Source: a virus (Duplodnaviria; Caudoviricetes). Taken from it: a stretch of DNA of 58,313 nucleotides. How positions within the stretch are numbered: position 1 is the stretch's first letter; each line of letters begins with the position of its first letter. Location: the IMG/VR virus record IMGVR_UViG_3300037264_003745, positions 1 to 58,313 of that record. One strand, written 5' to 3'. Of this stretch, positions 1-58,313 are shown piece by piece. A model generated the notes under the pieces. It was not told the origin of the DNA and did not search any database. It saw only the letters and a program-made list of their open reading frames with translations. Position numbers and translations under genes: made by a program.

Positions 1-127
1 GGCGACCGGTGCGACCGGGACCGCGGCCGCCGCAGCTTGCGCCGCCGCGGCTTCGAGGTACCACGCGGGCGCTACCGTTGCGCGCGCGGGCGGTGCGATG
101 CGGGGCGATCCGGTCGGCGCCCCCCCC
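1..127. repeat. Terminal direct repeat copy 1 (circular assembly overlap)
   Basis: Identical to 58187-58313; 127 nt is a common assembler k-mer length; an ORF reads through the junction. Confidence 0.95.
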
Positions 128-189
128 ATCGGCTTACCCGTCAAAGGGTTGACGCCTGCCTCGAAAAGCTTCCGTTCTCGCTTCGTCAT
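1..189 (-). CDS. Hypothetical protein, 5' part; continues across the circular junction to 57986 (129 aa in total)
   Basis: ATG at 189 preceded by AGGAGG; MTKRERKLFEAGVNPLTGKP... stays open across the junction. Confidence 0.75.
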   Translation of the reverse strand, partial: MTKRERKLFEAGVNPLTGKPMGGAPTGSPRIAPPARATVAPAWYLEAAAAQAAAAAVPVAPVA

Positions 190-411
190 ATGTTGTGCCT
201 CCTACTAGCACACCGATCCGTGCCGGCCGCACTTCACCCCCCCCCTCCCCTCCCCCCGGTAGTCAACTGTGGGGTGGGTAAAGCAGAAGACAGCTTCGGG
301 GCCAGCCGCAACGCGGATGTGGGGTGAAATATTGGTGCCAGGGAGGCAACGGAGACGGATGGCGGTGCGGACTGCGGTGCGGACTGTGGACTGTGGACTG
401 CGAGCTGCGAG

Positions 412-654
412 CTAGCGAGCTCGACCGTGCGGCCCGAGCAGCTTCATCCGCTCCTGCTGCTGCCGCTTCACCGCCGCCTTGGTCCCGTCGATCGACACGC
501 GGCCGTCCGCGGTGCGCGCCAGATCCTCCCGCCACATGTCCAGCACCGCCGCGGCGATCAGTGCGCGGCGACGGAGGATGCGGAGGCGGCGATGGAAGCG
601 GGAGCGGAGGCCGTCGAGGGTGCGATGGAGATTGGTGCCGGCGTCGTGTTTCAT
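412..654 (-). CDS. Hypothetical protein (80 aa)
   Basis: ATG at 654 after GAGGGTGTG; MKHDAGTNLHRTLDG...; last gene of the leftward cassette. Confidence 0.6.
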   Translation of the reverse strand: MKHDAGTNLHRTLDGLRSRFHRRLRILRRRALIAAAVLDMWREDLARTADGRVSIDGTKAAVKRQQQERMKLLGPHGRAR

Positions 655-682
655 CACACCCTCGAGACCTCGAGACCTCGAC

Positions 683-1123
683 CTACCGCGAGAACAGAAC
701 CTTCGTCGCGCCCGCGAGCCCGACCTTGCCGCCACCGGACGCGAACCCGTGCTGGGCGATCGTGTTGAGCACCTCGCGCAGGACGAGCGCTGCGAGGGCG
801 ATGCCCGCGACGCCGATCGGAGCGGCGACACCAGCCATCCACACGGGGAGCTGCTCGACGATCCACGCCAGGACGAGCGGGAGGAAGGGAAGGACAGCGC
901 GCGGGATGACCGGGATCAGCAGCGTGATGCCCCACACGATCCACGGGATCGCCACGACGCCGAGCGCCGTGATGACCGAGGCGATCGTGATGTCGACGGC
1001 GGGCTTGGGGACCGCCGCGGCTTGCGCGAGCAACTGCCCCGCGATGCCGATGATGAGGAACGCGAAGAGTGTGATCCGAAACGCGACGAGCTTCCGCATG
1101 CGCATGTGTGTGCTCCTTTTCAA
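683..1123 (-). CDS. Multi-pass membrane protein, holin-like
   Basis: About 4 hydrophobic segments; start overlaps the upstream stop. Confidence 0.6.
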   Translation of the reverse strand: MKRSTHMRMRKLVAFRITLFAFLIIGIAGQLLAQAAAVPKPAVDITIASVITALGVVAIPWIVWGITLLIPVIPRAVLPFLPLVLAWIVEQLPVWMAGVAAPIGVAGIALAALVLREVLNTIAQHGFASGGGKVGLAGATKVLFSR

Positions 1124-1443
1124 AACAGCTTTGGCGTCCAGACGACTTCGCCGCCGAGGGACAGGTTCTTCAGCCCGCCTCGATACGGCTTGTAGCAGCC
1201 GACCATGATCGACCAGTCGGAGCCGACGCGTGCGACGGCGGTGAGGCTCGCGCCGCCCGAGGACAGGTTGCCATCGGCATGGGCCACGACCGCGACATGC
1301 TGACCCTCGGGGATGAGCGCGAAGGCTCGCTTGACCGCGCGCTGGAGGTTCGCGTCGTCGAAGCGGCGGATGCCGTCCTTCTCATTGACAGACGGGGAAA
1401 CGGTGTTGAAGGTGTTGAAGGGGTCGGAGATCGGCATGGTCAT
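1120..1443 (-). CDS. Hypothetical protein with amphipathic C-terminal beta strands
   Basis: GGAGAG-ATGA junction; ends ...SLTAVARVGSDWSIMVG...GGEVVWTPKLF. Confidence 0.7.
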   Translation of the reverse strand: MTMPISDPFNTFNTVSPSVNEKDGIRRFDDANLQRAVKRAFALIPEGQHVAVVAHADGNLSSGGASLTAVARVGSDWSIMVGCYKPYRGGLKNLSLGGEVVWTPKLF

Positions 1444-1826
1444 CTCTCCTGTGTCTCGCACACTTCCGCGAGGTGTGACTCGACGATCTTCTCGGCAGTC
1501 TCTGCGTCTCGGTGCTCGTGGACACAGAGCAGGAGGGCCGCGAACGCCTTCAGTCGCGCGAGCTGCGCCTCCAGCTCGGCAACGCGGGCTTCAGCGACGG
1601 CCAGTAGCTTCCCGCGCAGGCCGCAGCGGAGGCGGAAGCGGCGGACGCGCAGCTCGTCCAGCTCCTGCGCCTGAGCTACGGACTTGCGATGGTCTTCCAC
1701 CTTCAGCTCTTCCAGCCGGCGGATAAGACCCTGCGCCTCGGCGACCTTAGCTTCGGCCGCACTGGCGCGAATCCCCATCTCGGCCAGCTCCTGCTCTAGC
1801 TTCTCCACGAGGGGGTCCATGCTCAT
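1440..1826 (-). CDS. Coiled-coil hypothetical protein
   Basis: Heptad-rich, AEARVAELE motif; 4-nt overlaps on both sides. Confidence 0.7.
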   Translation of the reverse strand: MSMDPLVEKLEQELAEMGIRASAAEAKVAEAQGLIRRLEELKVEDHRKSVAQAQELDELRVRRFRLRCGLRGKLLAVAEARVAELEAQLARLKAFAALLLCVHEHRDAETAEKIVESHLAEVCETQER

Positions 1827-2005
1827 CTCTCCAGTGTCTCTCTGCGTCTCAGATTCGCGATGTGGCCCTCATGCGACAAGACGAGCGCGTGCGTGTCCTG
1901 CTCGTCCTGTAGCTGCTGCTCCAGCTCGGCAACTCGGGCTTCGGCAGTGCTGGCGCGAATCTCCAAGTTGTGAATCTCCATGTCGTTCAAGCGGCGCATG
2001 CTCAT
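1823..2005 (-). CDS. Small coiled-coil hypothetical protein, partly paralogous to 1440-1826
   Basis: Shares AEARVAELE and the GGAGAGATGAGCATG start. Confidence 0.65.
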   Translation of the reverse strand: MSMRRLNDMEIHNLEIRASTAEARVAELEQQLQDEQDTHALVLSHEGHIANLRRRETLER

Positions 2006-2448
2006 CTCTCCCGCTCGACGTAAGCCCCGTCCCACCGAAGGATTCCCCGATACGGGTACTTCGCCCAGCAGCCCGTCGTGTAAGCGATCACGTGATGCTC
2101 CTCGTACAACCCGTCAGGCCGCGAGACGAGCACCCGATCCTCGTTCCGCACCGCGCACAGGCCAGCAGTCCGCAACTCGACCGCCAGGAACTCCAGCGGG
2201 ATGTCCTCCTCGTGCGGCCAGCATCCCGCGCCGATGCGCGCCTCAGCGTCGAGCACCGCCTGGAGATGCCGCGGGGCTTGCCACGGCGCGGGCACGTAGT
2301 CTCCTGCCGGGCCGGGCACGGGCGCGTAGCAGGCAGGGTAGAGCGTCGTCGTGGTCGTCGTGGGCGGAGGAGGTTGCGGCGGCACGGGCTCGCACCCGAC
2401 CCACCAGCCGGCCCACAGCACGGTGACGAGCGCCCACGCGCGGCTCAT
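2002..2448 (-). CDS. Putative lipoprotein (o-spanin-like position, or host-type surface lipoprotein)
   Basis: MSRAWALVTVLWAGWWVG-C lipobox-like signal followed by a Pro/Thr linker and a Cys-containing domain. Confidence 0.65.
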   Translation of the reverse strand: MSRAWALVTVLWAGWWVGCEPVPPQPPPPTTTTTTLYPACYAPVPGPAGDYVPAPWQAPRHLQAVLDAEARIGAGCWPHEEDIPLEFLAVELRTAGLCAVRNEDRVLVSRPDGLYEEHHVIAYTTGCWAKYPYRGILRWDGAYVERER

Positions 2449-2726
2449 GGCTCCACCCGCCGCGCCCGCACGAGCGCGTCGTGCGCGTCGAGCTCCGCCT
2501 CGATCCTCCGCAGTGCGTCTACAATCCCCGCCTGATTCTCGATCACGGCTCCGAGCTGCAACTCGGTCTTCGCCGCACGCATTTCGAGTTCGCGGTGCAT
2601 CGCGTCGTTCGCCTCGAATTGCGCCTTCACGTCCAGCCGCTCCTCGATCACGATCGCCAGCACCATTGCAGCGGCCAGCATGGTCAGGACTACGATGGTA
2701 CGGATCTTGTGCCCGTGCGCATCCAT
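2445..2726 (-). CDS. N-terminal TM plus coiled-coil protein (i-spanin-like)
   Basis: TIVVLTMLAAAMVLAIVI TM helix, then coiled coil; overlaps the lipoprotein start. Confidence 0.55.
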   Translation of the reverse strand: MDAHGHKIRTIVVLTMLAAAMVLAIVIEERLDVKAQFEANDAMHRELEMRAAKTELQLGAVIENQAGIVDALRRIEAELDAHDALVRARRVEP

Positions 2727-2734
2727 GATGCCCC

Positions 2735-3034
2735 CTATCGAGTCCCGACGGTGAAGTGCCGATCAATCTTCTCTTCGATCCGCATCAGTCGCTCCAGCAC
2801 AGCCCTTTGCGTCGAGCTGACGACCGCCATCTGCACCTCGACCGCTCCGATTCGCGCCTCGACCAAGCGCAGCTCCGTGCTCATTCGATCGCGCTGCGTG
2901 CTGGCGGAGCGGCGATCGTCCACGAGAAAGAAGCCCAACATCGCGATGATCGCCGACAAGACCATCGAGACAGTCCAGTCCGTGATGCTCTTGCCGCGCG
3001 GCGCGGGTACGGTGTCCGGCTCGATGTCGCTCAT
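2735..3034 (-). CDS. Single-TM plus coiled-coil protein (holin/lysis-associated type)
   Basis: WTVSMVLSAIIAMLGFFLV then ...LERLMRIEEKIDR. Confidence 0.6.
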   Translation of the reverse strand: MSDIEPDTVPAPRGKSITDWTVSMVLSAIIAMLGFFLVDDRRSASTQRDRMSTELRLVEARIGAVEVQMAVVSSTQRAVLERLMRIEEKIDRHFTVGTR

Positions 3035-3444
3035 CACTTGTCGTGCTCCTGGTGCCAAGCCGCGTGCAGCTTGCTCGGGTCGTGCTCGGGGTAGTCGGCG
3101 AGGTAGCGGATGTTGGCGGCCATGTGGCAGATCCCGATCGCCGCGCCGCAGATCGGGCAGGCCAGGAACGTGGTGTCGCTGCCGTGGAAGGTCTGGTAGA
3201 TCGCGAACGGGATGTCGCTCTCGCGCAGCACGGGCGGGCTGTCGTTTAGGACGAGCGTCCCGCCCCCGGTATACCGATGGTTGCCCGGATGTTCCAAGCG
3301 CAGGACACACTGCGGGCCAGCCGGGGTGTCTTCGAGCGCCTGACAGCGTGGGACACTCACTGCGCAGGTGTAGAAGCCGGGCTCGCCGAGACTCGGTGGG
3401 ACAAAGTGCGGTCCGTCGAGGCCGCAGTTCACACACTGGCTCAT
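3034..3444 (-). CDS. Cys/His-rich hypothetical protein
   Basis: CVNC, CxLxxxHxGxH and CPIC motifs. Confidence 0.65.
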   Translation of the reverse strand: MSQCVNCGLDGPHFVPPSLGEPGFYTCAVSVPRCQALEDTPAGPQCVLRLEHPGNHRYTGGGTLVLNDSPPVLRESDIPFAIYQTFHGSDTTFLACPICGAAIGICHMAANIRYLADYPEHDPSKLHAAWHQEHDK

Positions 3445-3839
3445 TGCGTCACCACGGGACCGCGACACAGGTCCACGGTCGGAGGTGCTGAGCATCGCAG
3501 CGTGCCACGAGGCCGCAGTTCACACACTGGCTCATTGCGTCACCTTGCTTGTCACTCGCTGGCTCCTGTGGCTTCGGCCTGGGCCACCCGGACATCTCGC
3601 TCGTCCTCCCCACGGTGGCCGGGGGCAACGCGTGCAGAGGATCTTTCTTGTGCCATCCGATGATCTCGCCGGCCGAACAGTGCCGCAGTTGCAGGCAGAT
3701 CTCCTCCGCGGACACGCCACCAACCTCTTCTCCCAACAGATCAATGTCGACCGTAACCCATAGCCTCACTGTGTCACCACGGGACCGCGACACAGGTCCA
3801 CGGTCGGAGCATTCGGTGCTGAGCATCGCAGCGTGCCAC
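3417..3839. repeat. Interleaved direct repeats: B at 3417-3453 = 3508-3544 (37 nt exact); A at 3448-3508 matches 3773-3839 apart from a 6-nt indel
   Basis: Direct sequence comparison. Confidence 0.9.
3449..3769 (-). CDS. Hypothetical inserted gene whose 3' end runs into a duplicated junction
   Basis: GTG overlaps the stop of the 502-aa gene; C-terminus contains a copy of MSQCVNCGL. Confidence 0.45.
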   Translation of the reverse strand: MRLWVTVDIDLLGEEVGGVSAEEICLQLRHCSAGEIIGWHKKDPLHALPPATVGRTSEMSGWPRPKPQEPASDKQGDAMSQCVNCGLVARCDAQHLRPWTCVAVPW

Positions 3840-5274
3840 TGCCCGAGCCCGTCACCACGTACTGGAAAACGTTGGGGCGAGGCTTGACGCCGATCGTCCC
3901 CGTTGCCGCCGTGAGCGAGTACGAGATCACGTCCGCCGGCCCCATGCCGAGCGCCGCCCGCTCGCACAGCGCCCGCGTGATGTCCCCCTCTGGCCGAATC
4001 GGCTGGCCGTTGCTGCCCTTCGGCGTGCAATCGAACAACGCCCCGCTGTGCCGCTTGCACGAGATGCTCGCGACCGGAGCCACGTCGTACGGGCACCCGT
4101 CGTTGAGCGCCGGCGTGCACGAGTCCTGCGCGATCAGCGACAGGCTCGCCTTCCACGCATTGCCGTCTTGGTCATGCCGCCATGCGGCCCAGTAGGTTCC
4201 GTGCGATCTCGCGTAGCACGTGAAGGCCTGCACAGCTTCGGGCCGCATGGCGGGGTCCGGATTGTACTCGTCCGTAACGTACGGCCTCGGCGAACCTCCG
4301 CCCCAGAACGTCGCGCTGTCGGTCGGCTGCGTGTCGTGCGCGTTGAGATATTGGAGTCGGTTCGCTTCGAGGTAAGGGAATGCCGGGTCCGCCTTGAAGT
4401 TCGTGCCGAAGAGATGCCGCGCGCAACCCTTCTCCGTCTCGACCTGCCGCAGCAGCGCCTCGAGTCCCAGCGAGTATTCGATCCGTGCGCCGGTGACTTG
4501 ATCCGGCTCGGTGCCATCCTCGTAGATCACGTTGCCGAACTCGCACGTCTCCTCGAACAGCTTCCGCGCGTGCGCGATGGGCACGAGGTCGGCGAGCGGA
4601 CCCGTCCACTCCGCCGTCAGGTGGTTCGCGCCCTGGATGTTCCCGTCCGCCCTCCACGGATGCGCGCAGGGTGCGCCGCCGCTCGACCAGACTTCCGTCT
4701 TCCTGCTCCAGCCGTCGTGTATCGAGTCCTCGATGACGATCCCGAGGTCGCCGGCCTGTGCGTGGCGTGCCCGGACTTCCTGCCAGTAGGCCGGGTTGAA
4801 TCGCGTCAGGTCGGCCTTCCCGTCCACCTCGACGTAGGGGCCACCGATCCCGTTCCTGCTCCACTCGGGCTCGTTGCAGGTGCGGAACGGTCCGTGCCGC
4901 CACTGGAGGATCGTCGCCCGCCCCTGCGTGTAGGCGAAGCCGACGAAGGACTCGCTGAGCCCCGGCCAGCCCGTCCCCTGCGTCGCCTCGCAGCACGAGA
5001 TCACCTTGCGGAGCTCGATCGATGCCCCGTCCACACGCACGAAGTCGCCCGCGCGCGTCGTGAGCAGCAGCTCCGGGTGGTAGTCGACTCCGGGCTGCGG
5101 TGTCGGCGTCGGGTGCGGCCCCGGCGGCTTCGGCGGGCACGACGCGCCCGACAGCAGCAGGATCGCTACACCGCCGAGAGCCAGGAGCCAGAGGCGGGAA
5201 CGGCGTGGCTCGGTCGGCCGCGGCGACCCGGTGTAGCGTGCGCGGCGGAGATAGACAGGCGTCATCACCATCAC
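3766..5274 (-). CDS. Putative lipoprotein with a clan GH-A (GH5-like) glycoside hydrolase domain and a Cys-rich C-terminal domain
   Basis: Lipobox-like LLLSGAS-C plus PTPTP linker; NVIYEDGTEP (acid/base-like) and PYVTDEY (nucleophile-like) motifs. Confidence 0.6.
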   Translation of the reverse strand: MMVMTPVYLRRARYTGSPRPTEPRRSRLWLLALGGVAILLLSGASCPPKPPGPHPTPTPQPGVDYHPELLLTTRAGDFVRVDGASIELRKVISCCEATQGTGWPGLSESFVGFAYTQGRATILQWRHGPFRTCNEPEWSRNGIGGPYVEVDGKADLTRFNPAYWQEVRARHAQAGDLGIVIEDSIHDGWSRKTEVWSSGGAPCAHPWRADGNIQGANHLTAEWTGPLADLVPIAHARKLFEETCEFGNVIYEDGTEPDQVTGARIEYSLGLEALLRQVETEKGCARHLFGTNFKADPAFPYLEANRLQYLNAHDTQPTDSATFWGGGSPRPYVTDEYNPDPAMRPEAVQAFTCYARSHGTYWAAWRHDQDGNAWKASLSLIAQDSCTPALNDGCPYDVAPVASISCKRHSGALFDCTPKGSNGQPIRPEGDITRALCERAALGMGPADVISYSLTAATGTIGVKPRPNVFQYVVTGSGSGTLRCSAPNAPTVDLCRGPVVTQ

Positions 5275-5735
5275 CTTACCTCCCGTTTGCCGTACACCTC
5301 ATCCCAAACGGATTGCCGTATTCTCCAGCCTAGACTATAGCCTTTTACCAAGCCTATCTCACACGTACGTGCCTCACGCTCCATCCGCTCAATCATCGCG
5401 GACGTGACACGACGATCGTAGCTGTTCGTCCCGAGGTAGGGAAAATCATGTACGCAGTGGCAGACCTCGTGCGCGATGATGTCCATCCGACGCACCGCTG
5501 CTCGCCGCACTCTCACCACACACCCGTCAGACGCAAAATTCTTCACCACGCTCCCGATCCACTCGTCTGACTCCTCGATCTCTACTCTGTACTTCAAGTG
5601 TGGGGCCAGGAGTCGGCGCGAGTAGATGGAGGCTCGAGTAGCGGCAACTCGAAGGAAAACCGCATCGGGGTCAAGGACGGGGTCCAGCGGGGTCAGCGGG
5701 GTCAGCATGAGTGTGAGCGCGAGCGCGATCTTCAC
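5271..5735 (-). CDS. Putative secreted zincin-like metallopeptidase
   Basis: GTG at 5735 after GGAGG; hydrophobic N-terminus; IIAHEVCHCVH (HExxH). Confidence 0.6.
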   Translation of the reverse strand: MKIALALTLMLTPLTPLDPVLDPDAVFLRVAATRASIYSRRLLAPHLKYRVEIEESDEWIGSVVKNFASDGCVVRVRRAAVRRMDIIAHEVCHCVHDFPYLGTNSYDRRVTSAMIERMEREARTCEIGLVKGYSLGWRIRQSVWDEVYGKREVR

Positions 5736-5938
5736 TTCGTCCCTCCATTTGGTGTGTCCCAATACGGGCTGCGACAAGTCGAGAGCGGGCAGCGCGTCGG
5801 CCAGTGAGCAGACCTCGGCAGCCACCTGTGTCCGCATCGACGGCAACTGAGCGCGAGCGACTCGAGCGTGATCCGTCTCGCATCGAGCCGGCTCGTCGTC
5901 CTCCGAACGTCTCGTGTCGCCATTTCATCCATCCGCAT
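5732..5938 (-). CDS. Small Zn-ribbon protein
   Basis: CRRCGHRWLPR...PTRCP...CRSPYWD. Confidence 0.7.
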   Translation of the reverse strand: MRMDEMATRDVRRTTSRLDARRITLESLALSCRRCGHRWLPRSAHWPTRCPLSTCRSPYWDTPNGGTK

Positions 5939-5946
5939 ACGGATAC

Positions 5947-5975
5947 CTTATACGCCATCGTCTCCGTTGTGTCAA
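5947..5975 (-). promoter_or_regulatory. Sigma70-like promoter for the leftward cassette
   Basis: TTGACA-17 nt-TATAAG on the minus strand just upstream of 5938. Confidence 0.55.
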
Positions 5976-5987
5976 CATCTCTCTACC

Positions 5988-7706
5988 GTGGCGCAGCCCC
6001 GCATCCCTTCGATCGACGAGCTCCTGGCCGGCGACGCCGACTCCTACCTTGCGAAGATCGCGAAGCTCCCGGCCCCGCTCGTCGCGGAAGTCGAGAAACA
6101 GCTCAAGCAGCTCTACTCCCGCATCGGTGCGCACTCCGATATCCCATCGACTCCCATCGAGATGGCGATCCGCAATCCGCGCTACCGCTGGATGGACACT
6201 CCGCACTTCCGCTTCCTCGGCGAGAAAGCGGCGGAGTCGATCGAGTTCCTCGAGCCGACGATCGTCTCCATGCCACCGCGCTGTGGGAAATCGACAACCC
6301 TCTCGCAGTGGACTCCGTTTTGGGCGCTCGCCAAAAACCCGGAGCTTTCCATCCTCTTTGTCTCCTACGAAACCAACTTCGCCCGCCGCTGGGGGCTCAA
6401 GACCCGACAGCTCGTCGAGCTCCACGGCCACGAGTACGGGCTGAAGCTCAACCCGCGACAGACCGCCGCGGACAACTGGGAGCTCGAGAGCGGCGGCGGA
6501 ATGTCGACGGTCGGCGTAGGCGGCGGCATCGGCGGCAAGCCCGCGAAGCTCTTCATCCTCGACGATCTCCTGAAGGATCAGGAGGAGGCTCGATCCACCG
6601 TCCAGCGTGAGAACGCTTGGGAGTGGTGGCAGATGACTGCGATGCAGCGCATCGAGCCTGACACCGCTGTCTTCGCGATCGGCACACGCTGGAACGAGGA
6701 CGACATACTCGCGCGGATGATCTCGGCATCGAAGAGCGGGGCCGGCCCGCGCTTCAACGTGATCTCACTCCCCGCGCTCGCCGAGGAGAACGATCCGATC
6801 GGGCGAGCGGTCGGGGATCCGCTCTGGCCGGAGAGGTTCTCGAAAGCGTGGTGGGAGGCGCGGCGCTCCAACGTCTCCGATTACGTCTGGTCGGCGGTCT
6901 ACCAGCAGCGCCCAACCCCGCCGAGAGGGAACATCATCGACCCGGCGTGGTGGAGATACTACAGACTGAGCGAGCTGCCGGGCGAGTTCGACCAGATCAT
7001 CCAGTCCTGGGATCTCGCGCTCGACGCGCAGAAGCGGACAGACTCCTACCACTGCGGCGGTGTGCTCGCGCGCAAAGGCGCTCTCGTCTTCCTCCTCGCC
7101 GCTTTCCACGAGCACTGCGACATCAACAAGGTGATGAGTCAGATCCTCGACTGGAACCAGCTCTACCCGAAGGCCCGCACCAAGCTCATCGAGCGCGCGA
7201 TCAGCGGCCCCGCGGTCGTCCAGATGCTCCAGCATCAGGTGAGCGGGATGACGCCGTGGCCCCCGAAGGGAACGCGGAAGGACTCGAAGGAGGGGTGTCT
7301 TCACGCGATCCTGCCCGACATCCGCTCCGGCAACGTCCTCCTCCCGCTCAACTACGACGGCTCGAGACCGAAGTGGGTGGACGACATGACGGGCGAGGTG
7401 AGCAGCTTCCCGCACGCTCCTCATGACGATTGGGTCGACATGCTGAGCATGGGCGTCGCGTTCCTTCTCCCCTCCGCCCGGCGCGCAATCTCCGATGCCC
7501 ATGCCGAGGCACTGGCCTTGAAGCGGCCCGAGACTTCCGAGCAGGAACACGCCCGCTCCCTCCACTCCATCATCTCGAAGGTTGCCAAACCGCGGATGGA
7601 CGCGATGCGGAAGCTACAGGCGCGAGACGACGCATCGCCGTTCCCCACCAGCACGATCGACAGCTCGAAGCTCCGATCCGGGCGCGGAGTGCGGAAGGTG
7701 TGGTAG
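5988..7706 (+). CDS. terL: Terminase large subunit
   Basis: MPPRCGKST Walker A, FILDDLLKD Walker B, IGTRW, QSWD and FPHAPHDDWVD nuclease motifs; GTG at 5988 chosen as start. Confidence 0.95.
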   Translation: MAQPRIPSIDELLAGDADSYLAKIAKLPAPLVAEVEKQLKQLYSRIGAHSDIPSTPIEMAIRNPRYRWMDTPHFRFLGEKAAESIEFLEPTIVSMPPRCGKSTTLSQWTPFWALAKNPELSILFVSYETNFARRWGLKTRQLVELHGHEYGLKLNPRQTAADNWELESGGGMSTVGVGGGIGGKPAKLFILDDLLKDQEEARSTVQRENAWEWWQMTAMQRIEPDTAVFAIGTRWNEDDILARMISASKSGAGPRFNVISLPALAEENDPIGRAVGDPLWPERFSKAWWEARRSNVSDYVWSAVYQQRPTPPRGNIIDPAWWRYYRLSELPGEFDQIIQSWDLALDAQKRTDSYHCGGVLARKGALVFLLAAFHEHCDINKVMSQILDWNQLYPKARTKLIERAISGPAVVQMLQHQVSGMTPWPPKGTRKDSKEGCLHAILPDIRSGNVLLPLNYDGSRPKWVDDMTGEVSSFPHAPHDDWVDMLSMGVAFLLPSARRAISDAHAEALALKRPETSEQEHARSLHSIISKVAKPRMDAMRKLQARDDASPFPTSTIDSSKLRSGRGVRKVW

Positions 7707-7734
7707 GCGTAGGTGTTGACGGCGGCCCTGGCAG

Positions 7735-8229
7735 GTGAGACGATCCAGCGTCTGGAGGTGGATGATGTTCCACCAGTCGTGTGAAGCCCTCCGCACCTCC
7801 CTCCTAGCCCGCATCGCGGACCTCGAGTCCGAGAACCAACGTCTCGTTGACAAGCTGTTGGAGAGCCATGACGCAGCGGCGCAGCGGGAGCTCGAGCTCA
7901 CCGATCGTCTCCTCGCCGCCACGAATCCGCTCGCGGCCCGGACGGTGGCGGCGATGCGATCCCAGGCCCCGGCTTCCCCCCTTCCCGTGATGGGGCGTGT
8001 GGGGACATCCCAGGCCGCTCGCCGCTCCGGCGTCCGCCCGGTGCTCAACCCAGCCGCGGCCGGCTTCCGTCCGCTCACCGACATGATGAATCAGCAGCGG
8101 CAGCGCGTCGTCGACCGCGTCACGACGACCTTCCCCCCGCCGGCCGAGTCCGAGTCCGAGTCCGAGTCCGGGCTGCTCGAGCCTCGCTCCGACGGCCACG
8201 ATCCCGGTCAGAAGTCCGCCGCCGGTTAG
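7735..8229 (+). CDS. Hypothetical coiled-coil protein between terL and portal
   Basis: Open frame filling the gap; the start may be an ATG near 7762-7765. Confidence 0.65.
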   Translation: MRRSSVWRWMMFHQSCEALRTSLLARIADLESENQRLVDKLLESHDAAAQRELELTDRLLAATNPLAARTVAAMRSQAPASPLPVMGRVGTSQAARRSGVRPVLNPAAAGFRPLTDMMNQQRQRVVDRVTTTFPPPAESESESESGLLEPRSDGHDPGQKSAAG

Positions 8230-8241
8230 CGGTATCCCGCA

Positions 8242-10962
8242 GTGGCTCTCGACGAAAGTCGCTTCTTCCCGGCACAGAACGCGAGCGAGGCCGATCTCCT
8301 CCGCTTCCGCGACCGCATCATCAACCGCTGGTCGACGTACCGCAACCAGCACATGGGACGTATCGCCCTCTCCTTCTGGTACTACCTCGGCCGGCAGTGG
8401 GCGGAGCTCGATGCCGAAGCCGCGTTCGACGGTGTGCGAGGCTCGATCCTCCGGGACGTCGACACCTCCGATCTCCCTCGGCCCGTCACGAACGAAATCT
8501 CCCCCGCGATGGAAGAGGAGATGATCGCGCTCGTTGGCCGGAAGTGGATAGCGACCAACACCCCGACCTCCAACGACCCGCGGATCAAGGCCGCGGCGCA
8601 GGTGGCGAAGGATCAGCTCAACTACAGGCTCGAACAGCTACAGTGGCAGCGGAAGCGGCGTCAGACCGCGCTCCACTTCGCGGTCGGCGGCACGGGTCTC
8701 ATCTACAGCACATGGGATAAGTCGTACTTCAACCTCCGCACCGTCGGTGCCCCAAGCGCTGTCTACTGTGGCTCGTGCTCGCTCAAGCTCTACTCTCCCG
8801 ACATCCCCCTCGCGACCTTCACCGCCGGGCTCGAAGGGCGACCGTTCTCGCACGCAGAAGCCGCACGCGAGCTCCCCCTCGGAGAAGGTGAGGGCGTGGA
8901 GGACAAGGACGACGCCCGGATGATGCGGCTCTCGTACTGCCCCCGCTGCCAGGAGGCGCACGAGCTCAAGCGCTACGACGTACCCGAAGAAGAAGCCCGA
9001 GAGAGCGACGACATCCTCGGTCGTCCCCTCGGCATCCAGGAGCCGCGGGGCGGGACGGAGATCGAGATCGACATCCCATTCGAGTTCTACCCGCAGAACG
9101 CGGGTGCGCGCGTCTCTCCGTACGATCTCAAGCGTTGGGGCCGGCGCAAGATCCGCTCGCTCGAGTGGATCGAGGAGCGCTTCCCGCACCTCGTCCATCT
9201 CATCTCTCCCGATCCCCCATCCGAGCTTCTCTACGACGACCCGATGCTCGGCGAGTGGTCAGTCCTCGGAAGCTGGTCGCCCTCGCTCGACTCCGGCATC
9301 CTCGACAACCACGCCCTCGTCGACGAGATCGTGGACGAGCCCTCCTTCCGTCACCCGCGGGGAAGGTACGTCGTCGCCACGAAAGACCTCGTCCTCGAAG
9401 ACTCCCCGCTCCTCGAAGAGCAGTACGACGAGACCGAAGGCGAGAAGCTCTACGTCCCGCGCGTCCAGATGAGCATCTCGCGCTACAAGATTCGGCCGCT
9501 CGAGCTGTGGGGGACGAGCGGCCCTGACGAAGTCATCTCGCCGCAGAATCGCGAGAACGGTATCGACGCCCAGCTCATCGAAGCTCGGCTGCGGATGGGC
9601 GGACCCAACATGTTCATGCACCCGGACATGTGGGTCGACAACCCGATCCGAACGGATTCGAGCTACGGGCTCGGCAAAATCTTCTTCTTCAATCCGTCGC
9701 TCGCGAATCCGCAGTTCGCCAAGCCCGAGGTGTTCGGGGGCGAGCTCATGTCGGATTCGGTCTACATGGAGCGGGATCGTGTGCAGGCCGACATCAAGCG
9801 GATCATCGGGCCGAGTGACGCTTCCCGCGGAGTAGCCCCAAAGAACGTCGGAACCACCAGCGGTCTCCAGCTCCTCATCGAGGGCGACGAGCGGTCTCGA
9901 TCTCTACGTGAGGAGGAGTTCGTCTCGAGCGTCGAGCGTACGTGGTCGCACATTCTTCAGCTCGAGTGGATCCTCCGCGTCGACCCGGATGTCTACCGCG
10001 TCCTCGGCCCCGACAAGACATGGAAGTACGAGCAGTATCGAGGCGCGATGCTGCGGGGCCAGTACGAGATCAAGATCGAGCGCTCCGCATTCATCGGGAA
10101 GAGCGTCGTGAGACGGGAAGCGATGCGGGAGGCGATTGCGGATGGGCTCGTCGCGGTCGACACCCCCGTCGCCCGCCGACGCGCTCTCGAAGCCTACGGA
10201 ACCGAGTGCGATGTCTCGGTGAACGCGGACCAGCAGTACCAAGTCGATCAGGCCGACAGGCAGTGGGTCGACTTCTCCGACAAAGGACTCGTGCGGGTGC
10301 AGGACTCGATCGACGATCCTGGGATTCGCTACCTCGTCCTCGGCACCCATCTCCTCAGCGACGAGGGCCAACGCATCACGCTCGAGAACTCTTGGGACGA
10401 CAAGGCGAGGGCGATCGCCGGGTGGGAGGCCGAGCTCCAGCGCGCATCGGCTCTCGAGCAGTCCGTCATCGCGTTCTACGGGGGGCGGCTGGGGGCGGAA
10501 GAGGCCAAGGTCGCGTACGCCACGGCGATGGTGGCGTACGACGAACAGATGCAGCTCCACGAGAAGCAGCTCGAGACCACTCGTGAGGTGGCTGCCACAC
10601 CGATCCCCGGCGCTCCTCCGCCGCCCGAGCCGCCGGCTCCGAGCAAGCCCCCGCCGCCGATCTTCCTCCCCGCCCTCCTCCAGGACCGCATCCTCACCAT
10701 CTGGCAGGGGATGTTCGAGAAGGCGGGGATCGAGCTGAGCGGTGGTGTCACGGAGGGGATGGAGCGCGACCCGCTCATCTACGTCAAGTTCCGAGCGCTG
10801 GTCGAAGCCTATCGGATGTCCGGGGCTGGGGGGCCGGCAGCGATGCCCGCGCCCAACGGCCCGCCGGCCGCTCCCCCCGCTGCGACGGCTCCGGCAAACA
10901 CGGGCAAGGGCGGCAATACGCCGCCGCCGACTGCGCCGATGCCGGAGGGCGGGAAGCACTGA
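8242..10962 (+). CDS. Portal protein with a Zn-finger-like insertion and a Pro-rich tail
   Basis: Follows terL; WYYLGRQW, VTNEISP, GTSG..VISPQ..EN and TTSGLQLL motifs typical of podoviral portals; CGSC...CPRC insert. Confidence 0.85.
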   Translation: MALDESRFFPAQNASEADLLRFRDRIINRWSTYRNQHMGRIALSFWYYLGRQWAELDAEAAFDGVRGSILRDVDTSDLPRPVTNEISPAMEEEMIALVGRKWIATNTPTSNDPRIKAAAQVAKDQLNYRLEQLQWQRKRRQTALHFAVGGTGLIYSTWDKSYFNLRTVGAPSAVYCGSCSLKLYSPDIPLATFTAGLEGRPFSHAEAARELPLGEGEGVEDKDDARMMRLSYCPRCQEAHELKRYDVPEEEARESDDILGRPLGIQEPRGGTEIEIDIPFEFYPQNAGARVSPYDLKRWGRRKIRSLEWIEERFPHLVHLISPDPPSELLYDDPMLGEWSVLGSWSPSLDSGILDNHALVDEIVDEPSFRHPRGRYVVATKDLVLEDSPLLEEQYDETEGEKLYVPRVQMSISRYKIRPLELWGTSGPDEVISPQNRENGIDAQLIEARLRMGGPNMFMHPDMWVDNPIRTDSSYGLGKIFFFNPSLANPQFAKPEVFGGELMSDSVYMERDRVQADIKRIIGPSDASRGVAPKNVGTTSGLQLLIEGDERSRSLREEEFVSSVERTWSHILQLEWILRVDPDVYRVLGPDKTWKYEQYRGAMLRGQYEIKIERSAFIGKSVVRREAMREAIADGLVAVDTPVARRRALEAYGTECDVSVNADQQYQVDQADRQWVDFSDKGLVRVQDSIDDPGIRYLVLGTHLLSDEGQRITLENSWDDKARAIAGWEAELQRASALEQSVIAFYGGRLGAEEAKVAYATAMVAYDEQMQLHEKQLETTREVAATPIPGAPPPPEPPAPSKPPPPIFLPALLQDRILTIWQGMFEKAGIELSGGVTEGMERDPLIYVKFRALVEAYRMSGAGGPAAMPAPNGPPAAPPAATAPANTGKGGNTPPPTAPMPEGGKH

Positions 10963-11021
10963 ACATGGATGAGTGGATGACGGATGACGGACGACCGACG
11001 GACGAAAGAGAGGGTTGAGAA

Positions 11022-11393
11022 ATGAACAGGATCGACGCCCCCGGTGGTGCAGCAAAGGCAAGCTGGCGCGACAGGATCTTACACGCGTTAGGTAGTGTGA
11101 ACGGGATCGACGATGAGGAAGAAGCCTGGGGGAGGAGGATACGCCGCATCGACAACGAGGTGCAGTCTCGCCGCCCATGGGGGGAAATCGACAGGAAGGC
11201 GAAGGCGAAGGCCGCGGCCGGTGGGGAGTTCGACGATCTGCTCGCGAAGAACGAGGAAGCCGCTGCTGGGGGCGCGGACGCAGCGGATGCCGCGGGCGAC
11301 GCGGATGACTACGCCGCGCAGCTAGAGAGGGAGAGGGAGAGGCGCAGGAATCCCCCTCCCGCAGGCCCGCAGGCGGATGCACTGAAGAAGTAG
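11022..11393 (+). CDS. Hypothetical protein
   Basis: ATG with a GAGG-type RBS; in the head operon. Confidence 0.65.
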   Translation: MNRIDAPGGAAKASWRDRILHALGSVNGIDDEEEAWGRRIRRIDNEVQSRRPWGEIDRKAKAKAAAGGEFDDLLAKNEEAAAGGADAADAAGDADDYAAQLERERERRRNPPPAGPQADALKK

Positions 11394-11409
11394 GCAAAGG
11401 CAAATCACG

Positions 11410-11712
11410 ATGACAACGAAAACAACCTCTTCCGGTTACGTCGGTGACATGCGTCCGGCCGAGAGAGCGGATCAGCCTCCCCCCCGACTGGCTCGAACGC
11501 TTTCCGAGTGGCGGCTGTCGGTCAGCTTCATGCAGGGGGTGAGTGAGCTCATCCTCACCTTCACCACGCGCGAGGCCGCGCTCAAGTCCGCGCTCGCGAT
11601 CATCAGCCAGGGGTACGTGGAGCAGGACCGCCAGAAAGACCCCTCGATCTACGACACCGTGATCTACCCGATCCAGCAGGTTCGGACGATGTACGTCTTC
11701 GAGAAGAAGTGA
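11410..11712 (+). CDS. Hypothetical protein
   Basis: Typical codon usage, operon context. Confidence 0.7.
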   Translation: MTTKTTSSGYVGDMRPAERADQPPPRLARTLSEWRLSVSFMQGVSELILTFTTREAALKSALAIISQGYVEQDRQKDPSIYDTVIYPIQQVRTMYVFEKK

Positions 11713-11724
11713 ACGGGAGCTGAG

Positions 11725-11919
11725 ATGGCGAAGTGGATGGCGAGAGGTGAGGGCGGGGGCGAGGATGAGGGTGGGGAGAAGGCGAGGACGGTGGGGAAGA
11801 AGCTGCCCCCAGCGTTCCTGAAGCGCGGGAAGCGCATGAAGCGTGGCCGCGAGAAGGGCCGCGCCCACACGCAGGCTCGAGCGCTTCAGGCGCAGGCCGC
11901 GGAAGAGAACGAGATCTGA
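11725..11919 (+). CDS. Small basic protein
   Basis: GGGAG RBS; KKLPPAFLK motif. Confidence 0.65.
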   Translation: MAKWMARGEGGGEDEGGEKARTVGKKLPPAFLKRGKRMKRGREKGRAHTQARALQAQAAEENEI

Positions 11920-12173
11920 TGCCGAAGTACCTCCCCTGTCCAACCTGCCACTCGCACGCTCTCGCGACGAAGTCCGGCCTTCTCCACTCCGCCGGCCAGC
12001 TCTCCGCCCCTACGATCTCCTACATCTGCAAGCGCTGCGGCCGACCCACCACCCTCTCCGCCCCGGAGTTCGAGCTCCTCCCCGAGATGTCCTCCGCCGA
12101 GATCACCGCGGCCACTTGTGATCTCCCGTACTCCGCCCTGGACGTCCCGACCGCACAGCACGCCAAGTCATAG
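11919..12173 (+). CDS. Zn-ribbon protein
   Basis: CPTC...CKRC. Confidence 0.7.
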   Translation: MPKYLPCPTCHSHALATKSGLLHSAGQLSAPTISYICKRCGRPTTLSAPEFELLPEMSSAEITAATCDLPYSALDVPTAQHAKS

Positions 12174-12185
12174 CACCGTCGGAGC

Positions 12186-12215
12186 TTGACAACTCCACTC
12201 GTCCACTCCTACACT
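12186..12215 (+). promoter_or_regulatory. Sigma70-like promoter upstream of scaffold/capsid
   Basis: TTGACA-18 nt-TACACT. Confidence 0.6.
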
Positions 12216-12265
12216 CCACCTAGTATGAGTTCCACACGTTCACGCCAGCGAAGGGAGAACCCCTG

Positions 12266-13543
12266 ATGCCTGACGGTGATGTAGACGTCACGGTCGGAGG
12301 CGACGCAGCCTCCGACGTTGGTATCGACTCCAGTTTTCCTTCCACCTCCGGCACCGGGCGAACCCCGGCAACGGACGAGGGTGAAGGGGGCGGCGGCGAC
12401 CCCGATCTCGAACAGGTCGCCGAGGAGTTCGACGCCGAGGCACTGGCGGCATTGGGGGGTCAGCGCCCCAGGTCCGTCAGGGGAGAGGGTGCAGACGTCG
12501 ACGGTCGAAGGTCCACTTCCGACCCGATCGACGACTTCATCGAGAAGAACTACCAGGGTGATCGCGACGCATTCGTCCACTCGCTCTATTCGTCACGCGA
12601 GGAAATGAAGCGGATGCGATCGGAGATCGACGAGCTCAAGCACGGAGAAGCCAGCCATGCGCGAGCCCCGATCGCGACCCGCGACCGCGAAGCCGACTTC
12701 TCGTCGGCACGCGCGTCGAACCCGGAGCTCCAGGCCCTCGACCAGGAAATCAAGGTCATCGACAACGACGCGCAGGTGGCGACGAAAGAGCTTCACAGCA
12801 CCGCCGGACGGGCACAACAGGTGGCGAGCCGGGTCAAAGAGCTTCAAGGGCAGATGTCGAAATCCGAGCCCGAGGAGCGCGCCATTTTGCGTGCAGAGGT
12901 GGCAGAGCTCAACGCAGAGCTCTTCTCCCTCGATCAGGACTGGAAGAATGTCCAGTCCGAGCTCCGCCGGCTCAACATGGAGAAGCGTCGCACACAACGC
13001 GAGGTCATTCGTGCGGAGCAGTCCGTCCGCGAGTCGGTGGCCGACGAGGAGAAAGCCGGTAGAGAGCGCGCAGAGGTGATCACGACGACGCGTCAGCAGT
13101 TCGACTCGTCGCTCGCTTCTCACTTCAACACGATTGGGGTAGACCCGCAGTCCGAGCAGGGGCAATTCCTGCGTGAGACCTGCCGTACCAAGCTCCGCGA
13201 CTACTTCTCGTCGCTGGGTGATGGCTACGGGCTCGATGGTGCCGGCATCCACCGCGCGGTGGGGCAGATCCTAATCCGCGCTGTGAAGGCGTTCGGTCTC
13301 CGTCCGAGCCAATCATCCCGGAGGTCGTCCATCACTCCCCGCCCGATCATCACTCCACGCATGCCTGCACCGTTCGCTCGAACCGGGCCGCGTCCCTCCT
13401 CGTCCCAATCATCCCTTGATGGTGTGCTCGACAATCCGAACCTCAGTCCACGCGAGAAAGCAGCGTTCGTGCGAAAGCGCGCCGATGCGGTCTTCGCGGC
13501 TGGGGGCCGGGCCGTTGCTCGAGGTGGCCGCGGCCCGTCGTAG
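12266..13543 (+). CDS. Putative capsid scaffolding protein
   Basis: Acidic N-terminus, long coiled coil, immediately upstream of the major capsid gene. Confidence 0.6.
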   Translation: MPDGDVDVTVGGDAASDVGIDSSFPSTSGTGRTPATDEGEGGGGDPDLEQVAEEFDAEALAALGGQRPRSVRGEGADVDGRRSTSDPIDDFIEKNYQGDRDAFVHSLYSSREEMKRMRSEIDELKHGEASHARAPIATRDREADFSSARASNPELQALDQEIKVIDNDAQVATKELHSTAGRAQQVASRVKELQGQMSKSEPEERAILRAEVAELNAELFSLDQDWKNVQSELRRLNMEKRRTQREVIRAEQSVRESVADEEKAGRERAEVITTTRQQFDSSLASHFNTIGVDPQSEQGQFLRETCRTKLRDYFSSLGDGYGLDGAGIHRAVGQILIRAVKAFGLRPSQSSRRSSITPRPIITPRMPAPFARTGPRPSSSQSSLDGVLDNPNLSPREKAAFVRKRADAVFAAGGRAVARGGRGPS

Positions 13544-13582
13544 TCCGTGGTCGATCACACCAGCCTCCGCTAGGAGACTATC

Positions 13583-14875
13583 GTGCCTGGAGCAATCACA
13601 GACATCGCAAACAGCTTGAAGGTCGCCTACCCGTCCCGAGCCATCGAAACGATGGTGCAGGCCGAGCAGGTCTTCAGGCCCCGCCTCACCCGTGAGCTGC
13701 CGTCCGGTTCCAAGCTCACCGACGGGTACGAGATCCGGTTCGGAGCTCGCCTCTCGCCGTCTCAGAACGTCGGGCAGATCGCCGACATGGGATCCTTCCC
13801 GTACGCGAAGGACGCGATCGACCGGCAGTTCGTCTTCAAGCCGACGATCTTCGCCGCCGACTTCCAGATCGGCATCATGACGCGGTTCGTTGCCGCGTCG
13901 AACGTCGCCGGCTTCAACGGCGGCGAGATGCGGCGACGACCGGAAGAGGTCATGAACGACCTCGGCAAGTTCATCGAGTCGACCTACGTCGGCACGGACG
14001 GCTCCGGGATCCGCGGCTACGTCGAGTCCGACCCCGGTGCGAACCAGCTCAAGATGAAGCTGCCCCACGGCATCCGTCTGCTCCGCGAGAACTTCTACAT
14101 CTCGGAGCGCATCGCCGCCGGCAGCACCGTCCGTGACTCGCTCGACGGCCGCACCATCACGGACATGGCGTACGACACGCGGATCATCACCTACTCCGGG
14201 GCCGACCAGACGCCGGTCGCGGACGATCCCGTCTACGTCGTCTCCGAGACGACGCAGACCCTCACGACGCTCTTCGCGAACGGTCTCCGCGGCCAGATCG
14301 ACGACGGCACGCTCGCGCAGTACATCCACACGCTCGACCGCACCGCAGCCGGCAACACCAAGCTGAAGTCGCTCGTCTACAGCAACGGTGGTGAGCGCCG
14401 GAACCTGACCGAGCAGCTCATGATCGCCGCGAACCACGACATCTGGCAGCGCGTCAGCAAGCGGCCCTCGACGCTCTTCATGCCCGAGACGCAGGTGGAG
14501 AAGTACATCGAGTTCGTCGCTCCCGCGCGTCGCTTCCCCGCGGTGGGTCGCGAGCGTCAGGGCAAGTCGACCGGCTACGACGTCTCCGATCTGCACCACT
14601 TCGCACCGGGCGTCGACATGGACTTCATGATCTCCCCGGACGCTCTGCCCGGCGAAATCTACGGTCTCTCGTGGGATTCGTTCTTCCTCTACGAGGCAGT
14701 CCGTCTCCAGTGGCTCAGCGGCCACGACACCGCGAACCTCCTCCTCCTCCCCGGCACCGGCACGCACAAGGCCGGCTGGGGCGCGTACCTCGTCTCGATC
14801 GAGAACTTCGGCACGGACTTCCCGCTCGCTTCGTGGAAGATGACCGACCTGAAGGATCGGGCGCTCGGCGACTAG
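13583..14875 (+). CDS. Major capsid protein
   Basis: 430 aa, AGGAG RBS, strongly biased codons, YVGTDGSG and NGLRGQIDD motifs, position after the scaffold. Confidence 0.85.
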   Translation: MPGAITDIANSLKVAYPSRAIETMVQAEQVFRPRLTRELPSGSKLTDGYEIRFGARLSPSQNVGQIADMGSFPYAKDAIDRQFVFKPTIFAADFQIGIMTRFVAASNVAGFNGGEMRRRPEEVMNDLGKFIESTYVGTDGSGIRGYVESDPGANQLKMKLPHGIRLLRENFYISERIAAGSTVRDSLDGRTITDMAYDTRIITYSGADQTPVADDPVYVVSETTQTLTTLFANGLRGQIDDGTLAQYIHTLDRTAAGNTKLKSLVYSNGGERRNLTEQLMIAANHDIWQRVSKRPSTLFMPETQVEKYIEFVAPARRFPAVGRERQGKSTGYDVSDLHHFAPGVDMDFMISPDALPGEIYGLSWDSFFLYEAVRLQWLSGHDTANLLLLPGTGTHKAGWGAYLVSIENFGTDFPLASWKMTDLKDRALGD

Positions 14876-14913
14876 CGTTCGCTCGTTCACCTTCGTTCGC
14901 GTCCTCACCCGCA

Positions 14914-14948
14914 CCCCAGGGGGCTGATATCCTCCCAGCCCCCTGGGG
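14914..14948 (+). terminator. Perfect 13-bp stem-loop after the capsid gene (terminator, attenuator or stabiliser)
   Basis: CCCCAGGGGGCTG-9 nt-CAGCCCCCTGGGG; weak U-tract. Confidence 0.6.
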
Positions 14949-15050
14949 CTCTTACTCGGAGGCTGGAATGCAGAGTGCAGACCCGATCTGCTCTGACCGT
15001 CACCCTCCCGAGGGTGCCGGCAATCTCGACGCACAAGAGGAGATGAATCC

Positions 15051-15983
15051 ATGACCAACTTCAATCCCGCGGGTGGGGCGATCCCGCACGAACGTGTGTA
15101 CGCGCACCAGCTCAGCGAGGGCGTGCGGAAGGGGAAGTACTGCATCATCGAGCGGATCTCCACCCACCCTCTCATCCTCGAGCACGGGACGCAGACCACA
15201 CCCGTCGTCGTCCCCACGCTCCCCACGGCCGCGCAGGATGGCCTCAGCACCATCTACTTCCGGGAGGGGCTCGGTGAGGCCGTCCTCGAGATGTTCCAGA
15301 CGACCGCACAGACCCTCGTGCCCTCGCGTCACGCGACGAAGGGCATCCTGATCGGCTGCGACGTCGTCAACAACGAGTCGGTCGAGTTCGTCCCCGGCGG
15401 CAACCACGCCGCGAACCCGCTCGGCTGTCTCGCCGGCACCGATCCGGGCGTCTTCATCCGCGCCACGTTCGAGTTCGCGGACACCAGCGGCACCGACCAG
15501 TTCGTCGTCGGCTTCCGCAAGCAGGCAGCCTACGCCGTGCCGACCTCCTTCCTCACGACGGGCGACGCTCTTTACACCGACTACTTCGGCATCGGGTTCA
15601 GCGGCACCGCGGCCTCGAACCTCGTGAAGACCGCATCCGACCTCAACGACGCCGGGTCGGCCGTCGTCACCTCCACGGGCTTCGCCTGGGCGGACGGTCT
15701 CATCCACACGCTCGAAGTCCGCGTCAAGGGTCGCCGCGTCACCTGTGCGATCAACGGTGTCGTGCTCGGCAGCTCGGTGAAGAAGGACGGGCTCGGTGCC
15801 GCGATCACCGCGCAGTCGACTCTCACGACTCCGGTCTTCTCGTTCGATGCCGGCGACTTCCTGATCCCCTTCATCTTCCACCGCTACGACGCCACGACAC
15901 CGGGTGCGGTCTACCTCCGCAAGCTGGTCGTCGGGCAGCTTCTCGAGGACGGGCTCGATCCGTCCGGGAAGGGACCGCAGTAG
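15051..15983 (+). CDS. Structural protein (minor capsid/decoration-like, beta-rich)
   Basis: GAGGAG RBS, capsid-like codon bias, follows the capsid gene. Confidence 0.7.
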   Translation: MTNFNPAGGAIPHERVYAHQLSEGVRKGKYCIIERISTHPLILEHGTQTTPVVVPTLPTAAQDGLSTIYFREGLGEAVLEMFQTTAQTLVPSRHATKGILIGCDVVNNESVEFVPGGNHAANPLGCLAGTDPGVFIRATFEFADTSGTDQFVVGFRKQAAYAVPTSFLTTGDALYTDYFGIGFSGTAASNLVKTASDLNDAGSAVVTSTGFAWADGLIHTLEVRVKGRRVTCAINGVVLGSSVKKDGLGAAITAQSTLTTPVFSFDAGDFLIPFIFHRYDATTPGAVYLRKLVVGQLLEDGLDPSGKGPQ

Positions 15984-15987
15984 CTCG

Positions 15988-16719
15988 ATGGACTGGCTCC
16001 AGGAGGGTCGACGCCGGGCGAACTCGCGCATGCAGTCGATGGTCGACTCTGCGCCGACCCTCTCCGTTCCCATCCGCGACACCGCGGAATCCGCTCCCGG
16101 CTGGCGCTACCTCGGCGAGACCTACTCCTGCATCCCCGACGCCGTCTACCCGTGGGATCCGGCGGTCGTTCGCGCCATCCGTGAGTTCTGCTCGGACGCG
16201 GTCCCCATCTCCATCCGCTCCGTCTGGAAGTCCTCTCGCCTCGATGGCGAACCCCGAACGATGGTCATCGTCCGTCACGGTCTCGCGCGCTCCATCCGCG
16301 ATCCGATCGCCCCGATTCACCACTTCGACTGCATCATGCCGTCGACTCCGGTTTCGGGCGGCGTGCGACTCCCGAAGCCCAACTACATCGAGCTCAACTG
16401 GTACGACAAGGAGGTCCGCCCGTGGGGGTACGATCTGCCCGGTGCGTACCTCCCGTTCGATTGGGAGCTCCATGCGTGCCTCCGTCGTGCGTACGTCGAC
16501 TCCCTCTCTCCAACCGAGCTGGTCGACTATCTCGTCTCGCCATACAACGCGAGGCAGAAGATCCGAACGAAGCAGAAGAAGGATGAGGAAGCGTACGTCA
16601 ACAACGACGTGCAGACCTATGCTGCGAAGAAGATCGCAGGCATGTCGGATGTCGAGCTGAAGGAAGCGGTGCTGGGAGAACCCCCGCCACCCGAATCCAG
16701 TCCAAGAGGAGATCACTAA
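15988..16719 (+). CDS. Hypothetical protein in the virion module
   Basis: ATG at 15988 just after the upstream stop. Confidence 0.7.
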   Translation: MDWLQEGRRRANSRMQSMVDSAPTLSVPIRDTAESAPGWRYLGETYSCIPDAVYPWDPAVVRAIREFCSDAVPISIRSVWKSSRLDGEPRTMVIVRHGLARSIRDPIAPIHHFDCIMPSTPVSGGVRLPKPNYIELNWYDKEVRPWGYDLPGAYLPFDWELHACLRRAYVDSLSPTELVDYLVSPYNARQKIRTKQKKDEEAYVNNDVQTYAAKKIAGMSDVELKEAVLGEPPPPESSPRGDH

Positions 16720-16722
16720 GCC

Positions 16723-17595
16723 ATGTCGTCTCAGCCCAACATCGCACCGCAGATCGTCTCGTTCGTCGCGCCTCGCCGCTCGTACGTCCTTCACAACGCG
16801 AAGCCGAAGCGCGTCGAGGTGATGTACGTCGGGAACCTGATGACGCTTCCCGCCATCGACGAGGTCCACGCCATCAAGGCCGATACGGACGCGGACGGCG
16901 ATCCCATCCCCGGCACGTACGTTCTCGAGGACCAGTACATCTTCATCCCCGACATCGGAGACGAGGTGCTGATCTTCGACTGCGCGAAGGCCATTGCCCA
17001 CATCCTTGGTCTGAAGCGGGGATCGGACGGCAAGCTCACCGAGGCCACGGGCCACTTCGCGGTTGGGGGTGTCAGTCTCCTCCCGCGCCACTCCACGAAG
17101 GAGCAGTGGCAGGGAGTGGCGGCGACGGGTGAGCAGCGGGCGTGGATGACGCGTGTGCGGGTGGCGCAGCAGCTCATCCAGGACGTGGATGAGAAGAATG
17201 CTCGGCGGAAGTCCGCGGGGATGGACGCGGTCCACGGTGGCCCGGAGTGGGACGCGGCGCGCGCGCTCATCACCGAGTACAACGCCGTCATGCAGCAGGA
17301 TGCGCGGAAGGTACTCTCGATCTCTCCGGTCGCCTCGGAGAAGCTCGACGACGACATCGAGATCACGGCGATTGCGCGGGCGAAGGCGATGGAGCTCGCG
17401 ACCACGGTGTCGGAGGGCAAGAAGATCGACGCTCAGCAGCTCTTCAACGAGCTGATGGACGATCCGAAGATCCGGCAGTGGGCACAGAAGGAGTGGAGGT
17501 TCCGTCGTCGCGGCCACGAGCCGATCAAGGACGCGGAACTCGTCGCCGCTGCGGAGCTCGGCGTGCCGGTCAGCGCGGTAGGTCTGGAGAAGTAG
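16723..17595 (+). CDS. Hypothetical protein in the virion module
   Basis: GAGGAG RBS, 290 aa. Confidence 0.75.
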   Translation: MSSQPNIAPQIVSFVAPRRSYVLHNAKPKRVEVMYVGNLMTLPAIDEVHAIKADTDADGDPIPGTYVLEDQYIFIPDIGDEVLIFDCAKAIAHILGLKRGSDGKLTEATGHFAVGGVSLLPRHSTKEQWQGVAATGEQRAWMTRVRVAQQLIQDVDEKNARRKSAGMDAVHGGPEWDAARALITEYNAVMQQDARKVLSISPVASEKLDDDIEITAIARAKAMELATTVSEGKKIDAQQLFNELMDDPKIRQWAQKEWRFRRRGHEPIKDAELVAAAELGVPVSAVGLEK

Positions 17596-17628
17596 TCGGA
17601 GGTCGAAGGTCGGAAAGGGGGATTCGAG

Positions 17629-18264
17629 ATGACGCCCGCAGCCGCCATCAGCATCATCATCTCGGACTACGACAGCGCTGATCCGACCGACGCCGACAAT
17701 GCCGCCCTCCGCGTGAAGTACCTCCGCTTCCTTCAGCACATCTACAGCTACGTCTGGAACATCCGAGAGTGGGAGTGGACGTACAAGGAGGCGACAGTCA
17801 CCATCACGGCGGGCAACAACTACGTCGCACTCCCGACGGACTTCCAGTCGCTCGGGCAGCAGGGATCGCTCTACGACCAGAACGGCCTTCAGTTCGTGCC
17901 AAAAGCCCGATACATCGTCGAGAGGCTGCGGCGATCCGGGGGGAGCAGCACTGGCATCTTCGCGGTGTGGGGTGGGAAGATCCAGCTCCCCTATGCCGTG
18001 TCAGCGACCACGGTCCTCACGATCTTCTACCGCCTCCGCGCCGAGACGCTCGCGGACGGCTCCACGGAGATGACGATACCGGATCGCTACGCTCACACCG
18101 TGATCATTCCCGGACTCGTCTTCCGGGCACAAGAGAAGAAGCAGGACGCGCGCGAGACGTGGTCGCAGCAGTTCAACAGCGGTCTCAGCCAGATGGCAGC
18201 GGAAGAGAATCCGTCGAAGTTCGAGAACGTGCGCATGCCGCTCATGATGAGAGGCGGATGGTAG
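17629..18264 (+). CDS. Head-tail adaptor (tail tubular A-like)
   Basis: WEW...TITAGNNYVALPTDF...YRLRAETL...IPDRY pattern typical of podoviral adaptors. Confidence 0.75.
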   Translation: MTPAAAISIIISDYDSADPTDADNAALRVKYLRFLQHIYSYVWNIREWEWTYKEATVTITAGNNYVALPTDFQSLGQQGSLYDQNGLQFVPKARYIVERLRRSGGSSTGIFAVWGGKIQLPYAVSATTVLTIFYRLRAETLADGSTEMTIPDRYAHTVIIPGLVFRAQEKKQDARETWSQQFNSGLSQMAAEENPSKFENVRMPLMMRGGW

Positions 18265-18293
18265 GACGCAGGGAACGGAGAACGGAGAACAAG

Positions 18294-19454
18294 ATGAAGA
18301 GACTGCTGCTGTCGGCGACGGTGATCGCCACGCTCATGGCCGGAGCCATGCCCGTGCCCGCACACGCACAGGCGCTCGTGCGTGTGGCGACGGAGACGAA
18401 GTACGTCACGCTCGCCGCCGGTTTCGATCTCGACGGCGAGGCGGCGGACGACAACCAGATCGTCACGGTTGTGACTCTCGCCGACTCGACGACCTTCACC
18501 ATCGCCGCCCAGCCGGACTCCTGCCGCCTGATCGACATGACGATCGTCGACGCCGACTCGTCGACCACGGCCGGGACCGTCACCTTCACCGGCACGGACT
18601 GCTTCGGCTACGCCCGCGTCTGCCAATTCGACTTCGCCGTCGCGGCGACCCGTGGCTCCGGCGTGAAGACGCTCCCCGTGACGACCGGACCTCCGAACTC
18701 GAGCTGCCGCCTCGGCGCAGTCACGTCGATCATCTCATCCGCTCTCACAGGGGAGGGCGGAGCCGGAGACACGATCCTCGTGGGCTATACCTCGAACAGC
18801 GAAAACACCTGGACCGGATACGGGAAGCTCGACGTCGGGCCGTCCGGCGAGCACGTCGTCAACCTCCTCGGTTCCTACTCCGAGGGCAAGCGGATCACGA
18901 CGGCCGGCGTGACGACTACGACCATCGACTCCGTCGCCACGAATGGTGCATTCACGAATGTCGTCGCGGGCGATCTCATCACGATCGGTCTCGGCGATCT
19001 CGTGTACGAGCTCCAAGTCGTGTCTCGGGCGAGCGCCGAGCAGATCGTCGTCCACAAGGCAGTGAAGATCCCGACAGCCGGCCAGACGTTCACGTTCAAG
19101 CACAAGTACGTGACGACCGACCCGACCGACCGGATATGGATTCCGACGGCCGTCTGGAAAGCACTGGCCGTCAACTGGAGCATCGACTCGAACACGGACA
19201 CCGGTGGAGTCGTCGCGCTCCTGGAGTGCATCGACCATTTGGGTATCGACGCTCCCGAGGGCAAGTGGGTGCCGGTCGAAACCGTCACGACTGCGAGCAC
19301 CGTGGCGCAAGCTCCGACGGTGGACGGGCTCGGCCCGGTGAATCTGGCGTTGACGCCGTTCTCTTACTGCCGCGTCGGGCATCGGTTCGGGACCGGCGAC
19401 GACGGCGATACCGGAGTCGAGGACATCAACATCAGCGTTGCTCTATCGAAGTGA
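18294..19454 (+). CDS. Beta-rich tail-module protein with a Sec signal peptide
   Basis: MKRLLLSATVIATLMAGAMPVPAHA/QALV (n-, h-, c-regions with AHA cleavage site); Thr/Gly-rich, 6 Cys. Confidence 0.75.
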   Translation: MKRLLLSATVIATLMAGAMPVPAHAQALVRVATETKYVTLAAGFDLDGEAADDNQIVTVVTLADSTTFTIAAQPDSCRLIDMTIVDADSSTTAGTVTFTGTDCFGYARVCQFDFAVAATRGSGVKTLPVTTGPPNSSCRLGAVTSIISSALTGEGGAGDTILVGYTSNSENTWTGYGKLDVGPSGEHVVNLLGSYSEGKRITTAGVTTTTIDSVATNGAFTNVVAGDLITIGLGDLVYELQVVSRASAEQIVVHKAVKIPTAGQTFTFKHKYVTTDPTDRIWIPTAVWKALAVNWSIDSNTDTGGVVALLECIDHLGIDAPEGKWVPVETVTTASTVAQAPTVDGLGPVNLALTPFSYCRVGHRFGTGDDGDTGVEDINISVALSK

Positions 19455-19492
19455 CGACGGACGGCGGACGACGGACGACGGGCGGTGTACCG

Positions 19493-19972
19493 ATGAAGAT
19501 CCCTTTGGGCATCGAAGAAATCCGAGCACTGTACGGTGATCCGCGTCCTCTCATCAAGGACGACGGCTCGACCTGTCCCGCGTGGGAGTCGATGATTCTC
19601 ACCTGGGTCAATCTCCCCGCCAGCCTGCCGCTCGGCTGGGATCTCAATCACACCGTCACCCGCATCCGAGTGAACAAGGCCATCGCCAATCTCACCCGCA
19701 CCACGCTCGAGCAGATCTACCACGACGGTCTGTGGCACCTGCTTCTGACGTTCGACGGCTGCTACTGCTGGAGGCCGAAGCGGACGAGCTCACGGCTGTC
19801 GCTCCACGCGTGGGGTGCGGCGATCGACTTGAACGCTGGAATGAACCTGATCGGGATGGCCGGGAATCAGGACGAGCGCCTGCTGGCGGTGTTCCGTAAG
19901 CACGGCTGGGTGTGGGGTGGCTCATTCCACTTCCCGGACGCGATGCACTTTCAGGCCGCGGCTGGATACTGA
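19493..19972 (+). CDS. Endolysin, peptidase M15 family (L-Ala-D-Glu type)
   Basis: SLHAWGAAIDLN and WGGSF...DAMHFQ zinc-ligand motifs. Confidence 0.9.
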   Translation: MKIPLGIEEIRALYGDPRPLIKDDGSTCPAWESMILTWVNLPASLPLGWDLNHTVTRIRVNKAIANLTRTTLEQIYHDGLWHLLLTFDGCYCWRPKRTSSRLSLHAWGAAIDLNAGMNLIGMAGNQDERLLAVFRKHGWVWGGSFHFPDAMHFQAAAGY

Positions 19973-21249
19973 TGGCAAAGATCCCCTCGACAGCATCGGA
20001 GTTCCACATCCGTCCTGGCGTCGCTCCGCTCGAGGACGCTGGCTGGGCCGGCGTCAACACCGAGGACGATCCGATCTCCCTCCGCGCCAACGAGCTTCAG
20101 CGCGGGCAGAATCTCCGACGCCAGGGGAAGATCCTGAAGAGTCGGCCGGGCCTCGTCCAGAAGATCGACCTCGCCACTGTCGCCGGCTTCTCGCCCGGCG
20201 CTGTCATGTGGATGAAGGAAGCTCCGATCACGGGCACGCCCCTCAACCTGTGGGCGAGCAGCTTGGGCGTCTACGGAGCCACCCCCGACGAGGGTGCCTC
20301 CATCCTCCGGCTCGAGTCAACCGCGGTGCCTATGGAGCATCGCTACGCCGCCTTCACCGCTGCCGCCGACAGACAGATCCCGCTCGCATCCTACGGGAGC
20401 AGACTCATCATCGGCGACGGCTCCGTCCTCCGCGAGCTCATCCGCATCGTTCACTACCCTGGTCCCGGTACGGATGTCGCGCTCCGCATCCCCACAGCTC
20501 CCACCGCCATACTCGCGCAGATCCCCGGCTACGCGATCCGCTGCCTCCTCGAGTTCGACGGCAAGCTCTTCGTCGGCCTCGAGAATCTCACGACCGCCGC
20601 CAGCTCGAAGATCGCGGTGTGGGACGGCATGCAACTGACGGACGACATCACCTCCGTCCGACCGCCGCTCGCACTCGGGATCTGGCGAGACAAGCTCGTC
20701 GCCGGATTCGACGCGACAGCCGCCAACATCCGCGTGCGCAACCGCGGCGTCGCGCCCGGAACATGGAACACGTTCGCCCTCGCCGGCTCCCTCTGCGCCA
20801 CTCAAGGCAACGCGATGCAGGAGTTCGGACCCTACCTCTACATCGCAAGCGGCGCGGACAAGATATTCAAGTTCGACGGTGCCGCGCTCACCCTCGTCCA
20901 CACTATCACTGACTGCGCGACGAACGGCCGCGGTGTGACATCCCTCGTTCTCCACAACGATCTCCTCTACTATGGCTGGAACGCCATCACCACCTATGTA
21001 GCTTCTCTCGGCCGCCACGATCCCGATTCCACTGCCACAGAGTGGGTCGACTCCTACAGGGTGCTGGCAACTGGGGCGACTGCACTCTTCAACACCATCT
21101 CAGCCCTCGCCTCCTATCGCGGTAGAATCGCCTGCGGTGGGTATGGGCGCGGGATCATATCCACTGGAGCCTTCGTGGGAGACACCCCGATCGCAATCGC
21201 TCTCGGCTCCGCAGCAGGTTTCAACATCCTTCAATTCCTACGTTTCTGA
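19972..21249 (+). CDS. Tail nozzle/hub-like protein, part 1, with beta-propeller
   Basis: N-terminal GWAGVNT...QNL...LKSRPG nozzle-type motif; repeated xxFxGxL(Y/F) blades. Confidence 0.65.
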   Translation: MAKIPSTASEFHIRPGVAPLEDAGWAGVNTEDDPISLRANELQRGQNLRRQGKILKSRPGLVQKIDLATVAGFSPGAVMWMKEAPITGTPLNLWASSLGVYGATPDEGASILRLESTAVPMEHRYAAFTAAADRQIPLASYGSRLIIGDGSVLRELIRIVHYPGPGTDVALRIPTAPTAILAQIPGYAIRCLLEFDGKLFVGLENLTTAASSKIAVWDGMQLTDDITSVRPPLALGIWRDKLVAGFDATAANIRVRNRGVAPGTWNTFALAGSLCATQGNAMQEFGPYLYIASGADKIFKFDGAALTLVHTITDCATNGRGVTSLVLHNDLLYYGWNAITTYVASLGRHDPDSTATEWVDSYRVLATGATALFNTISALASYRGRIACGGYGRGIISTGAFVGDTPIAIALGSAAGFNILQFLRF

Positions 21250-21250
21250 C

Positions 21251-23704
21251 ATGGCATACTTTGCTTCGACCTTCAGCGTGCTCACTGGGGCGAAGGGCTG
21301 CTTCTCCGGCATCCTCGCGTGGATCAACGAGAACTGGAGCGGTGGCATCCGCATTCACCTCCCCCCGAACTGCTCGACGGTCGAGAATCCCCCTTCCGGG
21401 GACAGCTACGTCAACCGCCAGTATCTCGTCGGCGGTCATACACGGAATCTCGTCATCGACGAGATGTTTCGTGCATCGGTGCAAGGGATTCCTCCTCCGC
21501 CGTCGCCGACTGTCTCCTCTGGTGCTGGCGCAATCGCGCAGATCGGCTACCTCCGCTACTACGACGGGATCACGGGCGAGCGATCCACCCTCTCGAGCGG
21601 CTTGGTCTTCACGGGTGACGTCACCCGCGCTTGGACGAGTCTCCCCACCTCTCCCGGCGAGGTCATCGTGCTCGACGGGGTTGCCACTATCTCGTCAGGC
21701 ACCGTCACCGGAACCGGCACCAACTTCCACGATCTCCGTCCAGGAGACCGCATCGCCGTGTCAACCACGCTCACCCGCTGGGCGCAGGTGGAGGTGGTTA
21801 CCTCCTCGACGTCCATGACGATCGACGACGCCGCGATGTCCGGGACCGGGGTGGCGCTCGTAGTCAAGCCCGTGCAGAGGATCTCGCACGTCGAGCTGTG
21901 GGTGTCGGTGGGCGGCGCTCTCCCGCGTTTCATCCTCCGTGTCCGTATCGGCACGACCGCAGTCACGGAATCCGTCGCGACACTCGCACTCGGCGAAGCC
22001 TTCACCGACAACTACGAGCCGATGCCGCATGGCACCTACAACGTCATCTACAACAGCCGGCAGATTATGGCTGGTGTAGCGGGGCGACTCGATCGCGTCT
22101 TCATCTCACTGGTCGGATACCCGGAGAGGTACGGTGGGCTGAACTTTCAGGTGAAGTACGGCGAGACCATTGTCGGCCTCGTGCGCACGCGTGATTACGT
22201 CGTCGTCCTCTGCCCGAAGTCCTCTTACCGTTTGCAAGGCTTCACGGAGGATGACTTCACGCTCTCGGTGCTCGAGCCGGAGATCGGTGGGCTCAGTCAC
22301 GGCGCGAATGCTGTGTGTGGGGGGCAGATTTTCATACCGTCGCGGGAGCAGATCCAGACCTTCGATGGCGCTTTCCACGATGCGATGCCGACGAGGCGAA
22401 GTGAGTGGGTGCGGAACGTGCGCGCGTCCCCGGACGCGTATCAAGGAGGTGTCGGAATGGTGGATCCGGGGAGTCAGACCTATCGGTTCATGCCATTCCA
22501 ACCGAGATTGACGGCTGAGGTGACTAGCGACCTCCCCGCTCCTCCGGTTGCGCCGACGTCGGGCTGTCCTGATGTGTGGTTGGATGGGATCGAGCAGATA
22601 CTCGGGGAGCGGCTCTACTTCCTTCAGTATGTCAGCGCTGGGATTTGTGGGTACTTCTACTTCTCTGACGACCAGATCCCGGTGCTATGTCTGCAAACAT
22701 ACCCCACCGGAGTCGAAGATTATGACGCCATCATCTTCGCATCCGGAGATGGCGGCGCATTCATCCTCGGCTACGACAACACCAACTACCTGCTCCGGGA
22801 ATTCGCCCGCCGCGAACTTCCAACACTTCTGGCGAGTACCGCGAAGGCAGTGCCGGGAGTGGGTGCGGAAGGTCTCGCTGGAATCGTCTATCAGGGCGAG
22901 CCTTATATCTTCGTGGATCTGGAAACCTCCCCCGCAATCTACAAGTACACGGGTGGTGCGCTCGTGGCCGAAACCATCCCCGCTGTGGCTCCGCCCGCTA
23001 TTCCCCACATGGGCTTTCCGGCGATGACGGAGTTTTTCGTGGTCGGAGATGATCTCTACCACGTCAGCGCACTGATAGATCCAACCACAAATCCGGCCGA
23101 TCCTATCTACACCTACTACAAGATTTACAGAAAGAGCGGCGGGACATGGACGGCGTTCGGATTGCCAGAGTTCTCCGGGGTGAATCTTATCGTTGCTGGC
23201 GCAGTCTCCTACGATGGCGCTCTCTACATCTTCGGGGCAGGGGGGGGAATGTTCGACTGGGTAGTCCTCAAAGTCGTCGGCTCAACCGTTACGCTCGAGC
23301 TCGTCTCCACTGGGATGCAGCTCTCCAGTCCTTGCGTCTTCAACGGCTACCTCTACTACATCGCGGATCCCGGTGCCTCCTACCCGAATCAGCCCTACCT
23401 CGGCCGCTTCGACGGCACAACCTGGGACGACACTCATCTGGCCCTTTCGTCCTTCATCCCCGGCATGGTCGGGTACGGTTGGGATGGTCCCAAGGGGACC
23501 GTGTTCCTCGGAGCCATGGGCGATTCGCTGCGCCTGATCATCTTCGACGAGCATCCGACGAGCCCGTGTGAGTTCAACATCTACTCGTCGCCCGGAATCA
23601 ACACTGCTGGAACGTGGGTCTGTCATGCCGCCCGTCACATGGGCCTCACGAGTCACGACTACGGCGGCCCGTCCTTCCCCGGCGCTATGGGTATCGTCTC
23701 CTAA
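21251..23704 (+). CDS. Tail nozzle/hub-like protein, part 2, with C-terminal extra beta-propeller
   Basis: RVFIS..GYPE, GETIVGL, L...IGG blade motifs; compositionally distinct 3' half. Confidence 0.65.
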   Translation: MAYFASTFSVLTGAKGCFSGILAWINENWSGGIRIHLPPNCSTVENPPSGDSYVNRQYLVGGHTRNLVIDEMFRASVQGIPPPPSPTVSSGAGAIAQIGYLRYYDGITGERSTLSSGLVFTGDVTRAWTSLPTSPGEVIVLDGVATISSGTVTGTGTNFHDLRPGDRIAVSTTLTRWAQVEVVTSSTSMTIDDAAMSGTGVALVVKPVQRISHVELWVSVGGALPRFILRVRIGTTAVTESVATLALGEAFTDNYEPMPHGTYNVIYNSRQIMAGVAGRLDRVFISLVGYPERYGGLNFQVKYGETIVGLVRTRDYVVVLCPKSSYRLQGFTEDDFTLSVLEPEIGGLSHGANAVCGGQIFIPSREQIQTFDGAFHDAMPTRRSEWVRNVRASPDAYQGGVGMVDPGSQTYRFMPFQPRLTAEVTSDLPAPPVAPTSGCPDVWLDGIEQILGERLYFLQYVSAGICGYFYFSDDQIPVLCLQTYPTGVEDYDAIIFASGDGGAFILGYDNTNYLLREFARRELPTLLASTAKAVPGVGAEGLAGIVYQGEPYIFVDLETSPAIYKYTGGALVAETIPAVAPPAIPHMGFPAMTEFFVVGDDLYHVSALIDPTTNPADPIYTYYKIYRKSGGTWTAFGLPEFSGVNLIVAGAVSYDGALYIFGAGGGMFDWVVLKVVGSTVTLELVSTGMQLSSPCVFNGYLYYIADPGASYPNQPYLGRFDGTTWDDTHLALSSFIPGMVGYGWDGPKGTVFLGAMGDSLRLIIFDEHPTSPCEFNIYSSPGINTAGTWVCHAARHMGLTSHDYGGPSFPGAMGIVS

Positions 23705-23705
23705 C

Positions 23706-24356
23706 ATGCCCAGCTCACTCATCCTCGTCGGCAACTACTCGGACCTCAAATCCCAAGGCGTCGTCCACTGGTACGACGACGACTACACGACGCCCGGCAC
23801 GACGCAGGGCCGCGCCACCACGTTCGCCTACCTCACTCGCCCCGGTCATCGTGTCGGCAACGTCTTCATCGGAGACAGCCTCGGCCGCATCTTCGAGGAG
23901 GACACCGCCGACACCGTCGCGTTCCCCGGCGAGTCGGTCATCGCCTCCTCCCACCTCACCATGGGCGACGTTGGCGGCGGCGACGACGAAGGGAAGCGGC
24001 TCGTCCGCTGCTGGTCGTACGTGGAGTCCGAGTCCTCCGCCTGGACCTTCCGCGTCTGGTCGGGGGACGAGCGCGCCTACCCACCGTTCCGGGCCATGAA
24101 CTGGATTCGACTGATCAAGCCGGGCGGGGAGTCGATCACCGCGTCCAAGCTGACCGGGACGGTGACGTGGGAGGAGGCTGATACTCGAACCCAGCCCAAG
24201 ACCGTTCACTCTCATCAGCCTGAGAAGGAGACCGCGGGTCGCGGCTTCACGTTCGAGTACCGCTTCCAGAACCCCATCAACGTCCGCTTCTATGGCTTCG
24301 GCGGTGTGGTGGAGCCGGGCAGGACAAGACGACCTCTTGTGGAGGTGACGCCGTGA
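23706..24356 (+). CDS. Tail nozzle/hub-like protein, part 3 (C-terminal beta-sandwich)
   Basis: IGDSLGRIF, SSHLTMG...KRLVR and GRGFTFEYRF motifs typical of nozzle C-termini. Confidence 0.65.
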   Translation: MPSSLILVGNYSDLKSQGVVHWYDDDYTTPGTTQGRATTFAYLTRPGHRVGNVFIGDSLGRIFEEDTADTVAFPGESVIASSHLTMGDVGGGDDEGKRLVRCWSYVESESSAWTFRVWSGDERAYPPFRAMNWIRLIKPGGESITASKLTGTVTWEEADTRTQPKTVHSHQPEKETAGRGFTFEYRFQNPINVRFYGFGGVVEPGRTRRPLVEVTP

Positions 24357-24393
24357 GGGGTGCTAGGGTGTATCATCGGGTCGGGGTACGCTT

Positions 24394-25191
24394 ATGGCCG
24401 TGACTACGCCTGCATCCGCACAGGCCGACGCGCTCCGAAAGCTCGTCCCTGGCGGTGCCGTGATCACCCCTCCTGGAGGTGGAACTCCGCAACTACCGGG
24501 CGAGGCCCTCTCCCACCTGGGCGGCCCCCGGTCGAGGCTGGCCGCGCAGACTCCGCCGGCTCCCACCTCCGGCCCCGCTGTTCCTCTCCCGCCAGTCACC
24601 ACCTCGACCCCCATGGACCCCTCGCAGGCCGCAGCGACCGCCGGCTGGCAGACGTACGGGAACGAGCTGCAAGCGGGGACCGCGGCGGAGACGCAGCGAG
24701 AGCTCCAGCGGAATCGCGATGAGATCAGCGTGGGCATGCAGGCGGAGGGTGAGGCCGCGATCGGACGTGGAGCCGACCCGTCCCTCTTCCGCAGTCGCGC
24801 TCTCGAGAGCGGGAAGCGCGGAACGCTCGAGCTTCAAGGCAGGCTCGCCGACGTCTCGCTCAACAAGAGGGCGGACGCGCTTCGTGGATTCACGGATGCG
24901 GCTGGAGCCGGCGCGGCGGAGAGACGCCAGCTCCATCTCGGCACGATGGCAGCGCGGCTCGGTGAGCAGCGCGCGGCACTCGACGCTTCGGAGCTCCAGG
25001 CGCGGTTGAACGAGGCTCCGTACAGAAGGCTGTCGGAGCTGATGGGCAGTGGCGGCGGCGGAGGCGGTGGTGGTGGTGGTGGTGGTGGTGGTCGCAGAGG
25101 CGGCGGCGGGCGTAGCTCCGGCGCAGTCCTCAGCGGCGGTGGACTCGGCGGATCCTCGGGGTCCGGCGGGTTTGGGTCGCTCGGCGGCTGA
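24394..25191 (+). CDS. Internal virion/ejection protein-like, Gly-rich tail
   Basis: Ala/Gly/Gln-rich helical protein after the nozzle. Confidence 0.6.
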   Translation: MAVTTPASAQADALRKLVPGGAVITPPGGGTPQLPGEALSHLGGPRSRLAAQTPPAPTSGPAVPLPPVTTSTPMDPSQAAATAGWQTYGNELQAGTAAETQRELQRNRDEISVGMQAEGEAAIGRGADPSLFRSRALESGKRGTLELQGRLADVSLNKRADALRGFTDAAGAGAAERRQLHLGTMAARLGEQRAALDASELQARLNEAPYRRLSELMGSGGGGGGGGGGGGGGRRGGGGRSSGAVLSGGGLGGSSGSGGFGSLGG

Positions 25192-25251
25192 AGAGGCGGA
25201 GCGGGCGGTAGCGGTCTAGCGTAGCGTCGGGAAAGAGAACGGAGAAGACAA

Positions 25252-25644
25252 ATGCCCAGGCCAGCGCCGGGACTGCACACCAACTCGACGATCGACAGCG
25301 GCGGGGGGTTAACCACGACTCTCCCGCGCACGGGCGTCGACATCGGCCCGACCCCTGACTTTTGGGCCGACAGGAAGAAGATGGATCGGTACCAGGATCA
25401 GCGGCGGGATGAAGAGGACGATCGGCAGTCGAGATCAGGGGTGCAGGAAGAGGCGATGGCTGCACCGTCTCAGCCCGTGCTGGGACAGAAGGCTCCGGTG
25501 GATGACGACGGTAAGGAAGACTGGTACGGCAAATGGATGCAAATCGGCGGCGGTCCGGGGGGCTGGGTGGCGGCGGATGCAGGGGACACCGGGGCTGTTT
25601 GGCGAGGTCGACGAAGTCGACGGCCGCAGCGGGGGGGCAAGTAG
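25252..25644 (+). CDS. Hypothetical protein (internal virion region)
   Basis: GGAG RBS, operon context. Confidence 0.6.
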   Translation: MPRPAPGLHTNSTIDSGGGLTTTLPRTGVDIGPTPDFWADRKKMDRYQDQRRDEEDDRQSRSGVQEEAMAAPSQPVLGQKAPVDDDGKEDWYGKWMQIGGGPGGWVAADAGDTGAVWRGRRSRRPQRGGK

Positions 25645-26073
25645 ATGGACTCACGAACCGCTCTTCGATCCGCCAACCGCGGCGCTCGCACTGACAACGG
25701 GGCACCGACCGCGCCGTCGGTCTCCTACCCCGCCGCTCAGACCTTTGCCATGTCGGGACCGTCTGCCCTGCCGGGATCGACGCTACGACAGTTCGACGGC
25801 ATCATGTCGCCGCGCCGCAACGGGGAAGAGTTCGGCGGCGAGGAGAAATACCAAGAGGCGGTGGCCGCTGACCGTGCCAGCAGAGGAGGCGGGGGCGGCA
25901 AAGGCAAAGGCGGCGGAGCGGCCTCCGACCAAGCCGCAGCACTCACACCGCGAGAAGCGGCATACGAAGGAGGCGGATTCGATCGGGTCAAGCAGGAGGA
26001 AGGCTGGTACGACAAGCCCGAGTGGGAGCGCACGCAGATCCTGTCTGATCTGACGGAGACTCCGCGTGCGTAA
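25645..26073 (+). CDS. Hypothetical protein (internal virion region)
   Basis: Directly abuts its neighbours. Confidence 0.6.
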   Translation: MDSRTALRSANRGARTDNGAPTAPSVSYPAAQTFAMSGPSALPGSTLRQFDGIMSPRRNGEEFGGEEKYQEAVAADRASRGGGGGKGKGGGAASDQAAALTPREAAYEGGGFDRVKQEEGWYDKPEWERTQILSDLTETPRA

Positions 26074-27244
26074 CGAGCCCGGACTCGCGCCGCTCGATCC
26101 GCTGGCTTCTCTCAGCGGTCTTGCCCGGCGTAGTCTCGATGCCTATCTCCGGGCGGATCTCCAGAACCGCCATGAGGCTCTCAACGAAACCGAGCCGATC
26201 TCCAGCATGGTTCGCAACCTCGCCACCCTGGGACAGGAACAAGCTCCCGAGAGGAGCAGGCTGGCTCGAGTGCTGGGGGATGTGGCGGGCCTTGCCGGTC
26301 ATGTCGCCGATGCTCCGGCACCGATAGGGCGATTCGTCAGAGGTTTGCCGGGACGAGCGGCCGGCGGAGTGCTGTCAGGACTCGGCGCGGCGTCGGCCTA
26401 TGCCCTCGAAGATCCGAATCCGACGGCGGTCCCGTCGCCCGCTCAGCCCTCCGTCGCTCCGACCGCAGCGACCGTACCTCCGCGCCAGTTCGGTTTTTCC
26501 CCTCTCCACTACCCCGGTCAGGCTCCGACCTATCCGGGTCTGGGCGCGGACACGCCCGCGGAGCCGCAGTATCCTGGGCTGGGCACGAAGACAGACGAGC
26601 CCTACCAAGCTCCGCAGACCGGAGCCTCTCGACTCCGCGCCCTCCGTCTCCCCGACGGCCGCGTCATCTTCACGAACAGAGACGAGTACGGCGGTGAGGA
26701 GTTCACCACCAAGGAGGGCGGACAGCTCGTCCGCGCTCAGCAGCGCCAAGAGAATCCCTCCCGCGAAGCACTCACCGGGATGCTGCGCGCGTCCATGCGT
26801 GCGACGGAGAGAGAAGCCTCCGAGCCGCCTCCAGAGGGTCGGATGGTGGGGGGCGAAGCTCCCGAGACGGGGGCGGGCTTCTCCGCGATCGAAGGCACGA
26901 CTCAGATGCGGAACCAAGTCGGGCTGGAGGACGCGATGGGAGCGCTCGCCCTCGCCAGGATCGAGCAGGACACCGCGCGTGCTCTACTCACGCCCGATGC
27001 TCTCGCCGCCACCAACGATCCGAACATCCGTGCGATGCGCTGGATCTCCAAGAACATCCAGCCGAAGATCGACGCAGCCAACGCACAGGCGGCGGCCGAG
27101 AAAGCACACATCCTCGCCACCGTCCCTGATCCGAAGGAGCAGGCACGACAGATCGACGAAGTCGAGGCAGACGCAGCCGCTCGGATCGACGCCCTGGGCG
27201 TAGTCGCCTCCTCGGGCTCGAGGCAGCGACTGCCCGGAACGTAG
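26066..27244 (+). CDS. Internal virion protein-like
   Basis: Low-complexity Ala/Pro-rich protein before the giant gene. Confidence 0.65.
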   Translation: MRNEPGLAPLDPLASLSGLARRSLDAYLRADLQNRHEALNETEPISSMVRNLATLGQEQAPERSRLARVLGDVAGLAGHVADAPAPIGRFVRGLPGRAAGGVLSGLGAASAYALEDPNPTAVPSPAQPSVAPTAATVPPRQFGFSPLHYPGQAPTYPGLGADTPAEPQYPGLGTKTDEPYQAPQTGASRLRALRLPDGRVIFTNRDEYGGEEFTTKEGGQLVRAQQRQENPSREALTGMLRASMRATEREASEPPPEGRMVGGEAPETGAGFSAIEGTTQMRNQVGLEDAMGALALARIEQDTARALLTPDALAATNDPNIRAMRWISKNIQPKIDAANAQAAAEKAHILATVPDPKEQARQIDEVEADAAARIDALGVVASSGSRQRLPGT

Positions 27245-27255
27245 GGAGCGGTGGG

Positions 27256-30200
27256 GTGAGCAGCTCCATCACGCATCTCGAGCGTCTCCGAAGACTCCGG
27301 CTCCTCCGTGATCAGGCTGATGATTCGAGGGACAGCGAGTTCGCGCCGCTCGACGCCATCGTCAACCCCGTCGACGATCCCAGGCTGAGCCCGGACTTCG
27401 CAGCCGCGATCCGCTCCGAGCCCGAGCCCGAGCCCGAGCCCGACAGCCCTGGCGCTCTCCGCACCGGCTGGTCCTACGCCACGTCGCCCATCCGCGCCCT
27501 GATGGGCTACACCGGCACGATCCTTCCCCAGGTCATACGCCAGTTCGACCCCGAGGCATACGGGCGTGCCGCGGAGGAGCTCAAGCAGCGGGAGAAGATC
27601 GGCCCGGAGTTCGCGCGGGGGGCTGAGGAGCTGCCGGCGACCGGCGACGTGCTGGCGCAGTACGTCCCGGATGAGGCGAGGGAGAGTCTTCTCGGCCGGA
27701 CAGTCGGCCCGGTCGCGCGCCTCGGCGCGAACATCCTCGGTGATCCGACCTCCTATATCGGTTGGGGTCTGCTCCCGAGGCTCGCCGCGGCGGGGAGAGC
27801 AGGTCGGGCGCTCGAGGGGCTCGAAGCGCTGGGGAGAGTCGGGGCGGTGAAGGAAGCTGCGAGGGCCGCTCTCGCATCCTCCACGATGGCGGGCCATCTC
27901 CGCGGCGTAGGCAAGCTCGGCCTCTCCCTCCCCATCTCCCCGTTCGCAGGGCTCGCCTACGCACCGGAGCTCGTCGAGGGTGTCGCTGGGCAGGCGAAGG
28001 AGTCGGTCGAGGCGGTGGAGGCAGGGAGGTACGAGGAAGCAGCGTCGAGCGGAGTCGGCGCGATGCTGATGGGCGGGCTCGGAGTGCTCGTCACGCGTGG
28101 TGTCATCTCCGAGTCACGGGCGGTGGACGTCGCCAAGCGGGCGGTAGACGAGCAGCTCGGGCTGACGGCGAAGGCGAAGGCGGAGGCGGATGCGAGGACG
28201 TCCGGCGGGGGAGGCGCGGAAGGCGGAATGGTCTCCCCGCGACAGCAGATTGAAGGGCTGAGGCAGGAGCCGCAGCCGACGGACGTCGAGGGCTTCGAGG
28301 GTGTCGAGGGCGAGGGATTTGCCGAGGCCCCGGCGGGGATGGCAGCCCCCACCGCCCCCACCGCCCCCACTGTCCGCGCCGAGGCCCCGCCGCAGGCCAC
28401 TCAGACCGCTCCGATCGCTCCGATCGTAGGTCCGGTCGCGGCTCCCCCGGACGTCCCCGTGCCCCTGCCGACCCTGCCGGAGGCGCTCGAGCAGCTCCTA
28501 CAGGACAAGGCGAAGTCCGGTGCCCTCCTCACCTCCTCAGAAGTTGAGTCTCTCGGACTCATATCAAAGACGAAGCGGAAGACTGCCGAGGAGAAGCTGA
28601 AGAAGCTCGGGGTGTGGGACAGGCTGGAGTACGTCCCTGGTCTTGGGTACAAGGTGAAGGCCGGGGGGCAGCCGGCTCCGCCCGTCTCCCCCACAGCCGC
28701 GCCCGACGCGCCCGACGCACCCGTCGACGCTGCCGTGCCGCGCGACACCGCCGCTCCCTCTGCGCGACCGCCGGCCGCACCCGCCCCGGCCGCTGATGGA
28801 GTCCGTCCCTCCTGGTTCCAGGAGGTTCGAGACGCTGACGCTGAGCCTGCCGAGTCCGTCTCCGCCCCCGTCTCCGCCCCCGCTCCCGCTCCCGCTCCCG
28901 CTCCCGCTCCCGCCCCCGCCGTCATCACCCGCGCCGAGATCCGCCGTCAGCTCGCCGACCCCGCTCTCCGCGCCCAGGCCGACGACGCTCTCCGCACCAT
29001 CTCCAGCGAGACCGGCGTCCCTCTCCATCTCCTCACCCCCGTTCACGTCCAGGCGGTCTTCCCAGGCGACGCCAACTCCGCCACCCGAGCCGTGCTCAAC
29101 CAGCTCGTCAGCCCCGGTCGCGAGGCTCGAGGCACGCGGCCTCCTCCGCCCGAACCCTCCGCCCCCTCCGCCTCTCTCACGCTCGACGCACTCGCCGCAC
29201 GCCAGCACGAGCCCGGAGCGCGCGCGCGCATGGAGGAGATCGCCGCCGCACCGGATCGGCCGGAAGCCGCGGCGATCGAGCCCACCCCCATCCCCCGCGC
29301 CATCCGCACGCCGGCCGAGCTCACAACCGCCCGAGCCGAGCTCCTCGAGATCCGAGACTTCGTCGCATCCGACCCCGAGCGCTGGGGACCGGCGCTCGCC
29401 GATCGCGACATCGAGCTCACGACCGCAGTCGAAGACGCCCTCCGCCGCGGTGTCGGTCCTCCGATGCCGGAGTTGCGGCGGGCGGAGAGGATGGAGGAGC
29501 TGAAGCCCGAGCCGCCCGAGCCGCGGGAGATGATCTACGAGAGCCTCCCGGCCGGGCGTCCGCGCGTCCCCGCGCCCGGTGCCGAGCGCCTGGAGCGATT
29601 GGCGCTCGCGCGGCCCGCACCCACACCCTTGACCGCCGAAGAGACCGCACGCGCCTCCGACCTGCATGAGGCGACGAGGCAGAAGTGGGCGCGGGACATG
29701 CGGGAGGGGCGGAGAAGCACCCCCGCCCCCACATCGCCAGTCACGAGAGGTCCGGTCGCGGTCGAAGCCGATATCGCAGCGGGGACCGGGCCGCTCGAGT
29801 GGATGCGAGCGTTCCTCGTCGACGAGCCAGCTACGAGCCGCATCATGCAGAAGGGGACCACGAATGGCGTTACCAGCAAAGCTGCCTACCTCGCTCCCCC
29901 TGTCTACCGCTACCAGAAGGCAGCCTTCCGCGCCGGGGCCGAGCTTTTCCTGGGCAAGTCCCGCGGCTTGGACCCAGGCCAAGGTGTGAGGCTCGCCGAC
30001 CCAACCGTCACAGTGGCTGAGCTCCACTTGGTGATGTCCGCGGCCGAGCGCAACCCCGAGATGTTTGGCGGTCGACCCCGCAACATCCGTGAGCTCGATC
30101 CGAAGCAGATGGCGGTTGCGGCTCCGCGCCTCGTCGGCACGACACGGCCGGAAGAGATCGAGATGGCAGACTGGAGCAAGGGGGGATTCCTCTACGATTC

Positions 30201-33200
30201 TCGCTCCCCCGCCGGACGCATCCAGCGACAGATCCGCAGGACCGACACCTACAGGGGACTGCCCGGAGCCGAGCAGCTTCTACAGGATAAGCTGACAGAC
30301 TGGCTCGAAGGTCTCGGTCGAGACGACGCTCTCCACCGCGCCTCCGGCGAGGCTCGCGCCGAGGTCGCGTCGCGGAAGGGTGAAGCGAAAGCAGCCGCGC
30401 TCGATGCCGCGGGAAAGACCGAAGAAGCCGCGGCCCTCCGCCAGAAGACGCTGACGGATGTCGACGCCATCTTCAGACGCGCCGAGGCCAGTGAGAAAAA
30501 CGCGCAGAATATCCGCCGTCTCCTCCTCGAGGAGCCCCCTCCGAAGCCGGTGGAGATCGAGAAACTTCTCCGCAAACATCTCGGCGACCGCTTCAAGGAC
30601 TTCCTCAAGGTCAAGGCTCCGGGCGGCAAGAACACATCGTTCATAGATGACGTGATCGCGAACGGGGAGGCCGCACGTCTCGACAAGAGCCTGCACGGCC
30701 GCAGCGCTGTCTCCGACGAGGGAGTCCTCCGTGTCGCCGCGCTGGACGCGGGGCAGCACGCTCTCATCGAGCCTGCCGCCGCATCCGTCGAACCCGCCAA
30801 ACCCGCTCCCCGCCCGGTCCCGCGTTATGCTGTCGACATCCCCACCCGCCCCGAGGGTCTCTCCACAGCCGATTGGACGCGCCACGTCACCTCCGACAGT
30901 GGTCGCGATCTTCTCCACCGCATCCTTGGCTCCGTCTCGCGTCTGCGCTGGGAGGCGGAGGCCAGCAAGGGGCAGCTCAACTCCCAGCACATCATCGACC
31001 TTCGCCGGATCGCATCGGACCTCGGCATCTCGGAAGGTAACAAGAAGAGCGCGAGCAAGATCGCTGACGGGATCGCCAACAAGCTCGAGCGCGAGCTTCC
31101 CTCGCCCTCCGCCTCCGCTTTCCTCACCGACGAGCTCGTCGCCGAACGAGGCTCGGTGTGGAGACAGGCCGTAGAGCGCTCCTCGGTCGATCCCACCACC
31201 AACGCTCGAGTCGTGGACTTCGAGGGCGACGCCGCGGATCTCGTCCAGCCCCTCCACTCCGTCCTCAGCTCGGACTACGTCGCCGCTGTCTCCCGCGTCA
31301 TCTCCGACGCAGCTCGCCTCACCAAGCTCCCCTCGAGCCTCGGCGGCTTCATGTCGTCCCCGGCGCTCGAGGGCGTCCGTCTCGATGACGGCGTCTACAT
31401 CAACTCTCTTCACAGCCGTCACCGGGCGCTCTCCGAAGTGCCTGCCGGGCTCGAGGGAGAAGCACGCGCGGATGCGCTCAACTACCTCACAGCCCGTTCC
31501 ACCGTCGATCTCATCCTCCACGAGATCACGCACAAGTCTCTCAACCTCGCTCGTCACGTCGCAGAGACCGCTGACGTAGCGTTCTCACGCGCGTACTCGG
31601 ACGTCATACGCACGGTGTCGCCGATCTACGGCGACCTCGTCCGCCGCGTGCAGGACACACTCTCGCCGCTCTCTGCCCAGCTCGATGAGGTGTACCCGTC
31701 CTATCGCACTGCGTTCGAGCGTTACAAGGAAGGAGCTGAACGTGTCAAGTCCGGTCCCGGTCCCGGTCCCGTCTCCGCCGTCTCCGTCCCCACAGGATCT
31801 CGTGCTCGGACAGATCAAGCAGTCCATCCGCCCGGTCAACCCGGATCCACGGGAGATCGAGCAGGCGCTTCTCATGGCGTTCCGCCTGGGGTACGACCCA
31901 TCCGACCTATACCTCCGGGCGATCCAGGCGCGGCCGCAGGAGTTCGATCCGGCACCGGGGATAGGGGAGGTGCTGACGCCGGAGGTGCTGGAGTACCTGA
32001 GCACCTGGGACGAGAGGTCGAACGCGGGCGAGTAGCATCTCCCTCAGCCGCCGCTACGCTCACGGATTCGAGCGTCACCCTCGGATCGGCCAAGCACGCG
32101 CAGGAAGTCGAAGACCACTTCGCACGCTTCTTCGCCTCCGAAACCGCACGCTACTCCGGCCACCCAGAGGCCGCGGATCGCTACCTCAAACAGCTCGAGG
32201 CCGTCCGCGCTCTCCCGCCCGACGTGCAGGCCCGGATGAAAGCGGCCGGCCCCCGACGCCCATTCGACATCGGCTACAACGTCACCAAGATCCACCCCGA
32301 CGCCATGTCGGACGAGCAGCGGATGGTGGTGGCGATGGCGGTCAAGATGCGGGAGGCCATCCAGAGGGTCGGAGGTGATCCCGCCTCCCGAGCCGTCCCC
32401 TACACGCGCGAGCGCTTGCGCGAGGACATGAAGGTCGTCCTCGGCACTCACACGCCGGAGGAGTTCGTCGACATGGCGGCGGTGGCGAGGACGATCCAGA
32501 CCCCTGCTGATCTCGCGCTCCTCAAGACGGTCGCCGTGACGTTCTCGGCCAAGGTGGACGAGTACCGAACGCGACTCGTGGCTGCGGAGAGAGACCTCGC
32601 TACAGCCAAGAAGTCCGGCGACACGGTCGCGGAGAGCGAAGCCCGCTCGAACGTCACGGTGACGAACGATCTGCTCGCTCAAGCCGTCCTCCGCAGTGAA
32701 CACGCGATCTTCACGCTTCTCCCGCACACCACGCGCGTCGCACGGATGCTGCAAGCTCTCAACCAGACGTTCGCACCGCTCACCGCTGAAGAGACTTTCC
32801 GCTCTCGATTCATGGGAGCGCTGTCGAACTCCCATGTCAAGAAGCCGAAGGCCGAAGAGTTCTACGAGATGTTCATGGATCAGCGGAAGCTCGGACCGGC
32901 CGCGAATTGGTCTGAGTTCATCACCGCATTCCGAAAGGCGACCAAGCCGAGCTACTTCAACCGCTTCATCGAGTTCTGGAAGGCCGGTCTCCTCGGCATC
33001 CCAACGCAGATCGTCAACGTCACTAGCACCGGTGGATTCCTCGCACTCCGCAACCTCGAGCACGCTGTCTCTATTCCCGCGAACATCGCCTTCACCAGTC
33101 TGCGGGGGCGCTCCCAGGAGCGCTTCATCAGCGAGGCCGCAGCTCGCATGAAGTCGACGCGGATGGGACTGCGAGAGGCGTGGGACGGGCTCAAGCTGGA

Positions 33201-34767
33201 TATCGGGGATATCGCCAACCTCCGACCACCCGATCTCGGGCGACGCCTCGAGATGGGGTCGTTCTATGACGAGCCCAACCTCCGACAGCTCTTCGGCGCT
33301 ATCGGTGGAAAGACTGGGGAGTTCGTGCGCATCCCCTTCAAGTTCCTCGACGCCTTCGACAACTTCTACAAGCACATCATTCGGAATCAGGAGTGGGCGG
33401 CGAGAGCGAACCGGATGGCGCACGATGTCGAACGCCGCTCTCCTGGCGAGGCCGTCTCTCATGCATCCGACCGCATCTACGACGAGCTCCGCCGCCTCGC
33501 ATCGGACCCGTTCTCGCACTTCGAGCTGTGGAAGAAGCCCGGCTATCGAGAGGCGATCGAAGGGGGTCGGAACGCTTCCACCTCCGACACGTTCCAGGAG
33601 GCTCTCGTCGGGAACTCGGTGCGGAGAGCCATGGGTAACTTCCGCGATGGTGTGCAGGCTCATCCAGCGCTCGAGCTCCTCTTCCCCTTCTGGAAGACAC
33701 CTTTCAACATCCTCGCCGAGGGGATGAAGCGCACGCCGATCGCGGTGGCCTGGGCGCTCCGCAAGTATGCGAAGGGCGAGCCCGGATTCGACGACCCGGC
33801 ATTCATCGAGGCCATGGTGAAGTCCGGTCTCGGCAGCATCTTCATGCTGTCCGCGGCTGGTCTCGCCCTCCAAGGCGGGTTGACCGGTGGCGGACCTGCC
33901 GATCCAAAGCAAGCCCAGCTCCTCAAGAACACGGGTTGGCAGCCGCGGTCATTCAAGATCGGCGACCAGTACATCTCCTATCAGCGCCTCGCTCCCTTCT
34001 CGATCCTGATCGGGATGGCGGCGGACATCGCCGAAGCCTGGGAGCGCAAGGACATCGACACGGGGGCGGAGCTCATCCAGAAAGGCGTCGCGTCGTTCTC
34101 GGACAACGTCATGGATCAGACGTTCGTCACCGGACTCAGCGCGCTCACGAAGATCCTGACGGACCCGCAGCGCGAGGGTCTGTCCGCCATCCGCGGTCTC
34201 CAGGCGTCGCTCATCCCGAACATCGTCGGCGTCGTGCCGGTCGGCCATCTCGCCCGCGCGATTGATCCGATCTACCGCGAAACCGAGGCGTTCACGACCA
34301 GCCCGATGCAAGCGCAGGTGCCGTTCCTCTCGAAGCTCCTCCCGCCGCAGCTCGAGCCGACCGGAGAGCAGCGAGAACGCAAGGGCACACCGGTTGAGCG
34401 TCTCCTCTTGCCGTTCACACGCTCGACCGTCCAGACCGGGCCGATCGCCGACGCTGCGACGGAGATCGTGCGGCTCGGGAAGTCGCTCGAACCCACGCCG
34501 CGCTTCTTCCGTGTCGGCGAGGAGCGCATCTACTACTCGGAGAGTGAGCGCGAGCAGATCGCGAATGCGGTGACGCGGGGAGTGCGTGAAGTGGCCCGGC
34601 TCACTCGGAAGTCCTCCTATCGTGCGCTGCCGGACGCCGATTCTCCCGAGGATCCAGGCGCGCGCACGAAGTACGACGCCATCCTCGCCATCCTCAATCA
34701 CTACCGCGCACCTGTCACGGCGAGAGCGCGAAGAGCGGCGGAGCGGCGTTGGAGAGCGGAGAGATGA
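27256..34767 (+). CDS. Giant internal virion/DNA-ejection (polyvalent-type) protein, 2503 aa
   Basis: Size and position; LILHEITH (HExxH); C-terminal LFPFWKTPFNI and GWQPRSFKIGDQYISYQRLAPF motifs seen in large podoviral internal proteins. Confidence 0.8.
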   Translation: MSSSITHLERLRRLRLLRDQADDSRDSEFAPLDAIVNPVDDPRLSPDFAAAIRSEPEPEPEPDSPGALRTGWSYATSPIRALMGYTGTILPQVIRQFDPEAYGRAAEELKQREKIGPEFARGAEELPATGDVLAQYVPDEARESLLGRTVGPVARLGANILGDPTSYIGWGLLPRLAAAGRAGRALEGLEALGRVGAVKEAARAALASSTMAGHLRGVGKLGLSLPISPFAGLAYAPELVEGVAGQAKESVEAVEAGRYEEAASSGVGAMLMGGLGVLVTRGVISESRAVDVAKRAVDEQLGLTAKAKAEADARTSGGGGAEGGMVSPRQQIEGLRQEPQPTDVEGFEGVEGEGFAEAPAGMAAPTAPTAPTVRAEAPPQATQTAPIAPIVGPVAAPPDVPVPLPTLPEALEQLLQDKAKSGALLTSSEVESLGLISKTKRKTAEEKLKKLGVWDRLEYVPGLGYKVKAGGQPAPPVSPTAAPDAPDAPVDAAVPRDTAAPSARPPAAPAPAADGVRPSWFQEVRDADAEPAESVSAPVSAPAPAPAPAPAPAPAVITRAEIRRQLADPALRAQADDALRTISSETGVPLHLLTPVHVQAVFPGDANSATRAVLNQLVSPGREARGTRPPPPEPSAPSASLTLDALAARQHEPGARARMEEIAAAPDRPEAAAIEPTPIPRAIRTPAELTTARAELLEIRDFVASDPERWGPALADRDIELTTAVEDALRRGVGPPMPELRRAERMEELKPEPPEPREMIYESLPAGRPRVPAPGAERLERLALARPAPTPLTAEETARASDLHEATRQKWARDMREGRRSTPAPTSPVTRGPVAVEADIAAGTGPLEWMRAFLVDEPATSRIMQKGTTNGVTSKAAYLAPPVYRYQKAAFRAGAELFLGKSRGLDPGQGVRLADPTVTVAELHLVMSAAERNPEMFGGRPRNIRELDPKQMAVAAPRLVGTTRPEEIEMADWSKGGFLYDSRSPAGRIQRQIRRTDTYRGLPGAEQLLQDKLTDWLEGLGRDDALHRASGEARAEVASRKGEAKAAALDAAGKTEEAAALRQKTLTDVDAIFRRAEASEKNAQNIRRLLLEEPPPKPVEIEKLLRKHLGDRFKDFLKVKAPGGKNTSFIDDVIANGEAARLDKSLHGRSAVSDEGVLRVAALDAGQHALIEPAAASVEPAKPAPRPVPRYAVDIPTRPEGLSTADWTRHVTSDSGRDLLHRILGSVSRLRWEAEASKGQLNSQHIIDLRRIASDLGISEGNKKSASKIADGIANKLERELPSPSASAFLTDELVAERGSVWRQAVERSSVDPTTNARVVDFEGDAADLVQPLHSVLSSDYVAAVSRVISDAARLTKLPSSLGGFMSSPALEGVRLDDGVYINSLHSRHRALSEVPAGLEGEARADALNYLTARSTVDLILHEITHKSLNLARHVAETADVAFSRAYSDVIRTVSPIYGDLVRRVQDTLSPLSAQLDEVYPSYRTAFERYKEGAERVKSGPGPGPVSAVSVPTGSRARTDQAVHPPGQPGSTGDRAGASHGVPPGVRPIRPIPPGDPGAAAGVRSGTGDRGGADAGGAGVPEHLGREVERGRVASPSAAATLTDSSVTLGSAKHAQEVEDHFARFFASETARYSGHPEAADRYLKQLEAVRALPPDVQARMKAAGPRRPFDIGYNVTKIHPDAMSDEQRMVVAMAVKMREAIQRVGGDPASRAVPYTRERLREDMKVVLGTHTPEEFVDMAAVARTIQTPADLALLKTVAVTFSAKVDEYRTRLVAAERDLATAKKSGDTVAESEARSNVTVTNDLLAQAVLRSEHAIFTLLPHTTRVARMLQALNQTFAPLTAEETFRSRFMGALSNSHVKKPKAEEFYEMFMDQRKLGPAANWSEFITAFRKATKPSYFNRFIEFWKAGLLGIPTQIVNVTSTGGFLALRNLEHAVSIPANIAFTSLRGRSQERFISEAAARMKSTRMGLREAWDGLKLDIGDIANLRPPDLGRRLEMGSFYDEPNLRQLFGAIGGKTGEFVRIPFKFLDAFDNFYKHIIRNQEWAARANRMAHDVERRSPGEAVSHASDRIYDELRRLASDPFSHFELWKKPGYREAIEGGRNASTSDTFQEALVGNSVRRAMGNFRDGVQAHPALELLFPFWKTPFNILAEGMKRTPIAVAWALRKYAKGEPGFDDPAFIEAMVKSGLGSIFMLSAAGLALQGGLTGGGPADPKQAQLLKNTGWQPRSFKIGDQYISYQRLAPFSILIGMAADIAEAWERKDIDTGAELIQKGVASFSDNVMDQTFVTGLSALTKILTDPQREGLSAIRGLQASLIPNIVGVVPVGHLARAIDPIYRETEAFTTSPMQAQVPFLSKLLPPQLEPTGEQRERKGTPVERLLLPFTRSTVQTGPIADAATEIVRLGKSLEPTPRFFRVGEERIYYSESEREQIANAVTRGVREVARLTRKSSYRALPDADSPEDPGARTKYDAILAILNHYRAPVTARARRAAERRWRAER
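31742..32035 (+). CDS. Probable overprinted 97-aa gene in the +1 frame inside the giant virion gene
   Basis: AAGGAAGGAG RBS 6 nt before GTG at 31742; about 85% GC3 in this frame by hand count, while the host frame turns into a low-complexity linker. Confidence 0.65.
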   Translation: MSSPVPVPVPSPPSPSPQDLVLGQIKQSIRPVNPDPREIEQALLMAFRLGYDPSDLYLRAIQARPQEFDPAPGIGEVLTPEVLEYLSTWDERSNAGE

Positions 34768-35993
34768 AGTACGCCTCGAGTCGCACCGTCGACACACCGC
34801 CTCGGATCGTTGGCCGCAATCCAACCGAGTACGCACAGGAGCTCCAGGAGTTTCTCGAGAAGCTACACGCGAATATCACGGGCGGTATTCCGCCGGGGTT
34901 CAACGATATCGCGCCGCCTGACATCGAGGGCGGGGTGAGTGCAGCTGCTGGGGCAGAGTCGGACGGCTGGGCCTCGGCATCCCACCAGCACGCGCTGGAC
35001 ACCGCTGGGACGCCGGGCACGGTGGCGACGGTCTCGGCTCAGGGCGACGGGCCGAGCGTCTCGCTCAACGCTCACACGCACCGCCTTGGCATCCTCACCA
35101 CGAAGGGTGATCTTGTCGCGCACAACGGAACCGACCCGGTGCGCTTGCCCGTGGGAACAGCGGCTCTCGTGCTGACGGTCGACGCTGTTGAGACGGCCGG
35201 CGTGAAGTGGTCGACCATGGATCACGGGGCGCTGACCGGGCTCGGAGACGACGACCACACGCAGTACGTGCAAGAGACGACGACGATCTCCACCACCGCA
35301 CCTCTCACGGGCGGGGGGGATCTGAGCGCGAACCGCACGCTGGCGATCTCCGACTTCGGTGGAGACGCAGGGGCGGGGGGGACGAAAGGATCAGTACCCG
35401 CGCCTGCTACCGGTGACGCGGCGGCGGGGAAGTATTTGAAGGCGAGCGGCGGATGGGAGGTGCCACCGGATACGACCGGAGTCCCGACCTCGCGGACGAT
35501 CTCCACAACGGCACCGCTCACCGGGGGCGGCGACCTCACCACGAATCGCACGCTCGATGTCAGCAACTTCGGCGGAGACGCCGGGGCTGGCGGGACGAAG
35601 GGCACGGTGCCGGCTCCGGCGACAGGCGATGCGGCGGCGGGGAAGTATCTCAAGGCGGATGGCACATGGGCAGTCCCGGCGGGCGGTGGAGGTGGAGACC
35701 ACGGCGGGCTGACCGGACTCGCCGACGACGATCACGCGCAGTATCTGATCCTCACCGGAGCGCGCCCGATGACCGGCGCACTCGACATGGATCAGCACTC
35801 GATCACCGACCCGACGCACGTCGACATGGATGTCAGCGTTGCGGCGGGCACGAGCTACACGGCGGCGGAGGGGATCGTCTCGTGGGACTCGGTCGAAGAC
35901 ACGCTCATCGCATACGTGCGGAGCGGGAGCGGCGCCGCGGTCGTGCTGGTGGCGCTCGGCTGGGGCTGCCTGGCGGCGGTGAACGGGACATGA
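34764..35993 (+). CDS. Tail fibre protein with internal repeats
   Basis: H.H motifs, LTTKGDL, two TISTTAPLTGGGDL...GKYLK repeats, two DHGxLTGLxDDDHxQY motifs. Confidence 0.8.
   Translation: MKYASSRTVDTPPRIVGRNPTEYAQELQEFLEKLHANITGGIPPGFNDIAPPDIEGGVSAAAGAESDGWASASHQHALDTAGTPGTVATVSAQGDGPSVSLNAHTHRLGILTTKGDLVAHNGTDPVRLPVGTAALVLTVDAVETAGVKWSTMDHGALTGLGDDDHTQYVQETTTISTTAPLTGGGDLSANRTLAISDFGGDAGAGGTKGSVPAPATGDAAAGKYLKASGGWEVPPDTTGVPTSRTISTTAPLTGGGDLTTNRTLDVSNFGGDAGAGGTKGTVPAPATGDAAAGKYLKADGTWAVPAGGGGGDHGGLTGLADDDHAQYLILTGARPMTGALDMDQHSITDPTHVDMDVSVAAGTSYTAAEGIVSWDSVEDTLIAYVRSGSGAAVVLVALGWGCLAAVNGT
35283..35678 (+). repeat. Tandem ~61-aa tail fibre repeat (213-nt period)
   Basis: Units start at 35283 and 35496; near-identical in protein, with many synonymous changes. 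Confidence 0.85.
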
Positions 35994-36718
35994 TCATCCC
36001 TGGCGGATGGGACGTGAAGATCGGTATCAGTGCATCTCCGGACTACGGACGGCTGATCAGCGTGGGCGGTCTCGTCTGGAACAAGAATGAGAATGCCGGA
36101 TTCTACGGTTACGACACGTATCCAGACGATTCCGACGCTGCGCTCGATGCGATGCTGCGATGGGGCGCGAACAAGCCGTCGGGAGCGTTGTCGTTGCTGG
36201 AAGTGCAGTCGGAGAGCGCCGCGGCGGGAGCTGGAGCGTACGGCTCGGCGTTCAACGCTGGTCTAGCGCGGCTCGGGCACACGGTGACGCTTACGGGCTT
36301 CGGGAACAAGTTCAACGGGTACGAGCCACTCGACTACGACGTGCTGATCCTACTCGATACCACGCTCTCGACAACGGAGACGTACCAGGGGTCAGCGGTG
36401 TACAACACCAAGGTGGACTACATACTGTCCCATGGCGGCGCGATCCTCCTTGACAACATCAATGGTCGAGTGGACCGTTACGGGCTGGATATTCAAGGCT
36501 CGCCCAATCACGCCAGTCACCCCGCCACTCCGAGTCAGCGGCCATTCTACTGCGATGCGATCGGACCGCTGCTGTACAAGCTCGCACTCCAGACGACGAA
36601 GATCGTGACCGCAGGCACGAACGTCATGGGGGGCGAAGCGACGGTGTATGCCTGCAACGTCGCCCACGCGCAGGGCGTAATCGGGCTGTGGACGAAGCCG
36701 TGGAAGCCGGTGACATAG
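35990..36718 (+). CDS. Tail-associated hypothetical protein
   Basis: ATGA overlap with the fibre gene. Confidence 0.7.
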   Translation: MIIPGGWDVKIGISASPDYGRLISVGGLVWNKNENAGFYGYDTYPDDSDAALDAMLRWGANKPSGALSLLEVQSESAAAGAGAYGSAFNAGLARLGHTVTLTGFGNKFNGYEPLDYDVLILLDTTLSTTETYQGSAVYNTKVDYILSHGGAILLDNINGRVDRYGLDIQGSPNHASHPATPSQRPFYCDAIGPLLYKLALQTTKIVTAGTNVMGGEATVYACNVAHAQGVIGLWTKPWKPVT

Positions 36719-36721
36719 ACC

Positions 36722-37873
36722 ATGGCAACGATCGCGCGATTCACACTAGTCCAGATCGACTCTGTCATCGGCGGCAAGCCGGCCGTCATCCCATGGACGC
36801 CTGCTGCCTATGAGCAGCCTGGATTGGCAACTGCGCACAAGCTCCTTGGCGTGACGGCGACTGCGTCCGCGTACGGCGAGCCCGTCGCGACGATGATGCG
36901 CGGGTATCTGCGAGCGGTGACGGAGCAGAACAGCGAGACGTGGGCGGCGGGCGATATCTTGTGGGCGAAGTCGGACGGGTCGATCACGAAGACGCGCCCG
37001 ACCGCACCGACGCCGCTCGTGGTTGTCGGCACGGTGTTCGCGGACGAGGACGCGGGAACGAACTTCACAATCGACGTGGACGTGCGAGTGCTGCCGTCGC
37101 TCGGCGAGCTGTCCGGCGTGAAGGTCGAGACCCCTGTCGACCTCGACGTGCTGATTTTCGCGAGCGCCACCCACACATGGGATCCGCGTCAGTTGATCGG
37201 CGCGGATGTCGCCAACACCCCGGCAGGTGGGATCGCGGCGACCACGGTGCAGGCGGCGGTGAACGAGCTGGATACGGAGAAGGCGAATCTCGCGAGCCCA
37301 ACATTCACGGGCATTCCGGCAGCACCGACGGCGGCGGTCGGCACCACGACCACGCAGATTGCGACGACCGCATTCGTCGACGCCGAGGCAGTTGCCAAGG
37401 CCGGCGATTCGATGACGGGCAGGCTCACGATCACGCTTTCCGGTAATTCAGGGTTTATCGTTCGTAGCACTGACGCGACTTTTGATAGCGCAATGTATCA
37501 AAATGTCCTCGGAGCCGCCCTATTCTTATCCAACTGGGATTTACCAACCGTCGCACAATCCGACGCGACAAAATCTACATGGTTTTTCACCATGAATCCC
37601 GCAGGAGATTTCGCCGCCATTGGAAGATATCCCCCGGGTGGGGCGGCAACAACATTGTTTAGGATAAATAATGCCGGTAACGTCGGCATCGGCACGACCG
37701 CGCCAACTACGATCTTCGACGCGAACGGTGACACAATGCGGCTGCGCACGGCGAAGACTCCGGCGAGTGCCGCTGCGGCTGGAGACGTGGGGTCCATCTG
37801 CTGGGACGCCTCGTACATCTACATCTGCACAGCCACCAACACATGGAAGAGAGTCGCAATCGCGACATGGTAA
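36722..37873 (+). CDS. Tail fibre protein
   Basis: LASPTFTGIPAAPTAAVGTTTTQIATTAFV, GNVGIGTTAP, C-terminal GSICWDASYIYICTATNTWKRVAIATW. Confidence 0.85.
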   Translation: MATIARFTLVQIDSVIGGKPAVIPWTPAAYEQPGLATAHKLLGVTATASAYGEPVATMMRGYLRAVTEQNSETWAAGDILWAKSDGSITKTRPTAPTPLVVVGTVFADEDAGTNFTIDVDVRVLPSLGELSGVKVETPVDLDVLIFASATHTWDPRQLIGADVANTPAGGIAATTVQAAVNELDTEKANLASPTFTGIPAAPTAAVGTTTTQIATTAFVDAEAVAKAGDSMTGRLTITLSGNSGFIVRSTDATFDSAMYQNVLGAALFLSNWDLPTVAQSDATKSTWFFTMNPAGDFAAIGRYPPGGAATTLFRINNAGNVGIGTTAPTTIFDANGDTMRLRTAKTPASAAAAGDVGSICWDASYIYICTATNTWKRVAIATW

Positions 37874-37883
37874 GGGGGACTCG

Positions 37884-38144
37884 ATGACGTTCGACCAGAA
37901 ACTACAGCTCGCATACGTAAACACCGCGAAGGTCGTGGCGGCGCTCAACCCCGGCAGTGCGCAGTACGCGCAGAAGGTCCGCATCGCGCTACAGCTCGCG
38001 CAGGGCGGGCAGGCGGTCGAGTGGTTCGTCCGTACCGACATGCTCCTCGGCCAGGGATACGATGACACGACATCGCAGGCAGCGATCGAGTCGCACCTCA
38101 TCACGCTGCTGCAAATCCTCATCACGCTGGGATTCGGAGCGTAG
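37884..38144 (+). CDS. Hypothetical protein
   Basis: AAGGGGG RBS; MTFDQKLQLAY... Confidence 0.7.
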   Translation: MTFDQKLQLAYVNTAKVVAALNPGSAQYAQKVRIALQLAQGGQAVEWFVRTDMLLGQGYDDTTSQAAIESHLITLLQILITLGFGA

Positions 38145-38148
38145 CGCG

Positions 38149-38304
38149 ATGGACACACCGGCCACTCCAGCGCAGCCTCAGCCTCAGATCCAGCTCAGCA
38201 TCGGGGAGGTCCAGCTCTTGCTCGGCGAGCGCGACCTCACGATCTACATGCTGAATCGGGAGATCCAGCAACTGAAGCAGAAGCTCTTCACCGAGGGGAA
38301 GTAG
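38149..38304 (+). CDS. Small coiled-coil protein (possible fibre chaperone)
   Basis: GGAG RBS; LLGERDL..YML.REIQQLK. Confidence 0.6.
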   Translation: MDTPATPAQPQPQIQLSIGEVQLLLGERDLTIYMLNREIQQLKQKLFTEGK

Positions 38305-38315
38305 CGGCCCGCGTC

Positions 38316-38385
38316 TAGCAGGGGGAGGGGCTAACCCGGTTGGGAAAACCGTGCGCCCCCCCGCTCCCCAGCGTTTCCCCTGCTA
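38316..38385. terminator. Structured inverted repeat between convergent late and replication modules
   Basis: TAGCAGGGG/CCCCTGCTA outer stem enclosing CGGTT/AACCG and G5/C5 stems. Confidence 0.5.
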
Positions 38386-38619
38386 CTGGATTCTAGCCGA
38401 GGTCAAGGGCGCTCGACAAGTCGGGCTGCGGAACGTCCTCCAGGCCGAGTGCGGATCCCGACCCACCACCACGATGCGCTCGAATGGACGGAACGATCTG
38501 GCGAGCGGAGCGCAGATCAGATCGAGGCAGCGTGAGCAGTGGATTCCGTCCCCAGCCACGACATGAACGACCTCTTCCAGATGATCCTCAGCAGACATCG
38601 CTACTTCTCCCGTCTCCAC
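38383..38619 (-). CDS. Small Cys/His hypothetical protein
   Basis: HCSRC motif; end of the leftward operon. Confidence 0.55.
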   Translation of the reverse strand: METGEVAMSAEDHLEEVVHVVAGDGIHCSRCLDLICAPLARSFRPFERIVVVGRDPHSAWRTFRSPTCRAPLTSARIQ

Positions 38620-38816
38620 TTCCCGAAGTCGGTGATCAGACTCTCCAGCCGATCCTCCAGCTCAGCCAGCCTGTGATTCGGCCAGCACACGGAGCAGAAG
38701 CATGACTTCACTCGGTCCTCGACGCGCGCTGCGCTGGTCCGGGCTACGTACACGGCCGTGTTGCAACGCATCCCGCAGCCGACGCAGTCGAACGTCTTCG
38801 AGAATGGAATCGGCAT
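38601..38816 (-). CDS. Small Zn-finger protein
   Basis: CVGC...CSVC. Confidence 0.6.
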   Translation of the reverse strand: MPIPFSKTFDCVGCGMRCNTAVYVARTSAARVEDRVKSCFCSVCWPNHRLAELEDRLESLITDFGKWRREK

Positions 38817-38822
38817 CGTCCG

Positions 38823-39218
38823 TTACTCCTCGCCGCCCTTCCTGTTCTCCCCCGGCTCCGTCACCTTCAGGCTCGTCCACGGCGTCGAGCTCGTCGCCTT
38901 CTCGATCAGCTCCTCGCTCACACCGAGCTCGTACAACTTCCGCCCGCTGATCCGCTTGCTCACGCCCTCGAGCAGCGTCGTTCGCAGCTCGTTCACCATC
39001 ACGCTCCTGACCCCGACCTTGATGAGGATCTTCGAGCCCTCCGCGGCGAGCACCTTCTTCCGCGCTTCGAGGAGCACGATCTGTATCCGAACGTCGTTGA
39101 ACTCCTCGACGAGCTCCGCGATCTTCGTCCGCTTCAGGCCGACGATCGTCGTGTAGTCCGGGACGTCGGTCGCGGTCGGTGCGGGCGTGTTCGTCTTCGT
39201 CTCTTTCGCCATCTTCAA
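38823..39218 (-). CDS. Hypothetical protein
   Basis: GGAGG RBS, strong codon bias, own promoter. Confidence 0.75.
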   Translation of the reverse strand: MKMAKETKTNTPAPTATDVPDYTTIVGLKRTKIAELVEEFNDVRIQIVLLEARKKVLAAEGSKILIKVGVRSVMVNELRTTLLEGVSKRISGRKLYELGVSEELIEKATSSTPWTSLKVTEPGENRKGGEE

Positions 39219-39230
39219 CCTCCGAGGAGC

Positions 39231-39259
39231 ACGGTAGCAGAGTGTTGCCTACTTGTCAA
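39231..39259 (-). promoter_or_regulatory. Sigma70-like promoter
   Basis: TTGACA-17 nt-TACCGT with an extended TG. Confidence 0.6.
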
Positions 39260-39264
39260 CGGCG

Positions 39265-41904
39265 TCATGCGCTCCACCCCGCCATCTTCCCCCAGCTCCT
39301 CCCGGCCTTGCTGTTCGCCGTGATCGGCACACTCACCATCCGCTGATCCGCCCGCATCATGTGCTCGACCACCTCCGCGACCTCCGCCATCCTCTCCTCC
39401 TTCACCTCCAGCAGCAACTCGTCGTGGATCTGCAACCACGGCTGGACGGCATCGCGCAGCCCTTCTTCTTCGATCCATTCCCCGCACCTTATCTCCGCCC
39501 GCTTCACCAGCCCATGCGCCCCGCCCTGAATCGGCATGTTGCCGGCGAGCCTTTGCGCCGCCTCCCGCATCGGGCCGTCGAGCACACGGAGATTCGGCAC
39601 GTAGCACATCCTCCCCCACATATCCCGCACGAACCCGTCCTTCTCCGCCTGCTCCCACAGCTTCTTGAGGTAGCGACGGACTGACGGGTACGCCGCGAAC
39701 CACTCGGCGATGAACCTCTCGCAGTCACGTAACGTGAAGTCGAAGATCCCCGCTTTGTAGAGCTGTTCGAGAAGAGCTTGCGGCGAGATGCCGTACATCA
39801 CCGCGAAGTTGATCGTCTTCGCGACGTACCTTTTCGCCGGATACTTCGCCACTTCCTCCAGTGCGATCCGAAAGATCAGCGTCGTCGTGAGCGCGTGCAG
39901 ATCCGCTCCGGCCTCGAACGCCCGCACCATCTTCGGATCCCGCGAGTGATGTGCCATCACCCGCAGCTCGATCTGGCTCGCATCACACGAGAGGATGAGG
40001 TGGCCGTCTCTCGCTACGAAGCATGACCGGATTCGCTTCCCGAGCTCCGTGCGAGTTGGGAACGCCAGCACGTTCGGCTCGTGGCTCGAGTTCCGCCCGC
40101 TGATCACACGCGTCACACGGAAGTTCGGATGCAGTCTCCAATCCCCACTCGCGTCCTGTCTCATGTATCGCAGCACGGGCAGCACGAACGTCCCATGGTA
40201 CTTGTCCGCCTCCCGGTAGTCCTGCTCAGCCTCGATGAACGCCCGGACATCCGGGTCGCCCTTCGAGTGATACCCCCGCAGCATCATCAGCGACTCGTCG
40301 CTCGTGCTCCCGCGGCCCGTGTCCGTATACCGCAGCACCGGCAGCCCCTTCGCCTTGTACAGCCACCCCGACACCTGATCGCTGCTCCCCGGATTGAACC
40401 AGCGATCCCCGACGATGCGCCGGACGTCGGCTGCCCGCTCCTCCCGCAGCTCGCTGAGCTCGGCCTCGAGCGCCCGCAGCTTCTCGAGGTCGATCCGCAG
40501 CCCGACCTCCTGCATGCGGTCGACGAAGCGGAGAGCCTTCCGATCCATCTCGTAGACGCGACTGAGACCTTTCTCCTCGACCATCCGCTTGAGACTTGGC
40601 TCGATGAGCGCCGTCGCCACGGCATCCAGCCCGCTATACGCCACGGCCTTCTTCCGCGGCACGCTGAAGATCGCGAAGTCAGGAAACTCCCTGCCGACAT
40701 TCGCCGTTGCCTTCGCCTGGAACTCCCGCGTGAAGTCGATCCACTGCGTCTCGCCGATCTCAGCCCAGCGCTTCTCGAGCTTCGTCTCGTCAGGCTTCGT
40801 CTCGTACGACTTCAGCAGATTCCCGATCCTCCGCCCCAACCCCTGCGGCTTGTACTCTCGCCACTTCCGCTTCGCCAGATCCGCGACCGCGATCGGCTCA
40901 GGCTTGTCGTACTCGAACTCCGCCGCCTTCCGTAGCCACGCGACCGCCTCCCGATTGAACCACGGCCGCACGATGTCCTCGAAGCTCGCCATCTTCATGC
41001 CGCAGTGGCGGAAGGCGAGAGCCTTCAAGGCTTGCGGCTCGAGCCGCAGGTTGAACGCCATCACCATCGTGTCGTCGACGTCGATCTCGCTCGTGTCGAT
41101 GCCCATCGCACGGAGGACGGGGAGATCGTGGAGGGCGTTGTGGAAGACGATGCGGCCGCGGAGTCGAGGCGGCTTCCATCCGGGCCGATACAGCACCACC
41201 TCCGCCACTCGCCCGTCCTTCGACCAGCTAAACCCCCAGGGCCGCGGGACGAGTCCCTCGGTATCGACGAACCCCCCGACGTACTCCGGGCGCGGAGTCC
41301 GCTTCCACACGACCTTGTACTTCGGTCGCCGCCGCGCCTTCACCGGGTTGCGGAGGAGATATGCGAACCGCAGCAGATCGTCTTGCGCGAAGCTCGCGAG
41401 CTCCGGGTTGTAGAAGCCAGCCGCCGGGTGGTAGCACGGAACGATGACCGTGCGCGGAGCGCGCGCCGACACGCACGGCGTCCCATGCACCATCTCCATG
41501 TCGACGTCGCCGAGGAACCAGCGGGTCGGGATCCGCCCGAGCGTCGCGATCACCCGCGGCTTCACTCTCGCGATGTCAGCTCGAAGGATGTGCTCGGAGC
41601 CGGCGATCTGAGCCGGTGTCGGGTCCGGATTTCCGGACCCCGTCCAGAACGGATAAAGGTTGGTGACGAAGATGTCGGGGCGAGCGAGACCGGAGGCGCG
41701 GCAGTAAGCCGTAAAGACCGATCCCGCCTTGCCTACGAACGGCCGATGGGAGATGTGCTCGTTGTAGCCGCCGGCCTCACCGACCGCCATCCCGTCGCAG
41801 GGGATCGGACCGGCACCGTGGATGCGGTCCGGATCGTCTTCAGGCTGTGGTTCGTTCGATAGCTCGCTCGACCTCGTCCGCATCCGCCACCCTCCCCGTC
41901 TCAT
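39265..41904 (-). CDS. polA: Family A DNA polymerase with N-terminal uracil-DNA glycosylase (family 4-like) and 3'-5' exonuclease domains
   Basis: VGEAGG, PFVGKAG, ATLG and YHPAA (UDG); VDTE, FHNALHDL, YSGLDA (exonuclease); DASQIELR, AKTINFAVMYG, QIHDEL (Pol A motifs A, B, C). Confidence 0.93.
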   Translation of the reverse strand: MRRGGWRMRTRSSELSNEPQPEDDPDRIHGAGPIPCDGMAVGEAGGYNEHISHRPFVGKAGSVFTAYCRASGLARPDIFVTNLYPFWTGSGNPDPTPAQIAGSEHILRADIARVKPRVIATLGRIPTRWFLGDVDMEMVHGTPCVSARAPRTVIVPCYHPAAGFYNPELASFAQDDLLRFAYLLRNPVKARRRPKYKVVWKRTPRPEYVGGFVDTEGLVPRPWGFSWSKDGRVAEVVLYRPGWKPPRLRGRIVFHNALHDLPVLRAMGIDTSEIDVDDTMVMAFNLRLEPQALKALAFRHCGMKMASFEDIVRPWFNREAVAWLRKAAEFEYDKPEPIAVADLAKRKWREYKPQGLGRRIGNLLKSYETKPDETKLEKRWAEIGETQWIDFTREFQAKATANVGREFPDFAIFSVPRKKAVAYSGLDAVATALIEPSLKRMVEEKGLSRVYEMDRKALRFVDRMQEVGLRIDLEKLRALEAELSELREERAADVRRIVGDRWFNPGSSDQVSGWLYKAKGLPVLRYTDTGRGSTSDESLMMLRGYHSKGDPDVRAFIEAEQDYREADKYHGTFVLPVLRYMRQDASGDWRLHPNFRVTRVISGRNSSHEPNVLAFPTRTELGKRIRSCFVARDGHLILSCDASQIELRVMAHHSRDPKMVRAFEAGADLHALTTTLIFRIALEEVAKYPAKRYVAKTINFAVMYGISPQALLEQLYKAGIFDFTLRDCERFIAEWFAAYPSVRRYLKKLWEQAEKDGFVRDMWGRMCYVPNLRVLDGPMREAAQRLAGNMPIQGGAHGLVKRAEIRCGEWIEEEGLRDAVQPWLQIHDELLLEVKEERMAEVAEVVEHMMRADQRMVSVPITANSKAGRSWGKMAGWSA

Positions 41905-41970
41905 ACCGGAACTGCCGTGCGACGAGCGCTACTGCCGGCAACTCTCGGCAGGCTAAGAAGGCTTCGACGA

Positions 41971-42186
41971 TCAGTCGGAGACGGGCTCGATCTTGTTCGC
42001 GCGACGCGGTGACGGTCGCGGAGTCGGAGCTCGATGACACTTCAACCACCCTTTCGACGACCGCTCCTCGCACGTCAGGCAGCAGCCGCAGACTGAGCAT
42101 TGGCGGTGATCGCCGACGAGGTACGGATCGGGCAGCGGGTGAGCGCAGTACGGACAGAAGCAGAAGCGGGCGGATAGCATTCTCAT
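41971..42186 (-). CDS. Small Cys-rich Zn-finger protein
   Basis: ATGA overlap; CPYC...CSVC. Confidence 0.45.
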   Translation of the reverse strand: MRMLSARFCFCPYCAHPLPDPYLVGDHRQCSVCGCCLTCEERSSKGWLKCHRAPTPRPSPRRANKIEPVSD

Positions 42187-42368
42187 AGTCGGTTCGCCCC
42201 ACACCCTCCACCCACCCACCGCCCCCCGCCCTCGCGCATCGTGAGCTGCTCCTCGGCTTCCTTGACCAGTGCCGCGTCGCTCGTCACATTCTCAGCGATC
42301 CAGCGCAGATACCCGTCGTCCAGATCCTCGAGCTGCTCACCCTTGTGCTTGCCGAATGGCATCCTCAT
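42183..42368 (-). CDS. DUF3820-like small protein
   Basis: MPFGKHKGEQLEDLDDGYLRW. Confidence 0.8.
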   Translation of the reverse strand: MRMPFGKHKGEQLEDLDDGYLRWIAENVTSDAALVKEAEEQLTMREGGGRWVGGGCGANRL

Positions 42369-43114
42369 ATTCTCTCCCTCAGCCACCGCCACACGAACGC
42401 CGCATCCTTCTTCCCCAGCCCAGCCTTCCGCCACTCCCCCTCCGTCGCATCCGTCATCTCCGCAACCGATCGAAAGTACCGACCGACCTTGAGCGCAGTC
42501 TTCGCCCCGATCTTGTCGTACGCGAACGCGGCTTTCTGCACGCGGTTCGGCTTGTGGATCATGGCGTGGATCTTGTCGGGCATCTGCATGTTGAGCTCGA
42601 TCGCGACATGCCCGGCGTGCTGGTCGTACTTCTTGTTCCACCAGCGGAGGAGAGTTCCGAGCCACGCCGCGGTCTCGCCGTCGCTGCTCGTCCGCCACCG
42701 CCGCCCTCTCCCACCGACCGCCTCGTCGTACGTCAGCAGCCAGCCTTGCAGCGCGCTCCAGGTGAGCGGGACGCGGCTCGCCACCCACGTACCTCCGCGC
42801 CAGACCTCGATCGCGTCGTCATCGCCCGGCCGGAAGATGCCTTCGATCAGCAGCCAGATCCGATCGTACTCGTCGAGCATGCGCGGTAGCTGCGTGCCGA
42901 AGAGACGGTTCATCACGAGACTGGATCCGAGATCTCCGAGGGTCTTCCGCTCGACCCCGATCTTCCAGTCCGCTCCGGCCTTCCCGCGGCCTACACACGC
43001 GAAGTCCGCCGGCAGTCTCGGATAGAGCGAGCACTTCACGCCGCGACGGCGGAGGATGGGCTCGAGCTCCTTGCTCCCGACCGCGGTGTCGATGTAGAGG
43101 ATGCCGGCTTCCAT
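42365..43114 (-). CDS. ERCC4/XPF-type structure-specific nuclease with C-terminal HhH
   Basis: ADF...VERKTLGDL, LLIEG, KIGAKTA and GLGKKDA. Confidence 0.85.
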   Translation of the reverse strand: MEAGILYIDTAVGSKELEPILRRRGVKCSLYPRLPADFACVGRGKAGADWKIGVERKTLGDLGSSLVMNRLFGTQLPRMLDEYDRIWLLIEGIFRPGDDDAIEVWRGGTWVASRVPLTWSALQGWLLTYDEAVGGRGRRWRTSSDGETAAWLGTLLRWWNKKYDQHAGHVAIELNMQMPDKIHAMIHKPNRVQKAAFAYDKIGAKTALKVGRYFRSVAEMTDATEGEWRKAGLGKKDAAFVWRWLRERI

Positions 43115-43315
43115 CTACTTCCGCTCCTGGAGCCACCAACTAACCGACGTTGCATGCAGCTCCCACAGCTTGCCGTCGACCGCGCGCACGACACAGATCG
43201 CGGTGTCCCAGAACCCGCCACTGATCTCAACAACCGTCGAGTTCAGCAGCGCCTTCTCGTCGCGAGCTCTTCGATCCTCTTGAGTATGGGTAAACGCTAG
43301 CCATCTCACTCCCAC
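43115..43315 (-). CDS. Hypothetical protein
   Basis: Abuts the ERCC4 gene start; GAGGAG upstream. Confidence 0.5.
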   Translation of the reverse strand: MGVRWLAFTHTQEDRRARDEKALLNSTVVEISGGFWDTAICVVRAVDGKLWELHATSVSWWLQERK

Positions 43316-43338
43316 TCCTCCCGGCGCCGGCCGCGCGT

Positions 43339-43956
43339 CTACCCCTTGTCCCCAACCACGTTGTCTCTCGACGCCCAGACGACGTCAGCGTCGTCGTCCA
43401 CGCGCACGCGGCAGACCTCACCACACGTCGGACACGTCTCCGTCTCGTCCTCATGCCACCACGGCCCCGTGCGCTCGAAGATGTCCTCTCCGCAGTTCGG
43501 GCAACTCAGGTAGTGGTAGTTCATCGGCCTCGCCTCTTCCTCGCACTCGCCTTCGCTCCCCAGCCATGCCAGGAACGCCGCGAGGGACTCCTGCGAGATC
43601 ACCCGCCTACCGTCCGAGAGCTGGATGCACTCCAGCTCTAGCCCCGGGACCAAGCGGAGCACGCCTCGATGTGTGGCCCACGGCAGGCTCCCCCGGTGGG
43701 GCCGGGCGGGGAGCTGTTCCCACTGCATGCGCGGATCGGAGAAAGTCAGCGCGGGGCCAGCCACCAAGTCCCCGGCGGCAGCCTCGTCTGCGGCGTCGAG
43801 CATCGCCTGGAGATACTTGGCTGTCTCGACGTGCAGCGCCTCCTCGTGCGCGAGGTCCAGACGCGCCGCCGCCAGCTGGGCCTCGGCCACCTCTGCGCGG
43901 CGCGCGTTGAAGCACGCGCTGTCCCATGCGGCCTCGGCTTCGGTCTCGCCCTTCAT
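43339..43956 (-). CDS. Mosaic hypothetical protein; internal RBS and ATG at 43524 start a Zn-ribbon module
   Basis: Coiled-coil, middle module, then MNYHYLSCPNC...CPTC in one frame. Confidence 0.6.
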   Translation of the reverse strand: MKGETEAEAAWDSACFNARRAEVAEAQLAAARLDLAHEEALHVETAKYLQAMLDAADEAAAGDLVAGPALTFSDPRMQWEQLPARPHRGSLPWATHRGVLRLVPGLELECIQLSDGRRVISQESLAAFLAWLGSEGECEEEARPMNYHYLSCPNCGEDIFERTGPWWHEDETETCPTCGEVCRVRVDDDADVVWASRDNVVGDKG

Positions 43957-44330
43957 CGCTTCTTCTCCTTCGGCGGGTCAGGCTCCCAGATCAGGGTGCC
44001 CAAGGGTGACTTCTCGGTCAGCAGTACCAACCGGTCGCAATGTACCCGCAGCCTGTCAGGCTCCAGCATCAGGCACACGCCGTCGAACCCTAGGGTGCCG
44101 TGTCCCAGCACGACGCGGTGGACCTTGCGCGGCTTGCGCTTCGTCATCGCTTCTCCTCCTTCGGCGGGCGGGTCCAGTCTTGGCGACTCGAGATCCACCA
44201 CCTTGACCCAGCGCTTCTTCCAGTCCGTCCTCGACTCGCCGTCTTCTCGTGTCGGGATGAACCAGATCGTCCCCTTCGGCAAGGACTCGTCGGTCATGAT
44301 GGGAGGATAGAAAGCGTTGTCGTCGCTCAT
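43953..44330 (-). CDS. Two in-frame small modules (MSDDN... at 44330; MTKRK... at 44147)
   Basis: Each start has a GGAG-type RBS; a 25-nt repeat flanks the second module. Confidence 0.55.
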   Translation of the reverse strand: MSDDNAFYPPIMTDESLPKGTIWFIPTREDGESRTDWKKRWVKVVDLESPRLDPPAEGGEAMTKRKPRKVHRVVLGHGTLGFDGVCLMLEPDRLRVHCDRLVLLTEKSPLGTLIWEPDPPKEKKR

Positions 44331-45190
44331 TCCCACTCCTCCGCATCCGTCCCCGTCACCGCCGACATCACAGTCGGAAAGCTGCACGCCCGCCCCTCAA
44401 ACTTCTCACCCTCCATCGCAGTATCCAACCGGCAGTGCTTGACCTCCACGGAGAACACACCCTTCACCTTCGCCGTCCGCATCACCACCTGCATCTCGTA
44501 CGGGGCCTGATTGTAGCCGTCGCTCACGTACTGCCCGGTCGGAGCGTTCGACTTCCACTCCTCCTTGATCCGGTGCAGCCACAACACGTTCTTGTCGTAG
44601 TTGTATCCGTCGGTGATGAGCCCTTGGAAGATCGCCTTCATGTCGCCGGACTTCGAGCCGTACGGATCGTCCTTCGCGTTCGGCCTGCCCTTGTCCATGC
44701 CGTGGAACGCAAACCGCGCGAGCGCGTACGCCGCTCCGCCCGTATCCACGATCCCCGTCCGTGCATCCGACCGATAGAACTCGTCGAGGTCGCTGATGAA
44801 CCTCTCCCACACGGGATAGGCCAACGCCTTCACGCGCTCGAGGTAGGCCGAGTCGCGCCGGCTCTCCCCCCGCATCGGCACCGGCCGCGCGAAGTGGTAG
44901 CTCGGATACTTCCCGCCGGACTTGAGCTTCGGATCCCCGGCGACCGTGATCCGCTTCCCCTTCTTCACGAACTTCTCGATCACACCCTCGAGACCGCAGT
45001 CGAAGTTGAAGATGACGATCGGATCAGGTGCCGTCACCGAGAAGTGATCCTTGCCGGTCTTCGGCCCACCCTCGATACTCGCGATGACACGGTTGGTGAG
45101 GGTGGTGGAGGTTGCGGTGACGAACGAGTCCGAGCGGAGTCCGAGCTCGCGCGGTGTCGGGTTGTCTTTGTCCTTGTCCTTGTCCTTCAC
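44327..45190 (-). CDS. AAA-type ATPase, Sak4-like recombinase
   Basis: EGGPKTGKD Walker A, IFNFD, GIVDT Walker B; next to an exonuclease and an SSB-like gene. Confidence 0.75.
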   Translation of the reverse strand: MKDKDKDKDNPTPRELGLRSDSFVTATSTTLTNRVIASIEGGPKTGKDHFSVTAPDPIVIFNFDCGLEGVIEKFVKKGKRITVAGDPKLKSGGKYPSYHFARPVPMRGESRRDSAYLERVKALAYPVWERFISDLDEFYRSDARTGIVDTGGAAYALARFAFHGMDKGRPNAKDDPYGSKSGDMKAIFQGLITDGYNYDKNVLWLHRIKEEWKSNAPTGQYVSDGYNQAPYEMQVVMRTAKVKGVFSVEVKHCRLDTAMEGEKFEGRACSFPTVMSAVTGTDAEEWE

Positions 45191-45777
45191 TGCTCATTCT
45201 CCATGCGGTCTCTCGCCCGCAGTATCATCCGCCAGTTCTCTTCGATCTCTCTCGGCGTGTATCCGACCAGCCACGGATTCGCAACCGGCTCCCCGAACCT
45301 GCCGCCCGCCATCTCGTAGCTGCCGTTCGCATGCAGCACGATCAGCTCACACTCCGTCGTATCCATCGCGCGGCAGCCGGCCATGATCTGGACGTGCCAG
45401 TGCCAGAACCTCTCGCTGCTGATTCCGTTCGCCGCGCTGATCTTCGTCGACTTCGCTTCTCTCGTCCGCCACTGCTCCGTGTCGAAGCCGTCGAGCGTGA
45501 GGAAGATCCCGTCCTGCTCGACCTCGATCTGCCGCATGCCGAGCTGCCTTCCGAACACCCACGACAGCGTGTCCTCCCATATGAACCCGCCTTGTGCCAT
45601 CGCCGGCTTGATCTCCCCGTCCCCGCCGAACCTCTCCGGCTTGAGCTTCGTCATGATGTACCGCATGACCTCGGACAGATGACGGCCCGGCGAGCGATGC
45701 GTTACCCGCCGGGCCTGGAACCGAGCCAGCTCGGCTTCGATGTCGATGTCGAGACGGGAGGCTCGCATTCGATCCAC
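45187..45777 (-). CDS. PD-(D/E)xK exonuclease (Cas4/lambda exonuclease-like)
   Basis: HLSE, GFIWE, TLDG, EAKST, WHVQ. Confidence 0.75.
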   Translation of the reverse strand: MDRMRASRLDIDIEAELARFQARRVTHRSPGRHLSEVMRYIMTKLKPERFGGDGEIKPAMAQGGFIWEDTLSWVFGRQLGMRQIEVEQDGIFLTLDGFDTEQWRTREAKSTKISAANGISSERFWHWHVQIMAGCRAMDTTECELIVLHANGSYEMAGGRFGEPVANPWLVGYTPREIEENWRMILRARDRMENEQ

Positions 45778-45788
45778 TCGTCGTCCGT

Positions 45789-46058
45789 CTACAGCCGCGC
45801 CGGAGTCGGCTCCTGCCGCGCAGCCCGCGCCCGCTCACGCCTCTGCTCGATCTCCGCGGGGTTGTCCTTCACGACCGGCTTCCTGCCGCGCTTGACCGGC
45901 GCGGCAGCCTTCGCCGCGACCTTCGCCTTCCGCGTGTACTTCCGCTTCTTCCGCCCCGTCGACGCCGAACCGAACTTCGCCAGCGTCGACTCGACCAGCT
46001 TGAGCTGTCGCAGCAGAGCCTTGCGCTCCTGCTGAACCGCCTTCACGATTGCCTTCAT
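45789..46058 (-). CDS. Small very basic DNA-binding (histone-like) protein
   Basis: GGAGG RBS; N-terminal coiled coil then RKKRKYTRKAK...VKRGRKP. Confidence 0.7.
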   Translation of the reverse strand: MKAIVKAVQQERKALLRQLKLVESTLAKFGSASTGRKKRKYTRKAKVAAKAAAPVKRGRKPVVKDNPAEIEQRRERARAARQEPTPARL

Positions 46059-46093
46059 CACCAACCTCCGTGTCTTGCTTCAGAACTGATGGA

Positions 46094-46122
46094 GACTGGA
46101 GCGCCCCGGCCACGCTCCAGTC
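46094..46122. terminator. 10-bp stem-loop after the SSB-like gene
   Basis: GACTGGAGCG-9 nt-CGCTCCAGTC. Confidence 0.45.
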
Positions 46123-46154
46123 ACGAGCGCATTCCAATCCGGGAGCCCTCTCGA

Positions 46155-47051
46155 CTAGACGGGCAGCAGCACGGCGGCGTCGCCCTTGCCGCTGACCTTC
46201 CACGGCCGGTCGCCCGAGACCCAGTCCTCGTCCTCGACGAGAGCCATGCAGTCCTTCTTGTCGTCGTCGCTGCGCACCGCGTTGTAGACGATCGTCCAGA
46301 GCTTCTCGAGCGGCAGGCCCTTCTTGTACTTGCCACCCTCGAGTGCGTCGACCACGACCTGCTCGACCTTCTTCTCGGACTCGTCTCCCGATGACTTCTT
46401 GCCGCGCGCCTTCGGCTTCGGCTCCTCTTCCTCCTCGTCCTTGTCCTTGTCCGACGCCGCGCTGCGGCTGCGCTTCGCCGGCCGCTCGTCCTCGTCCTCG
46501 TCCTTCGCCTTCCCCTTCCGCGCCGCCTTCGGCAGCTCGACGATCTCCTCCGCGATGAGCGTCGGGCGCACGTTCGTCAGCCCCTCGCGCTTCACGACGA
46601 TGGCTCCCGCCACGAACTTCAGCCCGACCAGCACCGCGCTGATCCCGTCGTCGTGCAGCTCCTCCGGGACCGCCTTGCTCTTGTGAACCGACTTGTCCGA
46701 GATGGACTTCAGGAACACGTCGGCGTTGCAGCCTTCCGAAATCGCGGTCGCCGTGCTTCCCTCCGCGATGTCGAGGAACTCGCCGTCCTTCGACGGGCTG
46801 AGCCCGCGCTTCGCCTTGCCCGCCCGCAGGTAGACCGGAGGCCGGTCTTCCTCGACGCCCTCGATCTCGCCGACCAGCTTGAGGACGGGGTCTTCGGGAT
46901 CGCCCTGCGAGACGAACTTCTCGCCGGCCTCCTGAGCCTCCGCCCACGCCGCTTCGGTGATCGTGACTACGGAGCCGGGGGGGAACCCGAACGCGCCCCC
47001 ACCCTTTTCCGCATCGCTCGGTCTCGTTGACGCATGCTTGGATTTTGCCAC
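46155..47051 (-). CDS. Putative ssDNA-binding/replication protein
   Basis: AAGGAG RBS, strong codon bias, beta-rich N-terminal half, charged linker; synteny with Sak4 and exonuclease. Confidence 0.55.
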   Translation of the reverse strand: MAKSKHASTRPSDAEKGGGAFGFPPGSVVTITEAAWAEAQEAGEKFVSQGDPEDPVLKLVGEIEGVEEDRPPVYLRAGKAKRGLSPSKDGEFLDIAEGSTATAISEGCNADVFLKSISDKSVHKSKAVPEELHDDGISAVLVGLKFVAGAIVVKREGLTNVRPTLIAEEIVELPKAARKGKAKDEDEDERPAKRSRSAASDKDKDEEEEEPKPKARGKKSSGDESEKKVEQVVVDALEGGKYKKGLPLEKLWTIVYNAVRSDDDKKDCMALVEDEDWVSGDRPWKVSGKGDAAVLLPV

Positions 47052-47100
47052 TGCTGCTTCTCCTTTTCCACGTGTAATGTGACGTCTACGCTCGACCCCG

Positions 47101-47130
47101 ACTCTACCGCAGCCGGTGCCCCCTTGTCAA
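47101..47130 (-). promoter_or_regulatory. Sigma70-like promoter
   Basis: TTGACA-18 nt-TAGAGT. Confidence 0.6.
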
Positions 47131-48686
47131 CAGTCCACGTCCTCGTCCATGTTCAACGCTGGGGGTGGAGCCGGTGGCAGCCCACGTCCATCCACGCTCT
47201 TCACCGCGGCGTGCCACCATCTCGGCGCGAAGTTCCAGTGTCTCGCCATCAGCCAGCCGAGATTCGAGTCCGTCACGAATGTCTCGCACTGATCGTCCTC
47301 GGCCCTCATTCCACGCCCAGTCTCCTGCACGATCGTCTGAAGCGCCGAGTACGCACCGTACGTCTTGTCTCGCTCCTGTCTCGCACGTACGAGCGGCGAT
47401 GAGAGATCAGGAAACGGAACTTTCGGAATGATCTGATACTCGCACTGCGAAAACGGGAAGTCCAGCCCCGTCGCCACGGCGGGTGACACGAGCACACGCG
47501 CTCGGTCGCTCGCACGAAACTCTGCAACCAGATCCGCAGTCTTGCTCTTCCGACTATCGACGATGAAGATACCGCTCGTCCTGTGCCGCGATCTCCGCAG
47601 TATCTCCCACGCCCGATCGTACGAGACCGAATGAATGATGCCTTTGCGATCTCGCCGAGCGTCGATGATGAGGTCGATCGCCTCGACCCACTGCGCGCTC
47701 TGCGCCTCCGTCATTCCCCGCTTCACGTTCACGGCCGGCCAGTAGTAGACCGGCCTCCGCCTCACCGGGAAGCTGCTCTCCTGCTCATGTACGCTCACAT
47801 GCTGGTCGACTCCGAGCATCTCGAGTGTCTTCTTCCGCACGCTCGCGCTCGCGAAGATCACCTTCTTCGCGCCTCGAAACAGCAGATCCTCGGCGAGAAG
47901 CCCAGGCTCGATGAGATCCCAGCGCCAGCGCCGCGTCTTCGCATCCGCACTCGCCACCCAATCCTGCTCGCTCAGTCGACACAGCCTACCGAGATCGCGC
48001 TGCAACCGCCGCGCTCGCTTCCGCTTTCCCATGTCGAGCGTGCCCACCGTCGCCGTCAACACCCGCTCGATTCTCTCGATCGTGTCCGGTGCCCATGTCC
48101 GAAACGCCCGTTGTCCCGGCAGCGGCAGCCCGAGCTCTCTCAGCCCGGCCTCACCCACCTCGACCGCGGCGAAGTCCGATATCTGATCCGGCGCAGTATG
48201 TGCCTCGTCCAGCACCAGCACATCGAAGCCCCCGATTCCCCTGCTCTCCTCGTCGTGCAGCCAGTACGCGTAGTTCGTCACGACCAGCCGACTCGCCGCG
48301 GCCCGCCTCCTCTGATCGTAGTACCCGCACCCAGGCACCTTCAGGTACTCGCAGAAGACCCCGGCCGTGCATGCCGCCTCCGCCGCCGTCACCTCCGCGA
48401 TCTCGCAGTTGTAGTTCTGCCGCCCGCGCATGTCGATGAGACCCATCGCGCGGAAGTCCGAGAGGAGCTGGTCCTGGAGAGCGCGGGTTGCGGTCAGCAC
48501 GCACACGCGCTGATGGTCGTGGAGCGCGGCGAGACCCATGTATGTTGCGGACTTGCCCGATCCCGTCGGAGTCGTCAGCATGTCGAAGCGGTCGGACGAG
48601 TACAGGATGTCCTTGAGTGCGCGGTCCTGACCTTTGCGCCAGCTCTCGAACTTCTCCGGCAGTCCGATACTCGATGGCGTTCTCAT
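47127..48686 (-). CDS. DinG/XPD-family SF2 helicase with Fe-S cluster
   Basis: Q motif WRKGQ, PTGSGKS, four Cys after GRQNYNC, VLDEAH, SAS, TGLDF, QETGRGMR. Confidence 0.9.
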   Translation of the reverse strand: MRTPSSIGLPEKFESWRKGQDRALKDILYSSDRFDMLTTPTGSGKSATYMGLAALHDHQRVCVLTATRALQDQLLSDFRAMGLIDMRGRQNYNCEIAEVTAAEAACTAGVFCEYLKVPGCGYYDQRRRAAASRLVVTNYAYWLHDEESRGIGGFDVLVLDEAHTAPDQISDFAAVEVGEAGLRELGLPLPGQRAFRTWAPDTIERIERVLTATVGTLDMGKRKRARRLQRDLGRLCRLSEQDWVASADAKTRRWRWDLIEPGLLAEDLLFRGAKKVIFASASVRKKTLEMLGVDQHVSVHEQESSFPVRRRPVYYWPAVNVKRGMTEAQSAQWVEAIDLIIDARRDRKGIIHSVSYDRAWEILRRSRHRTSGIFIVDSRKSKTADLVAEFRASDRARVLVSPAVATGLDFPFSQCEYQIIPKVPFPDLSSPLVRARQERDKTYGAYSALQTIVQETGRGMRAEDDQCETFVTDSNLGWLMARHWNFAPRWWHAAVKSVDGRGLPPAPPPALNMDEDVDC

Positions 48687-49285
48687 TCGGCTGACTCCGA
48701 CTCCGACTCCGACTCCGACTCCCTGGCCTTCACCTTCCCACCCTTCCGCGCCCGATCGAGCATCGCCTTCGTTTTCTTCCGATACTCTGCCCGCCAATAC
48801 TCATCGCCGATCCGGTCGATCGTCACCCACACTCTCTCCGCGAGCTCGATCGCCTTCTCCCGATGCCCGTCCGTCGTCAGTCTCTCCACCGTCGTCGATA
48901 TCTTCCGCAGGATGTCGAGGTAGTAGATGTGCTCCATCTCCACCGCCGCCGCTCTCACCCAGCCGGCCAGCGTGCTCGCCTCGTTCGTCACATCCTCGTC
49001 CTTCGCCCGCTTCGACAGCTCGCCGATCCCCTGCTTGATGCACCAGCGAAAGATGTCGCTCTCCGTCTGGAATGTGAAGAGCTCTCTCGACAGGATCGTG
49101 CTCGCGATCCGCTTGTAGTCAGGCGGCGACGCGAAGCTCACATTCACGGAGCGCCCGAGCGGGTCGGATGGGCGGACGAAGTAGTCGGTGATCGGGAAGG
49201 AGGCTTCGGCGCGTGAAGGGTGGGTCTTGGCTTGACGACGACGAGTCGATGGGGAGATGCCGCGACGGTGTGAGGGGTTGGACAA
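48683..49285 (-). CDS. Hypothetical protein (possible ribbon-helix-helix-like N-terminal domain)
   Basis: GAGG RBS; FQTESDIFRW. Confidence 0.65.
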   Translation of the reverse strand: MSNPSHRRGISPSTRRRQAKTHPSRAEASFPITDYFVRPSDPLGRSVNVSFASPPDYKRIASTILSRELFTFQTESDIFRWCIKQGIGELSKRAKDEDVTNEASTLAGWVRAAAVEMEHIYYLDILRKISTTVERLTTDGHREKAIELAERVWVTIDRIGDEYWRAEYRKKTKAMLDRARKGGKVKARESESESESESAE

Positions 49286-49461
49286 GCCTCAGCTCCGGAC
49301 CGCAGACGTGGTCGTGGGCTCAGAAGAGGGGCGGCCGGGCTTGATTCCGGCTGTCTCGTACGTCGCCCAAGGTCGTCGAGACCTATCCGCGCGCGCCGCT
49401 AGAGCGTGTCCATCCACGCCGCGCCCCTCATCTGAGCCTACGACTGCTGACCTGATCGACC

Positions 49462-49491
49462 TTGACCGTTGCACAACCGGCATGCTACCAT
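49462..49491 (+). promoter_or_regulatory. Sigma70-like promoter for a near-leaderless HTH gene
   Basis: TTGACC-18 nt-TACCAT (TG extended), ending 9 nt before ATG at 49501; no RBS. Confidence 0.55.
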
Positions 49492-49500
49492 CTCGTTGTC

Positions 49501-49788
49501 ATGGAGGCAACACCAAATCTCACTGCCCGCAAGAAACTGCTCGGCCCGTACTCGCTACGTGCGCTGGCTGGGCGAGCTGGGATCTCGCCATCCTACTTCA
49601 GCCGCGTGCTGTCCGGGAAGCGCCGGCCGCTGATGGAGACGGTACACATGCTGGCTCGAGCGCGGGGCATGGGCCTCGATGAGTTCTATGTGCTGCTGAC
49701 GCGCACGCCGGTGTACGCACCGCCTGCACCGTCCGCTCGTACGCGTCGCGTAGTGAAGGCCAAAAAAAGGGGCGCTCGAGCCCGCTAG
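49501..49788 (+). CDS. XRE-family HTH transcriptional regulator
   Basis: SLRALAGRAGISPSYFSRVLSGKRRP...LARA.GM.LDEF. Confidence 0.9.
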   Translation: MEATPNLTARKKLLGPYSLRALAGRAGISPSYFSRVLSGKRRPLMETVHMLARARGMGLDEFYVLLTRTPVYAPPAPSARTRRVVKAKKRGARAR

Positions 49789-49818
49789 TCCGAGCCAAGC
49801 CGAGCGCCCCGTCGATCG

Positions 49819-50181
49819 TCAGTCTCTCACGCTGACGCCACCTCCACCTCCACCTCCACCTCCACCTCCCACCTCTTCCGCGTTCAACTTCGCCGCCAGC
49901 TCCGCAGCCTCTCGCAGCGCTTTCCCATACGCCGACCGCGGACCCGTGTACTTGCCGTCCAAGTGCTGCGTGCCACGCCCACTGTACTGGTCGCCCCACT
50001 GCTTCACCGTAGCGCGACGCACCCAAGACAGCCCCGAGCCCGGAGCGTGTTTCGCAGTGGTTGTGTCGAGCACGCGAACCACCCTGGCCCATCCCCAAAA
50101 CGTCGCCGGGGCTCGCGCGCTCTTGATGTCTACGACGTAGCGCACCGTCGGTGTGTACGTCCAGCGTGTGCTCATGCTCAT
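49819..50181 (-). CDS. Hypothetical protein
   Basis: ATGA overlap; MSMSTRWTY... Confidence 0.65.
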   Translation of the reverse strand: MSMSTRWTYTPTVRYVVDIKSARAPATFWGWARVVRVLDTTTAKHAPGSGLSWVRRATVKQWGDQYSGRGTQHLDGKYTGPRSAYGKALREAAELAAKLNAEEVGGGGGGGGGGGVSVRD

Positions 50182-50651
50182 GCCGTCACCCCCACCCCCA
50201 TCCCCATCTCCTCCACCAGCCGCAGTACGAACCTTGCGTCGAACTTCCCCCCTCCGCACAGCCCGCAGCTCAACCTCCTCCCCTCCTTCGGTCTCCGATA
50301 CCGCATCTTCACCTTGCCGCAGCTCACGCACTTCAGCTTCCACTTCCCGTCGGGCTGTGCGAGAAGCGGCCGGCGCTTGCCGCTGCATCCGATCCCCTTC
50401 GCTATCCGCACCCACTCCGCATCGTGTCTCTCCGTCCCCGCGAGGGCATGTGCGATCTCGTGCAGCGTGATCTCACTCACACCCGCGGCGTCGTTCGCCC
50501 GCAGTATCGGCTCCGACAGCTCGATCCGATCGGAGTCGAGCCAGCAGAGTCCGGCCGTAGTCAGGGACTGCATGTACCCGAACGTCCACGAGTGGAGATG
50601 GTGGCGGTGCATGAGGGATGTGACGAGGAAGCGAGCTTCGATCGAGTTCAT
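50178..50651 (-). CDS. SprT-like metalloprotease domain protein
   Basis: AGLC, IELS, LHEIAHAL...HDAEW, C-terminal CVSC/CGLC. Confidence 0.85.
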   Translation of the reverse strand: MNSIEARFLVTSLMHRHHLHSWTFGYMQSLTTAGLCWLDSDRIELSEPILRANDAAGVSEITLHEIAHALAGTERHDAEWVRIAKGIGCSGKRRPLLAQPDGKWKLKCVSCGKVKMRYRRPKEGRRLSCGLCGGGKFDARFVLRLVEEMGMGVGVTA

Positions 50652-50791
50652 CTCCCACCTCCCCCGCCCACCATCCGCCACACCGTCACCACGATCGCCA
50701 ACCCTCCGATCACGAGCCCCGTCCAGATCGCGAGGCCGGCGATCATGCCGAGGATGGTGTCGGGTATCGACATCCGTCGTTGCGGTTTCAC
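50648..50791 (-). CDS. Small membrane protein
   Basis: ILGMIAGLAIWTGLVIGGLAIVVTVW. Confidence 0.6.
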   Translation of the reverse strand: MKPQRRMSIPDTILGMIAGLAIWTGLVIGGLAIVVTVWRMVGGGGGR

Positions 50792-50976
50792 TTCTTCCCC
50801 TCCTCCACCTTCAAGAAGTCTGTCGAGATGAGCACCACGCGCAGGTCGCGGAGCAAGATCATTGTCCTCAGCTCGGGCCACAGCTCGTCGGTCCGCAACC
50901 GCTTCAACTGGGCCTCCAGCTCGCGCACCTCACGCGAGTAGTCCGCCGCTGTGCGCTTCGGCTTGTCGCTCATCAC
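50788..50976 (-). CDS. Small hypothetical protein
   Basis: GGAG junction, overlaps its neighbours. Confidence 0.6.
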   Translation of the reverse strand: MMSDKPKRTAADYSREVRELEAQLKRLRTDELWPELRTMILLRDLRVVLISTDFLKVEEGKK

Positions 50977-51308
50977 TCCACCTCGTCATCGCACGGCACG
51001 GCTCGCCACCCGCTCACCAGCGTCCAGCGGCTGGCGAGAGCACTGGCGTACTCCAGAGCCTCGGCTTCGGTCGCGAACCTGAGCGCGTTCCCGCACCACA
51101 CGCCCGAGCTGTCCGCGATCACCTCGGCTTTCCAGCTCTTCGGAGTCGACTGCTCCTCCGCTCGCTCCTCCTCCTCCTCCTCCTCCTCCTCCTTCTCCTT
51201 CTCCTTCTCCTCCCTCTCCCCCCTCTCTCCGTCCGACTCGTCGTCGGGCGTCGCCAGCTTCCACTCGTCGTAACCTCGAATCGTCCCGCCGTATCCGTGA
51301 TCGCTCAT
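50973..51308 (-). CDS. Hypothetical protein with an acidic linker
   Basis: YDEWKLATP; SWKAEVIADSSGVWCGNALRFAT. Confidence 0.75.
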   Translation of the reverse strand: MSDHGYGGTIRGYDEWKLATPDDESDGERGEREEKEKEKEEEEEEEEERAEEQSTPKSWKAEVIADSSGVWCGNALRFATEAEALEYASALASRWTLVSGWRAVPCDDEVE

Positions 51309-51387
51309 ATCGCCATACCCTCCGATCGCCCTCTCGACCCAACCGATCCGAGCTGAGCCGAGAGGGCAACCGCAGACTACGCCGCGG

Positions 51388-52689
51388 TCAGTTGATCGTC
51401 AGAGCCTTCTCGATCGCCAGAGCGTGCGGCGTCCCCTTCCTCACCACCTCGACCGCCCGAGCCTGGAACACGCTCGCCACCCGCTCCATCTCGTGCTCGT
51501 CGGCCCACGTCTCGCCCTTGTGCGCCGCCTCGGAGATCGCCGCCGACAGCCCGAAGATGCTCGCCGGGTAGTGGCTCGCCGTCCACTGCTCGGTCCAGCT
51601 CTTCGCCGTCGCCGCCGGGAGCTGATACCGCTTCGCGATCTCGCCGAGCGCCCGAGCGGGCGTCCACGCCGAGCCGATCTCGATCTGCGCGCTCCTCGTG
51701 ATGACCGCGAGCAACGGCTCCATGTCGTAGAACGCGGAGCGGATCGCCTTCTGCAACCGGGACAGCAACGAGCCCGCGTCCCCGATGTGGCGGATCACGA
51801 CCTCCGTCCCCTCTCCGACGCTCACCGTGAGGTTCGCGCAGGCAGCGCGGACGACGGCCGGCGCGATGCGGAGGGAGCCCTCGCCCGTCTCCGAGTTCGT
51901 GATCGACAGCATGCCGTAGTGGACGTCACCGACGACGAACGTCTCGACACCGATCTCGTTCGGCCAGATGATCTCGAACCGCGACCGCTGATCGCCCGGC
52001 TTGTAGTCGAGCCTACCTTTCGTGTCCCCTGACATCACCTGCCCGAGCGCGTCGGCGATGTCGACGTCCGTCACCGAGCCGTACTTGCCGGAGAGCGCAG
52101 CCCTTGCGATCCGACTCCCCGAGTGCGGGACGCGGGTACGGAGGGTGACGGCGGTGCCGGGCTCCGTCCTCGCGATCCGCTTGTTCACGATCTCCGCCCG
52201 CTCCTGGTCCGAGAGGTAGAGGAGGGCGGACGAGAACCCGCGCGGTGCGTCGTCGAGCGGGTCGACCTGAGTGACGAGCTGGCGGAGCGTGTGCGGCCCG
52301 TAGCCGAGGCCGAAGTCCGTTCGCTGGTCGTTGATGTGATCCGCGTGAACCAGCCGCCCGTCGCGCGGGCGGAGGCGGAGATCGCTGACCTTGATTCCGT
52401 AGTCCTTCCGATCCTCTGCCGCGAGGGCCGTCCCCACGAGCCCGACGACCTCACCCGCGATCGGCAGCCGTCGCCACGCAGCGCGATCGGACTTCAGCTT
52501 GTCGACACCCGACGAGTAGAGCGCGGTGCCCTCGGGGAGAATGGTCCCCGGCCACACGATCCCGGCCGCCTCACACGCCCTCCGTGCCGTCTCCTGTCGC
52601 GACACGAAGTCGTTCGTCACCGTCGCCGTCGTCGTCGCCGTCGCCGGCACCACCGCCGTCTCGCCACGCACCATCAGTTCGGTTGACAT
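51388..52689 (-). CDS. DUF932-like protein
   Basis: RAALSGKY, ITNSETGEGSL...VVRAACANL...IRHIG. Confidence 0.75.
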   Translation of the reverse strand: MSTELMVRGETAVVPATATTTATVTNDFVSRQETARRACEAAGIVWPGTILPEGTALYSSGVDKLKSDRAAWRRLPIAGEVVGLVGTALAAEDRKDYGIKVSDLRLRPRDGRLVHADHINDQRTDFGLGYGPHTLRQLVTQVDPLDDAPRGFSSALLYLSDQERAEIVNKRIARTEPGTAVTLRTRVPHSGSRIARAALSGKYGSVTDVDIADALGQVMSGDTKGRLDYKPGDQRSRFEIIWPNEIGVETFVVGDVHYGMLSITNSETGEGSLRIAPAVVRAACANLTVSVGEGTEVVIRHIGDAGSLLSRLQKAIRSAFYDMEPLLAVITRSAQIEIGSAWTPARALGEIAKRYQLPAATAKSWTEQWTASHYPASIFGLSAAISEAAHKGETWADEHEMERVASVFQARAVEVVRKGTPHALAIEKALTIN

Positions 52690-52726
52690 TTTGCTTCTCT
52701 CTCCTGGGCGATCTCCGACCGCCCTG

Positions 52727-53095
52727 TTACCGTCCATCCTCAACCCTGCACCCGCTGCCTGACCGAAGAGCTGCCCAAAGCGCTCGGCGCCCGCGATGAT
52801 CCTCGCCCCACTCGTGCGAGGGGCTGTCCTGCGGTCCGTCGATCCCATTGGCGAGCAGAAGGCCACGCTCGCGCAGCCTGTCCAGCCAGCCCCACGCGCT
52901 CTCCGTGCGGATGGCGCGCTTGATCCGGGCGAAGTGCGGATCGCTCAGGCCGCGGGCATCCGCCTCAGCCTCCAGAGCCTCGACCGCCCGATCCCGCGCC
53001 GAGCGCGAGCCAAACCAGACCTTGTGGCCGTGAGGGTTGTTCGCGCACACGAAGTACCTGCTGTTCTCGTATCCGTAGATCGTCGTCGTCTTCAT
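52727..53095 (-). CDS. Hypothetical protein
   Basis: GGAGG RBS before ATG at 53095. Confidence 0.6.
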   Translation of the reverse strand: MKTTTIYGYENSRYFVCANNPHGHKVWFGSRSARDRAVEALEAEADARGLSDPHFARIKRAIRTESAWGWLDRLRERGLLLANGIDGPQDSPSHEWGEDHRGRRALWAALRSGSGCRVEDGR

Positions 53096-53149
53096 CGTCA
53101 CCTCCGATCGTCCCACGACTCGCGCCGTGGGACGCCCGCAGACTACGAT

Positions 53150-53458
53150 TTACTCGCTCACCTCGTCGGCGAGCACTGCGAGGTCGGCCGGCAGCTGATG
53201 GTTGTTGACAAGCAGCCACTGCGCTGCCGCTTGGTTGCTGATCCATTCCGCCGATGCGCGCGTGCCTGCCCACTGACTCCAGTGCACCAAGTAGTACCGC
53301 CCCTTCCGCGAGGCGTAGAGCTGCTGGTGGTCCCACTGCGAGCCCGTCGCCGAGCTACAGCTGTTGTGGCCATCCCAGTAGGTGTCCTCTCGCCACCAAG
53401 TGGCCGTCGCCTTGTCGGTGTCCACGATCGTCCCGTCATCCATCCGATACCGTGCCAT
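53150..53458 (-). CDS. Hypothetical protein
   Basis: AGGAG RBS; DTDKAT...LYASRKGRYYL. Confidence 0.75.
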   Translation of the reverse strand: MARYRMDDGTIVDTDKATATWWREDTYWDGHNSCSSATGSQWDHQQLYASRKGRYYLVHWSQWAGTRASAEWISNQAAAQWLLVNNHQLPADLAVLADEVSE

Positions 53459-53523
53459 GTGCGTCTCCTGCGCTTTCGCGCGTTCGGCGTCCTCAGACGC
53501 CACCCTCGATCGAAGCCCGCATC

Positions 53524-53784
53524 TCACCCCTCCTCTTCAACGTCCACCACCACCATCTCGCACGAGCACATCTCCCCCCGCGGCACGCTATCGCCGCACT
53601 CCGCGCACCGTCTCGGCCTGTTCGGACACCCGTTCTCGTGACACGCAATCCCGCAGATCGACACCGCATCGCACTGCGAGCAGCCGACCGTGACGCCGCG
53701 CTCGCGCACCTCGATTCTCGACTTGTCGAACCCTCCCCGCACGAGGCTCGCGAGGATTCCGGTCTTCTTGTTCCTCACGCTCAT
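53524..53784 (-). CDS. Cys-rich hypothetical protein
   Basis: CSQCDA..ICGIACHE.GCPN. Confidence 0.75.
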   Translation of the reverse strand: MSVRNKKTGILASLVRGGFDKSRIEVRERGVTVGCSQCDAVSICGIACHENGCPNRPRRCAECGDSVPRGEMCSCEMVVVDVEEEG

Positions 53785-53785
53785 C

Positions 53786-54112
53786 TCAGTCCTCCCTCCG
53801 CAGCGACTCCCGTCGTCGTCGTCGAGCCCCGATCTTCTCCGCGACCTTCGCGCAGTGCGAGCCCGGCCGGACGAGGATGATCTCGAACCACCCCGGCCCC
53901 CAATGGCCGAACCGATGTGACTCGCAGCTCAGCTCGTTGTCCATCACACTCGCGTCCTCGATCCGCGACCAAGCGCGCTCGAAGTTGCGCGCGACCGCGA
54001 TCCCGCTGTCCCGCGTCCGCATCACTTCGACCACGAGCCAGTCTCTGCGGTGCCCGAGAAACGCCCCAGGCGAGTCGAACCCTGTCGGCGACCAGTCCTT
54101 GTAGGCTTTCAT
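53786..54112 (-). CDS. Hypothetical protein
   Basis: PTGFDSPG...HRFGHWGPGWFEIILVRP. Confidence 0.75.
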   Translation of the reverse strand: MKAYKDWSPTGFDSPGAFLGHRRDWLVVEVMRTRDSGIAVARNFERAWSRIEDASVMDNELSCESHRFGHWGPGWFEIILVRPGSHCAKVAEKIGARRRRRESLRRED

Positions 54113-54113
54113 C

Positions 54114-54350
54114 TCACTCCTCCTCCTCCTCATCCTCATCCTCATCGTCGCCCTCGTCCTCACCCAACGCACACGCCTGACAGATCGCCACCGCATCCGC
54201 ATCGTCCGCCACGAAGCTCTCGCCACAGATGTCACACTGAGGCTCGAAGTCCGGGAGCTTCGCGAACGGGACGTGGTCGATCAGCCGCACCTTCTCCTCA
54301 GGCTCGAGATCGTCCAGCATCGCGTCGTACTGCTGTTTCGGTGTCGTCAT
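54114..54350 (-). CDS. Small Zn-finger protein with an acidic tail
   Basis: CDIC...CQAC. Confidence 0.65.
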   Translation of the reverse strand: MTTPKQQYDAMLDDLEPEEKVRLIDHVPFAKLPDFEPQCDICGESFVADDADAVAICQACALGEDEGDDEDEDEEEEE

Positions 54351-54883
54351 CACTTCACCTCCGTGTTTCCGCCGCCGTCGTGCTTCACGATCCACTCGTG
54401 TCTCCCGCCCTCCCACCGCCACACCTTCCACACCATCGCCGTCTTGTCGAACGCCACCGACAGCGGCTCGCCCTCTCGATCCTCGACCACGAACCCGCCT
54501 TCGAGCGCGTAGTCGTACTCCCACACGGGCATCGACAGCACTTCGTGGAATTCGTCCGCGATGACGTCCTTGATGTCGTTGCGATTCACCCCCGTGATCC
54601 TCAGCTTGAACCCGTACTGAAGCGACGGCGTGACGACGATCGTGTGCTCCGTCCAACCGTCATACATACCGTCGTTTATGTGATGCCACTCCCCGTAAAG
54701 CATGATCTTCTCAGGCCCGCTCCCCTCGGCCAGAGACGTGCCGAGATCCCATCCGCCCCCGCTCGGCAGCATGTCGAGCAGCTCATTCAGCCTCTCGTCC
54801 TTCCGCGTGACGTACTCGCTCTCCACGGGCGGCTGCCACGCGATCGTCCTCGCGAGCACCATGTACAGCGGCTTCTTCGTCAT
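54350..54883 (-). CDS. Hypothetical protein
   Basis: LPSGGGWD...HHINDGMYDGWTEH. Confidence 0.75.
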   Translation of the reverse strand: MTKKPLYMVLARTIAWQPPVESEYVTRKDERLNELLDMLPSGGGWDLGTSLAEGSGPEKIMLYGEWHHINDGMYDGWTEHTIVVTPSLQYGFKLRITGVNRNDIKDVIADEFHEVLSMPVWEYDYALEGGFVVEDREGEPLSVAFDKTAMVWKVWRWEGGRHEWIVKHDGGGNTEVK

Positions 54884-54884
54884 C

Positions 54885-55451
54885 TCACTCCCCCTTCCGC
54901 ATCTTGCCCAGCTCGTCACGCACGATGTAGTGCCAAACCGGGTTGTCGGGCACGATCGAGCCATCGGGCAGAACGCCGTTCACACGCGCCCACTTCCGAA
55001 ACTCTACCTCCTCTTCAGGAGACAGCTTCCGAAAGAACGTGGCGGACAGCCTCTCCTCACGCTCGCAGTCACAGCGGTTCGGCGAGAGCGAGCCGCACTC
55101 CGGGCAGTCGCCGCAAGCTCCGTATCCGCAGGTGCGCCCGCAGTCCTCGTGTCCGCACTCGCTTCCGCTCTCGCTCTCGCTCTCGCTCTCGCTCTCGCTC
55201 TCGCTCTCCGACCCCGACTCCGACATGTCCGTCCACGTCTCGACGTTCGCGTTGTAGTTCGGATTCTCCTCGTCCTCCACGTCGCTCCCGATGCAGACCT
55301 CGAGTCCTCTCGCCTCGAGCAGAGCGAGCAAGCACGGGACGAGCGCCTCGGCGTCGTTCTCCGGCAGCTCCCTCCTCGACTTCGCCTCGAACCCGCCCGG
55401 CAGCAGCCCTTCGCCCTCCTCGTACGCCCACACCCGCACCTTTCCGCTCAT
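54885..55451 (-). CDS. Mosaic hypothetical protein with an (ES)n linker and a Cys-rich module
   Basis: GAGG RBS; distinct modules joined by a hexamer repeat. Confidence 0.65.
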   Translation of the reverse strand: MSGKVRVWAYEEGEGLLPGGFEAKSRRELPENDAEALVPCLLALLEARGLEVCIGSDVEDEENPNYNANVETWTDMSESGSESESESESESESESGSECGHEDCGRTCGYGACGDCPECGSLSPNRCDCEREERLSATFFRKLSPEEEVEFRKWARVNGVLPDGSIVPDNPVWHYIVRDELGKMRKGE

Positions 55452-55840
55452 CTCGCCCTCCTCAGTGCCGCAACCTCCGCCTTCGCCCACACGACCATCG
55501 CCCCCGCCTCTCTTCCAGCTCCGTTCCACCCACCGCCTTTCCAGAACTTCTCCGTCAGCTCCGGCGGTATCGTCACGAGCCCGTCCCACACCGCGTCGGG
55601 CAGCTTATCGCCGTCCATCGGCAGTCCGTCATCGCCGTACGTCCCGCTCACCGTCAGCGAGCACGGCCCGATCCTCACGCTCCCCATCATCCAGTGCCCG
55701 CACTGGCGCATGCTCGTCCGCCGCACCGCGGCCCGCAGCTCGTGCGGGTTCGCTCTCCGGCTGAACACCATGAGGAAGAGCCCCGACGCGACTTGCCGCC
55801 CGTCCCTGTCATAGCCACGTCTGCGTGACGTGATGAACAT
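55448..55840 (-). CDS. Hypothetical protein, first gene of the leftward early operon
   Basis: AAGGGG RBS; QCGHWMMG...GTYGDDGLP...GGGWNGAG. Confidence 0.7.
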   Translation of the reverse strand: MFITSRRRGYDRDGRQVASGLFLMVFSRRANPHELRAAVRRTSMRQCGHWMMGSVRIGPCSLTVSGTYGDDGLPMDGDKLPDAVWDGLVTIPPELTEKFWKGGGWNGAGREAGAMVVWAKAEVAALRRAR

Positions 55841-56160
55841 GGTCGATCCCCTTTCCGGCAGCCGCGATCCAGCCGACCCAGCCGATCCAGCCGCCACACC
55901 AGCCCACCGATTCCTGCCGGCCGCAGCCTCATCGCGCCTGCTCGTCCTCGCGCCTCGTCCGCTGCCCGCAGGCCCGCGCCGCGTCCACGCGTTCGCACAG
56001 GCCCCGTCCTCCCCCCAGTCCTCCCCCCGCCGAGCGGACTCACGGCGCGAGCGGGTGCGGGGCCTCCCCCCCCCCCCCGCCCCGTCCGATCACCAGCCGT
56101 CCATCCCCGTACGCGCTATCCCGCTCCATCCCCGCGTGTTACCCATGCTACCCTCCGGCC

Positions 56161-56796
56161 ATGCCTAAGAAGGACCGTCAACCCGCCCACGTCCTACATC
56201 GCGGCCCGCGCCGAAAGCCCGAATCCGCCGCCGAGGCGGACCTCCAGGCGCGAGACCGTGCCAACGCGCCCATCCGCCGCCACATCTCGCGGAAGCAGCG
56301 CGAGTTCATCTCGCGCCACGCGGATCTCGGCTTCCTCTATCCGTATCGCGCAGGTGCGGAGGCCGGCATCACTCGCGCGACCGATGTTGATCGCCTGCTC
56401 GTCCGTCTCAAGGATCTCATTGACGCGGAACGTCTTCGGAGGGCGATGGGGCAGCAGATGGAGGTGGATGAGGCGTTGACGCTGGTCGCGGCGATAGCGC
56501 GATCAACGGATGACGCGAAGGTCGCGCACTCCGCGCTGCGCACCGTGCTCGAAGTCCATGGCGTGCTGACCGGCGCACCACGCGTTGATCGTCGTGAGTC
56601 GATGCGCGCGATTCACTCACTCGTCGCTGCGATCAAGGAGAAAGTGAGCGGAGGCGGAAGCGGAAGCGGAGGCGGAAGCGGAGGCGGAAGCGGAGGAGCT
56701 CGCGTTCGCATCCGCGCGGGAGAGAGAGAGACGGTGACGGAGACGGAGACGGTCTTGGAGGCTGAGATCGAGGGGGAAGGGGGCGGAAGGGAGTAA
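56161..56796 (+). CDS. Probable terminase small subunit
   Basis: SRKQREF...AGAEAGI...RLL...IA...ALRTVLEVHG pattern resembles TerS; TG-TACCCT -10 lies 6 nt upstream (leaderless). Confidence 0.55.
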   Translation: MPKKDRQPAHVLHRGPRRKPESAAEADLQARDRANAPIRRHISRKQREFISRHADLGFLYPYRAGAEAGITRATDVDRLLVRLKDLIDAERLRRAMGQQMEVDEALTLVAAIARSTDDAKVAHSALRTVLEVHGVLTGAPRVDRRESMRAIHSLVAAIKEKVSGGGSGSGGGSGGGSGGARVRIRAGERETVTETETVLEAEIEGEGGGRE

Positions 56797-56826
56797 AAAT
56801 GATCGGGTGATAGGGTTGGTACGGCC

Positions 56827-56855
56827 TTGTACTTATTAGTGTAAGGTGGTACCAT
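56827..56855 (+). promoter_or_regulatory. Sigma70-like promoter in an AT-rich island
   Basis: TTGTAC-17 nt-TACCAT with TG extension. Confidence 0.55.
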
Positions 56856-56920
56856 TCGTATCCCCGTGTATACAGATAGAGGTAGGCAACACCAACACGG
56901 GGCTTGGAAAGGAGCCCGGA

Positions 56921-57259
56921 ATGGGACGAGGGAAGGGTGGGCAGTACGAGGAGAAGAACGACAGCCCGATACACAAGCTCGGGGAGCTGCTCGAGTTCGG
57001 CGACAAGATGAGGAAGGACAAGGAGGACGCGCTCGCAGCCAAGCAGGCATACGAGCACGCTGGGAGCGATCCGCTGCTCCAGACGCCATCCGTCCGCCGC
57101 GGGACGCGGAGGGCTGCCATCACGCTTACGCTCTCCCTCTCGGCGATCGACGCGATCGACCGACTCGCGATCGTCCGGGGCGAACGCCGCGGCTACGTGC
57201 TCGACGACCTCATCATGGCGGCAGCCCGGACCGAGCTGAAGGGGGAGAAGACGAAGTGA
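56921..57259 (+). CDS. Ribbon-helix-helix-like DNA-binding protein
   Basis: AAAGGAG RBS; AITLTLS..AIDAIDRLA...RGYVLDDLI. Confidence 0.65.
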   Translation: MGRGKGGQYEEKNDSPIHKLGELLEFGDKMRKDKEDALAAKQAYEHAGSDPLLQTPSVRRGTRRAAITLTLSLSAIDAIDRLAIVRGERRGYVLDDLIMAAARTELKGEKTK

Positions 57260-57594
57260 GCAGAATCCCAAGCCGCAACCCGCCCGCGCCCACCGGCGAG
57301 ATCGCGCTCACCACGTACGACGTGTCCGTGTGGGAAGCAGCTCGCATGTATGCCGAGGAGTGGCATGTCGACCTCGGGCTCTACGTCGAGTATTCCCTCC
57401 GCTCCTACCACAAGAAACGGCACGACAAGCTGCGCTTCGCCCGCTGGAAGCACGAGCAGGACATGAAAGATCCCGACAACCGCGCGATTCGCGACTTCCT
57501 CGCGGAGAACGATCCGCGGCCCGAGCCCGAATACATGGAACCGAAGTACGCGCCGAAGTCCGCGCGGAAGCTGCCGCGTCGCGTAGCGCGATAG
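57256..57594 (+). CDS. Hypothetical protein
   Basis: GTGA overlap with the upstream gene. Confidence 0.65.
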   Translation: MSRIPSRNPPAPTGEIALTTYDVSVWEAARMYAEEWHVDLGLYVEYSLRSYHKKRHDKLRFARWKHEQDMKDPDNRAIRDFLAENDPRPEPEYMEPKYAPKSARKLPRRVAR

Positions 57595-57683
57595 GCGAGA
57601 CGGACTCGCTCACACGCGTCCTCGCGCGTACGAGACATGCGTGGCGAATGGCTCACACGCTTGGGCTCGATGGGCCGGGAGAC

Positions 57684-57730
57684 AAAAAAAGGGGCCGCGC
57701 CGCCAGGGCTACGTGCCCCGACGGCGCGGC
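57684..57730 (-). terminator. Rho-independent terminator
   Basis: GCCGCGCCG/CGGCGCGGC stem followed by T7 on the minus strand, downstream of 57750. Confidence 0.75.
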
Positions 57731-57749
57731 AACGGCAAAACGGCTCAGG

Positions 57750-57899
57750 TCAGCGAGGACAGCGTGCGGCCAGGAAGTCAGCCAGGAAGGCCGCGTCATT
57801 CGCTGCATCAACGCAGTCGCGATCGAGAGCCGTTCGGATCGCTTCTTTCAGCCAGAAGGAAGCCGTAGGGTCCCGGTAAATCTCGTGCTCCGTCATCAT
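57750..57899 (-). CDS. Small hypothetical protein
   Basis: GGAGG RBS; DPTASFWLKEAI..ALDRDCVDAANDA. Confidence 0.7.
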   Translation of the reverse strand: MMTEHEIYRDPTASFWLKEAIRTALDRDCVDAANDAAFLADFLAARCPR

Positions 57900-57936
57900 T
57901 CCGAACCTCCGATCCGTCATCATTCCGAACCTCCGA
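57889..57936. repeat. Exact 24-nt tandem duplication of an RBS plus start codons
   Basis: TCCGTCATCATTCCGAACCTCCGA twice. Confidence 0.9.
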
Positions 57937-57985
57937 TCGGCCCGCACCTAGCAGAGCGTACGGGCCGACCGCAGGTGACTGAGCG

Positions 57986-58186
57986 TTAGCTCAGCAGCTG
58001 CGCGAGCGGCGAGTCCGGCGCCGCCGTAGTGGACAGACCGACCACGCGACCCTCTGCGATCGCGCGGATTGCGTCACCAGGGAAAGTTGCGCGGAACGAA
58101 CCGCCGTTGCGCATGGGAGCGCTCAGGACGATCGTGTCTCGCCCGCTTCCCGAAACGCCCCGGCTCGTGTACGTCCAGACCCGATC
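57986..58186 (-). CDS. Hypothetical protein, 3' part of the junction-spanning gene
   Basis: In-frame continuation DRVWTYTSRG...LAQLLS*, TAA at 57988-57986. Confidence 0.75.
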   Translation of the reverse strand, partial: DRVWTYTSRGVSGSGRDTIVLSAPMRNGGSFRATFPGDAIRAIAEGRVVGLSTTAAPDSPLAQLLS

Positions 58187-58313
58187 GGCGACCGGTGCGA
58201 CCGGGACCGCGGCCGCCGCAGCTTGCGCCGCCGCGGCTTCGAGGTACCACGCGGGCGCTACCGTTGCGCGCGCGGGCGGTGCGATGCGGGGCGATCCGGT
58301 CGGCGCCCCCCCC
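58187..58313. repeat. Terminal direct repeat copy 2 (circular assembly overlap)
   Basis: Identical to 1-127. Confidence 0.95.

Follow-up and report, generated by a model that had tools for sequence, protein, structure and literature searches.

To our knowledge, well-supported genes that are fully embedded, out of frame, in another gene are few in tailed dsDNA phages, and Rz1 within Rz of phage lambda is the textbook case. Annotation pipelines forbid fully embedded genes by design, and standard gene finders skip them. In lambda, the Rz1 gene is embedded in Rz in the +1 frame, over a linker region of Rz that is mutationally silent, and the Rz and Rz1 proteins assemble into a single complex (PMC5295617). 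This pair is the closest analogue of the locus that we describe. Like Rz/Rz1, the locus has a small gene wholly inside a larger gene on the same strand, in the +1 frame and with a start of its own, and the embedded gene covers a change-tolerant, flexible linker of the host protein in a layout conserved in a phage family (PMC5295617). Because the embedded gene overlies such a linker, constraint in an Rz/Rz1-type arrangement does not fall on the same codons in both frames. Unlike Rz1, however, our small protein has no signal sequence, lipobox or Cys and is therefore not an o-spanin, and unlike Rz, a membrane i-spanin, the host is a 2503-residue virion protein. Searches of Pfam, PHROGs and the PDB and with Foldseek gave no sequence or fold relation of the small protein to Rz1. 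Whereas the Rz and Rz1 products are known to interact physically, interaction of the nested and giant proteins is conjectural.

The host protein has relatives of its own among described systems. It resembles the T7 gp16-type internal virion protein D, in that its C-terminal part matches phrog_6651 and genes annotated accordingly, and it resembles the polyvalent proteins (Iyer et al. 2017, PMC5512222) in having an invariant HExxH motif and distant homologues with assorted enzymatic domains. The peptidase domains of polyvalent proteins have been proposed to autoprocess these giant proteins (PMC5512222), and the part of that study considered here does not mention a nested gene. In contrast to the polyvalent zincin-like domains, the HExxH domain of our host matches no Pfam model or PDB sequence, and its predicted fold is of low confidence. 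The locus also resembles overprinted viral genes as treated in the relevant part of Sabath et al. (2012, PMC3494269): two proteins share one stretch of DNA, disorder and an odd composition mark one of the products, and the two frames differ in codon usage. Unlike in typical overprinting, it is the short nested gene that here encodes the normal, folded and conserved product, and the odd, disordered part belongs to the long gene. Documented overprinted genes are mostly from small RNA or ssDNA viruses and not from 58-kb dsDNA phages; Pavesi reportedly reviewed overprinted viral genes in 2021.

A probable gene inside a giant virion gene

The host gene occupies positions 27256 to 34767 of the forward strand of the window, by which we mean the whole 58,313-nt stretch of DNA analysed, and encodes a giant virion (ejected or internal) protein in a single uninterrupted frame of 2503 codons. 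Inside it, in the +1 frame of the same strand, positions 31742 to 32035 are very probably a real, independently started protein-coding gene, over which the host frame acts as a spacer that is kept open. This nested gene, whose family is undescribed, comprises 97 codons and a TAG, and runs from a GTG at 31742-31744 to the stop at 32033-32035. It is preceded by the Shine-Dalgarno-like sequence AAGGAAGGAG (31726-31735, forward strand; GGAG core at 31732-31735), and a reading of the sequence places 6 nt (31736-31741) between this element and the GTG. A preliminary description of the DNA had rightly placed a ribosome site 6 nt before the GTG but had it begin at 31727, whereas AAGGAAGGAG actually extends from 31726. 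An ATG at 31685, which would give a product of 116 aa, was rejected as the start, since no ribosome site precedes it and relatives have only 15-25 residues ahead of the conserved core. A scan of 31300-32300 found no promoter and no terminator sites. Most likely, ribosomes would start the nested gene on its own Shine-Dalgarno sequence and GTG, on the same late mRNA as the giant protein. Read in the host frame, these 294 bases would yield a disordered G/P/R/A-rich spacer between the HExxH (zincin-like) domain and the T7-gp16-like C-terminal part. If the small protein is a partner of the giant one, the nested layout would guarantee that the two are inherited and expressed together.

The composition of the region bears out the codon counts of the preliminary description. 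A recount gave exactly 15 A/T-ending codons among the 97 sense codons of the nested frame (GC3 0.85), as had been stated, while 53 of the 98 host-frame codons over the same stretch end in A or T. The host translation across it consists to 60% of G, P, R and A, compared to 39% for the whole host protein, in keeping with the claim that the host frame loses its codon bias there and encodes a linker of these residues. In 31786-31995, host codon positions 1/2/3 have a GC of about 0.84/0.74/0.44, versus 0.70/0.52/0.80 gene-wide, and codon log-odds over the nested region are 0.364 for the small frame and 0.007 for the host frame. The suggested GC3 frame switch was also evident when computed along the host gene: GC3 fell below 0.6 in 101 of 2454 sliding 150-nt windows, and all 101 start between 31669 and 31969, clustering at the nested gene. 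The lowest such value beyond 31600-32100 was 0.64, and just one more low-GC3 stretch like this one was flagged in the entire 58,313 nt. The +1 frame is open from 31580, and its longest stop-to-stop stretches within the host gene measure 281, 191, 172, 162 and 151 codons. Open stretches of this length are thus not rare in the host gene, and the signal for a nested gene lies in composition and homology rather than in ORF length.

On the upstream side, the HExxH domain occupies host residues 1356-1491 (31321-31728, forward strand). Its motif, residues 1422-1426 (31519-31533, forward strand), lies 74 codons upstream of the nested start, close to the 70 or so reported previously, and H1422, E1423 and H1426 are invariant in the 28 aligned homologues. 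The AF2 model of the domain has low confidence (pLDDT 58.5); as predicted there, the elements would follow the order of the zincin core fold (three-stranded sheet, N-terminal helix, two C-terminal helices), and the motif falls in a predicted helix (67-101 of the domain model). Three sequences of the domain matched no Pfam family at E<=1, and a search of PDB sequences gave no match at E<=10. The G/P/R/A-rich spacer (residues 1496-1593, about 98 residues; 31741-32034, forward strand) joins this domain to the C-terminal part, whose conserved gp16/internal-virion-protein-D-like core (residues 2025-2346; 33328-34293, forward strand) matches phrog_6651, 'internal virion protein', at E 3.6e-31. A tblastn search returned 24 phage records at 21-33% identity, many of them annotated as 'internal virion protein (D)', including genes of T7-like marine podophages. 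More distant host homologues bear assorted enzymatic Pfam domains. An equivalent G/A/R-rich spacer is found in the homologue P0002 and in a related DNA locus, L002, and in the 28-protein consensus of giant homologues the spacer shows unusual conservation, which we interpret as a shadow cast by the +1 gene.

The small-protein family and its nesting in related loci

An exhaustive phmmer search of 1.84 billion representatives yielded 18 relatives of the small protein at E<=0.001, six of them at E<=1e-10, with a best E of 2.7e-21. Seventeen are 84-122 aa long and one is 361 aa, and none of the 18 matches is a giant protein bearing the domain in frame. The family alignment has a conserved core, preceded in the relatives by 15-25 residues; database relatives start with Met followed by short variable N-termini, and three share identical first residues. 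The family HMM matches the small protein of the window at E 2.7e-31. All 13 database members that were looked up come from contigs of 620-1800 bp, a length that fits nesting without showing it. AF2, given 19 sequences, modelled the small protein as five helices (pLDDT 86.3, pTM 0.67), and the 97-residue sequence has a pI of 4.37, no Cys and an N-terminus that is not hydrophobic. On this model, the product is predicted to be an acidic five-helix protein of about 10 kDa from a family without a name, in agreement with the small, helical, acidic protein anticipated in the preliminary description.

No significant counterpart was found in the family and structure collections searched. The small protein of the window matched no family in Pfam or PHROGs, and any single family in these collections was matched by at most two of the 19 small-family members, always below the cut-offs. 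A PDB sequence search of the small protein returned a designed repeat protein as its sole match, Foldseek found nothing at E<=0.001 with the model, an ESM Atlas search gave no usable match, and the best VIA Z in structure comparison was 6.9, inside the noise range for helical proteins. Neither blastn of 31000-32800 nor tblastn of the 116-aa +1 ORF found a match in 50,697 records of cultured phages. A complex prediction for the small protein and two flanking host segments, made from the window's sequences only and with no alignments, gave no answer (score 0.00) and is no evidence either way.

At the DNA level, the C-terminal domain of the giant protein led to three related loci (L002, L003 and L004). 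In two of them, L002 and L003, which are independent environmental contigs, the homologous giant ORF contains a small-family member in its +1 frame; these members match the family HMM at E 4.8e-30 and 1.1e-26, and L003 was not part of the HMM. L004 has neither the HExxH domain nor the nested gene. The start consists of GGAG, 5 nt and ATG in L002 and of GAGGAGG, 4 nt and ATG in L003, so that a GGAG-type site stands 4-6 nt ahead of a GTG or ATG in all three nested loci, including the window; across the three giant genes, GGAG followed after 4-7 nt by ATG or GTG has a background density of 0.5-1.15 per kb. Stop codons in the +1 frame or a missing ribosome site in relatives had been named as evidence against the nested gene, and L002 and L003 were found to keep both the open +1 frame and the site. 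In L003, a +1-frame TGA lies 9 nt upstream of the ATG, indicating that this small protein is started anew and not reached by a frameshift from far upstream. The low GC at host position 3 recurs as well, with values at positions 1/2/3 over the nested region of 0.92/0.74/0.30 in L002 and 0.94/0.74/0.44 in L003, and the small proteins of the three loci are only 27-40% identical to each other.

We also examined 70 giant homologues, retrieved in a search that covered proteins of 1376-4381 aa. For 28 of them the spacer can encode a +1 peptide of the family at a consistent site, with scores of 140-183 against the family core, whereas the remaining 42 scored at most 119. Within the 28 positives the second-best site scored no higher than 118 and the +2 frame no higher than 80, and all 28 exceeded each of 100 shuffles. 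Nesting is judged in 26 of these 28 hosts by a best-case compatibility score on the protein sequence alone, the DNA having been seen for the other two. The C-terminal core of the host in the window is 33-62% identical to 27 homologues with the nested-gene signal. Apart from the window's own control, no database small protein was 100% compatible with a retrieved host in exact matching, the best pair being P0016 on the spacer of P0044 (84% of 111 positions). A search for split or shorter host forms, which scored the top 7999 word-sharing candidates, gave five matches, three on contigs shorter than 4 kb and two distant, and no clear unfused relative among these candidates; such length- and candidate-limited searches may have missed unfused relatives in which the small gene stands alone. 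Scans of viral contigs with the small protein, the C-terminal part, four alignments (A1, A2, A4 and A5) and P0046 returned no relative, and neither did a genome-contig scan with A4; the viral-contig scan with alignment A6 was the only one to recover L003 and L004.

Selection on the two frames and competing explanations

The preliminary description had proposed that selection acts on the nested frame, and this is supported by the codon-position switch, by the 18 relatives, by the renewed nesting in L002 and L003 and by the 28 compatible hosts among 70. Codon log-odds for the small versus the host frame are 0.36 vs 0.007 in the window, 0.37 vs -0.128 in L002 and 0.44 vs 0.016 in L003, and the host-frame value over the nested region is in each case below the minimum of all in-frame windows elsewhere (0.31, 0.40 and 0.27, respectively). 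In all three pairwise comparisons of these loci, the least-changed codon position is position 2 of the small gene, which is host position 3. In synonymous resamplings the host frame stays open in 13% (window), 19% (L002) and 1.2% (L003) of cases, yet it is open in all three loci, and both frames therefore look selected. Amino-acid-level selection is mainly on the frame of the small gene, while the host frame is selected at least for openness, which keeps the giant protein in one piece.

Judged by codon usage, the primary frame seems to be that of the small gene, with the giant-gene spacer as a secondary reading. The claim of a gene 'overprinted' within the virion gene thus holds for the embedding, but the direction may be reversed. 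One possible origin of the spacer is a fusion of two virion genes that read across a pre-existing small gene; we consider this about as likely as the small gene having been born within a spacer. Old overprinted genes can match the codon usage of the genome, and selection on them can exceed that on the overlapped frame (PMC3494269), and codon usage thus does not settle the order of age of the two frames.

Among the competing explanations, it is very unlikely that the +1 frame is a C-terminal extension of the N-terminal 1495 residues, reached by programmed +1 ribosomal frameshifting and without an independent start. A strong internal Shine-Dalgarno-like element does lie just upstream, elements of this kind can stimulate +1 shifts, as in prfB, and the +1 frame of the window is open well ahead of the GTG, from 31580. 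However, the start codon with its GGAG-type site is kept in all three DNA loci, the TGA in L003 leaves almost no room for a shift, the junction in the window has neither a host-frame stop nor an obvious slippery run, and the database relatives have Met starts and short variable N-termini, the same first residues recurring in three. The persistence of ORF, start, ribosome site and core motifs over three DNA loci that share only 27-40% identity in the small protein speaks against a non-functional relic, for example an old domain frame that was disabled by two compensating frameshifts and whose composition has not yet decayed. We consider this highly improbable, even though long open +1 stretches (up to 281 codons) are common in the 65% GC host gene and the relative P0002 has an extra domain after the spacer that is absent from the window, since the nested gene is also inferred across hosts whose C-terminal domains are only 33-62% identical, the domain occurs in frame within a giant protein in none of the 18 phmmer matches, and codon usage in the small frame is at the in-frame level.

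There is similarly little chance that the giant ORF is in fact three adjacent genes, for an HExxH protein, the small protein and a gp16-like protein, with the host frame open over the small gene by accident. In high-GC DNA, a reading frame one base ahead of that of a real gene is frequently open, and openness under resampling in the window and L002 (13% and 19%) agrees with this, but no host-frame stop occurs between 27256 and 34767, which means that ribosomes must read through. In addition, the flanks are in the same frame in all three loci, including L003 with its 1.2% of open resamplings, all 28 positive giant proteins are continuous across the spacer, and the limited search of 7999 candidates found no clear split form. 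Least probable of all, to the point of being negligible, is a false frame switch created by two indels. The record is a metagenome assembly, but Logan contigs of one DNA run that contains the sequence are identical to the window over 31300-32340, with 0 differences and 0 gaps, in an assembly that is independent yet possibly built from the same reads; the unrelated assemblies L002 and L003 show the same architecture. The phage is uncultured, and the sequencing-run search listed this DNA run only, which may be the source sample, and no RNA run.

Association with the HExxH domain and possible function

The nested gene is found together with the HExxH domain. The HMM of the HExxH region matches all 28 hosts with the nested-gene signal, always just upstream of the nested site, and gives weaker matches in four of 47 other homologues, three of which have their best +1 score directly after the HExxH domain. 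Judging from these sequences, the pair of HExxH domain and nested gene appears to be inherited together through a clade of environmental phages, and the association could be simple co-inheritance. The likeliest role of the small protein, though one that may well prove wrong, would be that of a partner of the giant protein: together with or upon the neighbouring HExxH domain, it would either chaperone assembly or regulate the proteolytic processing of the giant protein. The chaperone or inhibitor roles put forward in the preliminary description are suggested by the strict adjacency to the HExxH domain and by the analogy with Rz/Rz1. In T7, gp13 is a small protein that is encoded beside the internal-core genes and is needed for the correct incorporation of their products, and assembly factors of this type would be the functional analogue for the chaperone reading. 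T7 gene 13 is free-standing, unlike the nested gene, and none of the 19 small-family members matches any annotated PHROGs family. Rather unlikely, in our estimation, is a more far-reaching scheme in which HExxH domain and nested gene would together make up a portable module, written in two frames, of giant injected phage proteins. The small protein would then be there specifically to regulate the metallopeptidase, as a safety catch or guide that times the cutting of the giant protein, possibly inside the spacer that the DNA of the small gene also encodes, and the spacer would have been born by gene fusion across the pre-existing small gene.

Our literature search, in the parts of the publications it covered, found no description of a nested gene in the genes of internal virion or polyvalent proteins. 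Here, a conserved and confidently folding family is invisible on every long contig and surfaces in databases only on short fragments (13 of the 13 looked up), which points to composition-phase scans of giant phage genes as a way of finding hidden proteins. The locus provides a concrete, testable case of shared DNA that would serve both for the disordered spacer of a giant injected protein and for a small partner gene. If the small protein does regulate the HExxH domain, it would offer a handle on the processing of giant ejected and polyvalent proteins.

A +1-frame gene inside the giant virion protein gene

In the complete-looking 58,313-bp record, which carries direct terminal repeats and has a G+C content of 65.4%, the giant ORF (27256-34767, + strand) runs for 2503 codons without an internal stop. 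As the preliminary description had claimed, the sequence reads a Shine-Dalgarno-like AAGGAAGGAG (31726-31735, +), a 6-nt spacer and then a GTG at 31742 (+), which opens a frame of 97 codons in the +1 frame of the giant ORF, ending with TAG at 32033-32035. Its hand count of about 15 A/T-ending codons proved exact on recounting (15/97, versus 53/98 in the host frame over the same bases), and the host translation of this stretch is indeed rich in G/P/R/A (60%, versus 39% for the whole protein). Open +1 stretches elsewhere in the giant gene reach up to 281 codons, and ORF length by itself is therefore no proof. Three tandem copies of GGTCCC at 31753-31770 put a (Pro-Val)n run at the small protein's N-terminus and are read as (Gly-Pro)3 by the host frame; the first ~20 residues of this protein are rich in proline and differ among family members.

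The GC3 frame switch that the same description proposed was found by sliding-window analysis, in which all 101 of 2454 host-gene windows with GC3 below 0.6 start at 31669-31969, the lowest value outside 31600-32100 being 0.64. The GC content of host codon positions 1/2/3 is 0.70/0.52/0.80 gene-wide versus about 0.84/0.74/0.44 in ~31730-32080, the usual pattern displaced by one base. Codon-usage log-odds, with the host gene outside the nested stretch as training set, were 0.364 per codon in the small frame and 0.007 in the host frame; windows elsewhere in the host gene gave at least 0.308 in frame and at most 0.355 in the +1 frame. Codon usage thus marks the small frame as the primary one.

Unlike the host-frame spacer across the nested gene, the long Pro/Ala-rich low-complexity runs in the N-terminal third of the giant protein (host residues about 350-560, within 27256-29000), including a (Pro-Ala) repeat, retain normal host-frame GC3. 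One further stretch, 55113-55310, was flagged, the only other place in the window at which another frame takes over the GC3 signal from a long ORF of coding appearance (54699-55811). The region 54050-55828 has several coding-phase changes and two overlapping long same-strand ORFs (54050-55828 and 54702-55814), and could represent either ordinary adjacent genes accompanied by a long ORF that is spurious, or a further case of overlap.

Conservation of the nested gene and its protein family

We recovered three related loci (L002, L003 and L004) through the host C-terminal domain, not through the small gene. L002, a 6.7-kb contig with a 5'-open giant ORF at 2-3742, carries a +1 ORF from ATG 753 to a stop at 1082, and L003, from a 67.8-kb viral contig with a 2601-codon open frame at 9722-17524, carries one from ATG 14523 to a stop at 14828. 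Both match a family HMM built without L003 (E 4.8e-30 and 1.1e-26, respectively), and both display the composition switch (host positions 1/2/3 GC of 0.92/0.74/0.30 in L002 and 0.94/0.74/0.44 in L003) and a codon-usage asymmetry favouring the small frame. L004 (3398-codon ORF, only 29% identity) lacks the HExxH domain as well as the nested gene. The +1 ORF and ribosome site, on whose retention in relatives the preliminary description had staked its reading, are intact in L002 and L003. Its view that selection acts on the nested frame also held, as codon alignment of the small genes in pairs (27-40% amino acid identity) showed the least-changed position in 3/3 cases to be the small gene's second and hence the host's third, the opposite of the expectation under host-frame selection.

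In the 1077-1090 region of L002, the TGA of the small gene lies within host codons of a Ser-Leu-Thr motif ('ASLT') that is conserved in most homologues of the 28-protein consensus, at the start of the host region downstream of the spacer. In the window and L003 the small gene ends in TAG, a few codons away from that place. The position at which the nested gene ends thus appears to be tied to the host domain boundary.

We additionally scored the best-case +1-encodable residues of each host protein against a family-core profile that left out the window and L002 rows; this score is an upper bound on compatibility at the level of protein sequence. The two positive controls peaked at the true site (152.9 and 152.3). 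Scores of 140-183 at a single site, 913-1305 residues from the C-terminus, were obtained for 28 of 70 giant proteins, including the window's own, with second-best sites at 118 or less; the remaining 42 scored at most 119, and the +2 frame never exceeded 80. All 28 beat all 100 shuffles of their own spacer (top shuffle score 128), and in the C-terminal domain the 27 homologues are 33-62% identical to the window's protein. Nesting is thereby inferred in many further relatives beyond the DNA loci.

Exhaustive searching of 1.84 billion cluster representatives with phmmer yielded 18 matches to the small protein at E<=0.001 (best E 2.7e-21, 55% identity), 17 of 84-122 aa and one of 361 aa; no giant protein carrying the small-protein domain in frame is among them. 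In the family alignment, ~58 columns form a conserved core in which the L-G, R-P, G, Y, A, R-P and V-L positions are almost invariant. AlphaFold2, given a 19-sequence alignment, predicted five helices (mean pLDDT 86.3, pTM 0.67), and pI was 5.4 or lower in 15 of 18 sequences (the window's protein and 17 relatives), in agreement with the small, helical, acidic protein originally envisaged. Pfam and PHROGs yielded no consistent match, and the sole hit of the PDB sequence search was a designed repeat protein. Foldseek against PDB and BFVD gave nothing at E<=0.001, and the ESM Atlas nothing usable; the best VIA Z of 6.9 is inside the noise range of helical proteins. All 13 members looked up come from contigs of 620-1800 bp, as expected if gene callers drop the gene wherever the giant ORF is complete enough to suppress it, a fit that is suggestive but not proof.

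The HExxH domain and the host-frame spacer

The C-terminal part of the host protein matches phrog_6651 'internal virion protein' (E 3.6e-31) and, by tblastn, 'internal virion protein D' genes of Pelagibacter, Synechococcus, Roseobacter and other T7-like phages. The HExxH motif (host residues 1422-1426) is invariant in 28 homologues. An HMM of its domain matches 28/28 hosts that show the nested-gene signal, the match in each case stopping just short of that signal, and gives weaker matches in 4 of 47 other homologues. In three of these four (P0056, P0061 and P0070) the best, sub-threshold +1 score falls directly after the HExxH domain, with the module at another distance from the C-terminus than in the 28 positives; thus, the HExxH domain and the nested gene travel together. 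The domain had no match in Pfam or in a PDB sequence search, and its AlphaFold2 model has low predicted confidence (pLDDT 58.5). In giant injected 'polyvalent' phage proteins, zincin-like peptidase domains are described as the commonest module and proposed to autoprocess the polypeptide (Iyer et al., PMC5512222).

After its spacer, P0002, a close homologue of the giant protein, has an extra ~110-residue segment (residues about 1480-1600) that is absent from the window's protein; it contains a second HExxH-like motif and a weak second match to the domain HMM (E 0.015). Distant homologues sharing the C-terminal domain (P0038, P0054, P0058, P0060-P0063, P0065, P0071, P0076, P0086, P0087, P0091 and P0093) have a range of precomputed Pfam domain assignments (PF18760, PF00990, PF13872, PF00271, PF00176, PF18798 and PF18812), which fits the picture of a polyvalent injected protein.

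When the small protein's codons were replaced synonymously according to host codon usage, the host frame stayed free of stops in only 13% (window), 19% (L002) and 1.2% (L003) of trials. Since the host frame is actually open in 3/3 loci, with flanks sharing one frame in 3/3, the giant protein is continuous by design; translating through the small gene comes at the cost of the G/P/R/A spacer, or else serves to make it. Conservation of this spacer in the 28-protein host consensus is unusually high, which we read as the shadow of the +1 gene.

Expression, origin and possible role

A GGAG-type site lies 4-6 nt 5' of the start codon in 3/3 DNA loci; such pairs of site and start occur in these giant genes at a background of 0.5-1.15 per kb. 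Neither a sigma-70-like promoter nor an intrinsic terminator was seen in 31300-32300, which makes internal initiation the simplest reading: ribosomes would start the small gene on the giant gene's mRNA. A frameshift fusion of the small frame to the upstream host part is highly improbable, because L003 has a +1-frame TGA 9 nt upstream of its ATG. An assembly artefact is ruled out with near certainty by an independent assembly of the only sequencing run found to contain the region, identical to the window over 31300-32340, and by the same layout in L002 and L003.

With the small frame primary by codon usage, the spacer would be the younger reading, for example if two virion genes became fused over a small gene already present; PMC2268670 lists loss of the stop codon separating neighbouring genes among the routes to overlap. 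The small gene may instead have been born in the spacer, and old overprinted genes, according to PMC3494269, can gain genome-like usage and out-compete the older frame. A limited search for shorter or split forms found no unfused host relative, and we consider the two orders about equally probable.

In Rz/Rz1, as described in PMC5295617, the embedded gene overlaps a linker of its host that is mutationally silent, and both products join in a single complex; the nested gene here has the same, Rz1-like embedded layout. Given this precedent and the strict adjacency to the HExxH domain, a possible, if rather doubtful, role for the small protein would be to partner the giant protein and act together with that domain, as assembly chaperone or processing regulator.

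Taken together, the observation of a nested +1 gene within the giant virion gene is real and the core of its first reading holds. Judged from sequence, it represents a new protein family with an Rz1-like embedded layout in the gene of a giant, putatively ejected virion protein, and the nested family appears to be conserved across a clade of uncultured phages.
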